Assembly (NCBI RefSeq): GCF_037042905.1
Contig: NC_087250.1
Coordinates: 5,272,001-5,336,000 of the forward strand
Direction: 5' to 3'
Origin: Lytechinus pictus
Lineage: Eukaryota
Length of the DNA: 64,000 nt
Shown here: positions 1-64,000 of the stretch, one piece after another
Position numbering within the stretch: the stretch's first letter is position 1
How the letters are laid out: each line of letters starts with the position of its first letter
Position numbers and translations under genes: made by a program
The notes under the pieces: generated by a model
What the model was told of the DNA's origin: nothing
The model's input: the letters and a program-made list of their open reading frames with translations, nothing else
The model's database searches: none

Positions 1-1999
1 GACACCCTTGACATGGCCAATGAATTCAACACATACTTTGTATCTGTAGGAGCCAGATTGTCTTTAAAATTTACCACAGGGGTAGAATGTAGTATTGACG
101 AGTTACTTACCAGTATAACTAAGCCTACCCCTGGTACTAAATTTGTCTTTGAACAGGTTGGGGAACAAAATGTATCAAAAATCATGAAGAAACTGCAAAC
201 ATCCAAAGCAAAGGGATTGGATGGTCTTGATACTGTGCTTCTAAAAGCAGCCTCTCCATTGATTTGTACTCACATCACTTCACTCTTTAATCGCTCACTA
301 GATTCTGGATTTATCCCCGATGAATGGAGACATGCTAAAGTTACTCCCATTCACAAGGGGGGTGAGAAACATGACCCTAATAACTATAGACCTATATCTG
401 TCATCCCTGTGGTTATGAAAATATTCGAAAGACTAGTCCATACCCAGGTTCAAGACTACTTTTTGGAACATAGTTTATTTGCTAGTGAACAGTCTGGATT
501 TCGGAAGAACCACTCAACAAGCACGGTTCTTACCTATTTGAGTGATCAACTGTACAAGCAAATGGATCAGGGTCGACTAACGGGAGTTGTGTTTTTAGAC
601 CTCAAGAAGGCATTTGACTCAGTCGACCATGATCTATTGCTTCACAAACTTACCATGTATGGAATTCTTGGAACGGAGTATAATTGGTTTGAAAACTACC
701 TGAAACATCGTTCGCAGTGTACTTCTGTAAAAACATCTTCCTCTGAATTGAAAAAAAGTACAAACAGGAGTGCCTCAAGGCTCAATCTTGGGGCCCCTCC
801 TGATCACTATAATGGTTAATGACATGCCCAATGTACTTAAGAAATGTAAGATCATGCTCTATGCTGATGATACTGCATTAATGTACAGTGCTAAATGCAC
901 TGAAGAAATTGAAACAGAAATCAATGCTGATCTTCAGAGAATAAGTCAATGGCTAATATTAAATCGACTTACACTAAACCCTGAAAAGTCGAAATTCATG
1001 TTATTTGGTACCTCAAACAAACTGAAAAATGCTAATCCCTTAAATGTGCAAGTCGATAATCATGCCTTTGAAAGAGTTCCAAATTTCAAATACCTGGGCA
1101 CGTGGTTGGACGAGTCACTCACCTGGCAAAAACAAGTTGATGAGATGAGCAAAAAGATTGGCACACGTATTGCCTTACTAAGTAGACTAAGAAAGTACTT
1201 AACTATCGATAGTGCCAAACTCCTAGCTAATGCATTGATAACACCTCATTTTGACTACTGCAGTCCTTCCTGGGCAAACTGTTCACAACATGTGAAGAAT
1301 GTTCTCATTGCCCAGCATAAGAAAATGGCAAGACTTGTCCTTAGATGCAATTTTATGACACCTACTGTTGAGGTATTGTCACAACTGAAATGGGTAAACA
1401 TTGAACAAAGATGGAAATTCAACAAATGTAAATTAATGTATAATCCCCTGAATGGAGAGGGTCCTAAATATATTTCTGATATGTTTACTAAGAGTAATAG
1501 TGTCCACACTCACAGTACGAGGGGTGCCACCTCACAAGGCTTGCTGGTACCTATGGTCAAAACGCAGATGGGGAAAAAAAGCTTTTCTCATGAAGGGTCA
1601 CTCTTGTGGAACGGACTTCCTTCAGCACTTAAAAATGCAGCAACCAAAGAAGCATTCACCACCTTATACTGGAGATTAGTAAAAACTCATGGGGGATTGT
1701 AATTACTTGTTTATGCAGTTGTTAGCTTGCCAGGGAGTGTAAATCATTTGAATAGCAATCTTATGTAATATTATATTTTCATGTAACATGCAGTCACTAT
1801 TGAATCTTCATTACTCATATCATACGCAATATTTCATACGCTGTGTAAAATAAATGTATATAATTGTTAATTAACTAAAATAATATGATGTAGTCGAATG
1901 TATATTGAGAAGTAATAACCACTCTGTAGTATAAGTGTAATGTATCTTTTTTTAAAATAGAAGTAACTTGTATCCGATACGTATACACTCATAGTTCTT

Positions 2000-2049
<50 letters not shown>

Positions 2050-2390
2050 TATGTTAGATTGATTTCTAGATTTACCCTTTCATTGTCACTAAATTGATAA
2101 ATTTATAAGTATGAAAACGTAGAAACCTATAATAATGAAAATACATACTTATTAATTTTTCCTTGTTTTCCTGTCAATTTCCAATACTGGTTCCTTTCTC
2201 AAGAACTCAAATCATTTTCTCTCTTCGTATTACAGTGTAACAATGTTGACTTTTAATGTGTTGTATAATATGTGTTCTTTTGATTGTTTTATGTATATAT
2301 GTATTGTGCAGGGCCCTGGTTGACAACAGTGTCTAAACCACTGATCAGGCTACCCTGGGTAAAGAAGACAAATAAAATAAAAAATAAAAT
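1..2390 (+). mobile_element. CR1/L2-group (Crack/Daphne-like) LINE: ORF2 reverse transcriptase region plus 3' UTR, running off the window start
   Basis: ORFs 13-819 and 770-1702 carry non-LTR RT motifs (KAKGLDG, YRPIS, QSGFR, FLDLKKAFDSVDH, GVPQGSILGP, YADD, YLG). The long AT-rich 3' UTR ends in GCAGGGCCC...GGCTACCCTGGG and an (AAAAT)n-like tail at about 2370-2390. Confidence 0.93.
13..1702 (+). pseudogene. LINE ORF2 RT coding region with a single frameshift in an A7 run at 751-757
   Basis: Removing one A joins ...ELKK to VQTGVPQGSILGP; no other stop or frameshift is seen. Confidence 0.88.
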
Positions 2391-3850
2391 AGTAAAAATG
2401 TTGTCTTAAACATGTTTTCCAACTACATACATCACATATTGGTCATGGAGATAATAAATACTGTAATTTGAAATCCATCATGACTGCCTAAAAGTATTAT
2501 GGTAATTGGAACTTGGGACGTATAATTTTGACAGAATTTGGCTCTGCTTGACCATGTTGACTATAAATATTGCATATATAATTGTGATGTGAGGGTGAAA
2601 TATTTCTAAAACCATGGTTTCTAACGAGGTATATTATATCTTGTGTAATTAAGTTGATAAATTCTGCATTTTGAAATTGAAAATGGCCACCATAGGCCAT
2701 TATCGCCTAAATGGGGACAGAAAATTTTCACAAAATGGCATATAGCGGCCATTTTGAATGTTAAAATACAGTATTTATCACGTAAATTATATAAGATGGA
2801 GCGTTGTGGCCCAGTGGATTAGTCTTCAGACTTTGAAACAGAGGGTCGTGGGTTCGAATCCCAGCCATGGCGTAATGTCCTTCAGCAAGATACTGATCCA
2901 CAGTGTGCTGCACTCAACCCAGGTGAGGTAAATGGGTACCGGTAGGAAGTAATTCCTTAAAAATCTGTGTGCGCTATGAACGCCTAGCTTAGCCGGGTAA
3001 TATAGGAGCGCCTTGAGCACCTAACAAGGTGGATATGTGCGCAATATAAATACCCTATATTATTATATTATATTTTGTTGTAGTTTTCAGACAATATTTC
3101 ACTCATACAACACCATTTAGTCAAGCAAAGCCAAATTTTGTTGAAATCATTTGTTCCCATTTACAATGATACATAATACAGTATATTTCACCTACCTGGC
3201 AGAATAAATGATATATCTTGTTAGAAACTATGCTTTTAGACAATATTTTACTCATGGATCACTATTACGTGCATTTATGGTGCTCACTCCTGTGAATATT
3301 GGTTTCCCCAGTTCGCATTATGCATAATACAGTCAATGTCTATGGCGGCCATTTTGAAAGTCAAAATACAATATTTAACACAAACTACAAACCTGAATGA
3401 TGCATTTCGTTAAAAACTATGTTTTTTAGACAGTATCCAATTACCTTATCACATATTATGCATTTTAGTGCTCACTCTTGTGATTTCTTTGGTCCTTTTT
3501 CTCATTGTACAGGTTTTGGTATCCATTTTTTTAAATATTATCACATACACGTCATGGCATATTATTAACTAAAATATTTCTTTAACAATTGTGTTTTTAG
3601 TCAGTATATATTCCACTCGTTTATCTTAGTAATATGCATTTTGTTGCTCACTCTTGTGAAGTTTTTGGCCACCATTGCCATTTTACATAATACTGTTTGG
3701 GCCAGTTCCGGCTATTTTATGTATGTTCTCATACATGACATAATAAATGATGATTTGCATACAGTAATATGTTCATAGATCACAATTTCTTGCAGTTTAG
3801 TGCTCATTTTTGTGAAAATTAGTTTTCCCTATTCATATTGTACGTAATGA
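2391..3850. repeat. Diverged tandem subrepeat array (GGCCATTTTGAA / TGCTCACTC motifs), probably a DNA-transposon arm remnant
   Basis: Recurring motifs GCGGCCATTTTGAA (about 2745, 3345) and GTGCTCACTC-like (about 3280, 3470, 3645, 3800), similar to subrepeats in 26281-30612. Confidence 0.45.
2798..3072 (+). mobile_element. tRNA-derived SINE with CORE-like body and L2-like tail
   Basis: A box TGGCCCAGTGG, B box GGTTCGAATCC, central TCCTTCAGCAAG...CCCAGGTGAGGTAAATGGGTACC, tail GCGCCTTGAG...GCGCAATATAAAT followed by a TAT-rich end. Confidence 0.88.
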
Positions 3851-4007
3851 TGATGGGTATTTTTTCCCCCGGATATTGGGTCAAATACATGTTTGATGGG
3901 TATTTTTTTTAACGCAACATTTACAAAATATTTAATCCTTTTTTTATCCAAGAGACACGCATTCCCACTTTACCCAATATTGGGTAAACTTTGTGTAAGA
4001 GACTTAC

Positions 4008-4086
4008 CCCTTTGATCGTTGCCTTGCGCCATGAAACTTCTCTACAGGCATACCAGACGAACCCATCAAAGATAGAACAGGTTGAC
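4008..4086 (-). CDS. Putative internal exon B, copy 1 (GQPVLSLMGSSGMPVEKFHGARQRSKG), unknown protein
   Basis: 79 nt, weak acceptor TTATTCAAG, donor GTAAGT. Phase 1 start and phase 2 end, matching exon A on both sides. Open in both copies. Confidence 0.55.
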
Positions 4087-4220
4087 CTTGAATAAGCAAC
4101 GATAATATTTTGTATTTAAAAATGGATGAAAGAAAAGAGAGGGAGAAATACGTCACGGTAAACAAAAAGTAAACTTAAAAGATGAGCTATGGTAGAGATA
4201 TGGTGGAGATATGGTGGATA

Positions 4221-4258
<38 letters not shown>

Positions 4259-4922
4259 CTATGAAAGAGAAAAATGTTTAACCTTTATTTTCACCTTTTT
4301 TATGTTGTTCAGGTTGTAAGAACGGAGCCATCATATCAATGGCTCTGAATATGAATCTAACTAAAATCCCTGTAGAAAAAAAATAAAACATGAGGTAACA
4401 GTAGTCAGACATTATTCGTCCAAAAAAATTAACGCAAATCGTAATCCCGAGTAAATTACCCTAATTTATATGTATATACATAGGCAGGGAGGGAATTCTT
4501 AATATCTGAGAAAGGTCATTTATTCATGTTACGGTATTGTTCGTGAATATATTGCAGATATTTCATGGGAATAGTCGGGACACTGTAAGTACGTCTTAGA
4601 TAAAAATTAATAAATAATACAGATCTATAAGCTTATTGCTAGAGTTACGCGATATTCTTCTCTTCTTCTCTTCTCTTCTCTCTTATTCTTTTTTTATTTC
4701 CTCTTTCGTCTTCTTTTCTTCCCCCTTACCAAATGATTTTTCCCTCTGTTCCATAAGAATGCACTTACGCTTCGTTGGCGATGGCAGAATGATAATTTGC
4801 TCATCCAAAACACTTGTCGTAAATTACGTGCTTCCAGGAGTATTATTGACATGGTTTATGTTTCTTTGTATTTTTGTTTAGGTTTTCTCTTTTACCTAAG
4901 TATTAGATTGTATTATACTCAC

Positions 4923-5158
4923 CATCCGTAAACGCTGTAGACAGTCCAAATCTTTCGAAACATGCTATTATCTGTTCACTAGATTTTGTATTTAGTCTAT
5001 TTACATAGATATCTTTTATGTCCAAAGTCTGAGAGAACTTAAGTGTCGCATTTTTTGGTACACCAAGCTCTAACAAATTTTCAATCAGTTTCGATAAGAT
5101 TTTGTTGATCCGTTGTTTTACTGCTGTAGTCCTAGCGGCATCTTGTGAATCAATGTCC
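4923..5158 (-). CDS. Putative internal exon A, copy 1 (DIDSQDAARTTAVKQRINKILSKLIENLLELGVPKNATLKFSQTLDIKDIYVNRLNTKSSEQIIACFERFGLSTAFTD), unknown helical-looking domain
   Basis: 236 nt, polypyrimidine tract plus CAG acceptor, GTGAGT donor, stop-free in AT-rich DNA. Indels relative to copy 2 preserve the frame. Confidence 0.68.
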
Positions 5159-5334
5159 CTGACAAAAAAAACAAATAAAGAAGCAAATGAAAATCACCAA
5201 TTAATTTCCAAAATAATATTTTATTTTTCTATTTACTAGTATCCTCCTGCAAGACTAATTGGACTTTGATTCATTGTTGGCATAACGGTGTTAAAAGTAT
5301 CCATTGATAATTCGAAAACTGAAAGTGAAAGTGA

Positions 5335-5526
5335 TTCCATTCAATTTAATTCAATTCTTTTATTTCATTTCCATTCAAAACATAATACAGAGTAATATAA
5401 AGCAATACAAATCAAGTACAATTTTACAGAAGGGCATTCTTAATTCGTAAAAAAGATTTAAAAAAAAAACAGTATAATATAGAGCATAAATGGAAATGAG
5501 GGGGATCCACTAAAAAGCAAAGCTGT
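5335..5526 (-). mobile_element. Short LINE 3'-end fragment present only in duplication copy 1
   Basis: (ATTCA)n-like tail and TTTATT on the + strand, GGGGGATCCACTAAAAAGCAAAGC motif. Absent from copy 2 (about 10115). Confidence 0.5.
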
Positions 5527-6876
5527 AATATCTTATTTTTCAATTTCTCCTACACACCCTTTTTAACCCAAAAACACCCATGCGCACACAAACACACACC
5601 CAGATGGGTAAGCTTACACAAAAAAACAAAAAATATCAAAAATGTAATTGAAAGTTTTTGTTTTACTCCAAAATTAGATCGGATGCACGATGTAGCCAAC
5701 ATAAGCTAACACACCTACTGCAATCATCTGTTTGGTTATATCGTATTTTTGTCCATTCCTTTCTTTTTTTAAAGCTGTTATTTATTGAATTCATTTAGTA
5801 CACCAATACAAAATAATTTTTTCGAGTATAAAAATACAAACAAAATACAAATAGTTGTTTCATCATTCAATTGACTTGATCAAAAAGAAATATCTGCAAT
5901 AATGTATACATAAGTAAACATTGTTAACAATAATTCGTCGGCGGTCATCCGAACCGTCGTATCACACATACGACGGTACAAACCTATTTCAGAGAAAATC
6001 GACTTCAAAGTTTACTAAAAATTCTACACATGGTTCCTCAGCCTTACAGCGGGTACATTTCGTAATTCCGAGGATTCGTTATTCCGAAGGTTCGCAATTC
6101 CGAAACACATTTTTTGCCTATACCTCGATGTTCGTTAATCCGAAAACGAAAAAGGGTTCGTCAATCCGTTTTATACCAATTGAGTACACCTTCCTCTACA
6201 AAGCTTGCACATTTTTAGATCCGGTCAAGTCAGTCAGGGAGAATGCGCAGTTCAACGTTGAGGGGGACATATCGAGCATGAGCATGCGCAGTTATCCCAT
6301 GTAAGTACTGTACATGTATATCGAAAAATATGCGGAGCTAGAAGAAAACTATTCCCAGCTATTTGCACGGATGTGCTCTCTTATTGAAATTATACTTTGT
6401 CACATGATCACGAATTGACCAATCGTTTATCTAGAATACTCATGAATATTCACAAGAGGGATAGAAACCCTACTAGAAAGAACCCAGTGTCCTACAGTGT
6501 GCTCACAGTATTCAACAGTATCAGCAGTGTGAATCACGTATGCACATAGCAGTCAGACCGCAGGTCCCTATGCTAATGAGCAAAAAGGCCAGATTCATCC
6601 AAATCATCTCGTGGCTGAATCCTCCTCCTTGCAAAATCTCGTGATTCGTGAGATTTTCTTTCTCTAAGAATTTACCTCTTTTAACCTCAAGTTAAATGGA
6701 ATATTATTGCACCATCAGATAGAGTAAAAGTTACTCTTTCATATTGGTCATTTATTTTGTATACAATATTTTGTTAAAGAAGTAAATTTCTAGCCTGAAA
6801 ATGTGCCTCAAAACTGAATTTTCTTCCTCTGTTTTCTTTTGCAAATTGTGCAAAACCTTTTATTTTGAGCCTCAAT

Positions 6877-7354
6877 AGGTGGTTTCAGACCGCCTCGAAG
6901 TTCGCCAGTTCCAGGTATTCTCTGATCGGGAAATTTACCCCGATCAGAAAATACCAGGTATTTTGGCGGTCTGAAAGCAAACTACGCGTAATATCCCCGA
7001 AAGAAAATACCCGATAAATAGTAGGTACTTGGCGAAATTACGAGAACTTTCGCGGGGATTTTTCCAAGGTCGTGGGTATTTTGGCGGTCTGAAAGCAAAT
7101 TACCGGAACTTTTAGCCCAGCGTGTCGTTGGGTGCGGCGCCGTGCATGGGTTGCTGCTGGGCTAGTGATTTTGAATTTCGCGCCTTGCTGCTTATCAGAC
7201 CATACTGCGCATGCTCGTAACTTCAGGAACTTATCCCGAAGGGTATGTTTCAGGGCGGTGTGAATGCAGGAATAATTAATGGGTATTTTTCAGCCTAAAA
7301 AAGTTCTCGTAATTTAATGGGGATTCTTGTGATCGAGGCGGTTTGAAACCACCT
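6877..7354. mobile_element. MITE with 3-bp TSD (PIF/Harbinger-like)
   Basis: TIRs AGGTGGTTTCAGACCGCCTCGA / TCGAGGCGGTTTGAAACCACCT, with AAT on both flanks. Confidence 0.82.
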
Positions 7355-7431
7355 AATGATATCTATATCACCATAAAGCTGAACTTCTGTACTTTCTCAC
7401 AATGCCACTCTTGATATGCGGCATCTTTTAA

Positions 7432-7717
7432 TCGGGTCAAGATCACACTCTTCCCACCAAGGTACAAGACGAGATTTCTGAAATGTTGTACTTGCGTGAA
7501 ATCTAGAGTTCTGATTGGCTGGATAAGCTTCACAGAACAACAGGCGCGGGGTATTTGAGGAGATTACCACATGGGAAGTGTGACCTTCCCACGAACCCAG
7601 GCACTGGGACTGTTGGAATTTGCCATTGTGTGGTCTTTTTGACCAATCAGAGTGCAGTATTCTTGTTTTCAAACTGCTTTATGTACTTGGCATGTGAAAA
7701 GTGTGATCTTGACCCGA
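7432..7717. mobile_element. MITE flanked by TTAA
   Basis: Perfect TIR TCGGGTCAAGATCACACT / AGTGTGATCTTGACCCGA, with TTAA on both sides. Confidence 0.8.
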
Positions 7718-8338
7718 TTAAACAAATTCTTATTTTGAAACCTATATCATTTCAAAGCATACATATTCAGCTTTATCATGATATAAAAATCATTTGGGCT
7801 CAAATAAAAATAAAGTGCGAAAATAGCAGCTTTTGTCAGGTAAAAATATTTATTTTGTAGCATATTTTAGATCAAAATTTTAACCTATATTACAAAATCT
7901 TTGAATAAATCCAAACACATGACCTGAAAGAATGATTCTTCTTCTTTACAATGGTACCAAATTCATGAAATTCGATGCACAATTAGAGCAGCAATGACCG
8001 AATGAAAAGAGGTGTTTTGGTCCGCATCAAGCTCATTAAATATGCAAAACATCTCAAGTCATGAATATCACTTGGATGAAAGAAGCCACTTTCTTGGGAC
8101 CTGCAGTCTGACTGATAGTCGACCATATGAACACACTGAAAAGAGTAACGCTGTCGATGTGTCCATAATTTGAAAATATCTTCACACCGTTGAATTTCAG
8201 CATCAGATTTTACATAGTCCACTCTGTGCACACAATTGAGACCTGCACGCTGTGTGACACTGTTCTTTCCAAAAGGATTAAAATATATAACCCGTTTTGG
8301 GTAAATTAAGCAAAATTTTAACATGTCATAACATAATA

Positions 8339-8531
8339 CACTCTAAAAAAATATCCAATGCCGGAATATACATGTTTGCTGGGTATTTTTCCCCCTGATA
8401 TTGGGTCAAATGCATGTTTCAAGGGTAAATTTCAACGCAACATTTACAAAATATTTAATCCTTTTTTCGTCCAACAGACACGCATGTTCCCATTTTACCA
8501 ATATTGGGTAAACTTTTTTTTTCTTAGAGTG
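8339..8531. mobile_element. MITE with TA TSD (CACTCTAA...TTAGAGTG)
   Basis: TIRs with TA flanks. A partly deleted counterpart lies at about 3854-3995, and relatives at 47778-47980 and 49645-49847. Confidence 0.72.
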
Positions 8532-8543
8532 TAAGAGACTTAC

Positions 8544-8622
8544 CCCTTTGATCTTTGCCTTGCGCCATGTACCTTCTCTACAGGCATTCCAGGCGAACCG
8601 GTAAGAGATAGAACAGGTTGAC
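8544..8622 (-). CDS. Putative internal exon B, copy 2 (GQPVLSLTGSPGMPVEKVHGARQRSKG)
   Basis: 79 nt with the same splice sites and phases as copy 1; open frame. Confidence 0.55.
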
Positions 8623-9383
8623 CTTGAATAAGCAACGATAATATTTTGTATTTAGAAATGGATCAAAGACAAGAGAGGGAGAAATACGTCACACTGAACA
8701 CAAAGTAAACTTAAAATATGAGCTATGGTGGATATATATATATATATAATCTGTGAAAGAGAAAAATGTTTAACCTTTATTTTCACTTTTTTATGTTGTT
8801 CAGGTAGTAAGAACGGAGCCATCATATCAATGGCTCTGAATATGAATCTAACTCAAATCCCTGTATAACATAAGGTAACAGTAGTCAGACATTATTCGTC
8901 CAAAAAATTAACGCAAATCGTAATCCCGAGTAAATTACCCTAATTTTTATGTATATACATAGGCAGGGAGGGAATTCTTAATATCTGAGAAAGGTAATTT
9001 ATTCATTTTACGGTATTGTTCGTGAATATATTGCAGATAGTTCATGGGAATAGTCGGGACACTGTAAGTACGTCTTAGATAAAAATTAATAAATAATACA
9101 GATCTATAAGCTTATTGCTAGAGTTACGCGATTTTCTCTCTTCTTTTTTTTCCTTATTTTCTCTTTCTTCTTCTTTTCTTTTCCCTTACCAAATGATTTT
9201 TCCCTCTGTTCCATAAAAATGCACTTACGCTTCTTTAGCGATGGCAAAATGACAATTTGCTCATCCAAAACACTTGTCGTAAATTACGTGCTTCCATGAG
9301 TATTATTGACATGGTTTATGTTTCTTTGTATCTTTGTTAAAGGTTTTCTCTTTTACCTAAGTATTAAATTGTATTATACTCAC

Positions 9384-9616
9384 CATCCGTAAACGTTGTA
9401 GACAGTCCAAAGCTTTCCAGACATGCTATTATCTGTTTTGTATTTAGACGATTTGCAAAGATATCTTTTATGTCCAAAGTCTGTAGGAACTTAAGTGTCA
9501 CATTTGTTGGTACACCAAGCACTAACAAATCTTCAATTAGTTTCGATGAGATGTTGCTGATCCATTTTTTTACTATTCTATTCTTTTCAGTATCTTGTGA
9601 ATCAATGTTCAGGAAA
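9384..9616 (-). CDS. Putative internal exon A, copy 2 (FLNIDSQDTEKNRIVKKWISNISSKLIEDLLVLGVPTNVTLKFLQTLDIKDIFANRLNTKQIIACLESFGLSTTFTD)
   Basis: 233 nt, TTTTTTTCAG acceptor, GTGAGT donor, open frame; +6 and -9 nt relative to copy 1. Confidence 0.68.
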
Positions 9617-9761
9617 CTGAAAAAAATAAATAAAGAAGCAAATGAAAATCACCAAGTAATTTCCAAAATAATATTTTTTTTTTCTATTTACTAGTATCCT
9701 CTTGCAAGACCAATTGGACTTTGATTCATTGTTGACATAATGGTGTTAAAAGTGTTCATTG

Positions 9762-10081
9762 CAGGGGCGGAAATCTCCCCCAAAAGGTAAAGGGGGACAA
9801 AGGGCTCGAAAATTTGACAAGCAAAATAAAAGGTAATCACCCAAAATTTTAGGTCAATCCGTCGAAACTAAATTTGACAAGCAAAACAAAAAATTTAAAG
9901 GGTTATTATCCCAAAAGTAATGTCATTTCGTCCTAAAATATCGATTTTGAATGACAAATTTCTTACCATCATAAAAGACCACAAATAGTAGGGGGGACAT
10001 TTGATATTGTGTCCCCCTACTATTTTGAGTAGGGGGAGGGACACGTCCCTCCGGTCCCCCCCCCTGGGATTTCCGCCCATG
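9762..10081. mobile_element. hAT-like MITE with 8-bp TSD GTTCATTG
   Basis: TIR CAGGGGCGGAAATC / GATTTCCGCCCATG, exact 8-bp TSD, and an empty site in copy 1 (about 5300). Confidence 0.88.
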
Positions 10082-10650
10082 GTTCATTGCTATATGCAAA
10101 ATGAAAGTGAAAGTGATTATAATGTCTTTTCAATTTCTCCTACACACCCTTTTAAACACACGCGTGCGCGCGCGCGCGCGCACACACACACACACACCCA
10201 GATGGGTGAGCTTACACAAAACAAAAACAAAAAAAATCAAAAATGTGATTGAAAGTTTTTGTTTTACTACAAAATGAGATCGGATGCACGATGTAGCCAA
10301 CATAAGGTAACACACCTACTGCAAGCATATGTTTGATTATATCGCATTTTTGTCCATTCCTTTCTTTTTTTTAAGCTGTTATTTATTGAATTCATTTAGC
10401 ACACCAATACAATATAATTTTTTCGAGTAACAAAATACAAATAAATACAAACAGTTGCTTAGCCATTCGGTTGACTTGATCAAATAAGAAATATCTACAA
10501 TAATGTATACATAAGTAAACATTGTTAACAATAATTCGTCGGCGGTCATCCGAACCGTCATATCACACATACAACGGTGCAAACCCATGACTGAGGAAAT
10601 CGACTTCAAAGTTTACTATATTTTTCATATTTGGTTCCCCAGCCTTACAA

Positions 10651-11390
10651 CGGTTACACTTCGTAATTCCGAGGATTCGTTATTCCGAAATACGTAAATT
10701 GCCTATACCTCGATGTTTGTTAATCCGAAAATGAAAAAAGTGTTCGTCAATCCGAACATTGGTGACGTTATTCCGAAGGTTCGTTATTCCGAAAACGAAA
10801 TAAGGTTCGTAAGTCCGAAAACGAAGTAAGGTTCGTTGTTCCAAAGGTTCGTTAATCTGAAAAAATAAGGTTCCTTATTCCGAAGGTTAGTTAATCCGAA
10901 AAATGAAATAATCGGTGGCAAAGCAGGAAAAATCGGAAGGGTAAGCGTTTGGGGTTACACGTCGTAATTCCAAAGGTTTTTTATTTCGAAGGTTCGTAAT
11001 TCCGAAACAAGTAAATTGCCTATACCGCGATGTTCGTCAATCCGAAAACTAAACAGGGTTCGTTAATCGGAACATTTGAGGCGCTATTTCGAAGGTTTGT
11101 TATTCCGAAGGTTCGATAATATAACCCGAAAACAAAATAAGGTTCGTTGTTCCGAAGATTCGTTAATCCGAAAAAGAAATAAGGTTCGTTGTTCCGAAGG
11201 TTCGTTCATCCGAAAATAAAATAAGGTTCGTTGTTCCGGAGATTCATTAATCCGAAAAAGAAATAAGGTTCGTTGTTCCGAAGGTTAGTTAATCCAAAAA
11301 CGAAATAGGGTTTGTTGTTCCGAAGGTTCGTTAATCCGAAAACGAAATAAGGTTCTTTATTCCGAAGGTTCGTTAATCCGAAAAATGAAA
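10651..11390 (+). repeat. Minisatellite-like array (CCGAAGGTTCGTTAATCCGAAAACGAAATAAGGTTCG), arm of a foldback MITE family
   Basis: Many tandem copies. The same unit occurs at about 6055-6165, 16040-16170, 16460-16630, 18780-19010, 19186-19721 and 20062-20434. Confidence 0.85.
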
Positions 11391-11459
11391 ACCTGGAAAG
11401 CAGAGGAAGGGCAAGTGTGGTGGTGGGTGAAACACCGTTGCTGTTTAATCATCATGACG

Positions 11460-12100
11460 ATGGGAAGGTAAGGGCGGCCGAACAAATTTTCGTTAGGGGG
11501 GCAAATCCAAAAATGACACTCGTACGTCAAGACGGGCACTGTGGTGATATATTCACCATGAGACTATCATCTGCGTGAAGTCATTGTGTGTTTTATAAAG
11601 TAGAGAAAAGCCTTTTTGAATTGACTTCTGATTATGGAAAGATGTATATTTAGGCTTTTATTTCGCGAGAGAGTATAATGAGCGAGGGCTTTGGAAAACA
11701 TTCAAAGCTGAAGTTGTAAAACTCGTTTTGGGGGTCAATTACAATTAAAATGGCATTATTGCGAGGTGTTGCGAGCGTGAATCACAATCTTAAGCTTTAG
11801 GGCATTTTAATAAGAAATGAAAAGAAAAAAAATTCGAGCAAGTTTCTGCTATCACTAAAAAGATGTTCATCTAGCCATGGACCCTATGGTCCATGAACTA
11901 CTAGCGCAAAGCTCGAGCTTAAATATACTGACCAAAAAAGGAACCTGTTAAAGACTGCATTTATATTAGTGATCTCTTTAGGAGACATATTTCACCAATC
12001 GAATAGTTCGAGTGCGAAGCGCGAGCTGAAAAATTGTAATATTCCAGCCTGAAAATTTATCTGAAATGTATACTTTAAAAAGAGTATTTGTCCCAAGCCC
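11460..12100. repeat. Dispersed non-autonomous element family with GCGCGAAGCGCGAGC subrepeats (also about 16640-17290, 18340-18770, 48340-48850, 51555-52860, 55680-56804)
   Basis: Recurring GCG(C)GAAGCGCGAGC motif; 11600-12090 is colinear with 16740-17290. Confidence 0.65.
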
Positions 12101-12687
12101 GAGATACGGCACATATCCCTCTTGCAAATGAAAAATACAGACTTGAATACAGACGTTATCGGCGAAAACGAGAGAACTAGCTTGCTTAGTTCGCTCGCGC
12201 CCTGTATGGATTCTGTGGAGGCTCAGACAGGATCCAGTCGTAAATCTTCTACTGGACCGAAAATTTCAAGAAGAAGAGAATGGAGCAGAAGAGAAAATAT
12301 GAAAGTCGTGGAATATTATCATGAGAGCAGACCTGACAAGGAAAGAGGCTACATCAAGAGAATGTACAAGATCTGGCAATAGAAGGGTCTTTTCTAAACA
12401 TCAGAGCAGAGACTTGCAGATCAGGTACGTGTGATCCAAAGAAATGAGATACTGACTGAAATTGAGAGGGAAGGGATCAAAAGAAATGTGAATGAACCTG
12501 TGAGAGATGAGCAGGGGGAAGTACTCAGACCGGGAAGAGAAGAAGAGCAGACAGAAGCAACAGCTCCACTTTGAAGAGGATTGGGTACAACCACTGACAG
12601 ATAGGAAGAAGAGCAGGAAGAGACAAGATTATATTATTGTAGATAAAAGAGGAGAGGGTTAATGCAAGAAAAGCACCCCACCCCCCC

Positions 12688-13207
12688 CCCGGGGGGGGGG
12701 GCACTCAGTATATAATGCATAGTGGGTATGTGCCGCGGAGGGGACCCCCATTTTTACACTCAAATTTCCGTTCCGAGGCATAGCATTTTTGTCTTACTGA
12801 GAAAAAGAACAAAAAATGCCGCTCCAGAGCATAGCATTTTCTTCTTCTCGAGAAAAAAGAAGAAATAAATCCGCTCCAGGGCTTTGCATATTTTCCGTTA
12901 CGCCGTTCCGGTCGCAATTTTGGTGAAAAGCGGCCGCAGCTCGCTGTCCGACCATCGCCTCTGCGCTAGCGCGCCCGTCAGTCGTGCCGTCGGGCTAGCG
13001 GCATGTACGTTCCATAGGGATGCATACGCACTCGCACGCAGGCGACCCGTTCCAAGGACCCCCGTTTTCACAAACATTTGTAGTTCCGAAGCCCGTTCCG
13101 AAGACCCTCCCTTTTTACAATGAGCCCGCTCCAAGGCCCCCGTTTTTTGTCTCGCCCGCGGCACACCCCTACCACTTTTTTGGTCGAGTGCCCCCCCCCC
13201 CCCCGGG
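12688..13207. mobile_element. GC-rich non-autonomous TIR element inserted in the R4/Dong-like element
   Basis: TIR CCCGGGGGGGGGGGCACTC / GAGTGCCCCCCCCCCCCCGGG with further subterminal inverted similarity (GTGCCGCG / CGCGGCAC). Confidence 0.8.
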
Positions 13208-13891
13208 CCCATCCCTCCTTATCTGAAGAGAATACCAATGGAGAAACTACTGATATAAACTCAGAAAGTCAACGATGTTATGAAGTTTATCAGCTCAGAC
13301 AGTATTGAGGATACTAGTGATCTCATATATGCTGGAGCAGTTCTGGTAACAGAGAGGTTAGGTGTAAGAAAACAGGAGAGCAAAAGGAATCACTGTCTAC
13401 CAACATGAAAAAGAAGGCTTGATAGTCGGATAAAGGGATGAAGGATAGACCTATCAAGACTGACAGAGATAAACCTTGGCAACGCAGAAATCAACAATTT
13501 TAAGTACCTTGAAGAGAAGTACAGTAACAGAAGGAAAGAAAATGAAGACCGTCGTGGAGGAACTAAAACACAACGAATAACAAGCACTACAGCAAAAGTA
13601 AAGAGGTACACCGATCGAGTGTCACAGTATAGACAAATTCCTTGTTTGAGAACATCCACAAGAGGTTCTACCAAGAAATTGATGGCAAGATAAAAGACGA
13701 AGTTCCACCACCAGATCAAGCTGCAACAATTGCCTTCTGGAGCAACATTTGGAGCCAAACACATAATCGCACCAAGAAGCTAGGTGGTTGAAAACAACGA
13801 ATTAAGAGGAATGTGCCACAATCGTTGCACAAGATGATCTGACAATCAATAAATTCAAGCTAGAAACGAACATTTGGAAAATGGCACAATG

Positions 13892-14739
13892 GAAAGCTGC
13901 CGGTCCAGACGGTGTGCAAACTTTCTGGATCAAAAGGTTTACAAATCTTCATGAAAGGCTGAGCTTGCAAATGAACGAAATTGTCGTGAATGGTAACCCC
14001 CCTGAATGGATGACAAAAGGAAGAACGGTTGTCATCCCAAATGATCCTACCAAAGGCAACATTCCATCACACTGCCGTCAAATTACCTGCTTTCCGATTC
14101 TCTGAAAGTTACTGACTGGCATAATATCACAAGAAATATGTCAACACCTGGACGATCAAGAGATACTTCCATGGGCATAGAAGGGATGTAGAAAAGGAAG
14201 TAGAGGAACAAAAGAACAAAAGAACAAAAGAACAACTATGCATCGACAAAGGCATTATGAAATACATCAAGAAAAGAAAAACAAACCTCGGAATGGCATG
14301 GATTGACTACAAGAAAGCTGCCGGTCCAGACGGTGTGCAAACTTTCTGGATCAAAAGGTTTACAAATCTTCATGAAAGGCTGAGCTTGCAAATGAACGAA
14401 ATTGTCGTGAATGGTAACCCCCCTGAATGGATGACAAAAGGAAGAACGGTTGTCATCCCAAATGATCCTACCAAAGGCAACATTCCATCATACTGCCGTC
14501 CAATTACCTGCTTTCCGATTCTCTGAAAGTTACTGACTGGCATAATATCACAAGAAATATGTCAACACCTGGACGATCAAGAGATACTTCCATGGGCATA
14601 GAAGGGATGTAGAAAAGGAAGTAGAGGAACAAAAGAACAAAAGAACAAAAGAACAACTATGCATCGACAAAGGCATTATGAAATACATCAAGAAAAGAAA
14701 AACAAACCTCGGAATGGCATGGATTGACTACAAGAAAGC
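13892..14739 (+). repeat. 421-bp tandem duplication inside the R4/Dong-like RT
   Basis: 13892-14312 is repeated at 14313-14733, with GAAAGC at all three junction points. Confidence 0.93.
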
Positions 14740-17332
14740 ACACGACATGGTTCCGCACTCCTGGATCATCGAGTATAATCGGGTAGCAGACATCAGAAGG
14801 CTCCTCATTACAAGTATAACGAGATGGAGAACTAAGTTGGAAAGTGATGGCGAAGTGCTTAGAGAGGTTGCTATTTGTGATGGCAATAACACCATTAGCT
14901 AATGTGCTCAGAACATCCAGGCTAGGATATGAGTTCAAGAGCAAAGCAAAAATCAACCATCTGTTATACATGGACGATTTGAAGCTGTTTGGTAAGACAG
15001 AAATTGATTTAGAGTCTCTCATCAACACAGTGTGGATCTTCAGCGAAGACGTCGGTATGCAGTTTGGGTTGGATAAATGTGCAATGATTACTTAAGCCAG
15101 CCAATGACAACATCTTCCAAATGCCGAACAGAAAAGAGATCAGATCAATCAAAGACGGTGGTAGCTATAAATATCTCGGAATACTATAGGCAGATCAGTT
15201 GAAACATAAAGAAATGGAGAAGAAGATTGAGGCAGAGTATATCAGGCGAATTCTGAAGGTGCTCAAATCCAAACTAAATGCTGGAAACATGAAGAAGGCT
15301 GTTAACACTTGGGCAGTAGCCCTAGTGAGATATGCCGCTGGCATAGTTGAATGGAACAAGCTTGAACTCGAACAAATTACCGAAGAGCCAAAGTTGAAAA
15401 GGAGCACACATCTCCCTCAGGTAGAATGTGTCATGACAAAGACGAAACGGTAACTCATCTGGTGGGTGAATGCAGCAAAATGGCACAGACTGAGTATAAA
15501 GGAAGGCACGACAGAGTAGCAGCTGCAGTTCACTGGGGTCTGGCCAAGAGGTACCATTTATCCCATGCAGAAAAATGGTACGAACATCGGGCAAAGCCTG
15601 TAGTAGAGAACGATGGTGTACAACTCTTACATGTCTTATGGGATTTTAATGTCCGGACAGACAAGATTGTTGAAGCTAGACGACCAGACATCGTTCTCTT
15701 AAGAAGAGGGGAAGGAACGTCTCATCATAGCTTATTATGATCGTCATTATTATTATTCTAATTACAAGCAGAAGCTCTTATTAAAAATGACATCAGCTCC
15801 GATACAAATCCTATTATCTGGTGGTTACTCGCACGCGACCAAAACACTTAATCCCCTGGGTCCTTAAACCATTTGCTTAGGCAGCAATTGTTCAGATAAA
15901 ATCGAAATTAAGCCTATGCTTGATCCGGGTGCCTATTCTTCATGTTAACAATGCAATACATGCTTTGGCCACAACACACACATTTATCATCGTTCGTTAT
16001 TCTTATTATTGCATAATATCCTATTATCTTGCAAAGACAACACCGTTCTTTCATTTTCGGAAATACGAACCTTATTCAATTTTCGGATAAACGAACCTCA
16101 TTTCGTTTTCGGATTAACGAACCATCGGAATTACGAACCTCATTTCGTTTTCAGATTAACGAACCTTATTTGAATTGAAGGCCCCTTTAATACTCATCAT
16201 CTCTACTCACCGACTCAAGCCAGCATCTCCTCATCCATCCTACTACTCAAGCTACTTTTTCAACTCATCAATCTCTTCTGGTTTACAGTCCTTTTCAGGA
16301 CTACATTCAAGAAAGAATACTTTACTCTCAAATCTCCACTTTCTCGCCTATCCAATTCCCTTTTCTTCTTCTACCCACTATATCTACTTCACTCCACATG
16401 GCGTACCGTAAACCACATCAGCGACTGTACATACCACCATGCAAACCTTCAAACAACATCCGAACCTCATTTCGTTTTCGGACTAACGAACCTTCGGAAT
16501 TACGAACCTCATTTCGTTTTCGGATTAACGAAAATTCGGAACTACGAACCTTATTTCGTTTTCGGATTAATGAAACTTCGGAATTACGAACCTTTGGCAA
16601 TACGAACATACGAATTATGAATGTATTTGGCTTCGAGGAGTGGGGGGGGGGGGCTCTGTTGCTGTTCAGTTCTTATGAGGATTTGGAGGCAAAAAGAAAG
16701 CTGGGAGGAGGAGCAAAGTAGAGCAAATGAGAACGAATCCTTTTTAAGTGATTTATGATTATGGTAAAATGTCTATATATGCTTCAATTTTCGCGAGAGA
16801 GTGTTACGAGCGGGCGGTTTTGAAAAAAAACCCTCAAAGTTGAAGTTGTAAAATCTGATTTTGGTTAGTTACTTGTAAATTAATGTTAAAAGGGCATCCT
16901 TGGGAGGTGTTGCGAGCGCGAATCGTAAGCTCAAACTTTTTGACATTTCAATAAGAAATGAAAATAAAACATTCTGAGTAGTTTTTGCTATCATTAAAAA
17001 AATGTGCATCTAACTCAAAAATTAACACGAGCGCGAAGTGCGAGCTGAAATATAATGACCAGAAAAGGAAGGTCTGTAAAGGGCTGCGTTTTTACATCGA
17101 ATAATGCAAGTGCTAAGCGCGAGCCCAAAATATATTCCAGCCTGAAAACTGGAGATTTTAAGCCTTATTATAACCAGAAACGGTGAGTACCTTGCTAAAC
17201 AATAACTGATAACATTAACCCCACCCCACCCCCCAAAACAAAAAAAAAAAAAAAATCATTTTAAAATGTATACTTTCAAAGGGGGTATTTTCATTTAAAA
17301 AAACGTCACATTTCATTTTAGGTGCGTACATA

Positions 17333-18319
17333 CAATGCGAATTAAAAAAAGGTTTACACTCAGAAAAAATCTTGTAAAATTATATGTTTATAATATCCTG
17401 AAGATCTTTCCATATTTTAACATTGGTACAGATCCATTTTAGCAAATGACGATATAACTGTCGAAGAATATTTCCGCTTGAGTGAGCACCACTTACTTTT
17501 GAAAAGTTAGTGAAAAATGATTTGTGCAGAACTCTGAAATAGTTATGCGAATAAAAGTAGACCTTAATCATGAAGAACATGTAGAATTTAGCTAGTAAAT
17601 TGATTTGATGATATCTTATACCTATTTCAAATCGTTTCCTTGCCCAAAACACTCCGAAGAGTGCACTGCGCCACACCCCACTCCCCCACACCGAGGCCAT
17701 CGTGGCGATATTTGCTTTACACTGAGCTGTGATTTACATGAAATGGTTTAGGTCTCATTTTCATTGTAAATCATTGTCAAGCTTAGGAAAAATGTGGAGA
17801 AACAATTATTAATTGAAAAATGCAATGTAAATGATACAAACTTAGTGAAAAAATGCTGGAGATGTCTGATACATGAATAAGCTTGTGTTCAGATCCAGTT
17901 ATGTCCTCAGATCCAGTTGGCATAAAAAAAAAAAGGGGTAAAGGTAGTGCTTTAATACCAAGTGTTGAAATTTCAATTTGGGTGGCAAATTCGTTACAAA
18001 ATGCTTGAATGTATCGGTTTTATTTCAATTGACTAAAAGTGGAAGGGAAATCTATGATAAATGTTCGCAGCGTAAGTTTGATTTCGCCCTTTCCCTTTTA
18101 CACAGCAAGAAAACAAGCATTTCTGCGCAAACATATTTCTGCGAGCTTTACAAAAGTGGATAATGTTCACTCAAGTGTAACATTCTGTCAAAACTTATAC
18201 TTTCATTCGATAGATGAGACCCAAACCTAAGATTATATGTGAAAAAATTACCCACATGTTGTATATTTTTTAATTCCCAGAGCTTTTTCAAAGTGTAAAC
18301 TTTTTTTTGATACGCACTG
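17333..18319. mobile_element. Tc1/mariner-like non-autonomous element, TA TSD
   Basis: TIR CA(A/G)TGCG.AT.AAAAAAA.GTTTACAC / GTGTAAAC...GATACGCACTG with TA flanks; second copy at 39001-39603. Confidence 0.85.
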
Positions 18320-19185
18320 TATACTGATGTGGATCGAGCTTTCGCCAATAAGGGGGGGGGGGGGGGGGGGGGGGCTTCATTTCCCATTTTTCCCGATCGG
18401 CTGATTTATAATAAACAAGATAAACAAGATTGTATCTCATAATCCCTGACTGAATATTGCAAACGTGAGAAGCCAAGCTAAATCTTTATCGAAATTTTAG
18501 TTTTTTTTTCCTAAAAATTGAACATTCTGAGCAATGTTTGTGATTATGCAGAAGACGCCTATGGAACTAAGTAATTACTTTGAGCGCGAAGTGCGTGCTG
18601 AAATTTTAGATTAACTGTCATGAAGAGGGGTTTTAAGTAGTTTGTTAGAAGTCATTATAGAAGTAGGCTATGCAAATTAATGAAAGTACGAGCACACAGC
18701 GCTAGCTGATAAGTTTTGACGATCAGACCTGAAAAGAATTATTTTGAGAACTTAATGGAACACATGAATATAATATTTTTAAACGAAACCTTATTTAATT
18801 TCGGACTAAGGAACCTTCGGATTAACGAACTTAATTTCGTTTTAGGACTAACGAACCTTCGGAATTACGAATCTTATTTCGTTTTAGGACTAGCGAACCT
18901 TCGATATTACGAACGTTCGGAATTATGAACCTTCGGAATAACGAACCTCCGAAATATTCATGATATTCGAACCTTCGGAATAACGAAGCGTCGGAATTTA
19001 AAATGTATGCGGTTTATTACGGTTACTTACGGTTTATTCCATTCTAAAAATTAATTGGTTGGAAAGACCATGTCAATTGCTTGACATTGGTATCCTTATT
19101 TTTACACAGAACTTAGGATCAGAGGAAGAAAATGTCGCAAAAGAACTACTTGCTTGTAAATACGGTTTCAAGAGCGACTTAGATT

Positions 19186-19721
19186 GGTTACACTTCGTAA
19201 TTCCGAAGGTTCGTAATTCCAAAGGTTCTTTATTCCGAAGGTTCGTCATTCCGAAACACGTAAATTGCCTATACCTCGATGTACGTTAATCCGAAAACTT
19301 AAAAGGGTTCGTTAATCCGAAAATTTGTGGCGTTATACCGAAGGTCCGTTATTCCGAAAACGAAATAAGGTTCGTTGTTCCGAAGGTTCGATAATCCGAA
19401 AACGAAATAAGGTTCGATGTTCCGAAGGTTCGTTAGTCCGAAAACAAAGTGAGGTTCGTAATTCCGAAGGTTCGTTAATCCGAAAACGAAATAAGGTTCG
19501 TTGTTCTGAAGGTTCGTTAGTCCGAAAACGAAATAAGGTTCGTTAATCATTACGTTTTCGGACTAACGAACTTTCGGAATTACGAACCTCATTTCGTTTT
19601 CGGATTAAGGAACCTTCAGAATTACGAATCTCACTTTGTTTTCGGACTAACGAACCTTCGGAATTACGAACCTCATTTTGTTTTCAAACTAATGAACCTC
19701 CGGAATTACGAATACATGCGC
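19186..19721. mobile_element. Foldback MITE built from GAAGGTTCG subrepeats
   Basis: Subrepeats run forward to about 19548 and are then reverse-complemented; ends TTCGTAATTCCG / CGGAATTACGAA. Confidence 0.78.
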
Positions 19722-20061
19722 TTAGATTTTCCCTGTACAAAAATGCCATAGGGGAAAGCGATACAACATTTTGACTAACCGCGATTCCAGTTCACGCGAT
19801 CAGTCAAAACGTCGTATGGCTTTTCACGTGGAAAGTCAATGCAGTGACAAGTGCCGATACGACGGTTTGGTTGATCGCTCGCGTTGAATTCGCGGTCAGT
19901 CAACATGGTCAAAACGTCGCATCGCACTGTTACAGTACATGTTTTCATTGGGATTTGAGCATTTTACTAAAATTTGCATAACTTCGCCGTGAAAGTCCCC
20001 TCATATCTCAAAAACTAAAATCAATTTGCTGCATAGAAATTTAGCTATGGATAGCTACACT

Positions 20062-20434
20062 TACACTTCGTAATTCCGAAGGTTCGTCATTCCGAAGATT
20101 CGATAATCCGAAAACGAAATAAGGTTCGATGTTCCGAAGGTTCGTTAGTCCGAAAACGAAATAAGCTTCGTTGTTCTGAAGGTTCGTTAAACCGAAAACG
20201 AGGTACGTAAGTTCGAAAACGAAATAAGGTTCGTTAATCATTTAGTTTTTAGACTAAAAAACCTTCGGAATTACGAACCTCATTTCGTTTTCGGATTAAC
20301 GAACCTTCGGAATTACGAACCTCATTTCTTTTTCGGACTAACGAACCTTCGGAATTACGAACCTTCGGAAATACGAACCATCGGGATAACGAACCTTCGA
20401 AATAACGCAGCTTCGGAATTACGAATGTATGCGG
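20062..20434. mobile_element. Second foldback MITE of the GAAGGTTCG family
   Basis: Same architecture, with the orientation switch at about 20240. Confidence 0.78.
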
Positions 20435-20594
20435 AATAAAATAGGAATTGTACTTTCATTTTCTGCAAAAATCTTTTTTGACAAAAATTGACTGATTAAC
20501 GCCGACGAATTATTTGTATGTTATATTACATTGATTTATAATATGAAACTCATATTACATTGTGTACCACCTTGTACTGAATAGATTAAATTAA

Positions 20595-22089
20595 AGGAAT
20601 TATCCAGGCTGGAAATATATCTCAATAAGTACAGTAAAGTTCACAGAGCAAAATGCTGAAAATTTGATCAAAATCGGATAAGTAATAACGGAATTATTGA
20701 ATTTTAAAGATTTGCATTATTCCGGTGAAACATAAATATTCATTAGATGGGCTGATAATATCCCAACTTGTTCTATTGCATTTTATTATGGGAAGTCAGG
20801 TTTATTCAAAAATTTTCCACCAAGAACTAAAACGATTGGATTGACAACTAATTAAGTACATTAGCTATTTAGTGCCGCAACTTATTTCATCAAAATGGAG
20901 ACACATAATATACACACGTATGAAAAATTTCAACATTTCTGATTTCATGTAATAACATAAGAAAAAAATAAAGTGGAGATGTGACATCATCAGCTGTTAC
21001 GATACTGCAACAAATAACAAGGATATATTTTTGAATTCAGATGTGATTTCCTCTTTTTTTATTACAGGAAATTAATTATACATTTACAATCATAAATAAA
21101 ACATAAATGAATATTGATCTTACGTCTCTTGAGATTGCGATAATAATCCAAAGTAAAATCCAGTATTTAATCCAAGTTGGCTGGCGAAGATAAGTTCACA
21201 ATGATAGCGATGATGAAACTGATTTTGAAGCACGATGAATAACAAGAGTCACTGTAACGAGTTGAAATGTCCGGGTAGACGATGTTGATGATGATTAACA
21301 GTCAATTTCAGCAATCCATGGGTTGAAAAGTGTTCATTAATCAGGTTGATGATCTCGATGAGAACTGAGAATTCCTCTTTCAAAATAACTGCAAACAGTT
21401 CATTGATGGCGTACAAATAATACCACAGAAGATAAATATTCCAGGTGGAAATAAACTCAGCTCTGACATAAAGTCTGGCGTGAAACTCTAAATTCTGATC
21501 TGATATGAAGTGGTCTAATATTATGAAGTGATCTGGTACGATGATGTCTTTGAAGAAACTGCAGTTTATATACGAATTACAACTATTCTAGAACCTTCTA
21601 GTATTGTCTTTGAAAAGAACGTTCTCCTTCTTTCAAAAACATTATTGAATGACCTCAGTGAAATTAACATGTTAATAAAATAGCTAAGCCTATTGTCCTT
21701 TTCGCTGCAGGCAGTCTATTGTGTAGCAATCTATTGTTTAGCAGTCTGTATTGTCTCTCTTGGGACATTCAAGGAATAACAAAGACTATTCGAAGATTAG
21801 TGTCCAACAAAGCTGTAATGGAACATTCATGATCATTCTATATATATCCTTAAAGAGAAGATCACTAAATGAATGTAATTGCTCTTACAATGTTTTTTAT
21901 ATGTAACACAGCCAACTTAATGAATATTCATGACGATGTGCATATAAATGTTTTCACCAAATATTGATAAACTTTAAAATTTAATAACTACATTATTTGT
22001 CATCCGATTTTGATGAAATTTTCAACATCTTGCTTCGTTAATTTTACTCTATTTATTTAGATATAAACATTTCAGCCCAGACGATCCTT
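20595..22089. mobile_element. TTAA-flanked non-autonomous DNA element (Kolobok-like AGG ends) hosting a solo LTR
   Basis: TTAA-AGGAATTATCCAGGCTG ... CAGCCCAGACGATCCT-TTAA. Confidence 0.6.
20995..21908 (-). mobile_element. Solo LTR (Gypsy-type), 914 bp
   Basis: TGTTAC...GTAACA termini and exact 4-bp TSD CAGC. Orientation inferred from a minus-strand AATAAA near 21058. Confidence 0.85.
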
Positions 22090-22273
22090 TTAATAAAAAA
22101 ATATAAATAAATATCTTAAAAACATAACATAATGTATTGGTTTCGAGAATCTTGTTTTGAACGTCTTGCCATAAGATTATCGGCATGCACTGACCAAGTC
22201 GTGTGCCAGCCCCTTGATTGAAAATCGAGGATAAAATGTGTTCAGTTGATGTTGTATTCATGGTGCTTTCATG

Positions 22274-22540
22274 CATAGGCGGTGGAAGCGGGGACGGGGG
22301 GGGGGGGGGGGAGGGACAGGTCCCCCCTAATATTGAAGTGGGGGACGGTCCTCCCCCAAAATTGTTTGTTGATAACCTTTTTTTTTTTGCTTGTCAATTT
22401 TGTTTCTGTTCCCCCCTAAAATTAAGGTTGATAACCTTTGTTTTTCTTTCTTTTTTGCTTGTCAAAATGTTTGTTTACCTGTGTCCATCACAAAATTTCA
22501 GGTGGACCCACCCTAAATTTTTGGGCTTCCGCCGCCAGTG
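22274..22540. mobile_element. hAT-like MITE with 8-bp TSD CTTTCATG
   Basis: TIR CATAGGCGGTGGAAGC / GCTTCCGCCGCCAGTG, exact TSD; same family as 36967-37240. Confidence 0.9.
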
Positions 22541-22548
22541 CTTTCATG

Positions 22549-25362
22549 TAACAAGTGAAGCGCCCCTGGCGGTCTCACCTGCATCGCGCGATTCATTATA
22601 GCAGCAGTGCTGACCTTGAAAACTACTATTGACTAATTATTCACAAAAATACCATTCACGTTCATGGACAATAAATGACATTTGACCTTGATCATGCGAC
22701 ATAAGACTTCTCAGTGATACTCGATTACCCCTTTATCCACATTTTATAAATTATATCTATGAATATTGAAAGTTACGACAGCAACCTCCAAAATGGCTAA
22801 AGTTCAATGACCTTAAATGACATAAGACTTGAGTCATGTGACCTTAAATTCGAATGAGATGTTCATTAATACTTGATTACGCTTATGACCAAGTTTCATG
22901 AATCTGTTTCTTAAACTTTCAAAGCTATTATGGTAATTCGACAGAAACCCCCATTATGGCCAAAGTTCATTGACCTTTAACCTTGGTCATGTGACCTAAA
23001 ATGCGCACAGGATATTCAGTGATACTTGATTACTCTTCTGTCCAAGTTTTATGAACTAGACCAACACACTTTCAAAGTTATGATGGTAATTCAACAAATA
23101 TCCGCAATTTGGCCAAAGTTCATTGACCCTAAATGACCTTTGACCTTGATCATGTGACCTGAAACTTGCACAAGATCTTCAGTAATACTTGATTACTATT
23201 ATGTCCAAGTTTCATGAATCAGATTCATAAACTTGCAAAGTTATGATGGTAATTCAACAGATACCCCAAATTCGGCCAAAGTTCATTGACCCTAAATGAC
23301 CTTTGACCTTGGTCATGTGACGTGAAACTCATGCAGGACGTTCAGTGATACTTGATTAACCTTATGTATAAATTTCATGAGCTAGGTCCATATAATAGTT
23401 ATGACATTTCAAAAACTTAACCTTAGGTTAAGATTTTGATGTTGATTCCCCCAACATGGTCTAAGTTCATTGACCTTACATGACCTTTGACCTTGATCAT
23501 GTGACCTGAAACTCGCACAGGATTTTCAGTGATACTTGATTACTTTTATGTCCAAGTTTCACGAGTCAGCTTCATAAACTCTCAAGGTTATGATGGTAAT
23601 TCAACAGAAACCCCCATTATGGCCAAAGTTCATTGACCTTTGACCTTGGTCATGTGACCTAAAATGCGCATAGGATGTTCAGTGATACTTGATTACTCTT
23701 ATGTCCAAGTTTTATGAACTAGACCAACACACTTTCAAAGTTATGATGGTAATTCAACAAATATCCGCAATTTGGCCAAAGTTCATTGACCCTAAATGAC
23801 CTTTCAGTTTCAGTTTCAGTTTCAGTTTGGTTTATTTTCATATCTCATACAATATCAAATTCACTGTACAATGTAACGTCCAGACTGTAAATCATTGATA
23901 ATAAAATAATACAATACATCACCATAATTCATAATAAATCAGACAAATGTTATACAATTGAACGTTTGGATTGGAGACAGATATATCAATAAGATGAGAA
24001 TATGAAGGGCAAACTATTTAAAAAGCAGAGCTTGTAATTTATAGTTTCCCTAATAATTAAATATAAGTAATTGTCAACTTGTTTTAATATCAATATGTAA
24101 AAAAAAAAAACGAGAGAAAGGAAACAAAAAGAAAAAAAAATACAAAGGGAGGTGGACTGACAATAATTAAGAGGAACACTTGTCTAGGGAGCCGATGAAT
24201 TGTCATTTAGATATTTGTTTCAAATATAAATTTTCAATTTACGTTTAAAAGTATATATAGAATTGCAATCTTTGAAGTCTGTTAGTAGATCATTCCAAAA
24301 TAATGGACCTGTGACAATAATTGTTTTATGTGAAAAGGCTGTACGAGTACGTGGAAGATGATAATAATGACTTTGACGAGTAGGATAACTGTGAATCTCG
24401 TCATTTCTTCTAAATAGAGAAGATACGGTAATAGGTAATTCTTTTCTTGAGAGTTGAAACATAAATATTCCAAGGTTAAATGCATAAAGATCATGAATTT
24501 GTAGAACATTACATGAATAAAAGAGTGGCATAGAATGAGCCCGGTAACTTGCATTATTAATAATTCTTATTAGTCTTTTTTGGATAAGTAAAATTTTATT
24601 GATATGAAGTTTTGAACTGTTCCCCCAAGAAAGGATACCGTAATTTAAATACGGCAAAACTAGGGTGGAGTATAAACATAACAAGACACGGGTTGGAAAA
24701 GATGACTTAAGTTTGCAGATGACACCAGTATTTCTGGATATAATTTTACTAATGTGATTAATGTGGGCTTTCCAAGTTAATTTACTGTCGATATATACGC
24801 CAAGAAATTTTGTCGTGTCAACCTTTACAAGAGGTGTGCTGTTTAAAAATACCTTTGACCTTGATCATGTGACCTGAGACTTGCACAAGATCTTCAGTAA
24901 TACTTGATTACTATTATGTCTAAGTTTCATGAATCAGATTCATAAACTTGCAAAGTTATGATGGTAATTCAACAGATACCCCAAATTCGGCCAAAGTTCA
25001 TTGACCCTAAATTACATTTGACCTTGGTCATGTGATGTGAAACTCATGCAGGATTTTCGATGATACTTGATTAACCTTATGTATAAATTTCATAAACTAG
25101 GTCCATATAATAGTTATGATGACATTTCAAAAACTTAACCTTAGGTTAAGATTTTGATGTTGATTCCCCCAATATGGTCTAAGTTCATTGACCCTAAATG
25201 ACCTATGACCTTAGTCATGTGACATGAAACTCAAGCAGGATGGTCAGTAATACTTGATTAACCTTATGGCTAAATTTCATGAACTAGGTCTATATACTTT
25301 TTAAGTTATGCTGTCATTTCAAAAACTTAAGCTCATGTTAAGATTTGGTGTTGACGCTGCCG
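22549..25362 (+). repeat. Element with internal tandem array of about 120-bp units (TGACCTTTGACCTTGGTCATGTGACC), resembling Helitron/Helentron-derived satellite-bearing elements
   Basis: Unique head AACAAGTGAAGCGCCCCTGGCGG, then more than a dozen diverged units. Interrupted by a LINE at 23805-24850 and cut off at 25363. Confidence 0.75.
23805..24850 (-). mobile_element. 5'-truncated CR1/L2-group LINE with TSD ACCTTT
   Basis: Open frame 24849-24220 (KFLGVYIDSKLTW..HI, LYSTLVLPYLNYG..WG, QKR.IRII, GP.FWN.L), (ACTGAA)n tail and 6-bp TSD. Confidence 0.9.
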
Positions 25363-26280
25363 CACAGTGGGCCGGGGTGAAACAAAAGCGCGCCAAAAGT
25401 CATTTTGGGCAATTTTTAATTTTTGTCATGCCCAGCTGAAAGATAACACTTTGAAGAATACTTCAGCAAAATATTTCATTCCGGAATTAGCATAAAGGTT
25501 GTTAATTTCCTAGCTCAAATCGTAAAATGTGACATTTTGCGAAATGTCGCGTGTATGACAACCTAGTTGAAAACGGGCAATTTCACAAGAAGTTTTTCAT
25601 TTAGGAATCTGAAATGGCTCACACATAATCCTGATATATTCTTTTTTCGTGTGAAGGGTTCAAAGTAGATAAAAGACACCTTTCAGGAGGTTTATAGGAT
25701 GATTATTCCTCGAAATAGGCTGAAAATCCATGTTTTTTTGCATTTACATTAGAAAAGTTTTGATTTCCGTGAGTTTCCGTCTAAATTTTATAAGCAACAT
25801 TTTTTCCGATGTCTAAGCCTTAAACCGATACCAAATTTAGCTGCCCGTTTTTGCCTTTTTCATGTTAGAGCCGATTTAACTTGACACAACACCCCCAAAA
25901 ACCTGTTCAAAACGGTCATTTTTATACCGCGCAGTCATCGTAGCGCATCGTATGGGTGTACATTGCAGTTCGCTTTTGCACAGCGAGGACGATTCCCCTT
26001 CCATTCAATGAAAATGACATGAATTCCGGGCATAGTGTAAACAAAATAAAGGTTGCTAACGCAAATAAGGGCTATACCAACAATTCTTCCAGAGACAATA
26101 AACAGCAAATTAAGACAATTCTGCACCATGTCGGTTCAAGGAAATAACAACAAAGATGTTATTCTTACAATGAGTAAATTAGCACTAATTGGTTCATACG
26201 TAATCTACAATGCAAAGAGTGAACCACAGAGGGCCGACATGACACTTCTTCACTAATTCTCATTCTGAATTTCCCCATTA
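25363..26280 (+). mobile_element. Left part of a probable Transib-like DNA transposon with an RSS-like terminus
   Basis: Begins abruptly with CACAGTG after GC-rich TGCCG, then a 12-nt spacer and ACAAAAGCG. No right end found, so the extent is uncertain. Confidence 0.55.
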
Positions 26281-29200
26281 TAGTCCAGTAGATATGTGAA
26301 AAAGATGCTCGAATCTGGCAGAAAGTGTGAAAATTGGCATACAGAGGTATTTTTGGGCGCTGATTTCAAAAATTGCCGGCCCCAAGCGATTTGACCATCG
26401 GGTCGGCCGCCATTTTGAAATCCAAGATGGCCGCCATGAGAAATCATTAATGTCATTTTCTTGAGTTTTACATGACGTGTGACACTGAAATTTGGTATGT
26501 TGGGGTATTTTTAGGCACTGATTTCAAATATTGCCTGCCCCCAGCAATTTGACCACTTGGTCAGCGGCTAAATGGCCGCCATTTTTAAATCCAAGATGGC
26601 CGCCATGAAAAATCATTAAATGTCATTTTCTTGAGTTTTACATGATATGTGACACTGAAATTTGGCATATAGGCTTAATTCGGCGTGCTGATTTCAAATA
26701 TTGCCGGCCCCCAGCAATTTGTCGCTATCTTAAAATCCAAGATGGCCACCATGAAATATCGTTGCAATAATTTTCTCTAATTTTGTATGAGCTATGGTAT
26801 TGAAATTTAGCATATACAGTGTAGGTGTAGTTTAGGGCACTTATGTCAATAGTCTTACCACCAGGTCAGCTGCCATCTTGAAATCTAAGATGGCCGCCAT
26901 GAAAATCACTAAAACTCATTTTCTTGAATTTTACATGTGCAAATAGAGTACCTATTTTTGGGTGCTGATTTCAAATATTGCCAGCCACAAGTGATCTGAC
27001 CATCAGTTCAGCGGCAAGATATGGCTGCCATGAAAAACCATATCAAAATAATTTTCTTGGATTTTACATTATATATGACACCAAAATTTGGCATACAGAA
27101 GTACGTGGCACTGATTTTTGCCGGCCACCAGCAATGTAACCACCGGGTTTCGGCAAAATGACCGCCATGAATTAAAAGTAATGATAATTGTCTTGAGTTT
27201 TATATGAACTCTGGCCCTGAAAGTTGTCATATAGGCATATATTTAGGCACTGATTATTGTCAGACCCCTATTTGGTTGCCATTTTAAATAAAAGATGGCC
27301 GCCATGAAAGATAATTTGCTCAAGTCTTACGTATGGCCTGTAACACTTTGAATTTGGAGAAAAACTTGATCTTTGCATCCTTGATCAATTAAAAAAACAT
27401 AATAAATAGATGCTATTTTGAATTCCAATATGGTTACCAAGTTTGAATGATGTACAACATTATAATGGTGAGTAAAGCCCATTGTATTGGCACTGAAAAC
27501 AAATCCAACACAACTACATCTTTGTCCGTTGCAAGGATTATAATACTTTGGCACCCTTAATTGCTGATATAGATGTTACGTAAATATGAAGCACCATAAA
27601 TACACAAACCAGCAAGCTTATTCTGCAGTTACACATTTGAGGTGGCTTTGGTTGAACAATAACCATCCGGAACAATCATTTTCTGTTGAGAGGCTGTAAA
27701 TTATTTCTTTGAGATTCATATGATCTGCAGTATTGCACTTTGACATATCAACGGAGTGCGGGGTGCTTATTTAAAATATTGCTGGCCCTCAGCGATCTGA
27801 TCCCCTGAGTCAGAAGCAAAATGTCAGCCATCTTGAAATCCAAGATGGCTGACATGAAAAAAGATCATTGAAAAAAAAATCACTTTATCTAGTATCAGGT
27901 AACGTATTATTTTAAAATTTGGCATCTATGGTAAGCTTAATCTAGGGATATCGAAATTGCCCCCAGTAATCTGTCCAATAGACATGATAGATATGCTGCA
28001 AAATGGCCACCTTCTTGAAATCTAGATTGGATCGACTGTCATGAAAATTCATTAAAATCATTTTCTTGGTTTTAAATAATTTGAGGCACTGCATTTTAGA
28101 CATACAGGCAGGTTTTTGGCCTGCTGGTTTCAGAATATTGCTCCAATAATTGCGATATTTTATTACAAATCGACAAGAAGAAAACTGCTCCAGACTTGAA
28201 GTACTGATGGTTATATAGTGGTAAGATGATGATGATGATGATGAAATTAATATTAATGATGGATGATAATAATACATATTTTATTGTTCAAAATAGAATT
28301 CAGTAACAGAAATGCTCCGAAATGTTATTTCGCCCATACCCTGTAGATCATGAGCCCGGCAGTAACTTAGCAGCGCCACATCGGACGTTGCTCTATCCAT
28401 TAAAAAGGGAAGTTCACCTCGGATAAAACTTTGTTGTAAAAACACAAGAAAATATGATATAAAAAGGATATTGGTAAATCCATCAAAGATATTAGAATTT
28501 TAAGTTTTTGATTTGTGACGTCATATACTGTACGAGCAGCTGCCCCATTATGTTGTGTGATGGCAGATAAAGTGTGTTATGTGTTATAATTATGTTCATT
28601 ATCTATCCATATTTGAAAGTAACATACAAGTTTTTGCTTCATAGTACCAATTTACAGTGTCACAGGTAATGTAGAATTCAGGAAAACATTTTTGAAAGAT
28701 ATTACGTAGTAGCCATCTTAGATTTCAAAGTGGCGGTCATTTTCAGCTGACCCGGTGGATCAATCACTGGGGCAGCAATATTCTAAAACCAGCAGGCCAA
28801 AACCTGCCTGTATGTCTAAAATGCAGTGCCTCAAATTATTTAAAACTCAAGAAAATTATTTTAATGAATTTTCAAGATGGTGGCCATTTTGCAGCATATC
28901 TATTGGACAGATTACTTGGGGGAAATGTCAATACCCCAAGATGCAAAATTTCAAAATAATACCTTCTTCATAATTATGATACTTGATTTTTTTTAATGAT
29001 TTCTTTATGGCAGCCATCTTGGATTTCAAGATGGCTGCCATTTTGCAGCTGAGGCATCACGGGCCTAAAACATTTCCCATAGACTCGTGTGTTAAAGAGG
29101 CGCTCTAAAAAAAAGGATGAAATTCGAGAATTGAATGTTTACTACCTGTCCAGTGGATAGGATACATGTCTGACATTCCATATCTGACCAGAAAAGGATA

Positions 29201-30612
29201 CCTCGACCAGCTCATTTTAAAAATAAATCCGCATTTATGAAGACTACACCTGACAGGGTCATATTCATCACTTGAGACAGTAAAATGGCAATACTTCTTC
29301 CGCCAGTATAAAAATAGTTCCAAAGTGGTGATATATCTTCCCAATTTGAAAAAAGGAAGTTCAGTAAAGTTACCCTCCCTAGAATCAGTGTTAGATTATC
29401 AATCATATTCATTCGTTTTTGTCAATCAGCAATATAAAAATTAAAAATTGAGAATTAAATGGGTTGGCTCGAATGAATATCTTTGGCCCGTATAACCCTG
29501 ACTCAGGGGATCAGATCGCTGAGGGCCAGCAATATTTGAAATAAGCTCCCCACACTACTTCTATATGTCAAAGTGCAATACCGCAGATCATATAAAACTC
29601 AACGAAATAATTGCAATATTTCTATGGCAGCCAGCTTCAAATTCAAGATGACGGCCATTTTTCCGCCGACCAATTGTCAGATTGCTTGGAGCCAGCAATT
29701 TTTTTAATGAACTCACCCAGATACCGATATACTACAAATTTCAGTGGCACATATTATGTAAAATTCAAGAAAATGAGTTCAATGATTTTTCATGGCGGCC
29801 ATCTTGGATTTCAAATGGCAGCTGACCCGATGGTCAAATCGCTTGAGGCCGGCAATATTTGAAATCAGCGCCCAAAATTAAGCCTATATGTCAAATTCAA
29901 TACCGCAGTTCATATAAAACTCAAGAAAATGATTGCATTATTATATAATGGCGGCCATCTTGGATTTCAAAATGGCGGCCATTTTGCCGCCAACCAAATG
30001 GTCAAATTGCTGGGGGCTGGCAATATTTGAAATCAGTGCCTAAAAATACCCCATCATACCAAATTTCAGTGTCACATGTCATGTAAAACTCAAGAAAATG
30101 AGTTCAATGATTTTTCATGGCGGCCATCTTGGATTTCAAATGGCAGCTGACCCGATGGTCAAATCACTTGGGGCCGGCAATATTTGAAATCGGCACCCCA
30201 AATTAAGCCTATATGCCAAATTTCAATACCGCAGGTCATATAAAACTCGAGAAAATGATTGCAATAATATATCATGGCGGCCATCTTGGATTTCAAGATG
30301 GCGGCCATTTTGCCGCCGACCAAATGGTCAAATTGCTGGGGGCTGGCAATATTTGAAATCAGTGCCTCATAATACCCCTATATGCCAAATTTCAGTGTCA
30401 CATGCCATGTAAAAAAAAAAAAAAAAAGACATTTAATGATTTTTCATGGCGGCCATCTTGGATTTCAAAATGGCGGCCGACCCGATGGTCAAATCGCTTG
30501 GGGCCGGCAATTTTTGAAATCAGCGCCCAAAAATACTCCTGTATACCAAATTTCACACTTTCTGCCAGATCCGAGCATCTTGGCCATTTTTTGTCACATA
30601 ACCGCTCCACTA
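26281..30612. mobile_element. 4.3-kb non-autonomous TIR element with long inverted arrays of AAGATGGC(C/G)GCCAT subrepeats; TAG...CTA termini (Academ-like)
   Basis: 26281-26480 is the reverse complement of about 30410-30612; TTA flanks both ends; inner inverted pairs at 27720-27815/29500-29600 and 27950-28150/28770-28930. Confidence 0.8.
29110..29497 (-). pseudogene. Possible heavily decayed L1/Tx1-type endonuclease fragment
   Basis: Minus-strand GLYGP, LILG and FLV...SKHS in the order expected for YGP / GDFN / FL / SDH motifs, with frameshifts. Confidence 0.3.
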
Positions 30613-31329
30613 TTATGATTGTTGTACATCTAAAGATAATTATTTGCTAATTTTTCTGTCATTATTATGCTGTTCAGATTATTATGGCGTAAGGACTGAT
30701 TCCTTTTCTCTTTTCCTTATACTTCACCCCTATCTACCTCTTTATCTATATTCCCTTTGCCTATTTCCTACCTCTTCTCTTCTTCCCAACATATTCCACA
30801 CCATTTCTTTTCCATCAGCCCTTGCTTCCTCATTCTTCCCACCGTAATCCCTTTTTATTCCAATCATTCTTGTTTCATTTATCTATGCCAGACTGTAATA
30901 TATCATATACTTTGCGGAACAAAATCACACATGTTATATATACAAAATATAAACTCAAGATTTAGGCCTACTTATGTGAATTTACACTTTATCTGTTCAT
31001 ATATTTATAATTGCATAATTTATGTATTTTTGTAATACCATATGTTAGTACAATGACCTCATTTTAAAATCAGAACAACCTAAGATAGCACATCCCCTCC
31101 TTCCCCCTTCTCACCACTCTAAGTATAAATTTTGTTTTGAATTGTATTGACGCTTTTGATATGTAAATAATTATCACCTCTTGTTTTATGTTTGTTTATG
31201 TATACCTATAATGTATTCAATTTATGCTGCCCTGTATTACGTTCGTTTAGAACTGATGACCTGGGCACATTATTGTATTTGATTCCCTTTTTTATGAATA
31301 AAAGGTGATTTATTTATAAAAAAATATTA

Positions 31330-31971
31330 TAAATACTTGTAGAATAATTTCAGCCAAAAATCCTCCTCATATTGAAGGGGGGATAACAAAAAGTCATTTG
31401 ACTGGTTGTATCTGGGTTTCAAAGAGAAAAACACAATTTTAGAAAGTTCAATATCTGCTTTTTAATTTGATACCTGAAATACAGAAAATGGTCCAGAAAT
31501 AACAAAGTTCTGGTTATTTGAAATAACGCTTGAATTGCAATAATTTCACAAAATGAAGAGGTTTTACACTCCGTTTTGTTGACGATCAGCCATGCATCAA
31601 ATCTTATGTTAACCATGCGATAACTTCTGTGGGAAACCGGTGAAAACACGTTTCTTTAATGAAATTATCGAAATACACGCATTGTTTCGAGGGAACATAA
31701 CTTTTTTCTTCTTGACCATTTTTTGTTATTAAGGTATCAAATAAAAGAGACATGTGATTTTCTTTTTGAAATGCCCCGCCAAATGAGTTTTTGGGATCCT
31801 TTCTTCAAATTGTTTTTACTCACTCAAGCGTGAATCTGGAATAATCTAAGTAATATCAGATGAAAGGGGAGATTCTAAGCTTTACATTGGTAGGTCATTT
31901 GTCTATTGTATTTGTGATTAAGTTCTGATAAATCGTCGCTTAATAGCGGTTTCGTTTTTTTCTGGGACGCA

Positions 31972-31974
<3 letters not shown>
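31330..31974. mobile_element. Tc1/mariner-like MITE remnant ending TGGGACGCACTG-TA; rearranged relative at 38625-38998
   Basis: The terminus is followed by (TA)n. 31375-31600 is inverted at 38630-38830, and 31840-31974 is direct at 38860-38998. Confidence 0.6.
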
Positions 31975-32008
<34 letters not shown>

Positions 32009-32076
32009 GAGTTTGGTTACAAAAAGGGCTAGGTCCACGTTGGACCATTCCGAGAAAAGGTTGTTGTTGTTTTTTT

Positions 32077-33411
32077 GGTGCCGGGTAAAAATGGCAGAGG
32101 TGAAAATGGCAGAGGTAAAAATGGCAGAGGTAAAAAAATGGCAGAGGTCAAAATGGTAGAGGTCAAAATGGCAGAGGTAAAAATGGCAGAGGTAAAAATG
32201 GCAGAGGTAATAATGGCAGAGGTAAAAATGGCAGAGGTAAAAATGGCAGAGGCAAAAATGACAGAGGTAGAGATCATGTCATGCTACATCAGCAAGGAAA
32301 GGATAGAGCCTTTCCAGTTAATATCAGTCATAATTATTGACCTTGAATGAACTCATATAGACGAAATGAGTATTATGAACTGATTAGATATTATTTGGAC
32401 TGTTTTTCATCATTTTAGGTCTATACTTTATCGTTGATATGAGTGGATATCAGGTTCCTTAAGTAGTTTCTATGGTAACGGTTACCACATGAATTTTGAA
32501 ATGTGTAGCGAATCAGGGATTTGAATTTATAGGTGTTTCTTAGGTACCATCTATCGACCTGTTTTGAAGTGGACATCCCCCTGACAAATGGTTTATTGTA
32601 AAAATAGCAGGAAAATATAATGGTGAAGATTTGCGGAAAACCCATCAAAGACTAAGAAATTAATTAGAAGTTTGAGTTTTTATGACGTCATATACTAGCA
32701 ACTGCCCCGTATTTTATGCACCAAAATGTATACTTTTAATTTTGTATTATCAGTCATTCATGATTGCTCAAAAAATTTCTTTCAGGAGCGGATGTGATAT
32801 TATTTGTATGTTACTATACTTAAGGTACAATAAAAAAACATTTTCCTTTTTTTTAATATAAAAGGACATTTCATTGATATTTTTATTACACCATATATGG
32901 CGAAAACTGCTCGCAAATGACGTCCCAATTAAAATGTAAAATTCTAATAGCGTTTTAGATCTTTGATGGATTCCCTTAAAACCCTCATCAATGTCATTTT
33001 GATTATTTTGTGCTATTTTTACCATTTAAACTTTATGTCACTCTGAATTTCCCCTGTAGTGAATAATTACAATACTTGGGATCCAAAGTGTGCTTCACAT
33101 TTAAATATTAGAAGAGCGATTTGACATGAGAAGGTCGTGCATGTAAGTCCAGGAAAAAATAAGGAATACGAACTCAAGTGTTATCATTTTTACCTCAGCC
33201 ATTTTTTACGATTATTATTATTACCTCTGCCATTATTACCACTGCCATTTATTCCCCTGCCATTTTTACCTTTGCCATTTTTACATCTGCCATTTTACCA
33301 CTGCCATTTTTACCTTTGCCATTTTTACCTCTGCCATTTTTAACTTTGCCATTTTTACCTCTGCCATTTTTACCTTTGCTATTTTTACCTCTGCCACTTT
33401 TTCACCGAGTC
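32077..33411. mobile_element. Foldback element with 15-bp minisatellite arms (AAAATGGCAGAGGTA)n
   Basis: Array at 32085-32270 and its reverse complement at 33185-33405; imperfect G(T)n target duplication. Confidence 0.82.
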
Positions 33412-35940
33412 GGTTTTTTTTTTCACTTATTGTAATATGTTGATGAGAAAGTAAATTGTCATGAAGTACTACCCTATCATGTGAACATAAGATCGAGTAC
33501 AAAAGAAATCTACCTGTCTTATCTTTGTTTCGATGTATTCTATTAAAAATTATCACTTTGGACTAACCATTTTTGCAAGCAAACTGAAATGAATCCAAAC
33601 TCTTTTGATTAAAAGTGATTTTTTCTTTGCTACTTTTATTCATGTTTTCTTGTGAATTTCAAATTTTCTTTGGTACCATGTAACAGGCTAAAAATTACAG
33701 GTTTTGAGACAGAAAATAATCAAATGAATGAAAAATTGACCTAACCCCTTTTGACAAATGAGCACTGCCCGGTCGATTACCATTACCCGTGTCTCAAAGC
33801 CAAATCTGGGTCAAATCGGGGAATTTATCTGTTAGGCGTCCGAGCAGTGATCCCGACGACCCACCGAATCCCGAGCGGCGCCCACCGGCCTATTTTTAGG
33901 TAATAACCCGTCCGATCTTGAATTCGCCGCGAGATCATCGACCGATCACTGACCGGCCGATGACCGCTCGACAGCTATTGATCCAACGAGTTCAATTTTC
34001 GACCTTAATCGTTCGACGGCGAACGCTCTATTACGTCGGCGCCCGGACGGCGACCAACCGAACGCCGAGCGTATTGCTGGCGGCGAGTTTACAGGGAGCA
34101 GGTGTCCTAGGATTTTTGGCCCGGGTACCGGCGGTCCAAAACGACTAGTTGATTAGGGCCGCCAGTACAAAACGACTAGTCGATCGGGCCCCCCAGATCC
34201 AATGACTGGTTGAAATTTTTGCCGAAACGACAGGAGAGCCGCCGTTTGGTTCCGTATTCGTCAGAATGTAGCAAATGTAGTAAATATATTCTATAAATAT
34301 CTGCTTTGGTGAAATGTTTCAATATATATATTGATGTGATTTTTAATGTAATTTCATCCCAATTATTTACATAATTCGGTCTTTAATTAAAAATGTTGGT
34401 ACATCTAGATAAGAGGTATTTCAGCCTCGTACGTTAGGTACCGGTAACTTTTTTGCGCACGCGCAGCGCTGCACTGCTTGGACAGTTGATTGACACGATA
34501 CGACGCGGCCCGGTACCGCACTGTACTGTGTAAACGAGTGCCTATCCCTTAAGTTGCCCTTCTTAAATGCCCGACCAGTGCCCGATTTCCTCTTACTATT
34601 CTGAGAACTAAAATACAAGTGCATGTTTTATTTCTTAAAAATAATTTCAAAATGTTATGCCCCCATCACTTGCCCTTTTTCATCTGCAGAGTGCCCCTTT
34701 TTACCTTTGATCAAGCGCCCCATTTGAATATGTCGTTATTTTAATAAATGCCTCTTTTCTTTTCTAGATTGTTCAAAATGTGCAGTTTGTTAATGTAAAG
34801 TATTTGCTATTTGCGCACTCTTATGCAGGGGCACCTGAACTGGGAAAAGGGGGCACCCCCCCCCCCTTTGTGTCAAGGGGCATTAGACTTAGGCAAGGTG
34901 TTGAAAATAATCTGTTTTCACCCAACCCCTTTTGACAATTGAACAGCTTAATTAAAAAAAAAAGGCTAAATCCACTTTTGACCAAAAGTAATTTTAAAAT
35001 ATAAATTTGTTTATCTTTGACACGGGAATCAAGTGCACCATATCGCATTCCAAAATTTTTGGAAGTTTGGCAAAAATTGAACACAAATTGTGTTTTTTTT
35101 TAACAGAAGGAGCTAAATCCAAAACAGTTTTATTCCAAAAGGAGCTAAATCCACTATGTTCACTGAGGATTTCTTGATTTAACAACATTAGCTAAAGTTA
35201 TGGTTTAAATGTTTGTTATGTACCTGTTGTACATAATCTACATCGTCTGCAAATTTTGATATACATAACAGAATTTTACTATTTTTATGAATATTTTTGG
35301 ATTTAGCTCCTTTTGGAATAAAACATCGAAATATCACCGTCTTCGGAGATTTCAAAAAATTTCCCCCAATTTTCAATGAATAAAAATCTGAAAAATTGCT
35401 AGACATGTTTAAATGTGAAAAAAGGCACATTCGACTAAAATTTTATTCCAAAAGGAGCTAAATCCATGAAAATTTAAACCATCAAAATTCCTGAAAAATT
35501 GAAATTAGTCGCTAGATTTTATAAACATGATTTAATTAATCTAGTATTGTGATAGCATCATCATATATATCAAAATAGTATATATCAAAATCATATATTA
35601 AGTAGCAGGGGACAAGGGAATATTAAAATTAAATTAAATATTAAAAGTAAATAAAAAAACCCTTGATTTACTGAAGATCGCTTTATATAGATATAGCTCC
35701 TTTTGCAATAAAATTCTTCTCATATATTAGTCTGAACAGGGAAGTGTTAGGAATAGAAAGGATATGAAACTCAGGGGTGTTTGATATTCAATGTGGCGTG
35801 CCGATATTAACCTTTCGGATCAGAATGGATTATGACGGAGCGAAATATCATTTACGCTTTTTTTCTCTAAAAGCATCGTTTTTCATCAATCTCTTTTGAA
35901 AATTTCAAATTAGTTGAAGACAGCAAATAAAAAGCCCTTG

Positions 35941-36065
35941 CAGTAGCGTACTGTGAGCCGGAGGAGACAAAGCATGGGGGGGGGGGGGGCACTGCATTGT
36001 CTGTGAACAATGCAGTGCCCCCCCCCCCCAATGCTTTGTCTCCTCCGGCTCACGGTACGCTACTG
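35941..36065. mobile_element. Near-perfect 125-bp hairpin MITE
   Basis: CAGTAGCGTAC(T)GTGAGCCGGAGGAGACAAAGCAT(G)nCACTGCATTGT is mirrored on the right; CCTTG on both flanks. Confidence 0.85.
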
Positions 36066-36966
36066 CCTTGTGATGTTTTCATGCCAACATGATATAAAAG
36101 AATCGTGAAAAAAAGACAAATTTAATTTTATAACTACTTCAAAAATTGACAAATTTCAGCATTTTCCGACAATTTGTGCTATTTTAGAGCTCACTCATTG
36201 TGAAAAATATATGATTATGAAGATATTTTGTATTACAATTTATCCGTGGTCATGTGTGTTTCCGAGATAATTAGCTTTAAATATTACTCAAATTATGGTG
36301 ATTTCTGTTCGCTGATACCAATTATACGTACTAATGCATTATCAAAAACTGCACCAGCCAAATAAAAATCCGAATCTCTCTTGCTAAGAGAAACTGTCGG
36401 CAAATGAAAATGCCTGTATTGTTGAAACACCTGAAAAGACATTCACATGTTTAAAAGACAATATCCAGTCGTCGGCTCGTCAGATGGGGTTAAAGCAGGC
36501 TGGTACTAAAGCGAAGAGATTCCTATCCTTCCTAACACATCCCTGGTCTGAGTATTACGTCAAAATCTATACATCACAATTATATATTTTTTAATTGAAC
36601 AGTCAAAATTTTGCTCGCAGCTTAAAAAAAATGCGTTGTACGCCATGTCTGGCCCAAACTTTTGCCTCATTGCGCCACTGGGGTAGATAGTATACAATTT
36701 TTTTTTAAATTGTTCTTCATATTTTAAGTGCGCTTTTTGCCTTTTTCCCTGTGTCCCTCTCCCACTTTAAGATTTGCCCCGCCGCTCCTGATTTTTTCCT
36801 CTGTCTTCATATTTCTATATTTTTGGTAAAATATATAGCGTGAGAAACGTCGCTGGTGTTTTATACTTCAATGATCAGTGAAATGACAATACAAATTTTG
36901 TAGCTTCTTTCTTGTGCCAAGCTTTGATCGAAAGCTTAGTGCAATTAAAGTGATATTAAGAAGCTA

Positions 36967-37240
36967 CATAGGCGACGGAAGCGGGGGTGGGGGGGGGGTG
37001 GGGGAGCGAGGGTCCTGTCCCCCTAAATTTGAGTTTGTTTTTTTTTTTTTTTTTTGCTTGTCAATTTCGTTCCTGCGTCCCCCCTAAATTCAGGTGGACC
37101 GCCCTAAAATTGTTTAAAATCGTTATGGTCCCCCCTAAAATTTTGTTCACCTTTTTTTTTGCTTGTCAAATTATTTCCTGTGTCCAACCATAAATTCCAG
37201 GTAGACCCCCCCTAAATTTGTTTGGCTTCCGCCGCCAATG
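36967..37240. mobile_element. hAT-like MITE with 8-bp TSD AGAAGCTA
   Basis: TIR CATAGGCGACGGAAGC / GCTTCCGCCGCCAATG, exact TSD. Confidence 0.9.
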
Positions 37241-37345
37241 AGAAGCTATACGAACAATTTTGAGTCATTCATTCACTTCTAAATAATATATACTGTATAT
37301 ATATATATATATATAGGGCCTACATGTGTGTTATTAAATGCCAGC

Positions 37346-37517
37346 CAGGTGCGGATCCAGGAATTTCCTGGGGGCATTTTAGTCCACAAAAAATTGACAG
37401 GCAAAAATTTAAAAAAGGGTTAGCACTTGCACATATACGGTACTTTCGACTTTTTTTGGCTCTCAAAAGGGGGGAGTCATGAGCCGGGTGTGCCCTCCCC
37501 CCTGGATCCGCGCCAAA
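37346..37517. mobile_element. Small MITE (GCGGATCCAGG / CCTGGATCCGC)
   Basis: Inverted termini; TSD not clear. Confidence 0.55.
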
Positions 37518-39000
37518 GCACCCCCTCCCTCGAGCTTAAGGTCAGTTTGGTGGCGCGCCCATGCACGCTCTTTTATTATTATTTCATCTCCCCCTCTTTT
37601 CCCCCTTCATTCCCCTCCCCCTTATTCCCTCTTCCTTCTTTCCTTTTCTCATACAGGCTACGTTTCGGCCATTTTTTGCGATCTCTTCTTCCTACGTTTT
37701 TTTTCTCCCCCTTTTATTTTCATATATTTCCTCCTTTTTTTACTACCCGGGTCCCGTGCCCCAACCCCCCTCAAAAAAAAAAAAAATATATATATATATG
37801 CGCATAGTGTGTGCCTCATTGAGATGTCACTGCTGAGAGTTCCCTGTGTTTTTGGCAGCCTCATTGTTGGACTTAGTTTTCTTGTATTGATACATTCATT
37901 TTGATTTCTACTTGATTACTTTGGGGGTTCGAAGAGTATGCATCAGTGTTCCCCCCCCCCCCCCCATCACCATAGTCGCCAATCTCATCCTATTTCTTGC
38001 TTGGTTATGAAGACCAAGACAAACCAGCCATATTGGTGGATATACATTAAGTTCACACCCCGAATAGCCCAGGCGCACATTAGGGCGTCATGGCTGCACA
38101 AAGCAGCCGTCCCCGGATGTTTAATGACATGTAATTGGAAGAGTGCTAAAAAATGCATACGACTCTTTAAATAACTTGAGATTCTCAAATCGACAACTGT
38201 ATCTGTTCTGTGGGTGTGTTTGACTTGGATGAGACAATTGGTTGAAAAGGACGACTGGAATATCACATTCTTGCTGTAGGGGTGATAATGGTGCATGAAC
38301 AGCGTATCGGAACAAATCGCCTGGTCGGAACAAATCGACTATGACGATCGCATCACACAACAAAACCCGGTACTAATCGACGGGTAATAGAGTCGTCGAT
38401 TAGTACCTCCGGCCCCGATCGACTGGCCGGTCCAAATTTCCTATGACACAGGCGCCGCCAGAATTTTAACTCCGCGCTAAATCTTGAGCGGCGACCGAGC
38501 GATCCTCCCAACACTAGTGGTATCCAGACGGCCGCCGGTCGGTGCCCGGGCGAAATTTGCTAAAAACTCGCCGCCCGGTAGCCGAGCAGGCTTAATTTTG
38601 GAGTTGTGACCTTAGCCCTAATAAAAGACTCAATACATGGCTGATCGTCAACAAAACGAAGAGTCGAGTGAGTCTGGACGCTAGCCTGTAAAACCTCTTC
38701 ATTTTACGATATTGTTGAAAATTCAGGCATTATTTCAAATAACCAGAACTTTGTTATTTCTTGACCTTTAATTGACCTTTTTGAAACCCAGATATAGCCC
38801 GCGACGTGACTTTTTGGTATCCCCTTTTGAAATAGTTTTTAATCACGCATATATGAATGAGAATAATCTAAGTTATTTCACATGAAAGAGGGGATTCTAA
38901 GCTTTAAAATGATAGGTCATTTGTCTATTGTATTCGTGATCAAGATATCATGACAAATCATCGATGAATCTCGGTTTCGATTTTTGTGGGACGCACTGTC

Positions 39001-39603
39001 CAGTGCGTATCAAAAAAAAAGTTTACACTTAGAAAAAATCCTGTAAAATTATATATTTGTAATATCCTGAAGATTTTTCCACATTTTAACATTGGTACAG
39101 ATCCATTTAAGCAAATGACGATGTAACTGTCGAAAAATATTCTGCTTGAGTGAGCACCACTTACTTTTGAAAAGTTAGTGAAAAATGATTTGCGCAGAAC
39201 TTGGAAATAGTTATGCGAATAAAAGTAGACCTTAATCGTGAAGAACACGTGAAATTAAGCTCATAAAATTGATTTGATGATATCCTTTACCCATTTAAAC
39301 TTGTTTCCTTGCCCAAAACACTTCGAAGAGTCGCACCCCATCCCACTCCCCCACACACCTAGGCCATCTTGACGATATTTGCTTTACACTGAGCTGTGAT
39401 TTACAGGAAATGGCTTAGGCTTCATTTTAATTTTATTAATAATTGTTAAGCTTGGGAAATATGTGGAGGAAACAAGTACCAAATTAAAAATAATAGATGA
39501 GACCCAAACCCAAGATTATATGTGAAAAAAATACCCACGTGTTGTATATTTTTTAATTCCCAGGGCTTTTTCAAAGTGTAAACCTTTTTTTTTATACGCA
39601 CTG
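39001..39603. mobile_element. Internally deleted copy of the 17333-18319 Tc1-like element
   Basis: Colinear with both ends of the first copy, lacking about 17815-18205. Confidence 0.85.
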
Positions 39604-40317
39604 TATAATGGACAATTAAATAATATATAAGTAACGCCCCTAAATACTTACTCCTGATAATCCATTTCGGCTGATGACAATCATGTAACAGACTTCCATC
39701 AATGATCTGTAGTTCCTGTAGATGGGTAAAATTAAGAATAAAAAAAATGTGTTTCGTTACAATATAACTTCTTTGGTTAAGGAGCAAACTTTGTTTGTCT
39801 AATATTTTAAACAGGCATACCGGGGTAGATTAATTGTTTCCTACGGGGGGGGGGGGGGGGGGGGGGCTCATTTTGAAAATAATGTCACCAGATTGTCGTG
39901 CCGTATACCTGACATAATGCGCTGTGACGGGGAGGGGTGGGGTGGATCAATACATCCCACTTTTAGCACGCTATTGGAAGGTACATGAAGAAAGAACAAC
40001 AAATAATGTATAATGTATAACTTAGTCAATAAAACTCTTTCATTGCATATGCCATTAAGCTGTACGCTTTAGGGGAAGCCAGAATTAGCCTGCTTTCCTA
40101 CCAATCTTATATGGTAATTCTAGGTATGGTAAATGGAGTAGTTAATCATGTATTTAAAGGTGATGTTCTCCATGACAAAGGAACAGTTCATTCCCCAAAA
40201 CAATATGAAATATATATATATATATATATATATATATCCTTAGATGTGTAGATGCCGATGATTTTGCAAAGTGCTCAATGCTATATAAAGCAGAGCATAT
40301 ATTCATACCTATTAAAC

Positions 40318-40368
40318 GTCTGCTACCGGCGGTTTCACGCCCGGACTTGAGGCGATCTTCAGGCAGAC
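40318..40368 (-). ncRNA. Minimal type I hammerhead ribozyme (inverted pLTR copy)
   Basis: Reverse complement of 41684-41734. Confidence 0.8.
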
Positions 40369-41683
40369 TGACGTTATTGGCTATTTGTGTGGTGCGGCGG
40401 GTCAATTTGACGCTTCGGTGGTTTCCGGTTTGGTCTCGTTCGGTGTCTGAACTTTGAAATCAGTTCCGACCTTTTGTTTAGTGAGTTTCTGTTTGTTATT
40501 ATGGACACTCTTTCCTCCAGGCAAAGATTGCACAAGCCAGAAAAGAATCAACACCTATAGTGTAGGCCTATACCGCGACGACGGACTAGCGGTACTCCGA
40601 CGAGCATCAGGGAGCAGGGCGGATAGGGCGCGAAAAGACCTCATAAAGGTCTTCAATGATCTCGGCCTACGCATCACCGTCCAAACTAACCAAAAAATCG
40701 TAGATTACTTGGACGTCACCCTCAACCTAGACACAGGCGATTTTCAACCATATAGAAAACCTAATGACACGGTCACCTACGTACATAGGGCATCCAACCA
40801 TCCACCCCCTATCCTCAACCAAATACCTGCGGCCGTTGAGAAGCGCCTCTCGACACTGTCTTCTAACGAAGACCTATTCAAGAAAACAGCGCCAGCATAC
40901 GACGACGCCCTGAAAAGAAGCGGGTATGACAAAACCATCAAATACATCAGACTAGTAGAAGAAGGAAGAAAAAGAAGAAACAGAAGTAGAAAAGTCACCT
41001 GGCTTAACCCACCTTACAATTCTGAAGTAAAAACCAACGTAGGAGGGAGATTCATAAAGCTAATAATGAAACACTTCCCCAAGGGACATAAATTGAACCA
41101 AATATTCAACAAGAACACAATAAAGGTTAGCTACAGTTGCATGAAAAACATGGATACCATAATAAAAACCCACAACCAAAAAGTTGTTAAGCAATCAAAT
41201 CCACGAGCGGAAAATAAGCCAAAATGTAACTGTCGGCAAAAAACCAATGTCCATTACAAGGAAACTGTATGCAGACGGCTCTGGTATACAAGGCGACGAT
41301 CCGACATGGCAACGAAGAGAAACACTACTTCGGGCTTGCAGGGGGGAGACATTCAAAGATAAATACAGAAACCACATCAAATCATTTAAGCATGAAAGAT
41401 ACCGGAACGAAACTCAACTCTCAAAATACATATGGAATTTGAAGGAAAAGAACATCGAATCTACGCTAACATGGGACATCGAAAAAAAGTCAAACTTAAA
41501 CCAAAGAAAAAATGGCTTGTGCAATCTTTGCCTGGAGGAAAAAGTGTCCATAATAACAAACAGAAACTCACTAAACAAAAGGTCGGAACTGATTTCAAAG
41601 TGCAGACACCGAACGAGACCAAACCGGAAACCACCGAAGCGTCAGATTGACCCGCCGCACCACACAAATAGCCAATAACGTCA

Positions 41684-41734
41684 GTCTGCCTGAAGATCGC
41701 CTCAAGTCCGGGCGTGAAACCGCCGGTAGCAGAC
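41684..41734 (+). ncRNA. Minimal type I hammerhead ribozyme in the Penelope pLTR
   Basis: Stem I GTCTGC/GCAGAC, core CTGAAGA, stem II CGCC/GGCG, GAAA, short stem III CCG/CGG, cleavage triplet GTA. Confidence 0.85.
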
Positions 41735-41741
41735 GTTTAAT

Positions 41742-41820
<79 letters not shown>

Positions 41821-41956
41821 ATTATATATATATACATATATACATATATGATTATATATATATATATATATAATCATCTGGGTTATATATTTTGGGTATA
41901 TGTATATAATGAGATGAGGCGAGGCCAACTCAACAGATGACGCAGGACACAATTAT

Positions 41957-42001
41957 TTGCTTTAGCTTTCGTCTTTTCATTGAGACTTCGTCAGAAGCGT
42001 C
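41957..42001 (-). ncRNA. Hammerhead-like motif at the 3' end of the Neptune-type element
   Basis: Minus strand reads GCTT-CTGACGA-AGTCT-loop-AGAC-GAAAGCTA-AAGC. Confidence 0.6.
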
Positions 42002-43502
42002 TGAAAAATATAAGGAGATACAACATCCAAGTTTGTTTTGCACATCAATGAATTATCACCAAGTTGAATAAATTCCATAATGACAGATTGATGAATGAAC
42101 AAATCAATTGATAAATGAATAATAAATAATTAATTCGATTAAAATAATGATATAAATGGATGAGCCCATGTGTTCACTCTGATTGTTTTCAGAGTTGACT
42201 GAAACACGGGACGATACTAATAAGTCTTGAAGAGAGCGGCATCGTCTAAATGCGAAAAGGGGCGGTTCTGGAAATATTCCATTTGTCACTTCAGATTGGT
42301 GTCTTTCTTCTTATAATGTAAGGGGTTTTCCCGAGGAATTTCTTTAGCCTTGTTGATGGCTTTGCTCACTGAATGAGGATTGTAATTACGTTTCTGGAGA
42401 TGTTCTTGCAGATCTGCGATACTAGATTCACAGTTGGCTTCTTTGGAACAAATGCGCCTTATTCGGATTGTCTGGCTATAAGGAATGCTACTGAAAACAT
42501 GGTGTGGGTGAGATGAATAAGAATGAAGAAGATAAGCATGGGTGTCCGTCGGTTTGGAGTGGAGAGAAGTTTGTAGAATGTTCTCTTTTATGTAAAGTAG
42601 AACATCAAGGAAGGAAACTTGAGAGTTAGACGTTTCAAACGTGAATTTGATTGTTGGATGGAATGAATTGGCAGCTTGGATAAATTGGTCAAGAGACTCC
42701 CTGTTTCCAGACCAGATAAAATTAATATCGTCAATGTATCTACACCAGGATGATCTGTAAGGCTGTTGTGGGACTGAGGAGAGGAATTTCTCTTCTAGGT
42801 CTGCCATAAAGATATTGGCATAAGAGGGTGCAACTGGAGTGCCCACGGCCGTTCCTTGGTTCTGAATGTAGAATTCCCCTGCAAACTGAAAGTTGTTCAA
42901 CTTCAGAATTAGTTCAAGTAATCGAACCATATCACAAGTAGGGGGATCTTTCGATCTCCATTTTTCAAGAGCTTTCTTACAGGCTTGGATACCATCTGCA
43001 TGGGGAATGTTGGTATACAGGGATTTGACGTCGGCTGAGACCAAGAATATCCCATTAGGAATTAGGCCCTCTGAGTTTATTTTGGAGATATGTTTCAGAA
43101 AGTGTGTTGTGTTTTGTATGAAAGACTTAGTATGTTGTACCAATGGATGCAATACTGTGTCGAGAAAGCGAGATATTTGAACAGTAGGGCAAGAACATCC
43201 GGAAACAATTGGTCTTCCTGGATTGCCCAATCAATTTATGTATTTTGGGCAAAAAGTACATTTGTGGGCATTCCGATTTGCTAGGGATTAGTAATTGCTT
43301 GATGTCTTTTCGGACATTTATGTCATTTACTACTTTTTTTTCACTTGATTCAAGTGCTCATTGTTAGGATCACTCTCAGTTTTTCTATATGTCTCCGTGT
43401 TCAATTGTCTATGGCCTTCAGAAAGATAGCTCTGTTTAGATTGAAATACCACTGCTGACCCTTTGTCAGCTCGCTTGATAATAACATTCTTGTTATCTTT
43501 AA

Positions 43503-43897
43503 AGAGAAATTCCAGTATTTGCAGTAAACACTGATTTCATGAGAAAGTCTGTAAAACAATGCTTAATTGTCAGTATATCATCGAGGATCTAGATCTGGTA
43601 CAGTTACATAAACTGAACTTTGTGAAATCTTGAAATCTACGCTGAAAAATGTTCAGACTGAAGATCCCCAACACAGATAAGCGCACGTGGGACAGTGTAT
43701 AATTATTGCTTTGAATGTCGGGTCCGACGCTTTACCCGAATCCTGTGCTTATTTGCTGATTTCTCAGCAATTACACAAATTCTTCCAGAATCCTTTGGCA
43801 CATACGTTTTATTTGTACAAACAGACACTTTGGGGGTCATTTCATTGGATTCTGTATGAATTAATTTTGATATCGTTACCAAAACTAGCATTTACCT
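43503..43897. mobile_element. TTAA-flanked MITE (Kolobok-like) inserted in the PLE
   Basis: TTAA-AGAGAAATTCCAGT ... ACTAGCATTTACCT-TTAA; the PLE coding sequence resumes on both sides. Confidence 0.72.
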
Positions 43898-43997
43898 TTA
43901 AGTTCACGGAGAGCTTATCTTTCAGAGGGAGAAATGTTATCTCTGTGTCTTTTGGTGATGAGTGGCTGCAGATATTCCTCAAGTTTATCTAGTTATA

Positions 43998-44471
43998 CAC
44001 ACTAACAAATAAAGGTTCAAAATTGAACCCCGAAAGGTTGATACAAAATCAGCACCCTAACCGGGCATGTTGGCTCAATGGTAGAGCGTCCGCCTCATGA
44101 ACGGGAGGTCGTGGGTTCGATCCCCGGCCGAGTCATACCAAAGATTTAAAAAAATGGGACCTTCTGCCTTCTTGCCTGACCCTCAGTATTTAGACTGGAG
44201 AAGTAATAATAACATATTATGTTATGCAGGGCCCGCTGGAAGAGCAGACTTGTGATTGAAGTGGCTACCCTGGGTTAATAAAACGTTATTATTATTATCA
44301 TCATTATTAATATTATTATGGGTTCAAAAATTGAACCCCTAGGGGTGCAGTTTTGAACCCGCAGGGTGCAAAAATTAACCCCAACCGCAGGGTTCAATTT
44401 TTGAACCCATAGGGTGCTGATTTTGCATCAACCTTTCGGGGTTCAATTTTGAACCTTTATTTCTTAGTGTG
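43998..44471. mobile_element. Palindromic MITE with TA TSD (CACACTAA...TTAGTGTG)
   Basis: Long TIRs with GGTTCAAAATTGAACCC subrepeats; contains a SINE. Confidence 0.85.
44061..44318 (+). mobile_element. tRNA-derived SINE (body resembles Meta-type SINEs) with LINE-like 3' tail
   Basis: A box TGGCTCAATGG, B box GGTTCGATCCC, body GTCATACCAAAGA...AAAAATGG, tail GCAGGGCCC...GGCTACCCTGGG then (TTA)n. Confidence 0.88.
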
Positions 44472-45644
44472 TAGGGTCAATGCTGGAGGGGGGGGGGGGG
44501 GGGTTAAACCGGGGAGACCAAGTGTTTTGGGAAGGTTTTCCCTTCGATAATCTTTACAAGACTTCGTTGTGTGGCATTTGGTCAGAATCGTTATCATCCT
44601 CTTGAATCAGACTTGTTTCAGATAATGATTTACTCTTCTGAGAAGACTGCTGATTTTTTTGGTTGAAGTAGCATTTTAGCAGCATGCGTCTGCGGAATGC
44701 CGGAAAATCTTACTGAAGTTGCAGCGTCAATTTTCGGAGAAGTTGGGCAGAATCCTAAACCTCTTGATACAAGTGGTTTAGCTCCTGGAGGTAGATCCTC
44801 GTTAGACAAATTTAACATAAGTTTCTCATCAGCAGTTTCCTCTTTACGTTCAGCACTACTCTTATCTTCGGTAGATATGCCGTGAGAATTCCTCGAATTC
44901 TTCAAATCATGACTTATGAAACTACGCCTACGCTTTACATACATATTATGATTATATCTACGGTTACTACTTTTATTACTTGTACTACTATGCTTACATC
45001 TACTACTTTCGGGATTGCTGGTCTTTGATTTTGCACCAACACTGAACTTGGGGTTCTCTGTGTGTCCTCCTCTCCCAGATTGTTGATCGCAGACGGAGCG
45101 GCCTCTGTCGAGAGAGGTGTCCCAGTCTGATGTCCTTCTCTAGTTTCTTGTCCTTAGTTCTAGAAAGTTTCGTGCGCAGGAAGCATACCATTCTGTTGAT
45201 GCTGTTCAAAGTGATGTGATAATACTTAGGGGTGCAGTAATCCCGAAGCTGATCCTTAAGGGTTCCAATGTCTTTCGTTAACGTATCTACATGAGATGCA
45301 GCGGCGTCAGTGCATATATATCTTAATGTGGAGGATGTATCCTCTAGTGTCTGTTGCCATTTAGTACACTTGGTTGATGTTAAATGTGCAAGATTTGTTG
45401 ATTACTAGACCTCTTGGAGTTATATCTTCCTCCTTATACCTTGATAAGTAATGGATGTGAAGGCGATATTTCATCAACGACGTATACTTCCGCTCTAGTT
45501 GAACTTGGAGCCGTGAAAGTAAATGTTGATTTCCGGATTTGGGCTGAAGATGTGGTTGAGTGTTGAGTTGGCCTCGCCTCATCTCATTATGTTTAATATT
45601 CACAACTCAACAGCGATTGGTAGAAGTAAACTTATCATCACACT

Positions 45645-45704
<60 letters not shown>

Positions 45705-47064
45705 GGGGAAGGTTCGAGGAAAGTGTGACAAACTTTACCTGTAAAACTCTTTTTTTTTATTCAAATGACAACCCCAGCAAAAAATTGACTTGGATAAGAG
45801 AAAAACCGAAACAGTTTTATGCACATCCAGGTCAGTATGCAAATTAAGGGACTGATGACATTATTCACTCGCCATTTATTTGGGGTTTTATTATAAGAAA
45901 AATGTGAACCATTCAAAATTTACCTGAGAAAATTGTCCGAAACAAAGATTAATTACTCCCTGAAAATGTTGAATTACCAATGCTTTACCATTTCGTGGTT
46001 CAGTCAACTTTGTACATTGTCGAAGCTGTAAAAATGAAATAACAGAACACACAAAAAAGTAAGTGAGGGACATCATCGACTTTCTCATTTACATATTACT
46101 CGGTTGTGCAAAGGCTACAATAACCTTTTTTATGAATATATTAATTCCAATCAACATGTTTCTGAGCTGGACGTGACCTTTAAATATGCAGTGAAAGTAA
46201 TTGGTAATATGGGAAATAGATAAGATTGGAAGGTGTAGCGAATATCAAAGTTCCCCATAAATCATGTATATGGAACTCTGTACTAGTGTCTATAAAATGA
46301 TGCTCGGCTTTTTACTCATTTTAGGTAAACGTTCAATTCATTTTATCAGAATACTTGAAGTAAAATTTTGAGCCAATGTTTCAGTTTACAATGAAGTCTG
46401 TGGTGTACAGATGGGAAGCTTGGGGCGCTCCCACCTCCACCCCCTTCAAACTTTTAAAGACCAAGGAAAAAGAGAAAAAGAGGAAGAGAAGGTAAAATAT
46501 AATATTATTTTCTGAATATTGAATAAAAAATCAACCACAAATTTTGATTTTTGTAATAAGAAAATGTCAAAGTTTTTGCTCGTTCGGTTCACTCGATCGC
46601 AACTTTTTTTTTTATAACGGAACTCCGTATCTGGGCCGTCGTAAATTTTTACCATCGAATTAGTCATCACCATTATCTCCACCATCACCATCATCATCTC
46701 CATGGCCTTTATTTTTAATATTGTTTCCATTATACTAATCCCGATCAGTACCATCTTAATCTGGTGTTGGTCTAGCAGAGAATAAACTACATTAACTCTT
46801 GGGCGTTAATCTTTATTATTCAAATGATTGGATATTACCATTCTGCTTTTTCTCATCATGTTTCAATCTGGGGTTCTTCAAGTAATCTGCTTATAATGAT
46901 AATCCTTCTGTAAATTTTGAAAGTTATAATAATTTGGTAGTTGATCATTTTCTTTCGGAATGATTATTACAGTTTAGGGGGTATGATACATAATTCCTTT
47001 GAAAATGCAAATAAACTCACAATGGACAGCTGAGACTCTTTTGTCGAAAGTTGGTAGACCGGGA

Positions 47065-50000
47065 CGCGAATACCTTTTCCGTACATGGAAACGCTATGGT
47101 ACATGAATTATTCATAAGTTGAGCTAAAAAAACTGAAGTGCGCAGGCGCATGGACTTCGCCGATAGTTCTATAGCTTCATCAATTTGTACATGAACGAAT
47201 GGACGAGCACACTCTTGTACATAAATGAATGGTAATGGTCTCCATCCCAATCTCCCCGCTTTCTGAAGTTTCGAATTCTCTCTTAGCACACTCTCTCTGC
47301 TTTAAGAATCATGAATGAATTGACTAATGAATAATGTTCGCGCACCCCCCCCCCATCTAAATATTTGTTCCTTACTGAACATGTCAGCCAAGTTCCCCCC
47401 CCCCCCTCTCTCTCTCCCCTCTCTCAATTGATTAGGCCTAGAAGTTTTAAAAATACATTGATGCCTATACCTTTGGAAATAAAAAAATAATGTTGAATTT
47501 AAACGTTGATCAGGATTCATGAAGACTTGAAATCGCAAGAGTTTCAAGCTAGTAATTGAGTGATTTATGATTTAGTTAAACTTCCCCCCAACCACGTCAC
47601 ATTTCAATGTCGAATATTCCTTGCAGACACATATAAATCATTGTGTGGGTGTGGGGGGGGGGGTACTTGACCGAGGACACTTAATAGTTATTTTTTTTAC
47701 AAAATCATAGTATACTGTATAACGAGTACATTAAGGGAATGATTGTCCGAATGGTGCTGTATACAGAAATATGTCTACACTCTAAAAATAGTTTGGCAAA
47801 AATTTCCATCTTTTAACCAACCCTGCATGGGCAACATACTGTCTACACAACTATTGGTTAAAATCTGTCCAAATTGGGTAATAAATTTGTTCAGTTGGAT
47901 ATAATAATTGCCCAGAATATATATTTTCTATTACCAAACACAGTGGACAGTATGTTGCCCAACAGTGACATTTTAAGTGTGTATGGTGAGAGAGGAAAGA
48001 CAAAACATGAGCTAGACAGAAGAGACAAAACTGCTAGGGCGTTAACTCAGAACCTATCAGTTAACGAAACTTGATAATCTGTCTTATTTCGTCTATGCCT
48101 GTAGAAATTATGTAATTTGTTGGACCAAAACAGGAATAAAAAACAATCAGAATTTATTCACTTATTTTTTTATTCTTTTAAATATCTTTATACAGGATAA
48201 CAAGCTCAAAATGACTGTTTTTCAGCATGGTCCTGTTAACATGAAATAACAATATATACATGATTTGTATAAATTATTGCAAAACCATCCATTACACAAA
48301 TTTAATGCTTAAGATATTGCATACAAAAATTTCAGAGCTCTCCAATAAATAATGCGAGTGCAAAGCGCTAGCTTAAAAACATCCTGATGTGATAACTTGA
48401 CGTTATTCAAGCAATGCACTTTCTTGTAAATGCAAGCAGGATTCGTATATTTTGCTTAAACAAATAATGAAAACTCGAATCTCTAGAAGAAGAATTTGTG
48501 CAAATCTACTTGAAAACTGGATTTTAAAGTCCCATGTTATCCTATTGAGCGCATTTATTCATCTCAATCGACAGCCACTGCGAGCAAAAAGCGCGAGGAA
48601 ATCTTGAATTTACATAATGACCTGAAAGATTTTTGGGGAGCTAACAGTGGCATGATGACAACATTTCAATATTTGAAGGGTAAAAATGTTGCTTTGGAGC
48701 ACTTTATAGCTTGAGTAGGATGTTTATGATAGCATTCACTTCATTTCTTTCTTCAGTTTTCAAAATTTTATGGGGGAGGGGCAATGATCTTGACTGGGGG
48801 GGGGGGGGGGTGGGCATTTGCCCCCCCCCCCCCCTGATGCCGCCACTGATTGTTGTTCTACTAATAAAGTGGTTGGTTATATCCAAGAGCTATGCCAAAA
48901 TCACCAAAGTTTAACAACAGGGACAGATATAGCCTGCCCTTTCTAAAGGATATACACCTAGTAAGCCTACTTTAAAGAACCAAAACAAAATTAACTTTAA
49001 AACATCCCCCCAAAAAAAATCACATCGGCTTTACAGTGGGTCTATTATGATGGACCTTTTTCATGTTACGCAATATAATAATGTCCAATATATTTTTAAT
49101 CGTAAAAAGTCGCAAGTTCATTATCATTTTGGGGGTAACTATTCAGAAAACTTTTAATTCCTCACTCGGTCTTTGACAAAAAGTAACTTTACACTTTTCA
49201 TCATTTTTAATATCGATATGGTCAGATGATGATTGCAAGCCTTGCCTTTTTTTAAGGATTATTAAATCTTCATGAATTTTATCTGGCAAATAGCTCTGAA
49301 ATTTTTGTATGCAATATCTTAAGCATTCGATTTGTGTAATGGATGGTTTTGCAATAATTTATACACATTATGTATATATTGTTATTTCATGTTAACAGGA
49401 CCATGCTGAAAAAGTCATTTTGAGCTTGTTGTCCTGTATAAAGATATTTAAAAAATAAAAATAAATGAATAAACTCTGATTGTTTTTTATTCTTATTTTG
49501 GTCCAAGAAATTACATAATTTCTACAGGCATAGACGAAATAAGACAGATTATCAAGTTTCATTAACTGATAGGTTCTAAGTTAACGCCCTAGCAATTTTG
49601 TCTCTCCTGTCTAGCTCATGTTTTGTCTTTCCTCTCTCATCATACACACTTAAACTGTTGTGCAACATAATAAACTGTCCACTGTGTTGGGTAATGAAAA
49701 ATATATATTCTGGGCAATTATTATATCCAACTGAACAAATTTATTACCCAATTTGGACAGATTTTAACCAATAGTTGTGTGGACAGTATGTTGCCCATGC
49801 AGGGTTGGTTAAAAGATGGAAATTTTTGCCAAACTATTTTTAGAGTGTAGACATATTTCTGTATACAGCACCATTCGGACAATCATTCCCTTAATGTACT
49901 CGTTTTACAGTATACTATGATTTTGTAAAAAAATAACTATTAAGTGACCTCGGTCAACCCCCCCCCCCACACACACACACAATGATTTATATGTGTCTGC

Positions 50001-50707
50001 AAGGAATATTCGACATTGAAATGTGACGTGGGGGTTGGGGGAAAGTATAACTAAATCATAAATCACTCAATTACTAGCTTGGAGCTCTTGCGATTTCAAG
50101 TCTTCATGAATCCTGATCAACATTTAAATTCAACATTATTTTTCTATTTCCAAAGGTATAGGCATCAATGCATTTCTAAAACTTATAGGCCCATAGGCGG
50201 CGGAGCAGAGGATTATCTTTTGTGTTTGGGGGGGGGGGGGGGACGCAACAATAGCCGCCCCCCCCCCCCCCCAAACACAAAAGATAATCCTCTGCTCCGC
50301 CGCCAATGTATAGGACTAATCAATGGAGAGAGGGGAGAGAGAGAGGGGGGGAACTTGACTGACATGTTCAGTAAGGAACAGAGATTTAGATGGGGGGGGG
50401 GGGGGTGCGCGAACATTATGCGAGTCAATTCATTCATGATTCATAAAGCAGAGAGAGTGTGCTAAGAGAGAGGAAGGGAGAGAGATTGCAAGAGAGAGGG
50501 GAAGAGAGAATCGAAACTTCAGAAAGCGGGGAGATTGGGATGGAGACCATTACAAGAGTGTGCTCGTCCATTCGTTCATGTACAAATTGATGAAGCTATA
50601 TAACTATCGGCGAAGTCCATGCGCCTGCGCACTTCAGTTTTTTAGCTCAACTTATGATGAATAATTCATGTTCTATAGCGTTTCCATGTACGGAAAAAAT
50701 ATTCGCG
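47065..50707. mobile_element. Foldback element 1: inverted arms of about 1.3 kb (47065-48339 / 49291-50707) around a spacer of about 0.95 kb
   Basis: The arms are reverse complements with high identity and are bounded by CGCG on both sides. Confidence 0.9.
50192..50308. mobile_element. Hairpin hAT-like MITE in the right arm only
   Basis: Near-perfect palindrome, TSD TATAGGCC/TATAGGAC, empty site in the left arm at about 47435. Confidence 0.88.
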
Positions 50708-50730
50708 ACCGGTGAGTGCAGCTCGCAGGA

Positions 50731-50917
50731 CGCGAAATTATTTTTCCCACCGAGTTCTGGACCAACATATGAATATTCATGACTTGCGTCTTCGGATTAA
50801 GAGTACGCATGACTTTGCCTCGACCAGTGCCGGTCGTAAGCATTCACGTTCAGTTGCTCAGAATGAATTAGCATCGTCAAATTACCGGTACCATTACATA
50901 GGCCTTATAGGCTTAGA

Positions 50918-50954
<37 letters not shown>

Positions 50955-53900
50955 TATTCTTAAACACTTATCAAACTAGCTGCCATTAATGGCAAGACTT
51001 GTGCTCGGCTAGGGCTAGCTTGGGCTAGCGCATTAACTTTACCTCAAATATGGACCTGTCTAATGCCTGTTAATACAAATAGTAATAGCCGACTAATGCC
51101 ATGGTTAACTTCGAACCGGTAAATTCCGAACTTTACGTTTGCTTTTTATTTACCATGGTTTAATATGTCTAGTCCGTATACAGAACCAGTCCTAGATCTA
51201 AAAAAATATCTTAGTTCTAGTCTAGTCTCTAGATCTAGACTCTGATCTACGCTGGATCAGCATGGAACAATTAGTGTACCAAGGCGGGGGGGGGGGGGGG
51301 GGCAGACTGCCACCTGATGATTTACAATTGATCTAGGGGACGTGCCCCTCCCCTTTAGAAGCCAAATTAATAATTTGTAATGTCAAAATGCAACAAAAAG
51401 AGACTTATGTCCCCTCTTTTGAACGTGAAGATCTTTTCTTTTTTTTGCTTGTCAATTTTTTTTCAGCTAAGAAATCCTTAATTTGGGGTGAAGACGGGGA
51501 TCAAGATCACTGACGTTAGTTTGTGCCTGACGTTAGAATACGTTCCATGCACTGAAGTGGCGTAGCTAGGATTTTTCTTCCTGGGGGGGGGGGGGGGGCA
51601 CTGGGGGGTCCTTGCTTTTTCAGCGGTGGGGGCACCGGCCATTTATTCCGGTGTGTGTGTATGTGTCACAAAAGCGGATCGGACTTTCGCCAATAGGGGA
51701 CGGGCCTGAAATTATCTTCACCTATATTTTCCTCGATCAGTCACTTCTTAGTTTTATTCTTATAAAACAACATAAACATGAAATAATCTCATAAGCCTTA
51801 TAAAAAGTGTGAGCGCGAAGCGCGAGCAATTTCTTTTTAAAAATATTATGGGCAATGGTATGTGTGATCCTGAACAAGATTCGTATGTAACTAGATGGTT
51901 ACTGCAAACGCCAAGCACGAGCAGAAATTTGTATTAACTGTTCTAGCATTATCGAAAAGGGACCTGTTAAGGACAGCTGTGGTATACAGTTACCCACGAA
52001 GGCAGTATATATTTCAATAATGCGATTGCGAAGCGCGAGCAATTTTTGACATTCCGACCTAAAAAAATTATAATTCTAAGCACTTTTTGTATTAATAAAT
52101 GGGATAGGTATGTACCTAAACAATTGATGCGAGCGCGAAGCGCGAGAGGAAGAAAATTGAGATTTTAGACCTAAAAGCAGGACACTCTATTCATTTTTGT
52201 AATCATAAATAGGATATAGTTAATTGGGTATCATTAATAATGCGATCGTGAAGCGTGAGCAGACAATTATTGATATTCTGATGTGAAACTGAATAATTCA
52301 AGTACATTTTAAATAAAGAACATGCAGGCTATCGCGCATGTTTTAGATTTAGACCTAGAATCTGGGCATTCTGAATACATTTGTTTAATGGAACATTATG
52401 GAATACACGTAGAAATTATGAACTTGGCAAATCAAACAATGTGACCACGCAGCGTGAGCTTAAAATGCTGATATGTAGACCATAAAACGGACATTTTACA
52501 GAGCAATTAAATTTGTAAATGAAAAAAAAAATAATGAAAGCTCGAACGAAGTCCGAGCTAAAATATGTTTTGTATATTGACTTCAAAACTTGCTCCATAT
52601 CAGCCTATTAAGCAAGATATGAATCTCATCGAACAGGCAATTCTGGCGCGAAGCGCAAGCAAAAATTTTATATAGTAACATGAAATATTTTTTTTTCAAG
52701 TCTCCCCCTCACATTATTTCATTCACTTAGCTTTTCCTATAGAAAGAGGGGGACAAATTTTGTTCACTCGCTCGCTTCAATCACTTTCTTCTTTTTTTGA
52801 CAGAAATTTTGCTCTATATGCCATGCTTGGCCCCTCAAAGTTTCTTGCTCATCATGCCATTGACATAACCCATTTGGATATGACAAAATTGAAGAATGTG
52901 CTCAAGTTTACCAAATCTTTTCAGAATATCATTAAGACTTAAAACATATTTGTTGGCCAAAGAAAATAATACAAGGAAAATCCTAATGGAATAGAAATCA
53001 ACCTTGTTATCGTTCTTTAGAGTTAGCTATGTTTAAAGTATGAAAATTGTTGTCAAAATTGCAGTCAGATGTCAAATTTATTCTTGTCATCAAAGCACTA
53101 TCATCTTGATCATGATCATTATTATTTACTGTCATTATCATCATTAGTCATGATTACAACACATTACCAATACATAATGCTATTTTTCATAACTGAGGTA
53201 TTCTTTGTTTGAAAATTCTTAATAATGGTGACAATAACAATTGATGACACTGCTAGAACACTTATACTGCTGCTGCTAATGTTACTGGTGACTGGTAGTA
53301 TTGACTATTAGTGTCATTAAATATAAAAAAAACAATTGAAACATTTATAATTACTTATTAAAAAAAAAAGTACAAAATATAAAATGCCTTGAAAAGGCCT
53401 TGAAAATGCCTTGAAAATGCCTTGAATTTTCAAGGCCAATGCTTTGAAAAAGTAGGCCTTAAGGCCGGCTCGGTGTAAAAATGGCAGAGGTAATAATGGC
53501 AGAGGTAAAAATGGCAGAGGTAAAAATGGCAGAGGTAAAAATGGCAGAGGTAAAAATGGCAGATGTAAAAATGGCAGAGGTAATAATGGAAGGGGTAAAA
53601 TGAAAATGGCAGGGGTAATAATGGCAGAGGTAAAAATGACAGAGGTAAATATGGCAGAGGTAAAAATGGCAGAGGTAAAAATGGCAGAGGTAAAATTGGC
53701 AGAGGTAATAATGGCAGAGGTAATATTGGCAGAGGTAAAATGGCAGGGGTTATAATGGGAGAGGTAAAAATGACAGCTCTAGGTAAAATATGGCCAGTCT
53801 TAAACCCCCATGCAATAAATAGCCCCCGCATGTACATACATTAAATAAGAAGTGCATGTCACGGTTAGGCATTTCATCATCATTATGTCTCCATCGGCCT

Positions 53901-55308
53901 AACAATGCTATTTACGAATACGTTGAAAGTGTACCGTGAACACTTTTTAAAAAGAAATCAAACGACAGATATTTTTTCATTCAATTTATCAGGAGCAAAA
54001 TGAAACTGCACTATTCTCATTTATCATTTGATAACATTCCTTTTTGTCTGGCTGGTTTTTTTTATATCTAAAGTTTTGCCAGGTTTACCGATGAAAAATG
54101 AGGAAGAGTAGACATAAGAGAAGTGGGGAGACATAGAGGGTTAGGGGCGGGGAAAAACATAGAGAACATAGCGGGGAAAGCTTAGACGTTGAAATTATCA
54201 CGAATGATTGTGGTTAAATATTATGTCCTTATTTGTAATGTCGTCTGTACTATTCTTTTTAAATAATTGAATGAAAATAAGCATGCGTTCCCAGGCTTGG
54301 CACTGAATATGTAACTGATTATGAAAATCAATAATAATCTTGTTTTGACTGGTAAACCAATTTGGGGTCGATCGAGGGAGACCGTCTGGTTCATATTCTT
54401 TGCATAAAAGAAGACCCTGAAACTTTACCACTGCATCCAATATGATATAAACGCCTTGATGGTCATAACCCTTGAAAGCGGAAGTACTGTTGGGTATTTT
54501 GTTCACCATAAGCAGTACCCTCTTGGTAATTAGCTTGGTATGCTAAAATGTAGATATTTGATATAAATCTCTGTTATTTTTCAAACAGAAGAAAAAACAT
54601 TGTTTATTATCTAATTGTTATTATTTTCATTGGAATTCTTTTTCTGACCTAAAAGAACTTCATTCAGTTTAAATATTTTTTTTGTGTCATTTCCCCCCTT
54701 AACCAAATCCACTTTCACTTTGGAGTGATAACTTTTTTTTCTCGGCTTTTTAACAAACCAGCACCCCATTTTTACTAACTTTTCAAAAGTAAGTGGTGCT
54801 CACTCAAGCGGAAATATTTTTCGACAATTATATCGTCATTTGCTTAAATGGATCTGTACCAATGTTAAAATGTGGAAAAATCTTCAGGATTTTACAAGCG
54901 GGGGCTTTTTGACAATTCATTGCATGGGGGTTTAAGACTGGCCATATTTTACCTAGAGCTGTCATGTTTACCTCTCCCATTATAACCCCTGCCATTTTAC
55001 TTCTGCTATTCTTATTTCTGCCATTATTACCTCTGCTATGTCTACCTCTGCCATTTTCACCTCTGCCATTTTTACCTCTGTCATTATTACCTATGCCATT
55101 TTTACCCCTGCCATTTTTACCTGGCATCTTAAGGCCAAGGCCAAGCATCAAGGCACTACAGCACTGATTAGTACTAGGCATTAGACAGGTCCAGATTTGA
55201 GGTTAAGTTAATGCGCTAGCCTAAGCGAGCACTAGCCTGAAGTGAATAGCCTAGCACATGTCTTGCCATTAATGGCAGCTAGTTTGATAAGTGTTTAAGA
55301 ATTGGATA

Positions 55309-55386
<78 letters not shown>

Positions 55387-55589
55387 TCTAAGCCTGTATA
55401 AAGGCCTATGTAAATATGCAAGGGTACCGGTAATTTGACGATGCTAATTCATTCTGAGCAACTGAACGTGAATGCTTACGACCGGCACTGGTCGAGGCAG
55501 TCCACGCGCATGCGTACTCTTAATCCGAAGACGCAAGTCATGAATATTCATATGTTGGTCCAGAACTCGGTGGGAAAAATAATTTCGCG
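50731..55589. mobile_element. Foldback element 2: inverted arms (about 50731-51070 / 55175-55589), related to element 1, with nested insertions
   Basis: The arms are reverse complements including an internal (TA)n, bounded by CGCG; TIR motifs are shared with element 1. Confidence 0.88.
53467..55128. mobile_element. Second 15-bp minisatellite foldback element with 8-9 bp TSD (C)TTAAGGCC
   Basis: Arms about 53467-53830 / 54900-55128, exact TSD, termini match 32077-33411 in the opposite orientation. Confidence 0.85.
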
Positions 55590-55625
55590 ACCGGCGAAGC
55601 ATCGGACTCTCTTGACTCTGGACAA

Positions 55626-57235
55626 CACTAGCGTAAATCCGTGTTGATGGGTGGGGGGGGGGGATGACTGAAATATTTTGGCATTTTTTTTTGCAATCAT
55701 GTTTTTAGATCATGGGGGTCACCAGCAAAATTTTTGAATCACTGAGTAAGCGCGCTCAGTTGCCAGTTATACTGACCCTAATAGAGACATTTTAAGGACA
55801 ATGTCATTAAACGGATATGTATCTCAATGATCAAATAATGCCAGCGCAAAGCGCGAGCTGATTTTTTTTTATATTCACACCTAAAAAGGGACATTATAAT
55901 CAAATTTGTGTAATCATGATAGGTACCTGTATCGCTAAGTTTTCGTATATTTTGACCCCAAACAGCGAGATTTTAAGAAATATATTTTAGGAATCCATTA
56001 AGAGTATGCACATCTCACCAAAGTCATCTAATGCGAGTGCCAAGCGCTTGCTGATTTTATTAGAATTACATCTGAACACATGAAACACTTTTTGTAGTCA
56101 TTCCAATCATGATTATCGTAAGCATCTCACTAATCAAATATTGCGAGCGCGAAGCGCGAGCTGAAAATTTATATGATTCAGACCTGAAGTGGGGCATTCT
56201 GATGTTTCTTTGTAGGAATTAACTAGGACCATACGTATTTCATAAACCAAATGATGCGAGCGCGAAGCGCGAGCTGAAATTTTTCGATATTCAGATCAGA
56301 AGAAGAGACATTTTAATGACTGATTTTAGGAATTCATGAAGAGCAGACATATCTCACCAATCCACTAATGCGAACGTAATCACGGACAAGAAATGTTTCA
56401 TATATATAAAACTTTCACATTTGGCAATCACTTTTTGAGTTATGAAAAAGAAGAATATGTCACTACATAAAACAATGATAACTCAAGTGCTAGGAAATAT
56501 ATTTGGTTTATATTGACTTGAAAACGGGAAGTTTTAGTACAGGATTATATATCTCGTTAAACAGACAATGCAAGCACCAGGAACAATAAAGACGTAGGCC
56601 CTGGGCAAATTAAGTTTCATAAAGTTATGATAAAAATGTTTCTTATGTAATGTAACATAACATAATTATAATATAATATAACATTATAAAAAAAAAAATT
56701 CCCTTTCCCACTACGTTTCTCTTCCTTTCTCCCCGTTTTTTTTTTGGTCAGACGATTTGGGGGGACATGCCCCCCATCCCCCCCCCCCCGTAGTTACGCA
56801 ACTGTATGTCCATATGGCAAATACCTCTCCAATGTTATTATCTTTTTTACCCCATGATGGTTTAATGGTTTTATTAAAGATTATTTTTAAAATTTTTGAC
56901 ATTCCATCTCAATACCTTCCCAAAGACCCCAACATTGATGAATTGGATGAACGGGGGTTTCTCTTCAATGTTATAATAAGGACATAAGTATATTTCGTTT
57001 GAAAATGGTGAACTGGCTCTTTATTTGCATTTTATGATTCAATAATATTGTTTTATTTGTTAAGCGGTATTTCAGGAAGAATCTTCACCAATAAAACAAT
57101 ATTATCTCTTGTGATTTTTTTCATTTCTTTCGTAAAAAGTGGGGGGATGTTTGTATAGGCCATCCCCCTCCTCGAAAAGTGGGGGGGGGGGGTATATCCC
57201 CCCATCCCCACCCCCCCCCCGGATTTACGCCAGTG
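55626..57235. mobile_element. hAT-like non-autonomous element with 8-bp TSD CTGGACAA, containing a nested GCGCGAAGCGCG-type element
   Basis: TIR CACTAGCGTAAATCCG / CGGATTTACGCCAGTG, exact TSD. Confidence 0.87.
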
Positions 57236-57744
57236 CTGGACAACGACATATTTGCAATTGTTTGTCCGGTGCAAAGTCTTCGGATGATATGCTGTCCCAG
57301 TCCACCAATTTGAAATATACGTGCCCACACACACACACACCTACAAACACACTCTCTCTCTCACACACACACACACCCTCACACACACTCATGCATAAGG
57401 AAAAGAAGTGATATTAATATCCAGAGATATAACGTACAATCACTGTAGAAAACTGGGTGTGTTTGTTTATATCCCATGGTAAAATCCTAAAAGAAAAATA
57501 CTAGATACACCGCGATGAAGTTTGGCATTTCATAAATAACAAAAAAGTCCGGCATACTTCAATTCATTTCTTATCACAGTATTTTTTTTAGTAAATTAAA
57601 AGCATTTTTTTTTTATAGGAGGAAATTATAAGGGGCCACGGGGCCAGGGCAGTCCAACTGGCAATTAACAAAGTTCGTTCTCTCCCCAGATCTGAAGTTC
57701 TCAAACCAAAAAGTGACAAGGAGACTACCGACAGAATACCGCTT

Positions 57745-58374
57745 GTGACCACCTTCCATCCCAATCTACCCCCTCTCCGCAAAATCCTGTGTGATAACCA
57801 CCACATTTTACACACTTCTGATCGTCTCCAACAGGCCGTTCCCGATACCCCCCTTCTAGCATACCGACGCCCATCGAATCTCAGGGACCTCATTGTTCGT
57901 GCTGAAGTGCCCTCCCTCACTAACCATTCTTCTCCCATACAGCATGGCACCTTCAAATGCACCAGCAACAGGTGCATCATATGTGAAATACACTTTCACG
58001 AGGGCGACACTTTCACCAGCAACTCTACCAGCCTGTCTCACCAAATCGAGGGCAACATAACATGCACTACCACTAATGTTGTATATCTCATCACTTGCAG
58101 AGTTTGTAGGGTACAATACATAGGGGAAACCAAGACCACACTCAAGAGACGATTCTACGGGCACAGATCCACCGTCAACACAGCAAAGCTGGACACTCCA
58201 GTTGGCCGCCATTTTAACCTCCCCAACCACTCCATCACTGACATGATGCTACAGGGCATTGAATCTTTAGGTACCCGTCCTGACTCAGTCCGTACTAGCA
58301 GAGAGAAGCTCTGGATGAGACGACTTCGCACCACCCAACCTCATGGCCTGAACATCCAAGAGGGGAACGACTGA
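57745..58374 (+). CDS. PLE ORF C-terminus: Cys-rich linker plus GIY-YIG endonuclease (5'-truncated)
   Basis: AYRRPSNLRD.IV, C...RC..C, NVVYLITC..C..QYIGET...L.RRF..H, V.RHF, RE..W...L.T..P.GLN. Confidence 0.9.
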   Translation: MTTFHPNLPPLRKILCDNHHILHTSDRLQQAVPDTPLLAYRRPSNLRDLIVRAEVPSLTNHSSPIQHGTFKCTSNRCIICEIHFHEGDTFTSNSTSLSHQIEGNITCTTTNVVYLITCRVCRVQYIGETKTTLKRRFYGHRSTVNTAKLDTPVGRHFNLPNHSITDMMLQGIESLGTRPDSVRTSREKLWMRRLRTTQPHGLNIQEGND

Positions 58375-59278
58375 TTATTCTTTCCTATCCACTTTCAATT
58401 TATATATACATATCATTTTTCCCCTCAGCTCTTTTGAATAGTTACATTATAGTTTCTTCCTCTACTTTCCTCCCATATCTCATACAAGCTCAGCTCCAAT
58501 TTTTCCTTCCTTATTCAGGCGATATAATAATTATTATTATATATATATATTTTTTTCTCCACTCACCTCTTTTAGATTTACCACATTTGCTTATTTACAT
58601 ATATACTATGGTTTCTTCATAATACACCCCTTCTCTTCTATATTTGCTTTTACCTTTTTAGGCAATTGTCTTCCTCTTTTTCACATATACAGGTTTTTTT
58701 TTTTTTTTTTTTTTTTTTTCCTACTGTATAGTCCTATGTTTTTTTCCGTCACACCTAGCGGATTACAATATCAGTTACACCATATGTGTATTTATATTTG
58801 TTCATATACATTTCTTTTTTGGATATATTTATATACATAAGACTTATAGATACATATTTACACTTACCTTTTCTTAGTTTGTTTAATGCTTTATCATATA
58901 TACTTATATGTCTTTTGCACATTATCAGTTGTTCCCCATTCTCTTCCTTTTTCCCCCACCCTTATGCACCAGTTTATTATGCCTTTCTTTGTAACCTGTT
59001 TGACCCACCTCTCACTAATTCTCTAGTTATTCATCCCTCTATCACTGTTTTGTTCCAGATCCTGTTTGATGTTGCCTGCCTCATTATCTTAATCCCTCTT
59101 GGCCTTACTTACACTAACTTCCCTTTGTGTCTGCCTACTCCTTTTCTTTCATCCCCTTCACTAACCTGATTGGTCTTCTCTACTCACTAATGCCCCTTTT
59201 GTCTCCTTGTTTCTAGTGTTGCTGTAGCTTGCTTGTGGTCTATATTATGGTTGTTCCACTTTATATGTTTGTCATTTT

Positions 59279-59318
59279 GCCTCCGACGAAGATTCTGCTA
59301 GGATCGAAAGCTTAGGCC
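59279..59318 (+). ncRNA. Hammerhead-like motif with variant core (CCGACGA)
   Basis: GCCT-CCGACGA-AGATTC-loop-GGATC-GAAAGCTT-AGGC, at the position expected for a PLE 3' pLTR. Confidence 0.55.
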
Positions 59319-59535
59319 CCTTTTTGACTTTCTAATTTACTCCATTGGCTCTCTTTTATTAGATAAGCAGTTTTCAGCAGCTTCTTTTTGCCATTGAAAT
59401 TATAATTTGTTAACAAATTTCCTGCATTACTCCTATTTGTTTAAGATCAGTATGATCGATCTGTAATGAAAATCATAAGATCAGTATGCTCGATCTGTAA
59501 TGAAAATCATAAGATCATAAGTCAGAAGAAAATTG

Positions 59536-59605
59536 GAACCAGTGGGATTCGAACCTGCCATCTACTGCTTTCCGGGCAGCGACTCAACCACCAGGCTATT
59601 CTGGT
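59536..59605 (-). repeat. tRNA-derived head (SINE or tRNA pseudogene) within a tandem unit of about 340 bp
   Basis: Minus strand TAGCCTGGTGG (A box) and GGTTCGAATCC (B box). The flank 57590-57631 plus 59406-59543 is repeated at 59703-59883. Confidence 0.65.
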
Positions 59606-61929
59606 TCACGTCTAAGCCACGATGAACTGGAATTCAAATACCCTCGATCCTCTTCTTTCTGACTCATTAATATTCAAATGCCGTCCGCCGTGGACAATAG
59701 ATAGTAAATTAAGAGGCTTTTTCTTTTTTATAGGAGGAAATTATAATTTGTTAACAAATGTTCGGCATTACTCCTATTTGTTTAAGATCAGTATGATCGA
59801 TCTGTAATGAAAATCATAAGATCAGTATGCTCGATCTGTAATGAAAATCATAAGATCATAAGTCAGAAAAAATTGGAACCAGTACAATAAAGATGAATTT
59901 TTTTGTTAAACCACAAAAACTACAATGTTGTATTATTTATTGGGTGTGTGTGTGTGTTTTCTTTCAAATCTTCCATTGCACTACAGCTGCTGTAGGTATA
60001 AATCTATTAGTACATGATGTCGGAGTGAAAAGGAGGGAAACAATAATACCGGCAGCAAACTAGAATGAAACTATTATGGGATATCTTGGAAATCCCAAAG
60101 TTAGTCTTCAGTCAAATCGCATACAATAATTGGGTTGAAGATAATGGCGGAAAAAGCGGCAGCCTCTCAAAGCGCACATTTACTGCCTTTAGCAACTTCC
60201 TTTTCACAATAAAATTGATGCAAACATCGTCCAAATTTTCCTTTATTTTTCCTTGCTCGTTGCATTTTCTTACATTAATTGAAAAACGTGATGGTATAAT
60301 GAATGAAAAGGATTTTTTTTAAGACAGGGGAAATAATCATACTACCATTTCTTTAAATATATTTGCTATTGTCTATATGTTTTATTACGAAATTACATGT
60401 ACTTTTCTATCACACTTAATAATTTTTCCTCGGGACCTGGATGGGTCTCATGTGATTCTAAACCAAGCAATTCGATGAAGTATAATTATAGACCCTCCCT
60501 TATGGAGCAAACATAGCGTTGCCACAGTGTGTTTACATAGTTGACTATGCGTAAAATGTGTGTTAACTATTTGGTCACAGTGTTGTCACAGTGTGGATTT
60601 TCAGATCACATAGTTTTACCACATAATTACCCACATAGTTGGCATTCAGAACACAGAGTGGCACACATATACCACAGTGTGGTATGTATTGAACTATGTT
60701 TAAACCATATGTGGTCATAGTGTTGCCACAGTGTTTTCACATATTTGACTATATGTAAATTGCGTGTTAACTATGTGGTCACAGTGATGTCATAGTGTAT
60801 GACTTCAGATCTCATAGTTAACCTCATAATTACCGACATAGTCGGCATTCCGAACACAGAGTTGCACATATATCATGTATATACCAGAGTGCTGTGTGCA
60901 TAGAACTACATGTATGTGTAAATAATATGTTCATAGTCTTGTCACAGTCTGAAATTAAAGTATATGTGGTTTTCCACATAGTTGGTATACAGAACATAGT
61001 ATGGTATATTTTGAAATATGTGCAAAATCTGTGTTTATAGTGATGTAACACTGTGAGAGTTCGGATAATTCATTTACCACGTATCATCCCCCACCGACTA
61101 GGCATCCTGAACACACAGTGATTCGTGTGCTTACCACAGTGTAATACTGAACTATGTTTAAACCTTTCATGTGATCATCGTGTTATCACACTGTGGGGTT
61201 TCAGACCATTCATTAATTCACCACATCACTAAATATGACGTAATTACGACGTCATTTATTTACCAATCTACGAGGAGTACGTTCGCATCGACACCTATGA
61301 AGTGATTATAAACGACGAGTAAATGTTCAGTTCTATCGGAATGACCAGATTACATGACAATCGCATTTCCAGAATTTCCTGAAACGTTTTCTTTATGTAT
61401 TTCTGCATGGCCCTGTGGAGTGGGTGCTTACTTGGGGGTGCTGCGTGTATTATACACCATAGGCAGCGCCCCAGGTATACTGGAAGATGTGTAAAAATTG
61501 GAAACTGTACCAAAATGACCTTCATTTCCTAGTGAAACATTTCTTGTGCTCTTCAAATCTACATTGGCACCCCACCTAGGCAAAGAATCGTTACCAGAGC
61601 CCTTTATTTGTGGTGACTATTATTATTATTGTTTTGTTGTTTTGGTTACATCATTATCATTAGTATTATAATGTAATTGTCTAGTTTGTTCACTATTATT
61701 AGGTCTACCATTTTTTTTAATCTATTTGAAAAAAAATCCTTTATATTGGAAGCACTCACAAAACATGGTAAGTTCATACTGATGAAAAAAATACAAGCAA
61801 CACAAGCATTTGCCAGATCAACGTCCAGGTGACTCCAAAGGAATCTGCAAATTATAACACTAACTCGATATGCACAGAGCTAATCCGATATGCCGATGCG
61901 AGCGCGCCAAAAATTGTTTTAATTCGTGC

Positions 61930-62280
61930 AGTTAATCTCTCAACTTCCATCTGTATAACATTTGTAGAATACGAAAATGCTCACCGATGAAGCTTGTAAC
62001 CATGCTATCCTATCTCTCGTGCTTAGTAGGCGAGATTACTCAAATTCTCTATTGACTAATATCAATAAAACAGATCGTGACAGGTTGCAGCGCATTCAAA
62101 ATCACGCCACTAGGATCATCTTGAAAGCGAAGAATTATATGTTCGGGCCACTCCTTCATTGAAGCATTTGCACGGGTTACCAGTTCACAAAAAAATTATA
62201 CAAAGTTGCACTGTTAGTTTATAAGTGTATGCATAGAGTGGCACCCGAATACCTCTTTAGTTTACTTATATTAATACACC
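61930..62280 (+). pseudogene. L2-type LINE ORF2 C-terminal fragment
   Basis: FHLYNICRIR, SLVLSR.DYSNSLL, RLQRIQNHATRII, LHGLPV, YKVALLVYKC...APEYL, with frameshifts. Confidence 0.8.
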
Positions 62281-62557
62281 GGCTACATTACATACTTTAC
62301 CCCCACCACATTGTTTTCAACTTTGAAACAAAAGAGTACTTTTTTAGAGGGAAATAAATACAAATTTCAAAAGTAAAAAAAGGTGTGTAATAGATATGTG
62401 CCTTTTACACACACATGTCTTTAAATATAATAAAGACATAGAACAGCATTGTTAGTCCAGGTAGGGATCCTCATTCTTATCATAGCCTTTTACATGATCA
62501 TGATGATGGATGCATAAGAAATGTGTGGATGTGCAAACATCGCATTAAGTTCGGACT

Positions 62558-62997
62558 GGGGTAAGTTGAGCCAGCCAACATGGGGCAAGTTAAGCCATGC
62601 TAATTCTTATGGTATCGTATATTAAAAAAAAAACAAATCAATTGACATGCAGGCAGAAAGGAGCAAATTCACATGACAGTTCTTTTATTTTTAGAGGATG
62701 TTAGTATTTATAGAGAATAAGCAAGTGAAATATTTTAGATAAAACATGCTGGTTCTTCCCCCATGCATTTGTACATATTTTTTGTGGCTCAACTTACCCC
62801 ACAGATGGGCAAGTTGAGCCATTTGACATCGTTCTTTTCAAAGGTGACAATGACTTTCAGTGTGGGGGTAGATAGTTATATATAGTTCCCAAGAATTAAA
62901 CTTTGGGGCAAGGTACTTATTTCTTCAAGATGATTCGTCATATCAATTCTAGCAAGCAGAGAGCAAAAGTGTCACAACTCACCCCGCCTTCCCCTAC
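62558..62997. mobile_element. MITE remnant with GGGGTAAGTTGAGCC subrepeats (pogo/Tc1-like)
   Basis: GGGGTAAGTTGAGCC at 62558, inverted GGCTCAACTTACCCC at 62786, terminus CAACTCACCCCGCCTTCCCCTA. Confidence 0.55.
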
Positions 62998-63531
62998 TCA
63001 GTCAGACTACGCCCAATTAAATAGAACATAGCGTAATTTCCATTAAATTGATCAGCTCGACTGGTGTGGCGTAATTGGTAAAACAATGCGATGGTGTGAG
63101 TTTATATTGCGCTTGTGACGGAGGTTTCGAACCTCGCCTCGACCTTCCCTAGATTTTTTAAGTTATAAATTGAGGCAAGATTGTGGTAACCATAATGTGT
63201 CATAGTGTGGTAAATACCGTGTTACCACACGCCCCAAAATCATATATAAACCACATAGTGATAAAACCCTGTGTTTGACACTGTGTTACATACTCTGTTA
63301 CACACTGCTCACATACGTCCCCAAAACATATATTGCACACATGTGTCACATACTGTGGTTTACACCGTGTCATACACTGTGGTATAATACACTGCGTTAC
63401 ATACTGCGTTAAAAACTGTGTTACACAATTTGTTGCACATTGTGGTAGCACTGTGTTCTTTCCATAAGGGTTATACCTCCGACCCCCTATTGTGCTTTCG
63501 TGCTATTGACCTATGCTGATCCTTCCGGGGC

Positions 63532-63582
<51 letters not shown>

Positions 63583-63585
<3 letters not shown>

Positions 63586-63700
63586 GAGATCAAGTGTATG
63601 GAGAGGGCCGTAGCAAGGTCAATACCTGTCTTCATCAAGCTTTCGGGCACATGCCCTTCATCAGGATCGTAGGGTCCGTAAGTATAGTGTGTTGTTTATA
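63583..63700 (-). mobile_element. Isolated PLE pseudo-LTR fragment in a (TA)n microsatellite, carrying a hammerhead motif (63634-63667)
   Basis: Minus strand ATC-CTGATGA-AGGGCA-TG-TGCCC-GAAAGCTT-GAT, with (TA)n on both sides. Confidence 0.72.
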
Positions 63701-64000
63701 GTATATATATATATATATATATATATAGTTTTTATAGTTCATATAAAAATTGTGAATTCTCTCGATCCAAGTCATGGCTTGGCAGTTTTTTAAACGGAAT
63801 AAAATATGAAAATCATATGCCTAATGATAATAATTATGATAAAGAATGTTATAACTATTATAACTGATTATTATTATTAATATCTTTAATCATTTAATTT
63901 AAAAAATAACTATTGATTAATGATTATTTTTTTAATTATTATTAATATCATTATCATCATTTTCACTATGATCGAATTGCTTTCTCTTCATATCTTCTAT

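Follow-up and report, generated by a model that had tools for sequence, protein, structure and literature searches.

A tandemly duplicated, phase-symmetric pair of coding exons in Lytechinus pictus related to the N-terminus of NACHT-kinase proteins

Results

The tandem duplication and its surroundings

Near the start of a 64,000-nucleotide stretch of Lytechinus pictus DNA, referred to hereafter as the window, a segment that carries two short exons (A and B) is present twice on the minus strand (Table 1). The upstream copy is called module 2 and the downstream copy module 1. Blastn joined the copies in two blocks, 3851-5306 against 8377-9761 (86.5% over 1475 columns) and 5537-6168 against 10127-10754 (86.4% over 647 columns), and by tblastn the module occurs only twice in the window, which bears out the duplication proposed in the original prediction. 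The spacer between the copies probably entered once the duplication had taken place. In another data set, RNA reads and contigs align to it deeply on either strand, and 6874-7354 is skipped in many of the records, suggesting that a further insertion is nested there. The two copies also carry different repeat-derived inserts upstream of exon A, with repeat-type reads on 9683-10196 and 5314-5570. The neighbourhood is rich in transposons and satellite DNA. In three RNA runs (about 6% of each), whose organism may differ from that of the window, reads fell on dispersed repeats only and the depth on the four exons was zero or near zero.

Table 1. Features of the duplicated segments in the window
Feature	Positions	Strand	Description
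Copy 2 of duplicated segment	8377-10754	minus	Spans both exons with their intron, plus ~1.1 kb ahead of exon A and ~165 nt after exon B; blastn and MAFFT
Copy 1 of duplicated segment	3851-6168	minus	Blastn and MAFFT
Exon A2	9384-9616	minus	233 nt, phase 2 in, phase 1 out; open frame; T-rich tract and CAG before, GTGAGT after
Exon B2	8544-8622	minus	79 nt, phase 1 in, phase 2 out; AAG|G acceptor, GTAAGT donor
Exon A1	4923-5158	minus	236 nt, exon A of the downstream module, which changes faster; frame open, with TCAG at the acceptor and GTGAGT at the donor
Exon B1	4008-4086	minus	79 nt, downstream copy of the linker exon; borders as in B2
Spacer between copies	6169-8376	.	2.2 kb of dispersed repeats, present once in the window and without an equivalent next to the other copy
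Non-aligning stretch upstream of exon A2	9821-10121	.	Partner 5319-5537; about 50% mismatch in sliding window
Low-divergence tract in A-B intron	8760-9140	.	Partner about 4270-4650; about 380 nt
Hot patch, exon A 5' end	9548-9616	minus	Partner about 5096-5158; A-rich; 6-residue gap here in the Lytechinus proteins

Exons, borders and reading frame

All four exons are preceded by AG and followed by GT(A/G)AGT, giving AG/GT at 8 of 8 borders, and when joined in the order A2-B2-A1-B1 they form one frame without stops. The A2+B2 pair is 312 nt (233+79) and the A1+B1 pair 315 nt (236+79); both lengths are multiples of three, and both pairs are entered and left in phase 2. A direct check of the sequence therefore confirmed the exons, borders, phases and single open frame as they had been described. 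The properties that define tandem (cassette) exons, namely adjacent homologous exons on one strand, symmetric phase, a length that is a multiple of three and retained splice sites, are all present here, and the borders and phases agree with the earlier description of a tandem phase-symmetric two-exon module.

The indels of +6 and -9 nt that had been reported between the A exons correspond to two additional codons at the 5' end of A2 and to three codons (SSE) that A2 lacks, which are kept in A1 and are also present in the outgroup. The acceptor sites of A1 and A2 stand at non-homologous positions, with a 6-nt shift and a 3-nt gap between them. Both indels at exon A (2 of 2) are multiples of three, compared to 2 of 16 elsewhere in the duplication. 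The open frame is weak evidence, as it survives 31 neutral substitutions with P=0.30, and a mean of 16.3 ORFs of at least 94 aa is expected by chance per shuffled window. A first exon with an ATG was searched for and none was found.

Homologues and protein architecture

A HMMER search of 1.84 billion representative proteins with a profile built from the A1 and A2 peptides returned three matches. One of these (P0002), the 1087-aa uncharacterized protein LOC121417768 of Lytechinus variegatus, matched in a single stretch, with profile positions 1-77 on residues 6-76 (E 6.9e-9). The other two (P0001 and P0003) matched profile positions 21-46 only, in many short stretches with an E-value inflated by summing over repeats, and were judged by eye to be ankyrin-like repeat proteins. 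An ankyrin repeat was itself rejected as an identity for the module, as Ank families were absent from the Pfam matches (E up to 10). The sole further relative found (P0004) was the uncharacterized protein LOC135154507 of L. pictus.

In tblastn, residues 6-80 of LOC121417768 matched exon A2 with 49% identity (E 3e-12) and residues 5-80 matched exon A1 with 38% identity (E 2e-8). Although exon B lay outside the profile query, it aligns to residues ~80-101, directly after the exon A match. For B2, the permutation P was 0.001 and, among the 217 windows of 25 aa without a stop within 1 kb downstream of A2, the match ranked first; for B1, the permutation P was 0.0008. The profile match, the tblastn matches and the collinear match of exon B bear out the claim of coding sequence missed by the ORF track. 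The locus is a tandem phase-symmetric two-exon module that is coding and was overlooked by an ORF track.

Over its full length the module aligns to both Lytechinus proteins, and the A|B junction lies at a conserved Gly. The blocks IDSQ, SKLI.(D/N)L..LGVP.N, E.(F/V)GL and DG.P.LSL are conserved among the window copies and these proteins. The residue that precedes a conserved Phe in the proteins is Tyr or Asp, whose codons end in T or C, and the orphan T with which exon A2 starts would fit the end of such a codon. The likeness is collinear over the helical unit and linker and concerns the N-terminus of the proteins (residues 1 to ~105), with the identities of 49% and 38% applying to ~80 residues, yet the window copies have 6 more residues in the first helix.

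Residues 1-105 of LOC121417768 are without any Pfam family and are followed by NACHT (178-336), NLRC4_HD (542-582) and Pkinase (812-1076) domains. The Lytechinus proteins carry a single copy of the module ahead of NACHT, NLRC4_HD and kinase, whereas the window carries two copies and neither NACHT nor kinase. Neither a NACHT nor a kinase exon emerged in the window from tblastn with LOC121417768 (E up to 10), which returned only the four exons and chance matches; downstream of exon B1 the window offers only 4 kb before its end. A match at 45 kb was considered as NACHT and rejected on closer check. The original guess of an immune-type protein fits in spirit, as the sole homologues carry NACHT, NLRC4_HD and protein-kinase domains.

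Predicted fold

Exon A is predicted, at low confidence, to encode a unit of ~65 residues with four helices. Exon B encodes a linker rich in Pro, Gly, Ser and Arg, and the corresponding part of LOC121417768 is modelled as disordered. The fold models were poor (pLDDT 65.2 and 53.6). A death-fold helical bundle had been proposed and found no support. Pfam at E up to 10 gave zero families for A2 and only mTERF for A1 (E 0.091, below the cut-off), with no Death, CARD, DED or PYD. A profile search of PDB sequences gave a methyltransferase as its best match (E 0.15). Foldseek with the model returned no match at E <=0.001, and the best VIA-align Z score (5.5) was at background level, with no death-fold chain among the matches listed by either program; the models are too weak to exclude such a fold.

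Sea-urchin NLRs have a Death-NACHT-LRR architecture in which the death-fold domains mediate homotypic interaction (PMC2858798). The helical unit of exon A has the equivalent position, that of a small helical domain ahead of a NACHT NTPase in an echinoderm, and by analogy a role in homotypic interaction is conceivable. It differs from the death-fold domains in having four predicted helices (at low confidence) rather than six and in being paired with a C-terminal kinase instead of LRR.

Divergence of the two modules

The codon counts of the original prediction were reproduced: 24 of 75 aligned codons of exon A differ (31 nt), 22 with a different residue and 2 by synonymous changes alone. In a neutral simulation, two or fewer purely synonymous codons arose with P=0.033, a marginal and post hoc value. 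The strong excess of replacements that these counts had suggested shrank once multi-hit codons were partitioned. By the Nei-Gojobori method, exon A has 25.3 nonsynonymous differences at 174.7 sites and 5.7 synonymous differences at 50.3 sites (omega 1.32; one-sided Fisher p=0.42). The B exons differ at 9 of 79 nt with 3 residue changes (omega 0.38), and for A and B combined omega was 0.94. The original prediction had named a dN/dS not above 1 as grounds for its refutation; omega exceeded 1 only in exon A and without significance, and a dN/dS significantly greater than 1, as expected of positive selection on the duplicates, was not obtained.

Divergence is not uniform along the duplication, as had been claimed and as both the MAFFT sliding window and the region counts showed. 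Exon A differs at 33 of 231 sites (14.3%), compared to 130 of 1670 (7.8%) in all alignable non-exon DNA (p=0.002), but not significantly from the upstream part (64/612, 10.5%; p=0.15). The excess of nonsynonymous differences in exon A over non-exon DNA (25/175 vs 130/1670, p=0.006) fell to p=0.095 when the converted tract described below was left out. Synonymous sites were also raised (10/69 vs 130/1670, p=0.065), which points to an older duplication with introns that were partly homogenised. Within exon A the differences are concentrated in a hot patch at the 5' end, with 17 mismatches in 67 aligned nt compared to 16 in 164 in the remainder.

The segment 8881-9130 had been reported to differ from its partner (4401-4651) by about 4 substitutions and 1 indel, and exactly 4 mismatches and 1 gap column were recovered in 250 aligned columns. 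Across the tract that contains it (9140-8760), 9 of 381 sites differ, compared to 121 of 1289 in other non-exon DNA (p=1e-6), and the tract holds a 92-nt identical run from 9132 (null 99.9th percentile, 81). Both observations fit gene conversion in the intron, one of the two readings offered originally, and gene conversion between the copies is the probable origin of the tract. The contrast of 14% in the exon with 2% in the intron did not hold as originally stated: the lower figure was drawn from this single ~380-nt conversion-like tract and describes the least diverged piece of the intron. Between them, the converted tract and the variable first part of exon A, where indels tend to occur, create the appearance of exons that diverge beside introns that do not.

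A new observation is that amino-acid change is asymmetric, with the downstream copy changing faster. Of 16 polarised changes, 13 are unique to module 1 and 3 to module 2 (p=0.021). The replacement rate of module 1 is indistinguishable from neutral drift. A pairwise dN/dS near 1 is also compatible with copies that are no longer used.

Discussion

Tandem exon duplication is a general phenomenon that yields repeated or alternative cassettes, and we consider it rather likely that two internal coding exons of a sea-urchin NLR-like gene have been duplicated in tandem at this locus. The A+B pair would encode ~105 residues, a predicted helical unit and then a disordered linker, comparable to the N-terminus of the ~1090-residue proteins of L. 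variegatus and L. pictus, in which a NACHT NTPase, an NLRC4-type helical domain and a kinase follow. With phase 2 at both ends and a length of 312 or 315 nt, an upstream exon could join either copy in frame, either exon B could join exon A1 or the next downstream exon with the frame intact, and one or two copies of the domain could be included per protein. Module 2 would have stayed near the ancestral sequence, module 1 would have taken most of the replacements, and ~380 nt of intron would later have been re-homogenised by gene conversion. Of this account, the exons, their duplication, their homology, the asymmetric change and the unevenness of the divergence were observed directly. We infer that the exons are still in use as part of a NACHT-kinase gene, the rest of which would lie outside the window, past its start; the domain may be an interaction or adaptor module. 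A more specific version, in which the modules are functional, selectable N-terminal cassettes (tandem or alternative) of an echinoid-specific NACHT-kinase receptor, with the downstream one under positive selection and the introns homogenised by conversion, seems unlikely.

Partial gene duplications are common in large, fast-turning NLR families, and it is possible, if less probable, that one or both modules are unused leftovers of such an event, with module 1 drifting neutrally to a pseudo-exon. The dN/dS of 0.94 for A+B, the 13 of 16 polarised changes in module 1, the lack of NACHT or kinase exons in the remaining 4 kb of the window, the lack of RNA depth on the exons (in runs whose organism may differ) and the transposon- and satellite-rich setting all agree with relic exons. 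On the other side are the four splice sites and open frame kept in both copies, the frame-keeping indels of exon A and the few changes of module 2 itself, but these arguments are not strong, and the frame stays open under neutrality with P=0.30. It is rather doubtful that diversifying selection acts on a repeated domain, as in immune or recognition proteins, mainly on module 1 and with the introns held similar by conversion. Such selection would account for the divergence of exon A relative to non-exon DNA, both in total and at nonsynonymous sites, for the paucity of purely synonymous codons (2 of 24), for the asymmetry between modules and for the NLR-like homologues. However, omega argues against it in exon A, in exon B and in the two together, the nonsynonymous excess loses significance without the converted tract, total divergence of exon A does not differ significantly from that of the upstream part, synonymous sites are raised too, and the case was chosen for its extreme look.

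Two further explanations question the duplication or its coding nature. Sea-urchin genomes are very heterozygous, and two diverged haplotypes of one locus might have been set in tandem by the assembly; the presence of two copies only, adjacent and in one orientation, is what such an artefact would produce. We consider this quite improbable given a window without N, 2.2 kb of other sequence between copies with unique flanks each, a divergence of 8-14% with 18 indels and different inserts upstream of exon A, which is high for alleles, and a sharp low-divergence tract that fits exchange between paralogues. That the frames are chance products of duplicated non-coding DNA is barely credible: such ORFs are frequent in shuffled windows and the module has no Pfam match, but this reading is contradicted by the homologue found in 1.84 billion proteins (E 6.9e-9), the match to which continues collinearly into the second exon.

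If the unlikely version with selectable cassettes under positive selection were true, the signalling or recognition end of an NLR-like protein would be varied through an orphan helical domain without a known fold family. With this locus, a very small family gains two copies that had not been annotated, as only two database proteins with this N-terminal region were found. Sea urchins are a reference case for expanded families of innate-immune receptors (PMC2858798). In that paper a NACHT-kinase with an unclassified N-terminal domain does not appear, nor does one appear in the titles and abstracts of a narrow literature search, and the word 'kinase' is absent from the paper's main text.

Exons that change faster than introns occur in the snake-venom PLA2 genes and in sea-urchin Sp185/333. 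Exon A is similar in that its divergence is about double that of the non-coding DNA around it, but here omega is not significantly above 1 and the contrast hangs largely on one intron tract and one hot patch. Two points of method follow: counts of changed codons by eye overstated the excess of replacements, and one conversion tract can mimic conserved introns beside fast exons. With tandem exon duplications in general the locus shares adjacent homologous exons, symmetric phase, lengths that are multiples of three and retained splice sites; here the duplicated unit is an exon pair with its intron, and the two exons that make up the N-terminal region are symmetric in phase as a pair, which allows in-frame duplication.

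Structure and duplication of the two-exon module

The four minus-strand exons of the original prediction were borne out in position, AG/GT borders, phases and single open frame. Exons A2 and B2 form module 2, the upstream copy, and exons A1 and B1 form module 1, the downstream copy. Each exon is preceded by AG and followed by GTGAGT or GTAAGT. Exon A has one orphan base at entry and one at exit and exon B has two at each end, from which A plus B amounts to 312 or 315 nt, and A2-B2-A1-B1 joined gave a stop-free reading frame.

The duplication that holds the four exons is real. The copies aligned by blastn over 3851-5306 and 8377-9761 (86.5% over 1475 columns) and over 5537-6168 and 10127-10754 (86.4% over 647 columns), and the 2.2 kb spacer between them (6169-8376) occurs once in the window. 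A tblastn search for paralogues, as originally proposed, found two copies of each exon over the 64 kb but no further true match; weak exon A matches at 42.4-43.1 kb sit within a reverse-transcriptase ORF and were rejected as chance. The surrounding DNA is AT-rich and repeat-filled (GC 32-45% across the window in 2-kb steps). A unit-like piece of a 42-nt satellite, found in several arrays with units containing TTCGTTAATCCGAAAACGAAATAAGG, makes up the upstream edge of each of the two copies, and this satellite may therefore have mediated the duplication.

Features of the window, with divergence as mismatches per aligned site in a global MAFFT alignment of the copies
Feature	Position	Strand	Length	Mismatches/sites	Divergence	E value
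Exon A2	9384-9616	minus	233 nt			
Exon B2	8544-8622	minus	79 nt			
Exon A1	4923-5158	minus	236 nt			
Exon B1	4008-4086	minus	79 nt			
Exon A, between copies				33/231	14.3%	
Exon B, between copies				9/79	11.4%	
Upstream far part	10754-10130			64/612	10.5%	
Near upstream	9761-9617			11/144	7.6%	
Intron part a	9383-9141			19/242	7.9%	
Intron part b	9140-8760			9/381	2.4%	
Intron part c	8759-8623			10/137	7.3%	
Downstream	8543-8377			17/154	11.0%	
All non-exon DNA				130/1670	7.8%	
TTCGTTAATCCGAAAACGAAATAAGG satellite arrays	10776-11488, 16056-16635, 18748-19757, 20041-20455					
TTCGTTAATCCGAAAACGAAATAAGG satellite, also	6059-6168, 10644-10753					
RVT_1 reverse transcriptase ORF	1-816	plus				1.7e-19 (Pfam)
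RVT_1 reverse transcriptase ORF	752-1699	plus				3.7e-17 (Pfam)
RVT_1 reverse transcriptase ORF	42289-43230	minus				5.5e-11 (Pfam)
Transposon ORF, weak GIY-YIG match	57619-58371	plus				1.3e-4
Pentapeptide repeats ORF	53320-53778	minus				2.2e-6 (Pfam)

Homology to a Lytechinus NACHT-kinase protein

Taken by itself, the sequence of the exons gave weak evidence of coding. About 16 ORFs of at least 94 aa are expected per shuffled window against 69 observed, many of them in transposons, and under neutral expectation a frame of this size would be open after 31 substitutions with P=0.30. Both indels at exon A were multiples of three, compared to 2 of 16 elsewhere in the duplication.

Homology settles the coding nature of the exons. 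A profile of the aligned A1 and A2 peptides, searched against 1.84 billion representative proteins, gave three matches. One was P0002, a protein of 1087 aa recorded as 'uncharacterized protein LOC121417768 [Lytechinus variegatus]', in which profile positions 1-77 matched residues 6-76 in a single stretch (E 6.9e-9); P0004 (LOC135154507), from L. pictus, is 91% identical to it. In tblastn against the window, P0002 recovered exon A2 at 49% identity (E 3e-12) and exon A1 at 38% (E 2e-8). Exon B, which was absent from the profile query, aligned to the P0002 residues right after the exon A match, scoring above composition shuffles (P=0.001) and ranking first of the 217 stop-free windows of 25 residues within 1 kb downstream of exon A2. 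The A|B junction fell on a conserved Gly in the four-way alignment, and the homologue thus backs the predicted A-to-B splice. The coding exons first proposed were therefore upheld by a protein collinear with them through exon B.

The other two matches, P0001 (1501 aa) and P0003 (1140 aa), reached E values down to 4e-27 by matching positions 21-46 of exon A (LI..LL.LG...N) repeatedly, in as many as 14 short segments. Judged by eye, both resemble ankyrin-repeat proteins. They were rejected as homologues, the likeness being read as a weak similarity to the helix-loop motif of ankyrin, summed over repeats, and were taken as noise because Pfam gives no Ank in the exons. Pfam returned nothing usable for either exon A peptide and nothing for exon B. 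A word-indexed protein search with exon A1 ('longer' setting) scored none of 131 candidates, the ESM Atlas gave no usable match to A1 or to P0002 residues 1-105, and there were no Rfam matches over 3000-11500 and no tRNA over 1-20000.

Pfam placed NACHT (178-336), NLRC4_HD (542-582) and Pkinase (812-1076) domains in P0002 and nothing in residues 1-105, and the module would therefore form the N-terminus of an NLR-like STAND protein whose C-terminus carries a kinase. The family with this N-terminus looks tiny from the databases searched: between them, a HMMER scan, a region search using P0002 1-105 as query and a four-sequence profile search returned P0002 and P0004 as the sole members. For sea urchin, a large NLR expansion with Death-NACHT-LRR architecture has been described (PMC2858798), and the word 'kinase' is absent from that paper's main text. 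A narrow search of titles and abstracts in the sea urchin NLR literature found no NACHT-kinase architecture.

P0002 starts MSRQY-FGNIDSQ, and exon A in the window starts at the Phe, with a single orphan T before it. Codons for Tyr and Asp have T or C as third base, which would be consistent with a very small first coding exon lying upstream of exon A. A search for ATG plus four codons plus 2 nt plus GT, or for a longer ATG-exon ending GTRAG, found no first exon resembling MSRQ in 13000-9617 or 8543-5159 (best 2 of 4 residues). There was no NACHT or kinase exon in the window. Beyond B1 the window has just 4 kb left, and a LINE-type reverse transcriptase on the opposite strand takes up part of that. 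A P0002 match at 45.2 kb was rejected as not NACHT. A Pfam scan of 49 of the 51 ORFs of at least 100 aa (the other two, at 16174-16718, are satellite-encoded) found no host-gene domain among those 49.

The tandem duplication of the two-exon cassette is real, unannotated and derived from coding sequence. Judged by its homologues, the cassette putatively encodes an orphan domain at the N-terminus, plus a linker, of proteins in an echinoid NACHT-kinase family. The two cassettes may be spliced in series, serve as alternatives or be unused. The case was likened to venom PLA2 genes, Sp185/333 and tandem exon duplication in general.

Uneven divergence between the copies

The divergence between the copies is truly uneven. 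Exon A was more diverged than the non-exon total (p=0.002) and than its own near flanks (p=0.013) and did not differ from the upstream far part (p=0.15). Just over half of its mismatches (17 of 33) fell in the first 67 nt, an A-rich patch opposite which the Lytechinus proteins have a 6-residue gap; divergence over the remaining 164 nt was 9.8%. Intron part b was less diverged than other non-exon DNA (p=1e-6) and contains a 92-nt perfect run, compared to 81 for the 99.9th percentile of shuffles. The 2% divergence initially reported for the intron was correctly counted (4 mismatches and 1 gap in 250) but was drawn from within this outlier tract.

The uneven divergence and a conversion-like intron tract, both part of the original prediction, thus stood, but dN/dS (omega) above 1 was not shown. 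Although the count of 22 replacement and 2 purely synonymous codons was correct, Nei-Gojobori estimates for exon A (Nd 25.3 on 174.7 sites, Sd 5.7 on 50.3 sites) gave an omega of 1.32 (one-sided Fisher p=0.42), which stayed at 1.33-1.45 when the 9-nt gap was shifted; omega was 0.38 for exon B and 0.94 for A plus B. When neutral change was simulated from the local substitution spectrum, two or fewer purely synonymous codons arose with P=0.033, a marginal result that is uncorrected and concerns a case chosen for its extreme look. Nonsynonymous sites of A plus B exceeded non-exon divergence (p=0.011), an excess that was not significant without the converted tract (p=0.095), and synonymous sites were also raised (10/69, p=0.065). 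The simplest reading is that the duplication is older than the introns suggest and that the introns were later partly made alike.

The new observation is that amino-acid change was asymmetric between the modules. With a Lytechinus sequence as outgroup, 38 aligned columns were identical in all, 33 were common to both modules against the outgroup and 5 differed three ways, while 13 changes were unique to module 1 and 3 to module 2 (binomial p=0.021). Three codons still present in module 1 and in the outgroup have been lost from module 2. By this polarisation module 2 is conserved and module 1 free to change, which fits relaxed constraint on module 1; selection on module 1 would also fit. Overall, the uneven divergence is best explained by an intron conversion tract, a variable exon A patch and asymmetric, possibly relaxed, evolution of module 1.

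Predicted fold

AlphaFold2 on exon A2 (two-sequence alignment) gave four helices (4-32, 37-46, 49-53 and 59-68) at pLDDT 65.2, and these four recurred in the model of P0002 1-108 (four sequences, pLDDT 53.6). In the latter, the part corresponding to exon B scored below 50 and reads as a predicted disordered linker. With the exon A2 model as query, Foldseek found no PDB match at E ≤0.001, and among the 48,161 chains compared by VIA-align the top Z was 5.5, a background value for helical models; the best hit in a profile search of PDB sequences had an E of 0.15. The death fold tentatively suggested for exon A thus found no profile support and no structural match from the low-pLDDT exon A2 model, though the fold itself may still be of this type.

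Expression and repeats

Indexed runs contained 0.03-0.14 of the stretch's sampled words (at most 14%), and none was recorded as RNA. Three raw RNA runs of 'organism A', which may not be L. pictus (about 6% of each was read), and one contig set were examined over 3001-10700. The 'organism A' reads mapped on both strands to the spacer and other dispersed repeats, with depth at or near zero on the four exons and most unique sequence. Position 6873 was joined straight to 7355 in many RNA reads and in one contig of another data set; most copies of the spacer repeat family therefore lack those 481 nt, a pattern that points to a nested insertion at 6874-7354, within the spacer.

A perfect 10-bp hairpin, ACCGTCGTAT..ATACGACGGT, seen by eye on the minus strand at about 5957-5985 (partner about 10558-10586), opens a 62-nt run identical between the copies, in a region under repeat-type reads. 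(TA)n microsatellites occur at 4212-4265 and 8724-8758, in the A-B intron of both copies with lengths differing by 44 nt, and also at 41.7, 45.6, 55.3 and 63.5 kb. The pentapeptide-repeat ORF probably reflects translation of a simple repeat, not a gene. A 300-nt direct repeat (13892-14191 and 14313-14612, 99% identical, 421 nt apart) lies within a series of long ORFs on the plus strand that carry repeated blocks of peptide; it may have arisen by recent duplication inside a mobile element.

Follow-up and report, generated by a model that had tools for sequence, protein, structure and literature searches.

The DNA analysed here, called the window below, is a stretch of 64,000 nucleotides of Lytechinus pictus (contig NC_087250.1, positions 5,272,001 to 5,336,000; coordinates that follow are counted from its first letter), and it contains two neighbouring foldback elements. 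The left junction of element 1 consists of GGA at 47062-47064 (+ strand), which may be the left half of a target or the outermost bases of the terminal inverted repeat (TIR), followed by CGCG at 47065-47068 (+), which could be a 4-bp target-site duplication or else a crossover core. The body of element 1 (47069-50703, 3635 bp) is followed by its right junction, CGCG at 50704-50707 and ACCGG at 50708-50712 (+). A 15-bp spacer, TGAGTGCAGCTCGCA (50713-50727, +), separates the two occupied sites, and beyond it the left junction of element 2, again on the + strand, reads GGA (50728-50730) and CGCG (50731-50734). The body of element 2 spans 4851 bp (50735-55585) and ends at a right junction of CGCG (55586-55589) and ACCGG (55590-55594), also on the + strand. 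In-script excision of each body together with one CGCG leaves two copies of a 12-mer, 27 bp apart, with the 15-bp spacer remaining; the placement of both elements at the same position of 12-bp motif copies 15 bp apart, as given in the first-pass annotation, is thus exact in its coordinates and upon excision.

Both elements have long TIRs around a non-palindromic middle, as in foldback class II transposons. The arms of element 1 (47062-48339 and 49292-50710 when junction bases are included, about 1.28-1.42 kb long) are 81-94% identical, with gaps, and enclose a loop of 952 bp (48340-49291) that is non-palindromic and free of open reading frames (ORFs) of at least 120 aa. Its left arm proper (47069-48339, +) contains TTTTCC at 47075-47080, a 13-bp palindrome, ATGAATTATTCAT, at 47103-47115 and a GC-rich box at 47137-47156, and ATGAAT occurs five times within the first 300 nt of this arm. 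The right arm (49292-50703, -) carries a palindromic insert of about 118 bp (50193-50310) that is absent from the left arm. Element 2 has shorter arms (50728-51068 and 55176-55592, about 341-417 bp) around a 4.1-kb interior. In its left arm (50735-51068, +), TTTTCC starts at 50742 and a 12-bp palindrome, ATGAATATTCAT, lies at 50769-50780; the GC-rich box has a small deletion there, and a (TA)n tract is present. In the right arm (55176-55585, -) the GC-rich box (55499-55518) is intact. Immediately inside CGCG, the two arms of element 2 are identical over their first 30 nt (30/30). The interior (51069-55175) holds an array of about 110-bp repeats at 51800-52670 and a nested foldback transposon at 53466-55127, with 15-bp tandem repeats in the outer arm and an 8-bp duplication of its own.

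Only four ORFs of at least 120 aa lie inside the two elements. Two of them, including one in the interior of element 2, gave no Pfam domain; the remaining two are translations of a 15-bp tandem repeat and were left out of the Pfam test. No recombinase gene was seen in the elements or in the window among ORFs of at least 120 aa, with Pfam applied to those tested, and a protein search with an 86-aa ORF running from the right flank into the arm of element 2 yielded no candidate among gene calls on other copies. Neither an autonomous copy nor an enzyme for elements 1 and 2 is known. The earlier description of the elements as non-autonomous agrees with these counts.

The bodies of the two elements gave no BLAST match to each other at E<=1e-3, yet both have, at their termini, a co-linear module of about 95 bp. 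Aligned globally over their first 100 bp, the TIRs scored 18, against a maximum of 14 among 3000 random segments of the window. Past CGCG, ATGAAT begins at offset 35 in all four arms, and the pattern TTTTCC...ATGAA..TTCAT has four matches, all in these arms, where 0.02 would be expected. The 20-nt GC-rich boxes agree at 17 of 20 positions and lie at offsets 68 and 67. The TIRs had been described beforehand as diverged but related, with modules in the same order, and the alignment score and the constant palindrome offset bear this out. Because the bodies lack BLAST similarity while the terminal module is held in common, the two elements are, to judge from their sequences, related but separate insertions; the view that they do not derive from one duplication likewise holds, considering unmatched bodies next to 16 identical junction bases.

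The junction sequence is the same in elements 1 and 2 at 16 of 16 bases, and a perfect 4-bp direct repeat, CGCG, bounds both. GGACGCG occurs twice on the + strand of the 64 kb and not on the - strand, and CGCGACCGG occurs twice (n=2), each occurrence being an element end. The intact 12-mer, GGACGCGACCGG, was found nowhere else in the 64-kb window with up to two mismatches permitted, and the chance of repeating the eight flank bases outside CGCG is about 4e-6, calculated from the base composition of the window. The right flanks of the two elements agree further outwards, at seven of the first eight positions, and around element 2 the site comes close to symmetry across about 20 bp; both features are as expected for the site of a dimeric enzyme. 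Considered as inverted repeats, the left ends read GGA-CGCG and the right ends GGT-CGCG (reverse complement), symmetric at six of seven positions. Outward symmetry continues with ACCGG flanking element 1 on either side and TCGC flanking element 2 likewise. At its end the spacer reads TCGCA, five bases that mirror the GCGA lying on the right of element 2. The asymmetry is alike in both elements, with A at the left end, T at the right end once reverse-complemented, and CCGG complete only on the right. No 8-bp direct repeat was present at any candidate boundary of element 1 or 2, although two further insertions within this stretch are clearly flanked by duplications of that length. Two proposals about the nature of the site were rejected: alignments of the target to the about 110-bp repeat as a decayed unit scored within the shuffle range (five units, both strands), and Rfam and tRNA scans detected no RNA gene at the target, leaving snRNA- or tRNA-gene targeting of the Dada type unsupported.

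Copies of the elements and of the site were looked for beyond the two loci. Within the window, BLAST of both TIRs matched only the partner arms and simple repeats, and BLAST of both flanks and the spacer gave no paralogous empty site. Comparison with public sequencing runs drew on 4 of 21 runs (X1, X5, X6 and X7) at 88% likeness, for a stretch that is very repetitive; the best run shares just 0.20 of the sampled words. The empty site that the first-pass annotation had asked for did not turn up, either in the window or among the 15 joints listed of 919 in these four runs, none of which skips element 1 or element 2. Among the rows listed, which leave aside 904 joints, 6491 loose ends and 97765 pieces, right ends outside the window are visible in two contigs. 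In run X7 (organism B), a contig of 236 nt aligns to the right arm of element 2, with five differing letters, exactly to 55594, and past ACCGG continues with 24 unaligned letters, giving a third right end with the same nine bases and other DNA adjoining. In a 399-nt contig of run X1, the match to the right arm of element 2, about 88-90% identical, ends at 55588, inside CGCG, and is followed by 150 unlike letters; this copy does not keep ACCGG, so that the motif is backed by one of the two informative outside right ends. Because contigs of other runs join the end of element 2 to different DNA, these data suggest that this end is dispersed in other DNA, as would be the case for a mobile family. 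Among metagenome contigs, an 18-mer of the right tip of element 2 hit 49 loci, for which the longest 15 alignments did not exceed 31 nt, and these were dismissed as chance. Genome contigs had no match to a 24-mer of element 2 or a 25-mer of element 1, and viral contigs had none.

Let us consider how such a pair of insertions might have arisen. We suspect that elements 1 and 2 belong to a single family of non-autonomous class II transposons with long TIRs (foldbacks), within which they have diverged, and that each was inserted independently of the other. Their terminal module of about 95 bp, with TTTTCC, the 12- or 13-bp palindrome at offset 35 and the GC-rich box near offset 68, would provide the binding sites for an enzyme supplied in trans. 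Integration would take place at the central CGCG of a host site, GGA-CGCG-ACCGG, that is short, GC-rich and symmetric in part; before insertion, two such sites would have lain 27 bp apart. The likeliest enzyme would be a DDE-type transposase making a 4-bp staggered cut, by which CGCG would become duplicated. Target-specific insertion as such, by a DDE transposase or a tyrosine recombinase taken together, has in our estimate about an even chance of being correct; its particular form with a DDE transposase and a 4-bp CGCG duplication is our leading but tentative choice, which we would place clearly below even. Host origin of GGA and ACCGG, the 4-bp duplication and the class of the enzyme are all putative features. 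In favour of a target, the 16 junction bases are the same, while the 100 bp next to them show only a loose likeness and the remainder of the elements shows no relation. Against it, GGA and ACC are symmetric at two of three positions and CGCG is a palindrome, so that all of these bases could belong to the TIR; being palindromic, CGCG may be either a duplicated target or a TIR tip. The same A/T asymmetry in both elements, despite the 30 of 30 identical tip bases of element 2, would find a simple explanation in a non-palindromic host site. Recurrence of the motif is based on two sites and one outside contig. Of the target-specific family that the first-pass annotation had put forward, the related, non-coding long-TIR insertions stand, and the host origin of GGA and ACCGG does not find the same backing, ACCGG being kept at one of two outside right ends.

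The most serious competitor holds that the TIRs end in GG(A/T)CGCG, perhaps with CCGG beyond it, as conserved bases whose A/T asymmetry was inherited, that insertion leaves no visible duplication, and that the 15-bp proximity reflects self-targeting or a local hop. The terminal bases of a TIR are usually the best-conserved part of a family, with which this proposal agrees; the ends do match as inverted repeats at six of seven positions (GGACGCG against GGTCGCG), the outward symmetry extends over five of six bases in element 1, once a 1-nt gap is allowed, and over six of eight in element 2, and the X7 contig, ending its match exactly after ACCGG, fits this proposal as well as it fits a target. 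A precedent for cut-and-paste movement without duplication exists in Spy, whose flanking AAA and TTT at first resisted assignment to TIR or host (PMC4122938). The proposal requires, however, the same mismatch in the same orientation in both elements even though element 2 has otherwise identical tips; its left end is without the CC of CCGG, no 2-10 bp duplication flanks the elements at the boundaries so defined, and the match of the X1 contig is lost before ACCGG. We place it below even as well, and close in weight to our leading choice.

Recombinases show site specificity of this degree more typically than DDE transposases do, which favours a different course in which circles with their ends joined as a long palindrome round CGCG would be integrated by a Crypton-like tyrosine recombinase, exchanging strands within the CGCG of a dyad-symmetric site; the repeated CGCG would then be the crossover core instead of a filled-in cut. 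The host site is partly dyad-symmetric, with at least 12 bp common to both sites, the sites of tyrosine recombinases are inverted repeats about a short core, and the 4- or 6-bp terminal direct repeats of Cryptons are regarded as recombination substrates (PMC3212892). Cryptons, however, lack TIRs and the usual core is 6-8 bp (PMC3212892), against arms of about 0.3-1.3 kb here and only CGCG or CGCGA in common, and no recombinase gene was seen in the elements or the window, making such a course improbable in our judgement. Local rearrangement would demand a single true insertion, followed either by tandem duplication of an ancestral element with its flanks and divergence, or by gene conversion of the junction. 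The elements are indeed adjacent and co-oriented with identical junctions, but they share no BLAST match (E<=1e-3) and only a loose likeness over the first 100 bp, divergence sufficient to erase the bodies would not leave all 16 junction bases intact, the spacer and the outer flanks do not duplicate one another, and one outside contig already has a lone element end with the same junction at an unrelated locus; we consider this very unlikely. Finally, long palindromes can result from chimeric long reads or missed adapters, and the foldbacks might be assembly artefacts of that sort; but the arms are 3-20% divergent and show indels, loops of 0.95 kb and 4.1 kb lie between them, nested insertions are specific to one arm, and contigs from independent runs cover the arms, so that we give the idea next to no credence.

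With respect to known systems, the foldback class (FB and Tetris of Drosophila, TU of sea urchin and Tc4 of C. elegans) resembles elements 1 and 2 in its long arms (from hundreds of bp to over 1 kb), variable middle, missing coding capacity and modular dispersed repeats. TU has 8-bp duplications and 15-bp tandem repeats in its outer arm; both features are absent from elements 1 and 2, which show no hAT-like or TU-like 8-bp duplication, and both are present in the nested element at 53466-55127. Tc4, which targets the short palindrome CTNAG and duplicates TNA, is perhaps the nearest analogy as a foldback element with a palindromic target, although its target sequence and duplication length differ. 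PiggyBac and Kolobok insert at the fixed 4-bp palindrome TTAA, which is duplicated; a fixed and duplicated 4-bp palindrome is the likeness, TTAA against CGCG the difference, and we know of no extended 12-bp target context for either. In KolobokP the long terminal repeats are direct and not inverted (PMC9587614). Tetris is a foldback element with 8-10 bp duplications (PMC4079207), in contrast to elements 1 and 2, where none such occur. Spy, of the PIF/Harbinger-ISL2EU-Spy group, has TIRs of 10 to 474 bp and termini of GGANNNNG and inserts between AAA and TTT (PMC4122938). It resembles the present elements in its invariant short flanks, whose assignment to TIR or host needs empty sites, and, under one reading, in the lack of a duplication. 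Unlike the AAA/TTT of Spy, the flanks at the terminus boundaries here are GC-rich, CCG/GGT for element 1 and GCA/GGC for element 2, and the left ends, GGACGCGA, and right ends, GGTCGCGA (reverse complement), depart from the Spy consensus. Cryptons, which are present in sea urchin, encode a tyrosine recombinase, lack TIRs and have 4- or 6-bp terminal direct repeats (PMC3212892). Compared with that description, elements 1 and 2 are alike in the short direct repeat, CGCG, at both ends and differ in their long TIRs and in the missing recombinase domain in the ORFs tested, though such an enzyme may be encoded elsewhere in the genome and act in trans. A rule for family assignment asks for alignment of terminal positions 1-11 with at most one mismatch and for equal duplication length (PMC4455052). 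The literature searched contained neither tables of duplication length per superfamily nor a CGCG target-site duplication, and for the latter a precedent is therefore missing.

A bolder version of target-specific insertion, to which we attach a small probability, would have an echinoid foldback family integrate only into a GC-rich, CGCG-centred site of 10-12 bp or longer, by means of an enzyme outside the catalogued eukaryotic cut-and-paste superfamilies or of a site-specific recombinase, tyrosine or other, acting on long TIRs. Few eukaryotic cut-and-paste transposons use a long fixed target sequence, and there is demand for the enzymes of those that do, as tools for programmable or safe-harbour integration. 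The shared flanks suggest, short of proof, a transposon family whose preferred site of insertion is unusual. If the halves of the motif are element ends, the locus would merely add one more unclassified foldback family to a sea-urchin genome rich in repeats. If instead a CGCG-centred family with 12-bp specificity is confirmed, it would add a new type of duplication to transposon classification, and a foldback family restricted to a site of 10-12 bp or longer would constitute a new target-specific class II lineage.

The two hairpin-shaped (foldback) elements with long terminal inverted repeats (TIRs), separated by a spacer of 15 bp (50713-50727), have junctions that match the window sequence exactly as the first-pass annotation had read them. 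Element 1 comprises GGA (47062-47064), CGCG (47065-47068), a body of 3635 bp (47069-50703), CGCG (50704-50707) and ACCGG (50708-50712), and element 2 comprises GGA (50728-50730), CGCG (50731-50734), a body of 4851 bp (50735-55585), CGCG (55586-55589) and ACCGG (55590-55594). That both occupy copies of one 12-mer, GGA-CGCG-ACCGG, was reproduced by scripted excision of the bodies plus one CGCG each, which restored the 12-mer twice, 27 bp apart. GGACGCG occurs twice on the plus strand of the window and never on the minus strand, CGCGACCGG occurs twice, and all four occurrences are element ends; no intact 12-mer was found elsewhere in the window with up to two mismatches allowed. From base composition, a chance repeat of the eight flank bases outside CGCG has a probability of ~4e-6, and therefore the junction identity between the two elements is not chance.

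The arms of element 1 span 47062-48339 and 49292-50710 around a loop of 952 bp, and those of element 2 span 50728-51068 and 55176-55592 around an interior of 4.1 kb. Homopolymer runs aside, the bodies are unrelated, with no BLAST hits between them at E<=1e-3, but the tips are homologous. The relatedness of the TIRs claimed earlier is thus borne out: global alignment of the first 100 bp scores 18 (maximum of 14 among 3000 random window segments); ATGAAT, which opens a palindrome of 12 or 13 bp, begins in every arm at the same offset from CGCG, 35; the pattern TTTTCC...ATGAA..TTCAT has four matches, all in these arms, with 0.02 expected; and a GC-rich box of 20 nt matches at 17/20 positions, at offsets 68 and 67. 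Further ATGAAT copies inward in the element 1 arms resemble putative sub-terminal binding-site repeats. Four ORFs of at least 120 aa lie inside the elements; the two searched contain no Pfam domain, and the other two are translations of a 15-bp tandem repeat. Elements 1 and 2 are therefore non-autonomous.

Both elements have in turn received other repeats. Inside element 2 lies a nested foldback transposon (53466-55127), with arms of tandem 15-bp repeats (unit ~GGCAGAGGTAAAAAT) and a perfect 8-bp flanking duplication, CTTAAGGC (53458-53465 and 55128-55135), which fits the features of sea-urchin TU elements. The right arm of element 1 carries a palindromic mini-element of ~118 bp (50193-50310), with arms of ~35 nt ending in G15 and C15 runs and a near-perfect 8-bp flanking repeat (TATAGGCC / TATAGGAC); the left arm has no counterpart, and the mini-element is younger than the foldback formation of element 1. 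At 49740-49797 in element 1, with a mirror in its left arm, 71-129 contigs per sequencing run (X1, X5 and X6) break off on both sides of a segment of ~58 bp. This segment is a short repeat of very high copy number within the element 1 arms, which are therefore mosaics of other repeats. A ~110-bp repeat whose core is GC-rich (~GCGAGCGCGAAGCGCGAGC) forms arrays both within element 2 (51800-52670) and just outside it (55806-56380), and also at 48345, 11989, 16900-17135 and 18566; array bins have very high summed contig depth in the four runs, and the reconstructed target has no significant similarity to this repeat. G or C homopolymers of 10-18 nt are numerous and often border modules inside the elements (47340-47410, 48796-48835, 50227-50275, 50391-50405, 51284-51302, 51583-51600 and 55649-55661). 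The window is also rich in retroelement debris, with Penelope-like pieces (RVT_1 and GIY-YIG domains) at 42286-43230 (minus), 40451-41678 (plus) and 57619-58374 (plus); the GIY-YIG ORF of the last shares 94% identity with a protein named for Lytechinus variegatus and also matches proteins named for Apostichopus and Diadema, so that the host is taken to be a sea urchin or near relative. An Rfam tRNA match at 44064-44135 (plus; 37.1 bits, above the gathering score, with no ARAGORN call) may represent the head of a tRNA-derived SINE or else a tRNA gene in decay.

Foldback architecture is known from sea-urchin TU and nematode Tc4 elements. Unlike TU, elements 1 and 2 have tips without 15-bp repeats and no 8-bp duplication. 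PiggyBac and Kolobok follow a TTAA rule, from which our elements depart. The architecture is shared with Tetris and FB (PMC4079207). Unlike Spy (PMC4122938), elements 1 and 2 have neither AAA/TTT flanks nor GGANNNNG ends. A full-text literature search, judged by title and opening of the abstract, gave, among the papers listed, no relevant report of CGCG target-site duplication with TIR transposons. The family may already be catalogued in Repbase or Dfam.

An assembly artefact is a most improbable origin of the foldbacks, and local duplication is an improbable origin of the pair, because identity at 16/16 junction bases would not have outlasted divergence that left the bodies unalignable. The earlier view of separate insertions is thus well supported: the elements are related non-autonomous foldbacks of one family that inserted independently. 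Their junction strings are therefore held by the mechanism, whether they are target or element tips. Elements 1 and 2 differ from Cryptons proper in having TIRs. A Crypton-like tyrosine recombinase with CGCG as its crossover core is unlikely; Cryptons do have terminal direct repeats of 4-6 bp, but they are without TIRs, and the core of a typical recombinase measures 6-8 bp (PMC3212892).

We tentatively favor, at somewhat less than even probability, cut-and-paste insertion by a DDE transposase, which, acting in trans, would bind the conserved ~95-bp terminal module and would cut with a 4-bp stagger at CGCG in a partly symmetric GC-rich site. Reading GGA and ACCGG as host DNA has in its support a left/right asymmetry that both elements share (A left of CGCG, but T when the right side is reverse-complemented, and a full CCGG on the right alone) despite element 2 arms that are identical at 30/30 positions just inside CGCG. 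It also leaves a perfect 4-bp direct repeat at both elements, neither of which has an 8-bp duplication, whereas ordinary ones flank two further insertions nearby in this stretch. Window scans found no RNA gene at the target site. Nearly as likely, GG(A/T)CGCG would be conserved element tips, with no duplication made and the adjacency due to self-targeting. CGCG is palindromic, the inverted repeats GGACGCG and GGTCGCG agree at 6/7 positions, and the symmetry extends outward: element 1 has ACCGG on either side, given a 1-nt gap, and element 2 lies between TCGC and GCGA. This outward symmetry cuts both ways, because a dimeric enzyme would also choose a partly symmetric site.

Copies outside the window were sought in contigs from four of 21 listed public runs (X1, X5, X6 and X7), aligned at 88% likeness to this highly repetitive stretch; any one public run contains at most 0.20 of the sampled window words. 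Homopolymer runs yield false joints between separated window positions, such as 48814 to 51283. Such alignment can reveal empty sites whenever their joints are among those listed, because the empty form of the nested foldback (53465 joined to 55128) appears in eight contigs from all four runs; none of the 15 joints listed of 919 skips element 1 or 2, a count that carries no weight for or against empty forms of these. The right end of element 2 is visible in two of the contigs listed. One of 236 nt (X7, organism B) agrees with 55401-55594 apart from five letters; its match ends precisely with ACCGG, and 24 further letters are unaligned. The other, of 399 nt (X1, organism A), differs at 18 letters over 55401-55588 and then continues with 150 unlike letters. 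CGCG-ACCGG is thus kept beside different DNA in one of two informative ends (X7) and is absent from the more diverged one (X1). These ends argue against wholly random flanks and are equally silent on host target versus element terminus. Of the target-specific family first proposed, the junction identity and the related, separate insertions stand, and targeting itself is plausible rather than proven. The two contigs point to dispersal of the element 2 family.

Follow-up and report, generated by a model that had tools for sequence, protein, structure and literature searches.

Two related foldback elements, here called E1 and E2, lie side by side in a 64,000-nucleotide stretch of the Lytechinus pictus genome (the window), and their junctions read so much alike that the locus raises the question of what was targeted, and by which kind of enzyme. 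A reading made from the sequence alone had proposed that E1 and E2 inserted separately and belong to related families of non-autonomous TIR DNA transposons, which is supported here, and had placed them in two copies of a host motif, which is not. The explanation that we favor, with a probability of roughly 0.85, is that E1 and E2, both non-autonomous, come from two sister Mutator-like (MULE, foldback-type) cut-and-paste families, that one 9-mer of a host MITE was used twice, and that a MULE+SWIM enzyme acted in trans.

Anatomy of E1 and E2

The junction strings quoted previously are present, with GGA-CGCG-AATACC... from 47062 and ...TATT-CGCG-ACCGG at 50700-50712 for E1 and GGA-CGCG-AAATTATTTT from 50728 and ...AAAATAATTT-CGCG-ACCGG at 55576-55594 for E2. 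Long inverted arms were likewise found in both elements, and an alignment of their TIRs (A3) confirmed the shared motifs GCGAA, a T-run followed by CC, ATGAAT(T)ATTCAT, and AGTRCGCAKGCG-CRTGGACT. The features of the locus are listed in Table 1.

Table 1. Features of the E1/E2 locus, in window positions
Feature	Position	Strand	Basis
Host MITE left arm (target of E1 and E2)	46993..47056	+	alignment A1, 8 paralogous copies
TSD copy T1, GACCGGGAC	47057..47065	+	matches MITE letters at the uninterrupted paralogous site
E1, 3641-bp non-autonomous Mutator-like foldback element	47066..50706	+	termini GCGAATACC...AATATTCGC
TSD copy T2, interrupted: GACCGG + 16-bp filler + GAC	50707..50731	+	sequence and paralogue alignment
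16-bp filler TGAGTGCAGCTCGCAG splitting T2	50713-50728	+	sequence
E2, 4857-bp non-autonomous Mutator-like element	50732..55588	+	termini GCGAAATTATTTTTCCC...GGGAAAAATAATTTCGC
Inner, second-level foldback of E2: array of a 15-bp tandem repeat and its inverted partner	53475..55122	.	repeat analysis
TSD copy T3, GACCGGCGA	55589..55597	+	sequence and paralogue alignment
Host MITE continuation, AGCATCGGACTCTCTTGACTCTGGACAAC	55598..55627	+	alignment A1

The inverted arms of E1 (~47066-48339 and ~49292-50706), each of ~1.3 kb, make up ~74% of its length and enclose a loop of ~950 bp, and the element contains no ORF of at least 100 aa with transposase similarity. The TIRs of E2 (~50732-51011 and ~55247-55588) are about 280 to 340 bp long, and its interior carries nested high-copy repeats and a 15-bp tandem repeat, GTAAAAATGGCAGAG, in two arrays of opposite orientation, with ~20 copies at 53475-53776 and ~11 copies in the inverted partner at 54959-55122. 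Both elements therefore have the long TIRs of Mutator/MULE elements, and a foldback (FB-type) architecture is seen in E1, which is mostly inverted arms, and in the 15-bp arrays of E2, which are internal rather than terminal. The sea-urchin foldback "TU" elements (Liebermann et al. 1983, cited in PMC4079207) are reportedly long-TIR foldback transposons. Their TIRs are said to contain 15-bp tandem repeats, which in E2 are internal, and they are candidate relatives. Past the MITE continuation to the right of E2, an unrelated high-copy repeat begins, and matches to another family start at query position 25 to 29.

The genome contains 76 ends of the E1 family, together with full-length relatives, and 648 ends of the E2 family, or 740 when a 35-place pattern is searched with up to 1 mismatch; hundreds of the E2 ends carry identical 21-mers. 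The long E1-type copies (6 to 10 kb) hold no ORF of interest of at least 120 to 150 aa and are E1 shells with nested insertions.

Junctions and the host MITE

The window sequence at 46992-47059 matches many genomic copies as inverted pairs ~160 bp apart (1038 candidates), which identifies the host as a MITE of ~225 bp in full copies, with ~68-bp TIRs. Its uninterrupted paralogues read ...GTTGGT(A/G)GACCGGGACAGCATCGG..., and eight of them run unbroken through ...GGACCGGGACAGCATCGG...; one copy (L079) reads GTTGGTAGACCGGGACAGCATCGG, and the right flank of E2 in the window picks up the MITE at AGCATCGG. The empty paralogous site is thus GACCGGGAC-AGCATC, which has no CGCG core, and the same 9-mer is seen three times in the window, as GACCGGGAC[E1]GACCGG+16 bp+GAC[E2]GACCGGCGA. 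Because the paralogous empty sites hold a single 9-mer that is present threefold in the window, the paralogue alignment shows that E1 and E2 used one 9-bp target and not two motif copies.

The termini of both elements are GCG...CGC, with the 9-bp TSDs lying outside them, and the same arrangement recurs in the two families. Of 14 E1-family pairs scored automatically, five had a TSD matching at 9/9 positions and two at 8/9, versus none at 9/9 among 182 mismatched control pairings (mean, 4.55); by eye, a further pair (L045) showed 9/9, and three pairs (L041-L043) had no TSD. For the E2 family, 25 pairs were drawn by hand from the 100 ends listed of the end search, with 15 at 9/9, 1 at 8/9, and 1 at 7/9, 4 that fit once a small indel is allowed, and 4 with no match. 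The TSD mode in both families is 9 bp, not 8, and falls within the 8 to 11 bp given for MULEs, whose TIRs are long, in the available text of PMC6446971.

These boundaries account for the 12-bp motif GGACGCGACCGG that both elements had seemed to occupy at CG|CG, with a 4-bp CGCG TSD or none; the proposed mobilizer was either a DDE enzyme of no named class or a Crypton-like tyrosine recombinase. It is true that both window elements are flanked by GGACGCG and CGCGACCGG and that GCG is nearly invariant beside the AT-rich end in other copies, but GCG/CGC forms the conserved terminus of the elements, and the CGCG at the junctions is that terminus plus one TSD base. The 12-mer is composed of the 3' end of the TSD (GGAC), the termini GCG/CGC, and the 5' end of the TSD (GACCGG), so that GGA and ACCGG, taken as fixed host sequence, prove to be TSD letters, and the motif appeared to be occupied twice because the elements had been cut at the wrong boundaries. 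In its intact form it has no occurrence in the window at 1 mismatch or fewer, it is absent from the uninterrupted MITE sites, and it is missing from the flanks of 30 other ends, an outcome that the sequence-only reading had itself named as counting against the motif; the left-junction 12-mer was found in the window only at the two known sites and in one chance-level match. Given also that 15 of 25 E2-family pairs and 5 of 14 E1-family pairs have perfect 9-bp repeats beyond their GCG...CGC ends, insertion into a fixed 12-mer is hardly credible. Target specificity as such survives in altered form, as a strongly sequence-biased choice rather than a 12-bp motif. Superfamilies with 4-bp TSDs were rejected, as the empty site GACCGGGAC-AGCATC lacks CGCG, and so was membership among Cryptons or other tyrosine-recombinase elements (no TSD, short core), because 9-bp TSDs are present and the empty site has no CGCG; a Crypton-type mechanism is contradicted by the presence of a TSD.

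The TSD copies in the window are imperfect, since T1 matches T2 only if the 16-bp filler is removed and T3 is off at 3 of 9 positions, where positions 7 to 9 have changed from GAC to CGA. The filler has no second copy in the window at 3 mismatches or fewer, bar one chance-like match, and is absent from the 82 loci examined. Such a split middle copy is what end-joining would leave, and it could indicate that the two elements hit one hotspot independently on two haplotypes, or arose by an aberrant two-element transposition, and were then joined by recombination or end-joining. The MITE 9-mer does seem to be a recurrent target, which makes independent hits on two haplotypes plausible: the same MITE position followed by GCGAA gave 15 genomic matches, versus 0 for the control, and appears to have been hit at other loci too, the 14 other loci being identified by a 23-mer only, with some possibly segmental duplicates. 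However, a shared 9-nt spacer without interruption was seen at four further tandem junctions, versus one for the reversed control pattern. Such spacers are expected if a duplicated target is simply used again, which leaves the joining of separate insertions unlikely. In a search for empty-site or single-element alleles in other individuals, reads from four of eight listed sequencing runs (word shares, 0.05 to 0.09) gave short, repeat-dominated contigs of 90 to 99% likeness, in which the joints at 47065/47066, 50706/50732, and 55588/55589 were absent, a result that favors neither history.

Under the favored explanation of sequential re-use, both families end in GCGAA... and its inverted complement, and the conserved subterminal motifs are probably transposase-binding sites. 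Integration, as the TSDs show, proceeds by 9-bp staggered cuts that leave 9-bp TSDs. The first insertion would have duplicated GACCGGGAC and the second would have landed in one of the copies, probably in that order, to give T[E1]T[E2]T; the middle copy may later have gained the 16-bp filler, or have formed with it, and the right copy carries the 3-base change.

Target preference of the two families

The E1 target logo, built from 44 distinct flanks, has C at position 4 in 37 and G at position 6 in 42. The flanking 9-mers of this family are 82% GC, and CCGG occurs in 31 of the 44 distinct flanks; by hand count, it also occurs in 68 of the 100 listed E2 flanks. The background is a window of 37.1% GC with 88 CCGG in 64 kb. 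Both families thus strongly favor 9-mers that are GC-rich and built around a palindromic core, CCSGG (NNCCSGGNN). E1 and E2 are otherwise an ordinary kind of mobile element, members of the known superfamily Mutator/MULE that are set off only by the unusual strictness of their landing sequence. This bias is unusual for MULEs, the best-studied members of which show a weak consensus or none in the available portions of PMC2774946 and PMC3169594.

We tentatively suggest, at somewhat less than even odds, that the MULE+SWIM transposases of an echinoderm clade read the CCSGG core far more strictly than any characterized Mutator element, so that identical 9-mers in a MITE of more than 1000 copies become recurrent landing pads, fresh TSDs are re-used, and head-to-tail pairs come to share one 9-mer. 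Should the protein itself, and not chromatin or methylation, be the source of this preference, the enzyme would count as a eukaryotic cut-and-paste transposase that is directed by sequence in nature. A strongly sequence-biased transposase with many young non-autonomous copies could also serve as a model of target-site selection by DDE transposases. The literature search, which lay outside Repbase and Dfam, where a consensus may already be catalogued, turned up neither a described echinoderm MULE family nor a CCSGG target.

Transposase genes and comparison with known systems

A profile search of the genome gave 17 PF10551 matches. The 869-aa gene product P0001, on contig C13, has MULE and SWIM-like domains; its exons span C13:5786215-5795937, and a terminus alignable as E1-type over ~95 bp (A3) lies at 5786088, 127 bp upstream of exon 1, with the annotated first exon falling inside the E1-type TIR. 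A second transposase paralogue, on C3, adjoins another E1-type end; of the 76 E1-type ends, 2 are found at 7 to 10 kb from these two paralogues. The link concerns E1-type ends, with no transposase tied specifically to the E2 family. In the ORFs of the C3 copy, the cut-offs are exceeded by MULE, Transposase_mut, and SWIM, and in the C13 ORF by MULE (PF10551) and Transposase_mut (PF00872); in full-length P0001, only MULE passes and PF00872 does not. The SWIM match of P0001 falls below the cut-off (16.0 versus 19.6 bits) and that of the C3-copy exon and three homologues above it, and P0001 has no Pfam-recognized N-terminal domain. Across 14 aligned homologues (A2), D364, D434, C454xxH457, W530, and E552 are conserved, which corresponds to the MULE/Transposase_mut DDE domain with CxxH and a W before the E. 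The MULE+SWIM clade occurs in echinoderms and teleosts, and E1 and E2 supply a TIR and TSD anatomy for its animal members.

A complete autonomous copy, with two TIRs, a TSD, and a gene, was not found among the loci examined. For the C13 gene copy, a search of 18 kb with its own left end, by BLAST, and by motif scan revealed no right TIR; the E1-type end of the C3 copy, which is broken by a LINE-like ORF, has no inverted partner among the scored matches; and the 1.5-kb flanks of the MULE loci contain no E1/E2-like termini. The failure to recover a two-ended autonomous copy would suit another superfamily with 8- to 9-bp TSDs (hAT, Merlin, or P-like foldbacks such as Galileo) that merely has MULE genes as chance neighbors, as would the origin of foldback architecture in several superfamilies according to the accessible part of PMC3169594. 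Such an assignment is nevertheless very improbable, as two independent co-locations of an E1 end and a MULE gene were seen among 76 ends and ~7 intact-looking paralogues in 812 Mb, where we estimate ~0.01 by chance, the first exon of P0001 lies inside an E1-type TIR, and the TSDs are most often exactly 9 bp long. hAT was rejected by the TSD mode of 9 and not 8 bp and by the linked protein, which matches MULE/SWIM and not hAT families.

The TSDs and the linked MULE genes therefore place the elements in Mutator/MULE, where the sequence-only reading had found no long-TIR superfamily to name; of the two mobilizers it offered, a DDE transposase is likely and a tyrosine recombinase is contradicted by the TSDs. 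In the favored explanation, the transposase would come from MULE+SWIM genes such as the C13 gene, whose association with E1-type ends is observed and whose action in trans is probable. By analogy with Muta1, excision may pass through hairpins formed on the flanking DNA, and integration may rely on 3'-OH attack, as the available part of PMC5499845 describes.

Known MULEs, such as MuDR/Mu of maize and Muta1 of Aedes aegypti, resemble this system, in the sections available of PMC6446971, PMC5499845, and PMC2774946, in their 9-bp TSDs and long TIRs, in a transposase with a MULE DDE domain, CxxH after the second D, and W before the E, in non-autonomous derivatives that share only termini with the gene-bearing copy, and in an annotated transcript that starts in the TIR. 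Muta1, as described there, has a FLYWCH N terminus and 12-bp subterminal repeats, whereas P0001 has a SWIM-type region instead. The maize Mu target is a weak consensus with an unspecified center, SW::SWNNNNNWS::WS (PMC2774946, in part), unlike the E1/E2 target, which has a strong CCSGG center in a 9-mer of 82% GC. Mutator/Foldback elements with 9-bp TSDs are known (PMC3169594, in part), and the hybrids Tm1 of root-knot nematodes, Tetris of Drosophila virilis, and FARE of Arabidopsis share with E1 and E2 long composite TIRs, TSDs of 8 to 10 and mostly 9 bp, and many non-coding copies with few or no transposase-bearing ones (PMC3169594 and PMC4079207, in part). Unlike in those hybrids, as far as these texts describe them, the arms of E1 are unique sequence and not tandem subrepeats, and the arrays of E2 are internal. 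Tm1, with TSDs in 45 of 53 copies and a Phantom-type FLYWCH transposase, is described in the available text as having "no clear consensus" target (PMC3169594), unlike the E1 and E2 families. MuTAnT, a target-specific MULE family of Medicago truncatula, likewise has 9-nt TSDs, foldback TIRs of modular build, and a marked preference in where it inserts (PMC4486113, in part); its targets are (TA)n microsatellites in AT-rich DNA, whereas E1 and E2 target GC-rich CCSGG 9-mers in an AT-rich genome.

Architecture of E1 and E2

The non-autonomous elements E1 and E2 both have long inverted arms; E1 is an almost complete foldback, and E2 also contains an inner pair of inverted arrays with a 15-bp unit. 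The strings quoted in the sequence-only reading are present in the window, and its proposal of shared, identically ordered motifs (GCGAA, a T-run then CC, ATGAAT(T)ATTCAT, and AGTRCGCAKGCG-CRTGGACT) is borne out by alignment of the four ends. No enzyme-like ORF of at least 100 aa was found in E1 or E2. A palindromic mini-element of ~110 bp with poly-G/poly-C runs (ggcggcggagcagagg...ccgccgcc; window 50196-50305) is nested in the E1 right arm only, and at locus L046 an E1-type insertion has landed in the poly-G run of another copy of this mini-element. The E2 interior and right flank (window 51600-52700 and 55840-56200) are filled with very high-copy short repeats containing GCGAAGCGCGAGC, and the summed contig depth there is 10- to 1000-fold that of neighboring bins in 4/4 sequencing runs.

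Coordinates of the repeats of E1 and E2 and of features near MULE paralogues
Feature	Location	Remarks
E1 arms	window, about 47066-48339 and 49292-50706	93-99% complementarity; loop about 950 bp
E2 TIRs	window, 50732-51011 and 55247-55588	length about 280-340 bp
E1-type terminus GCGAATATTTTGTCCGTACATGG...	C13:5786088	beside CCCGG-centred 9-mer
E1-type terminus near MULE paralogue	C3:64497835	
LINE-like endonuclease/reverse-transcriptase ORF	C3:64508801-64509611 (L059:2416-3226)	directly upstream of MULE exon; Exo_endo_phos_2 weak, below cut-off

Target site duplications and target preference

In the 812-Mb assembly (368 contigs), 76 ends match the E1 terminus exactly or almost exactly (44+/32-; control, 0), and the E2 terminus has 648 ends as a 26-mer and 740 as a 21-mer with at most one mismatch. 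In paired full copies, a 9-bp direct repeat lies directly outside GCG...CGC, such as CGCCGGCCG, GGCCTGGAC, GGCCGGGCC, TGCCGGGTA, GTCCGGGAA, and CACCGGGCG. Automatic scoring of the E1 pairs gave 9/9 in 5/14 and 8/9 in 2/14, and mismatched left/right control pairings reached 9 in 0/182 (mean, 4.55), so a GC-rich target bias does not account for the repeats. L045, which has a mutated right terminus and is absent from the automatic score, matches 9/9 by eye; the TSD of L046 is ambiguous, sitting in a poly-G run, and no TSD was seen in the E1 pairs L041, L042, and L043. For E2, + and - ends no more than 13 kb apart were paired by hand among 100 listed ends; the 25 resulting pairs matched at 9/9 in 15, 8/9 in 1, and 7/9 in 1, with a small indel needed in 4 and no match in 4. 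The TSDs of the E1 and E2 families are therefore 9 bp long. The CGCG previously read as a 4-bp TSD or a TSD-less junction consists of the terminal GCG (or CGC) together with the base next to it, and the 9-bp TSDs lie outside GCG...CGC. C22:93390-123876 and C28:214702-231718 have the same E1-type ends and nearly identical flanks at spacings of 30 kb and 17 kb, respectively; they probably represent a single locus, assembled twice as alleles or duplicates that differ in structure.

The left flank in the window ends in 68 bp that belong to a small many-copy MITE with inverted arm pairs ~160 bp apart. Eight paralogous copies of this MITE are uninterrupted (...GTCGAAAGTTGGTGGACCGGGACAGCATCGGAATCTCTTGACTCTGGACAAC...; exactly GTTGGTAGACCGGGACAGCATCGG at L079), and the window reads GTTGGTA-GACCGGGAC-[E1]-GACCGG+TGAGTGCAGCTCGCAG+GAC-[E2]-GACCGGCGA-AGCATCGGACTCTCTTGACTCTGGACAAC. 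The original target was thus one 9-mer, T (GACCGGGAC), now in three copies as T[E1]T'[E2]T''. The 12-bp host motif that had been regarded as occupied twice is a composite of the 3' end of T, the termini, and the 5' end of T, seen twice because the same duplicated 9-mer flanks both elements; the intact 12-mer is absent from the window and from the empty MITE paralogues. Nor is it a family-wide target: the flanks of 30 E1-type ends differ from it, their common features being GCG beside the AT-rich terminus and CCGG close by. T would have been duplicated by the first insertion, with a second family member then integrating into one T copy. T' is interrupted by the 16-bp filler TGAGTGCAGCTCGCAG, the source of which was not found by a search of the window and the compared loci, and T'' differs from T at positions 7-9. 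The joining of two hotspot alleles by recombination or end-joining would account for the filler, but we consider this origin of the tandem improbable.

Two independent imperfect TSDs, at window 55589-55597 (GACCGGGAC vs GACCGGCGA) and C1:19786759/19789281 (GTACCGGAC vs GTACCGCGA), have a left copy ending ...GGAC and a right copy ending ...GCGA at the same positions, and the recurrence of this three-base change suggests a repair or junction process and not random mutation. The right-hand TSD copies of L044 and L047 carry 3-4-bp tandem duplications just past CCGG (ATCCGG+CGG+GCC and GGCCGG+TCGG+TGA), the same position as the filler in the middle TSD copy of the window.

A target logo was built from 44 distinct E1-type flanks, with both TSD flanks pooled terminus-ward, by which part of its symmetry is built in. 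The 9-mer is 82% GC, with C4 in 37/44, C or G at position 5 in 38/44, G6 in 42/44, and G7 in 34/44, and its consensus is NNCCSGGNN. CCGG is present in 31/44 of these flanks and, by hand count, within the 9-mer in 68/100 listed E2 flanks; the expectation for a random 9-mer, estimated from the window composition (37.1% GC; 88 CCGG per 64 kb), is <1%. The pattern of MITE arm, GACCGGGAC, and GCGAA has 15 matches, 14 of them outside the window (8 of these at no more than one mismatch), vs 0 for the reversed control. Other MITE copies thus appear to have been hit repeatedly at the same position, at loci known from pattern matches, which may not be independent. At 4 loci, vs 1 for the reversed control pattern, exactly one 9-nt spacer lies between two family members; L008, with a 10-nt spacer, and the window itself are additional cases. 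It is the unusually strict target choice of the family that merits further study.

Association with MULE transposase genes

The combination of 9-bp TSDs and long TIRs indicates the Mutator superfamily (PMC6446971, PMC5499845). PF10551 has 17 matches in the genome, which contains a small family of MULE paralogues (44-63% identity), most of them with an open reading frame. E1-type ends adjoin two of these paralogues, on contigs C13 and C3, with chance co-location estimated at about 0.01 (76 ends, ~7 genes, 812 Mb, within 10 kb). The database protein closest to the C13 gene, P0001 (869 aa; 99% identical), is labeled an uncharacterized protein of Lytechinus pictus; its 7 exons span C13:5786215 to 5795937, and the first therefore begins 127 bp inside the terminus. 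The C3 gene is in the opposite orientation and has the TIR 3' of it; this copy is probably disrupted by the LINE-like ORF. Pfam MULE is above cut-off in the C13 ORF, the C3 ORF, and full-length P0001; Transposase_mut is above cut-off on the two ORFs and not on full-length P0001. SWIM is above cut-off in the C3 exon and homologues P0002 and P0004 and below it (19.6 bits) in P0001 (16.0) and P0012 (18.1). Across 14 aligned homologues, D364, D434, C454-x2-H457, W530, and E552 show little or no variation, and the same residue set is highlighted for Muta1 and hAT-type enzymes in the account of PMC5499845. An E1-type end is physically associated with a catalytically intact-looking MULE-family gene that has a SWIM-like region. 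The C13 end is E1-type over ~95 bp and divergent beyond, and such alike termini followed by divergence are the usual relation between autonomous elements and non-autonomous derivatives. Searches at C13 and C3 found no complete two-ended autonomous copy, and the gene association is with E1-type ends, no transposase being tied specifically to E2. At C11:33152418-33157066, an 84-aa MULE transposase fragment (aa 88-171 of the query) is amplified in tandem, as ~20 head-to-tail copies 211 bp apart with one TAG each.

Proposed mechanism and comparison with known systems

Transposase from such MULE genes may act in trans on E1 and E2 by binding their conserved subterminal motifs. Excision could proceed via flanking-DNA hairpins, by analogy with Muta1 as outlined in PMC5499845, and integration would occur at 9-bp staggered cuts centered on CCSGG.

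Homologues with MULE, and often SWIM too, are present in other echinoderms, teleosts, a nemertean, arthropods, and a fungus. P0002 and P0003, from Diadema species, share about 80% identity with the C13 protein across 98% of the query. Between distant sea-urchin orders this is a high value for a transposase, and it could reflect purifying selection (domestication) or horizontal transfer.

By the tested criteria, E1 and E2 are members of the Mutator/MULE superfamily, and no description of their family was found in the literature searched, a scope outside which the Repbase and Dfam catalogues lie; within that scope, the family is therefore rated as new within a known superfamily. Their foldback-type architecture is like that outlined for Tm1, Tetris, and FARE (PMC3169594, PMC4079207). 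The target, however, has a strong GC-rich palindromic core, in contrast to the weak consensus SW::SWNNNNNWS::WS given for maize Mu (PMC2774946) and to Tm1, presented without a consensus in the account of PMC3169594, and the GC-rich sites also differ from the (TA)n target reported for MuTAnT (PMC4486113).
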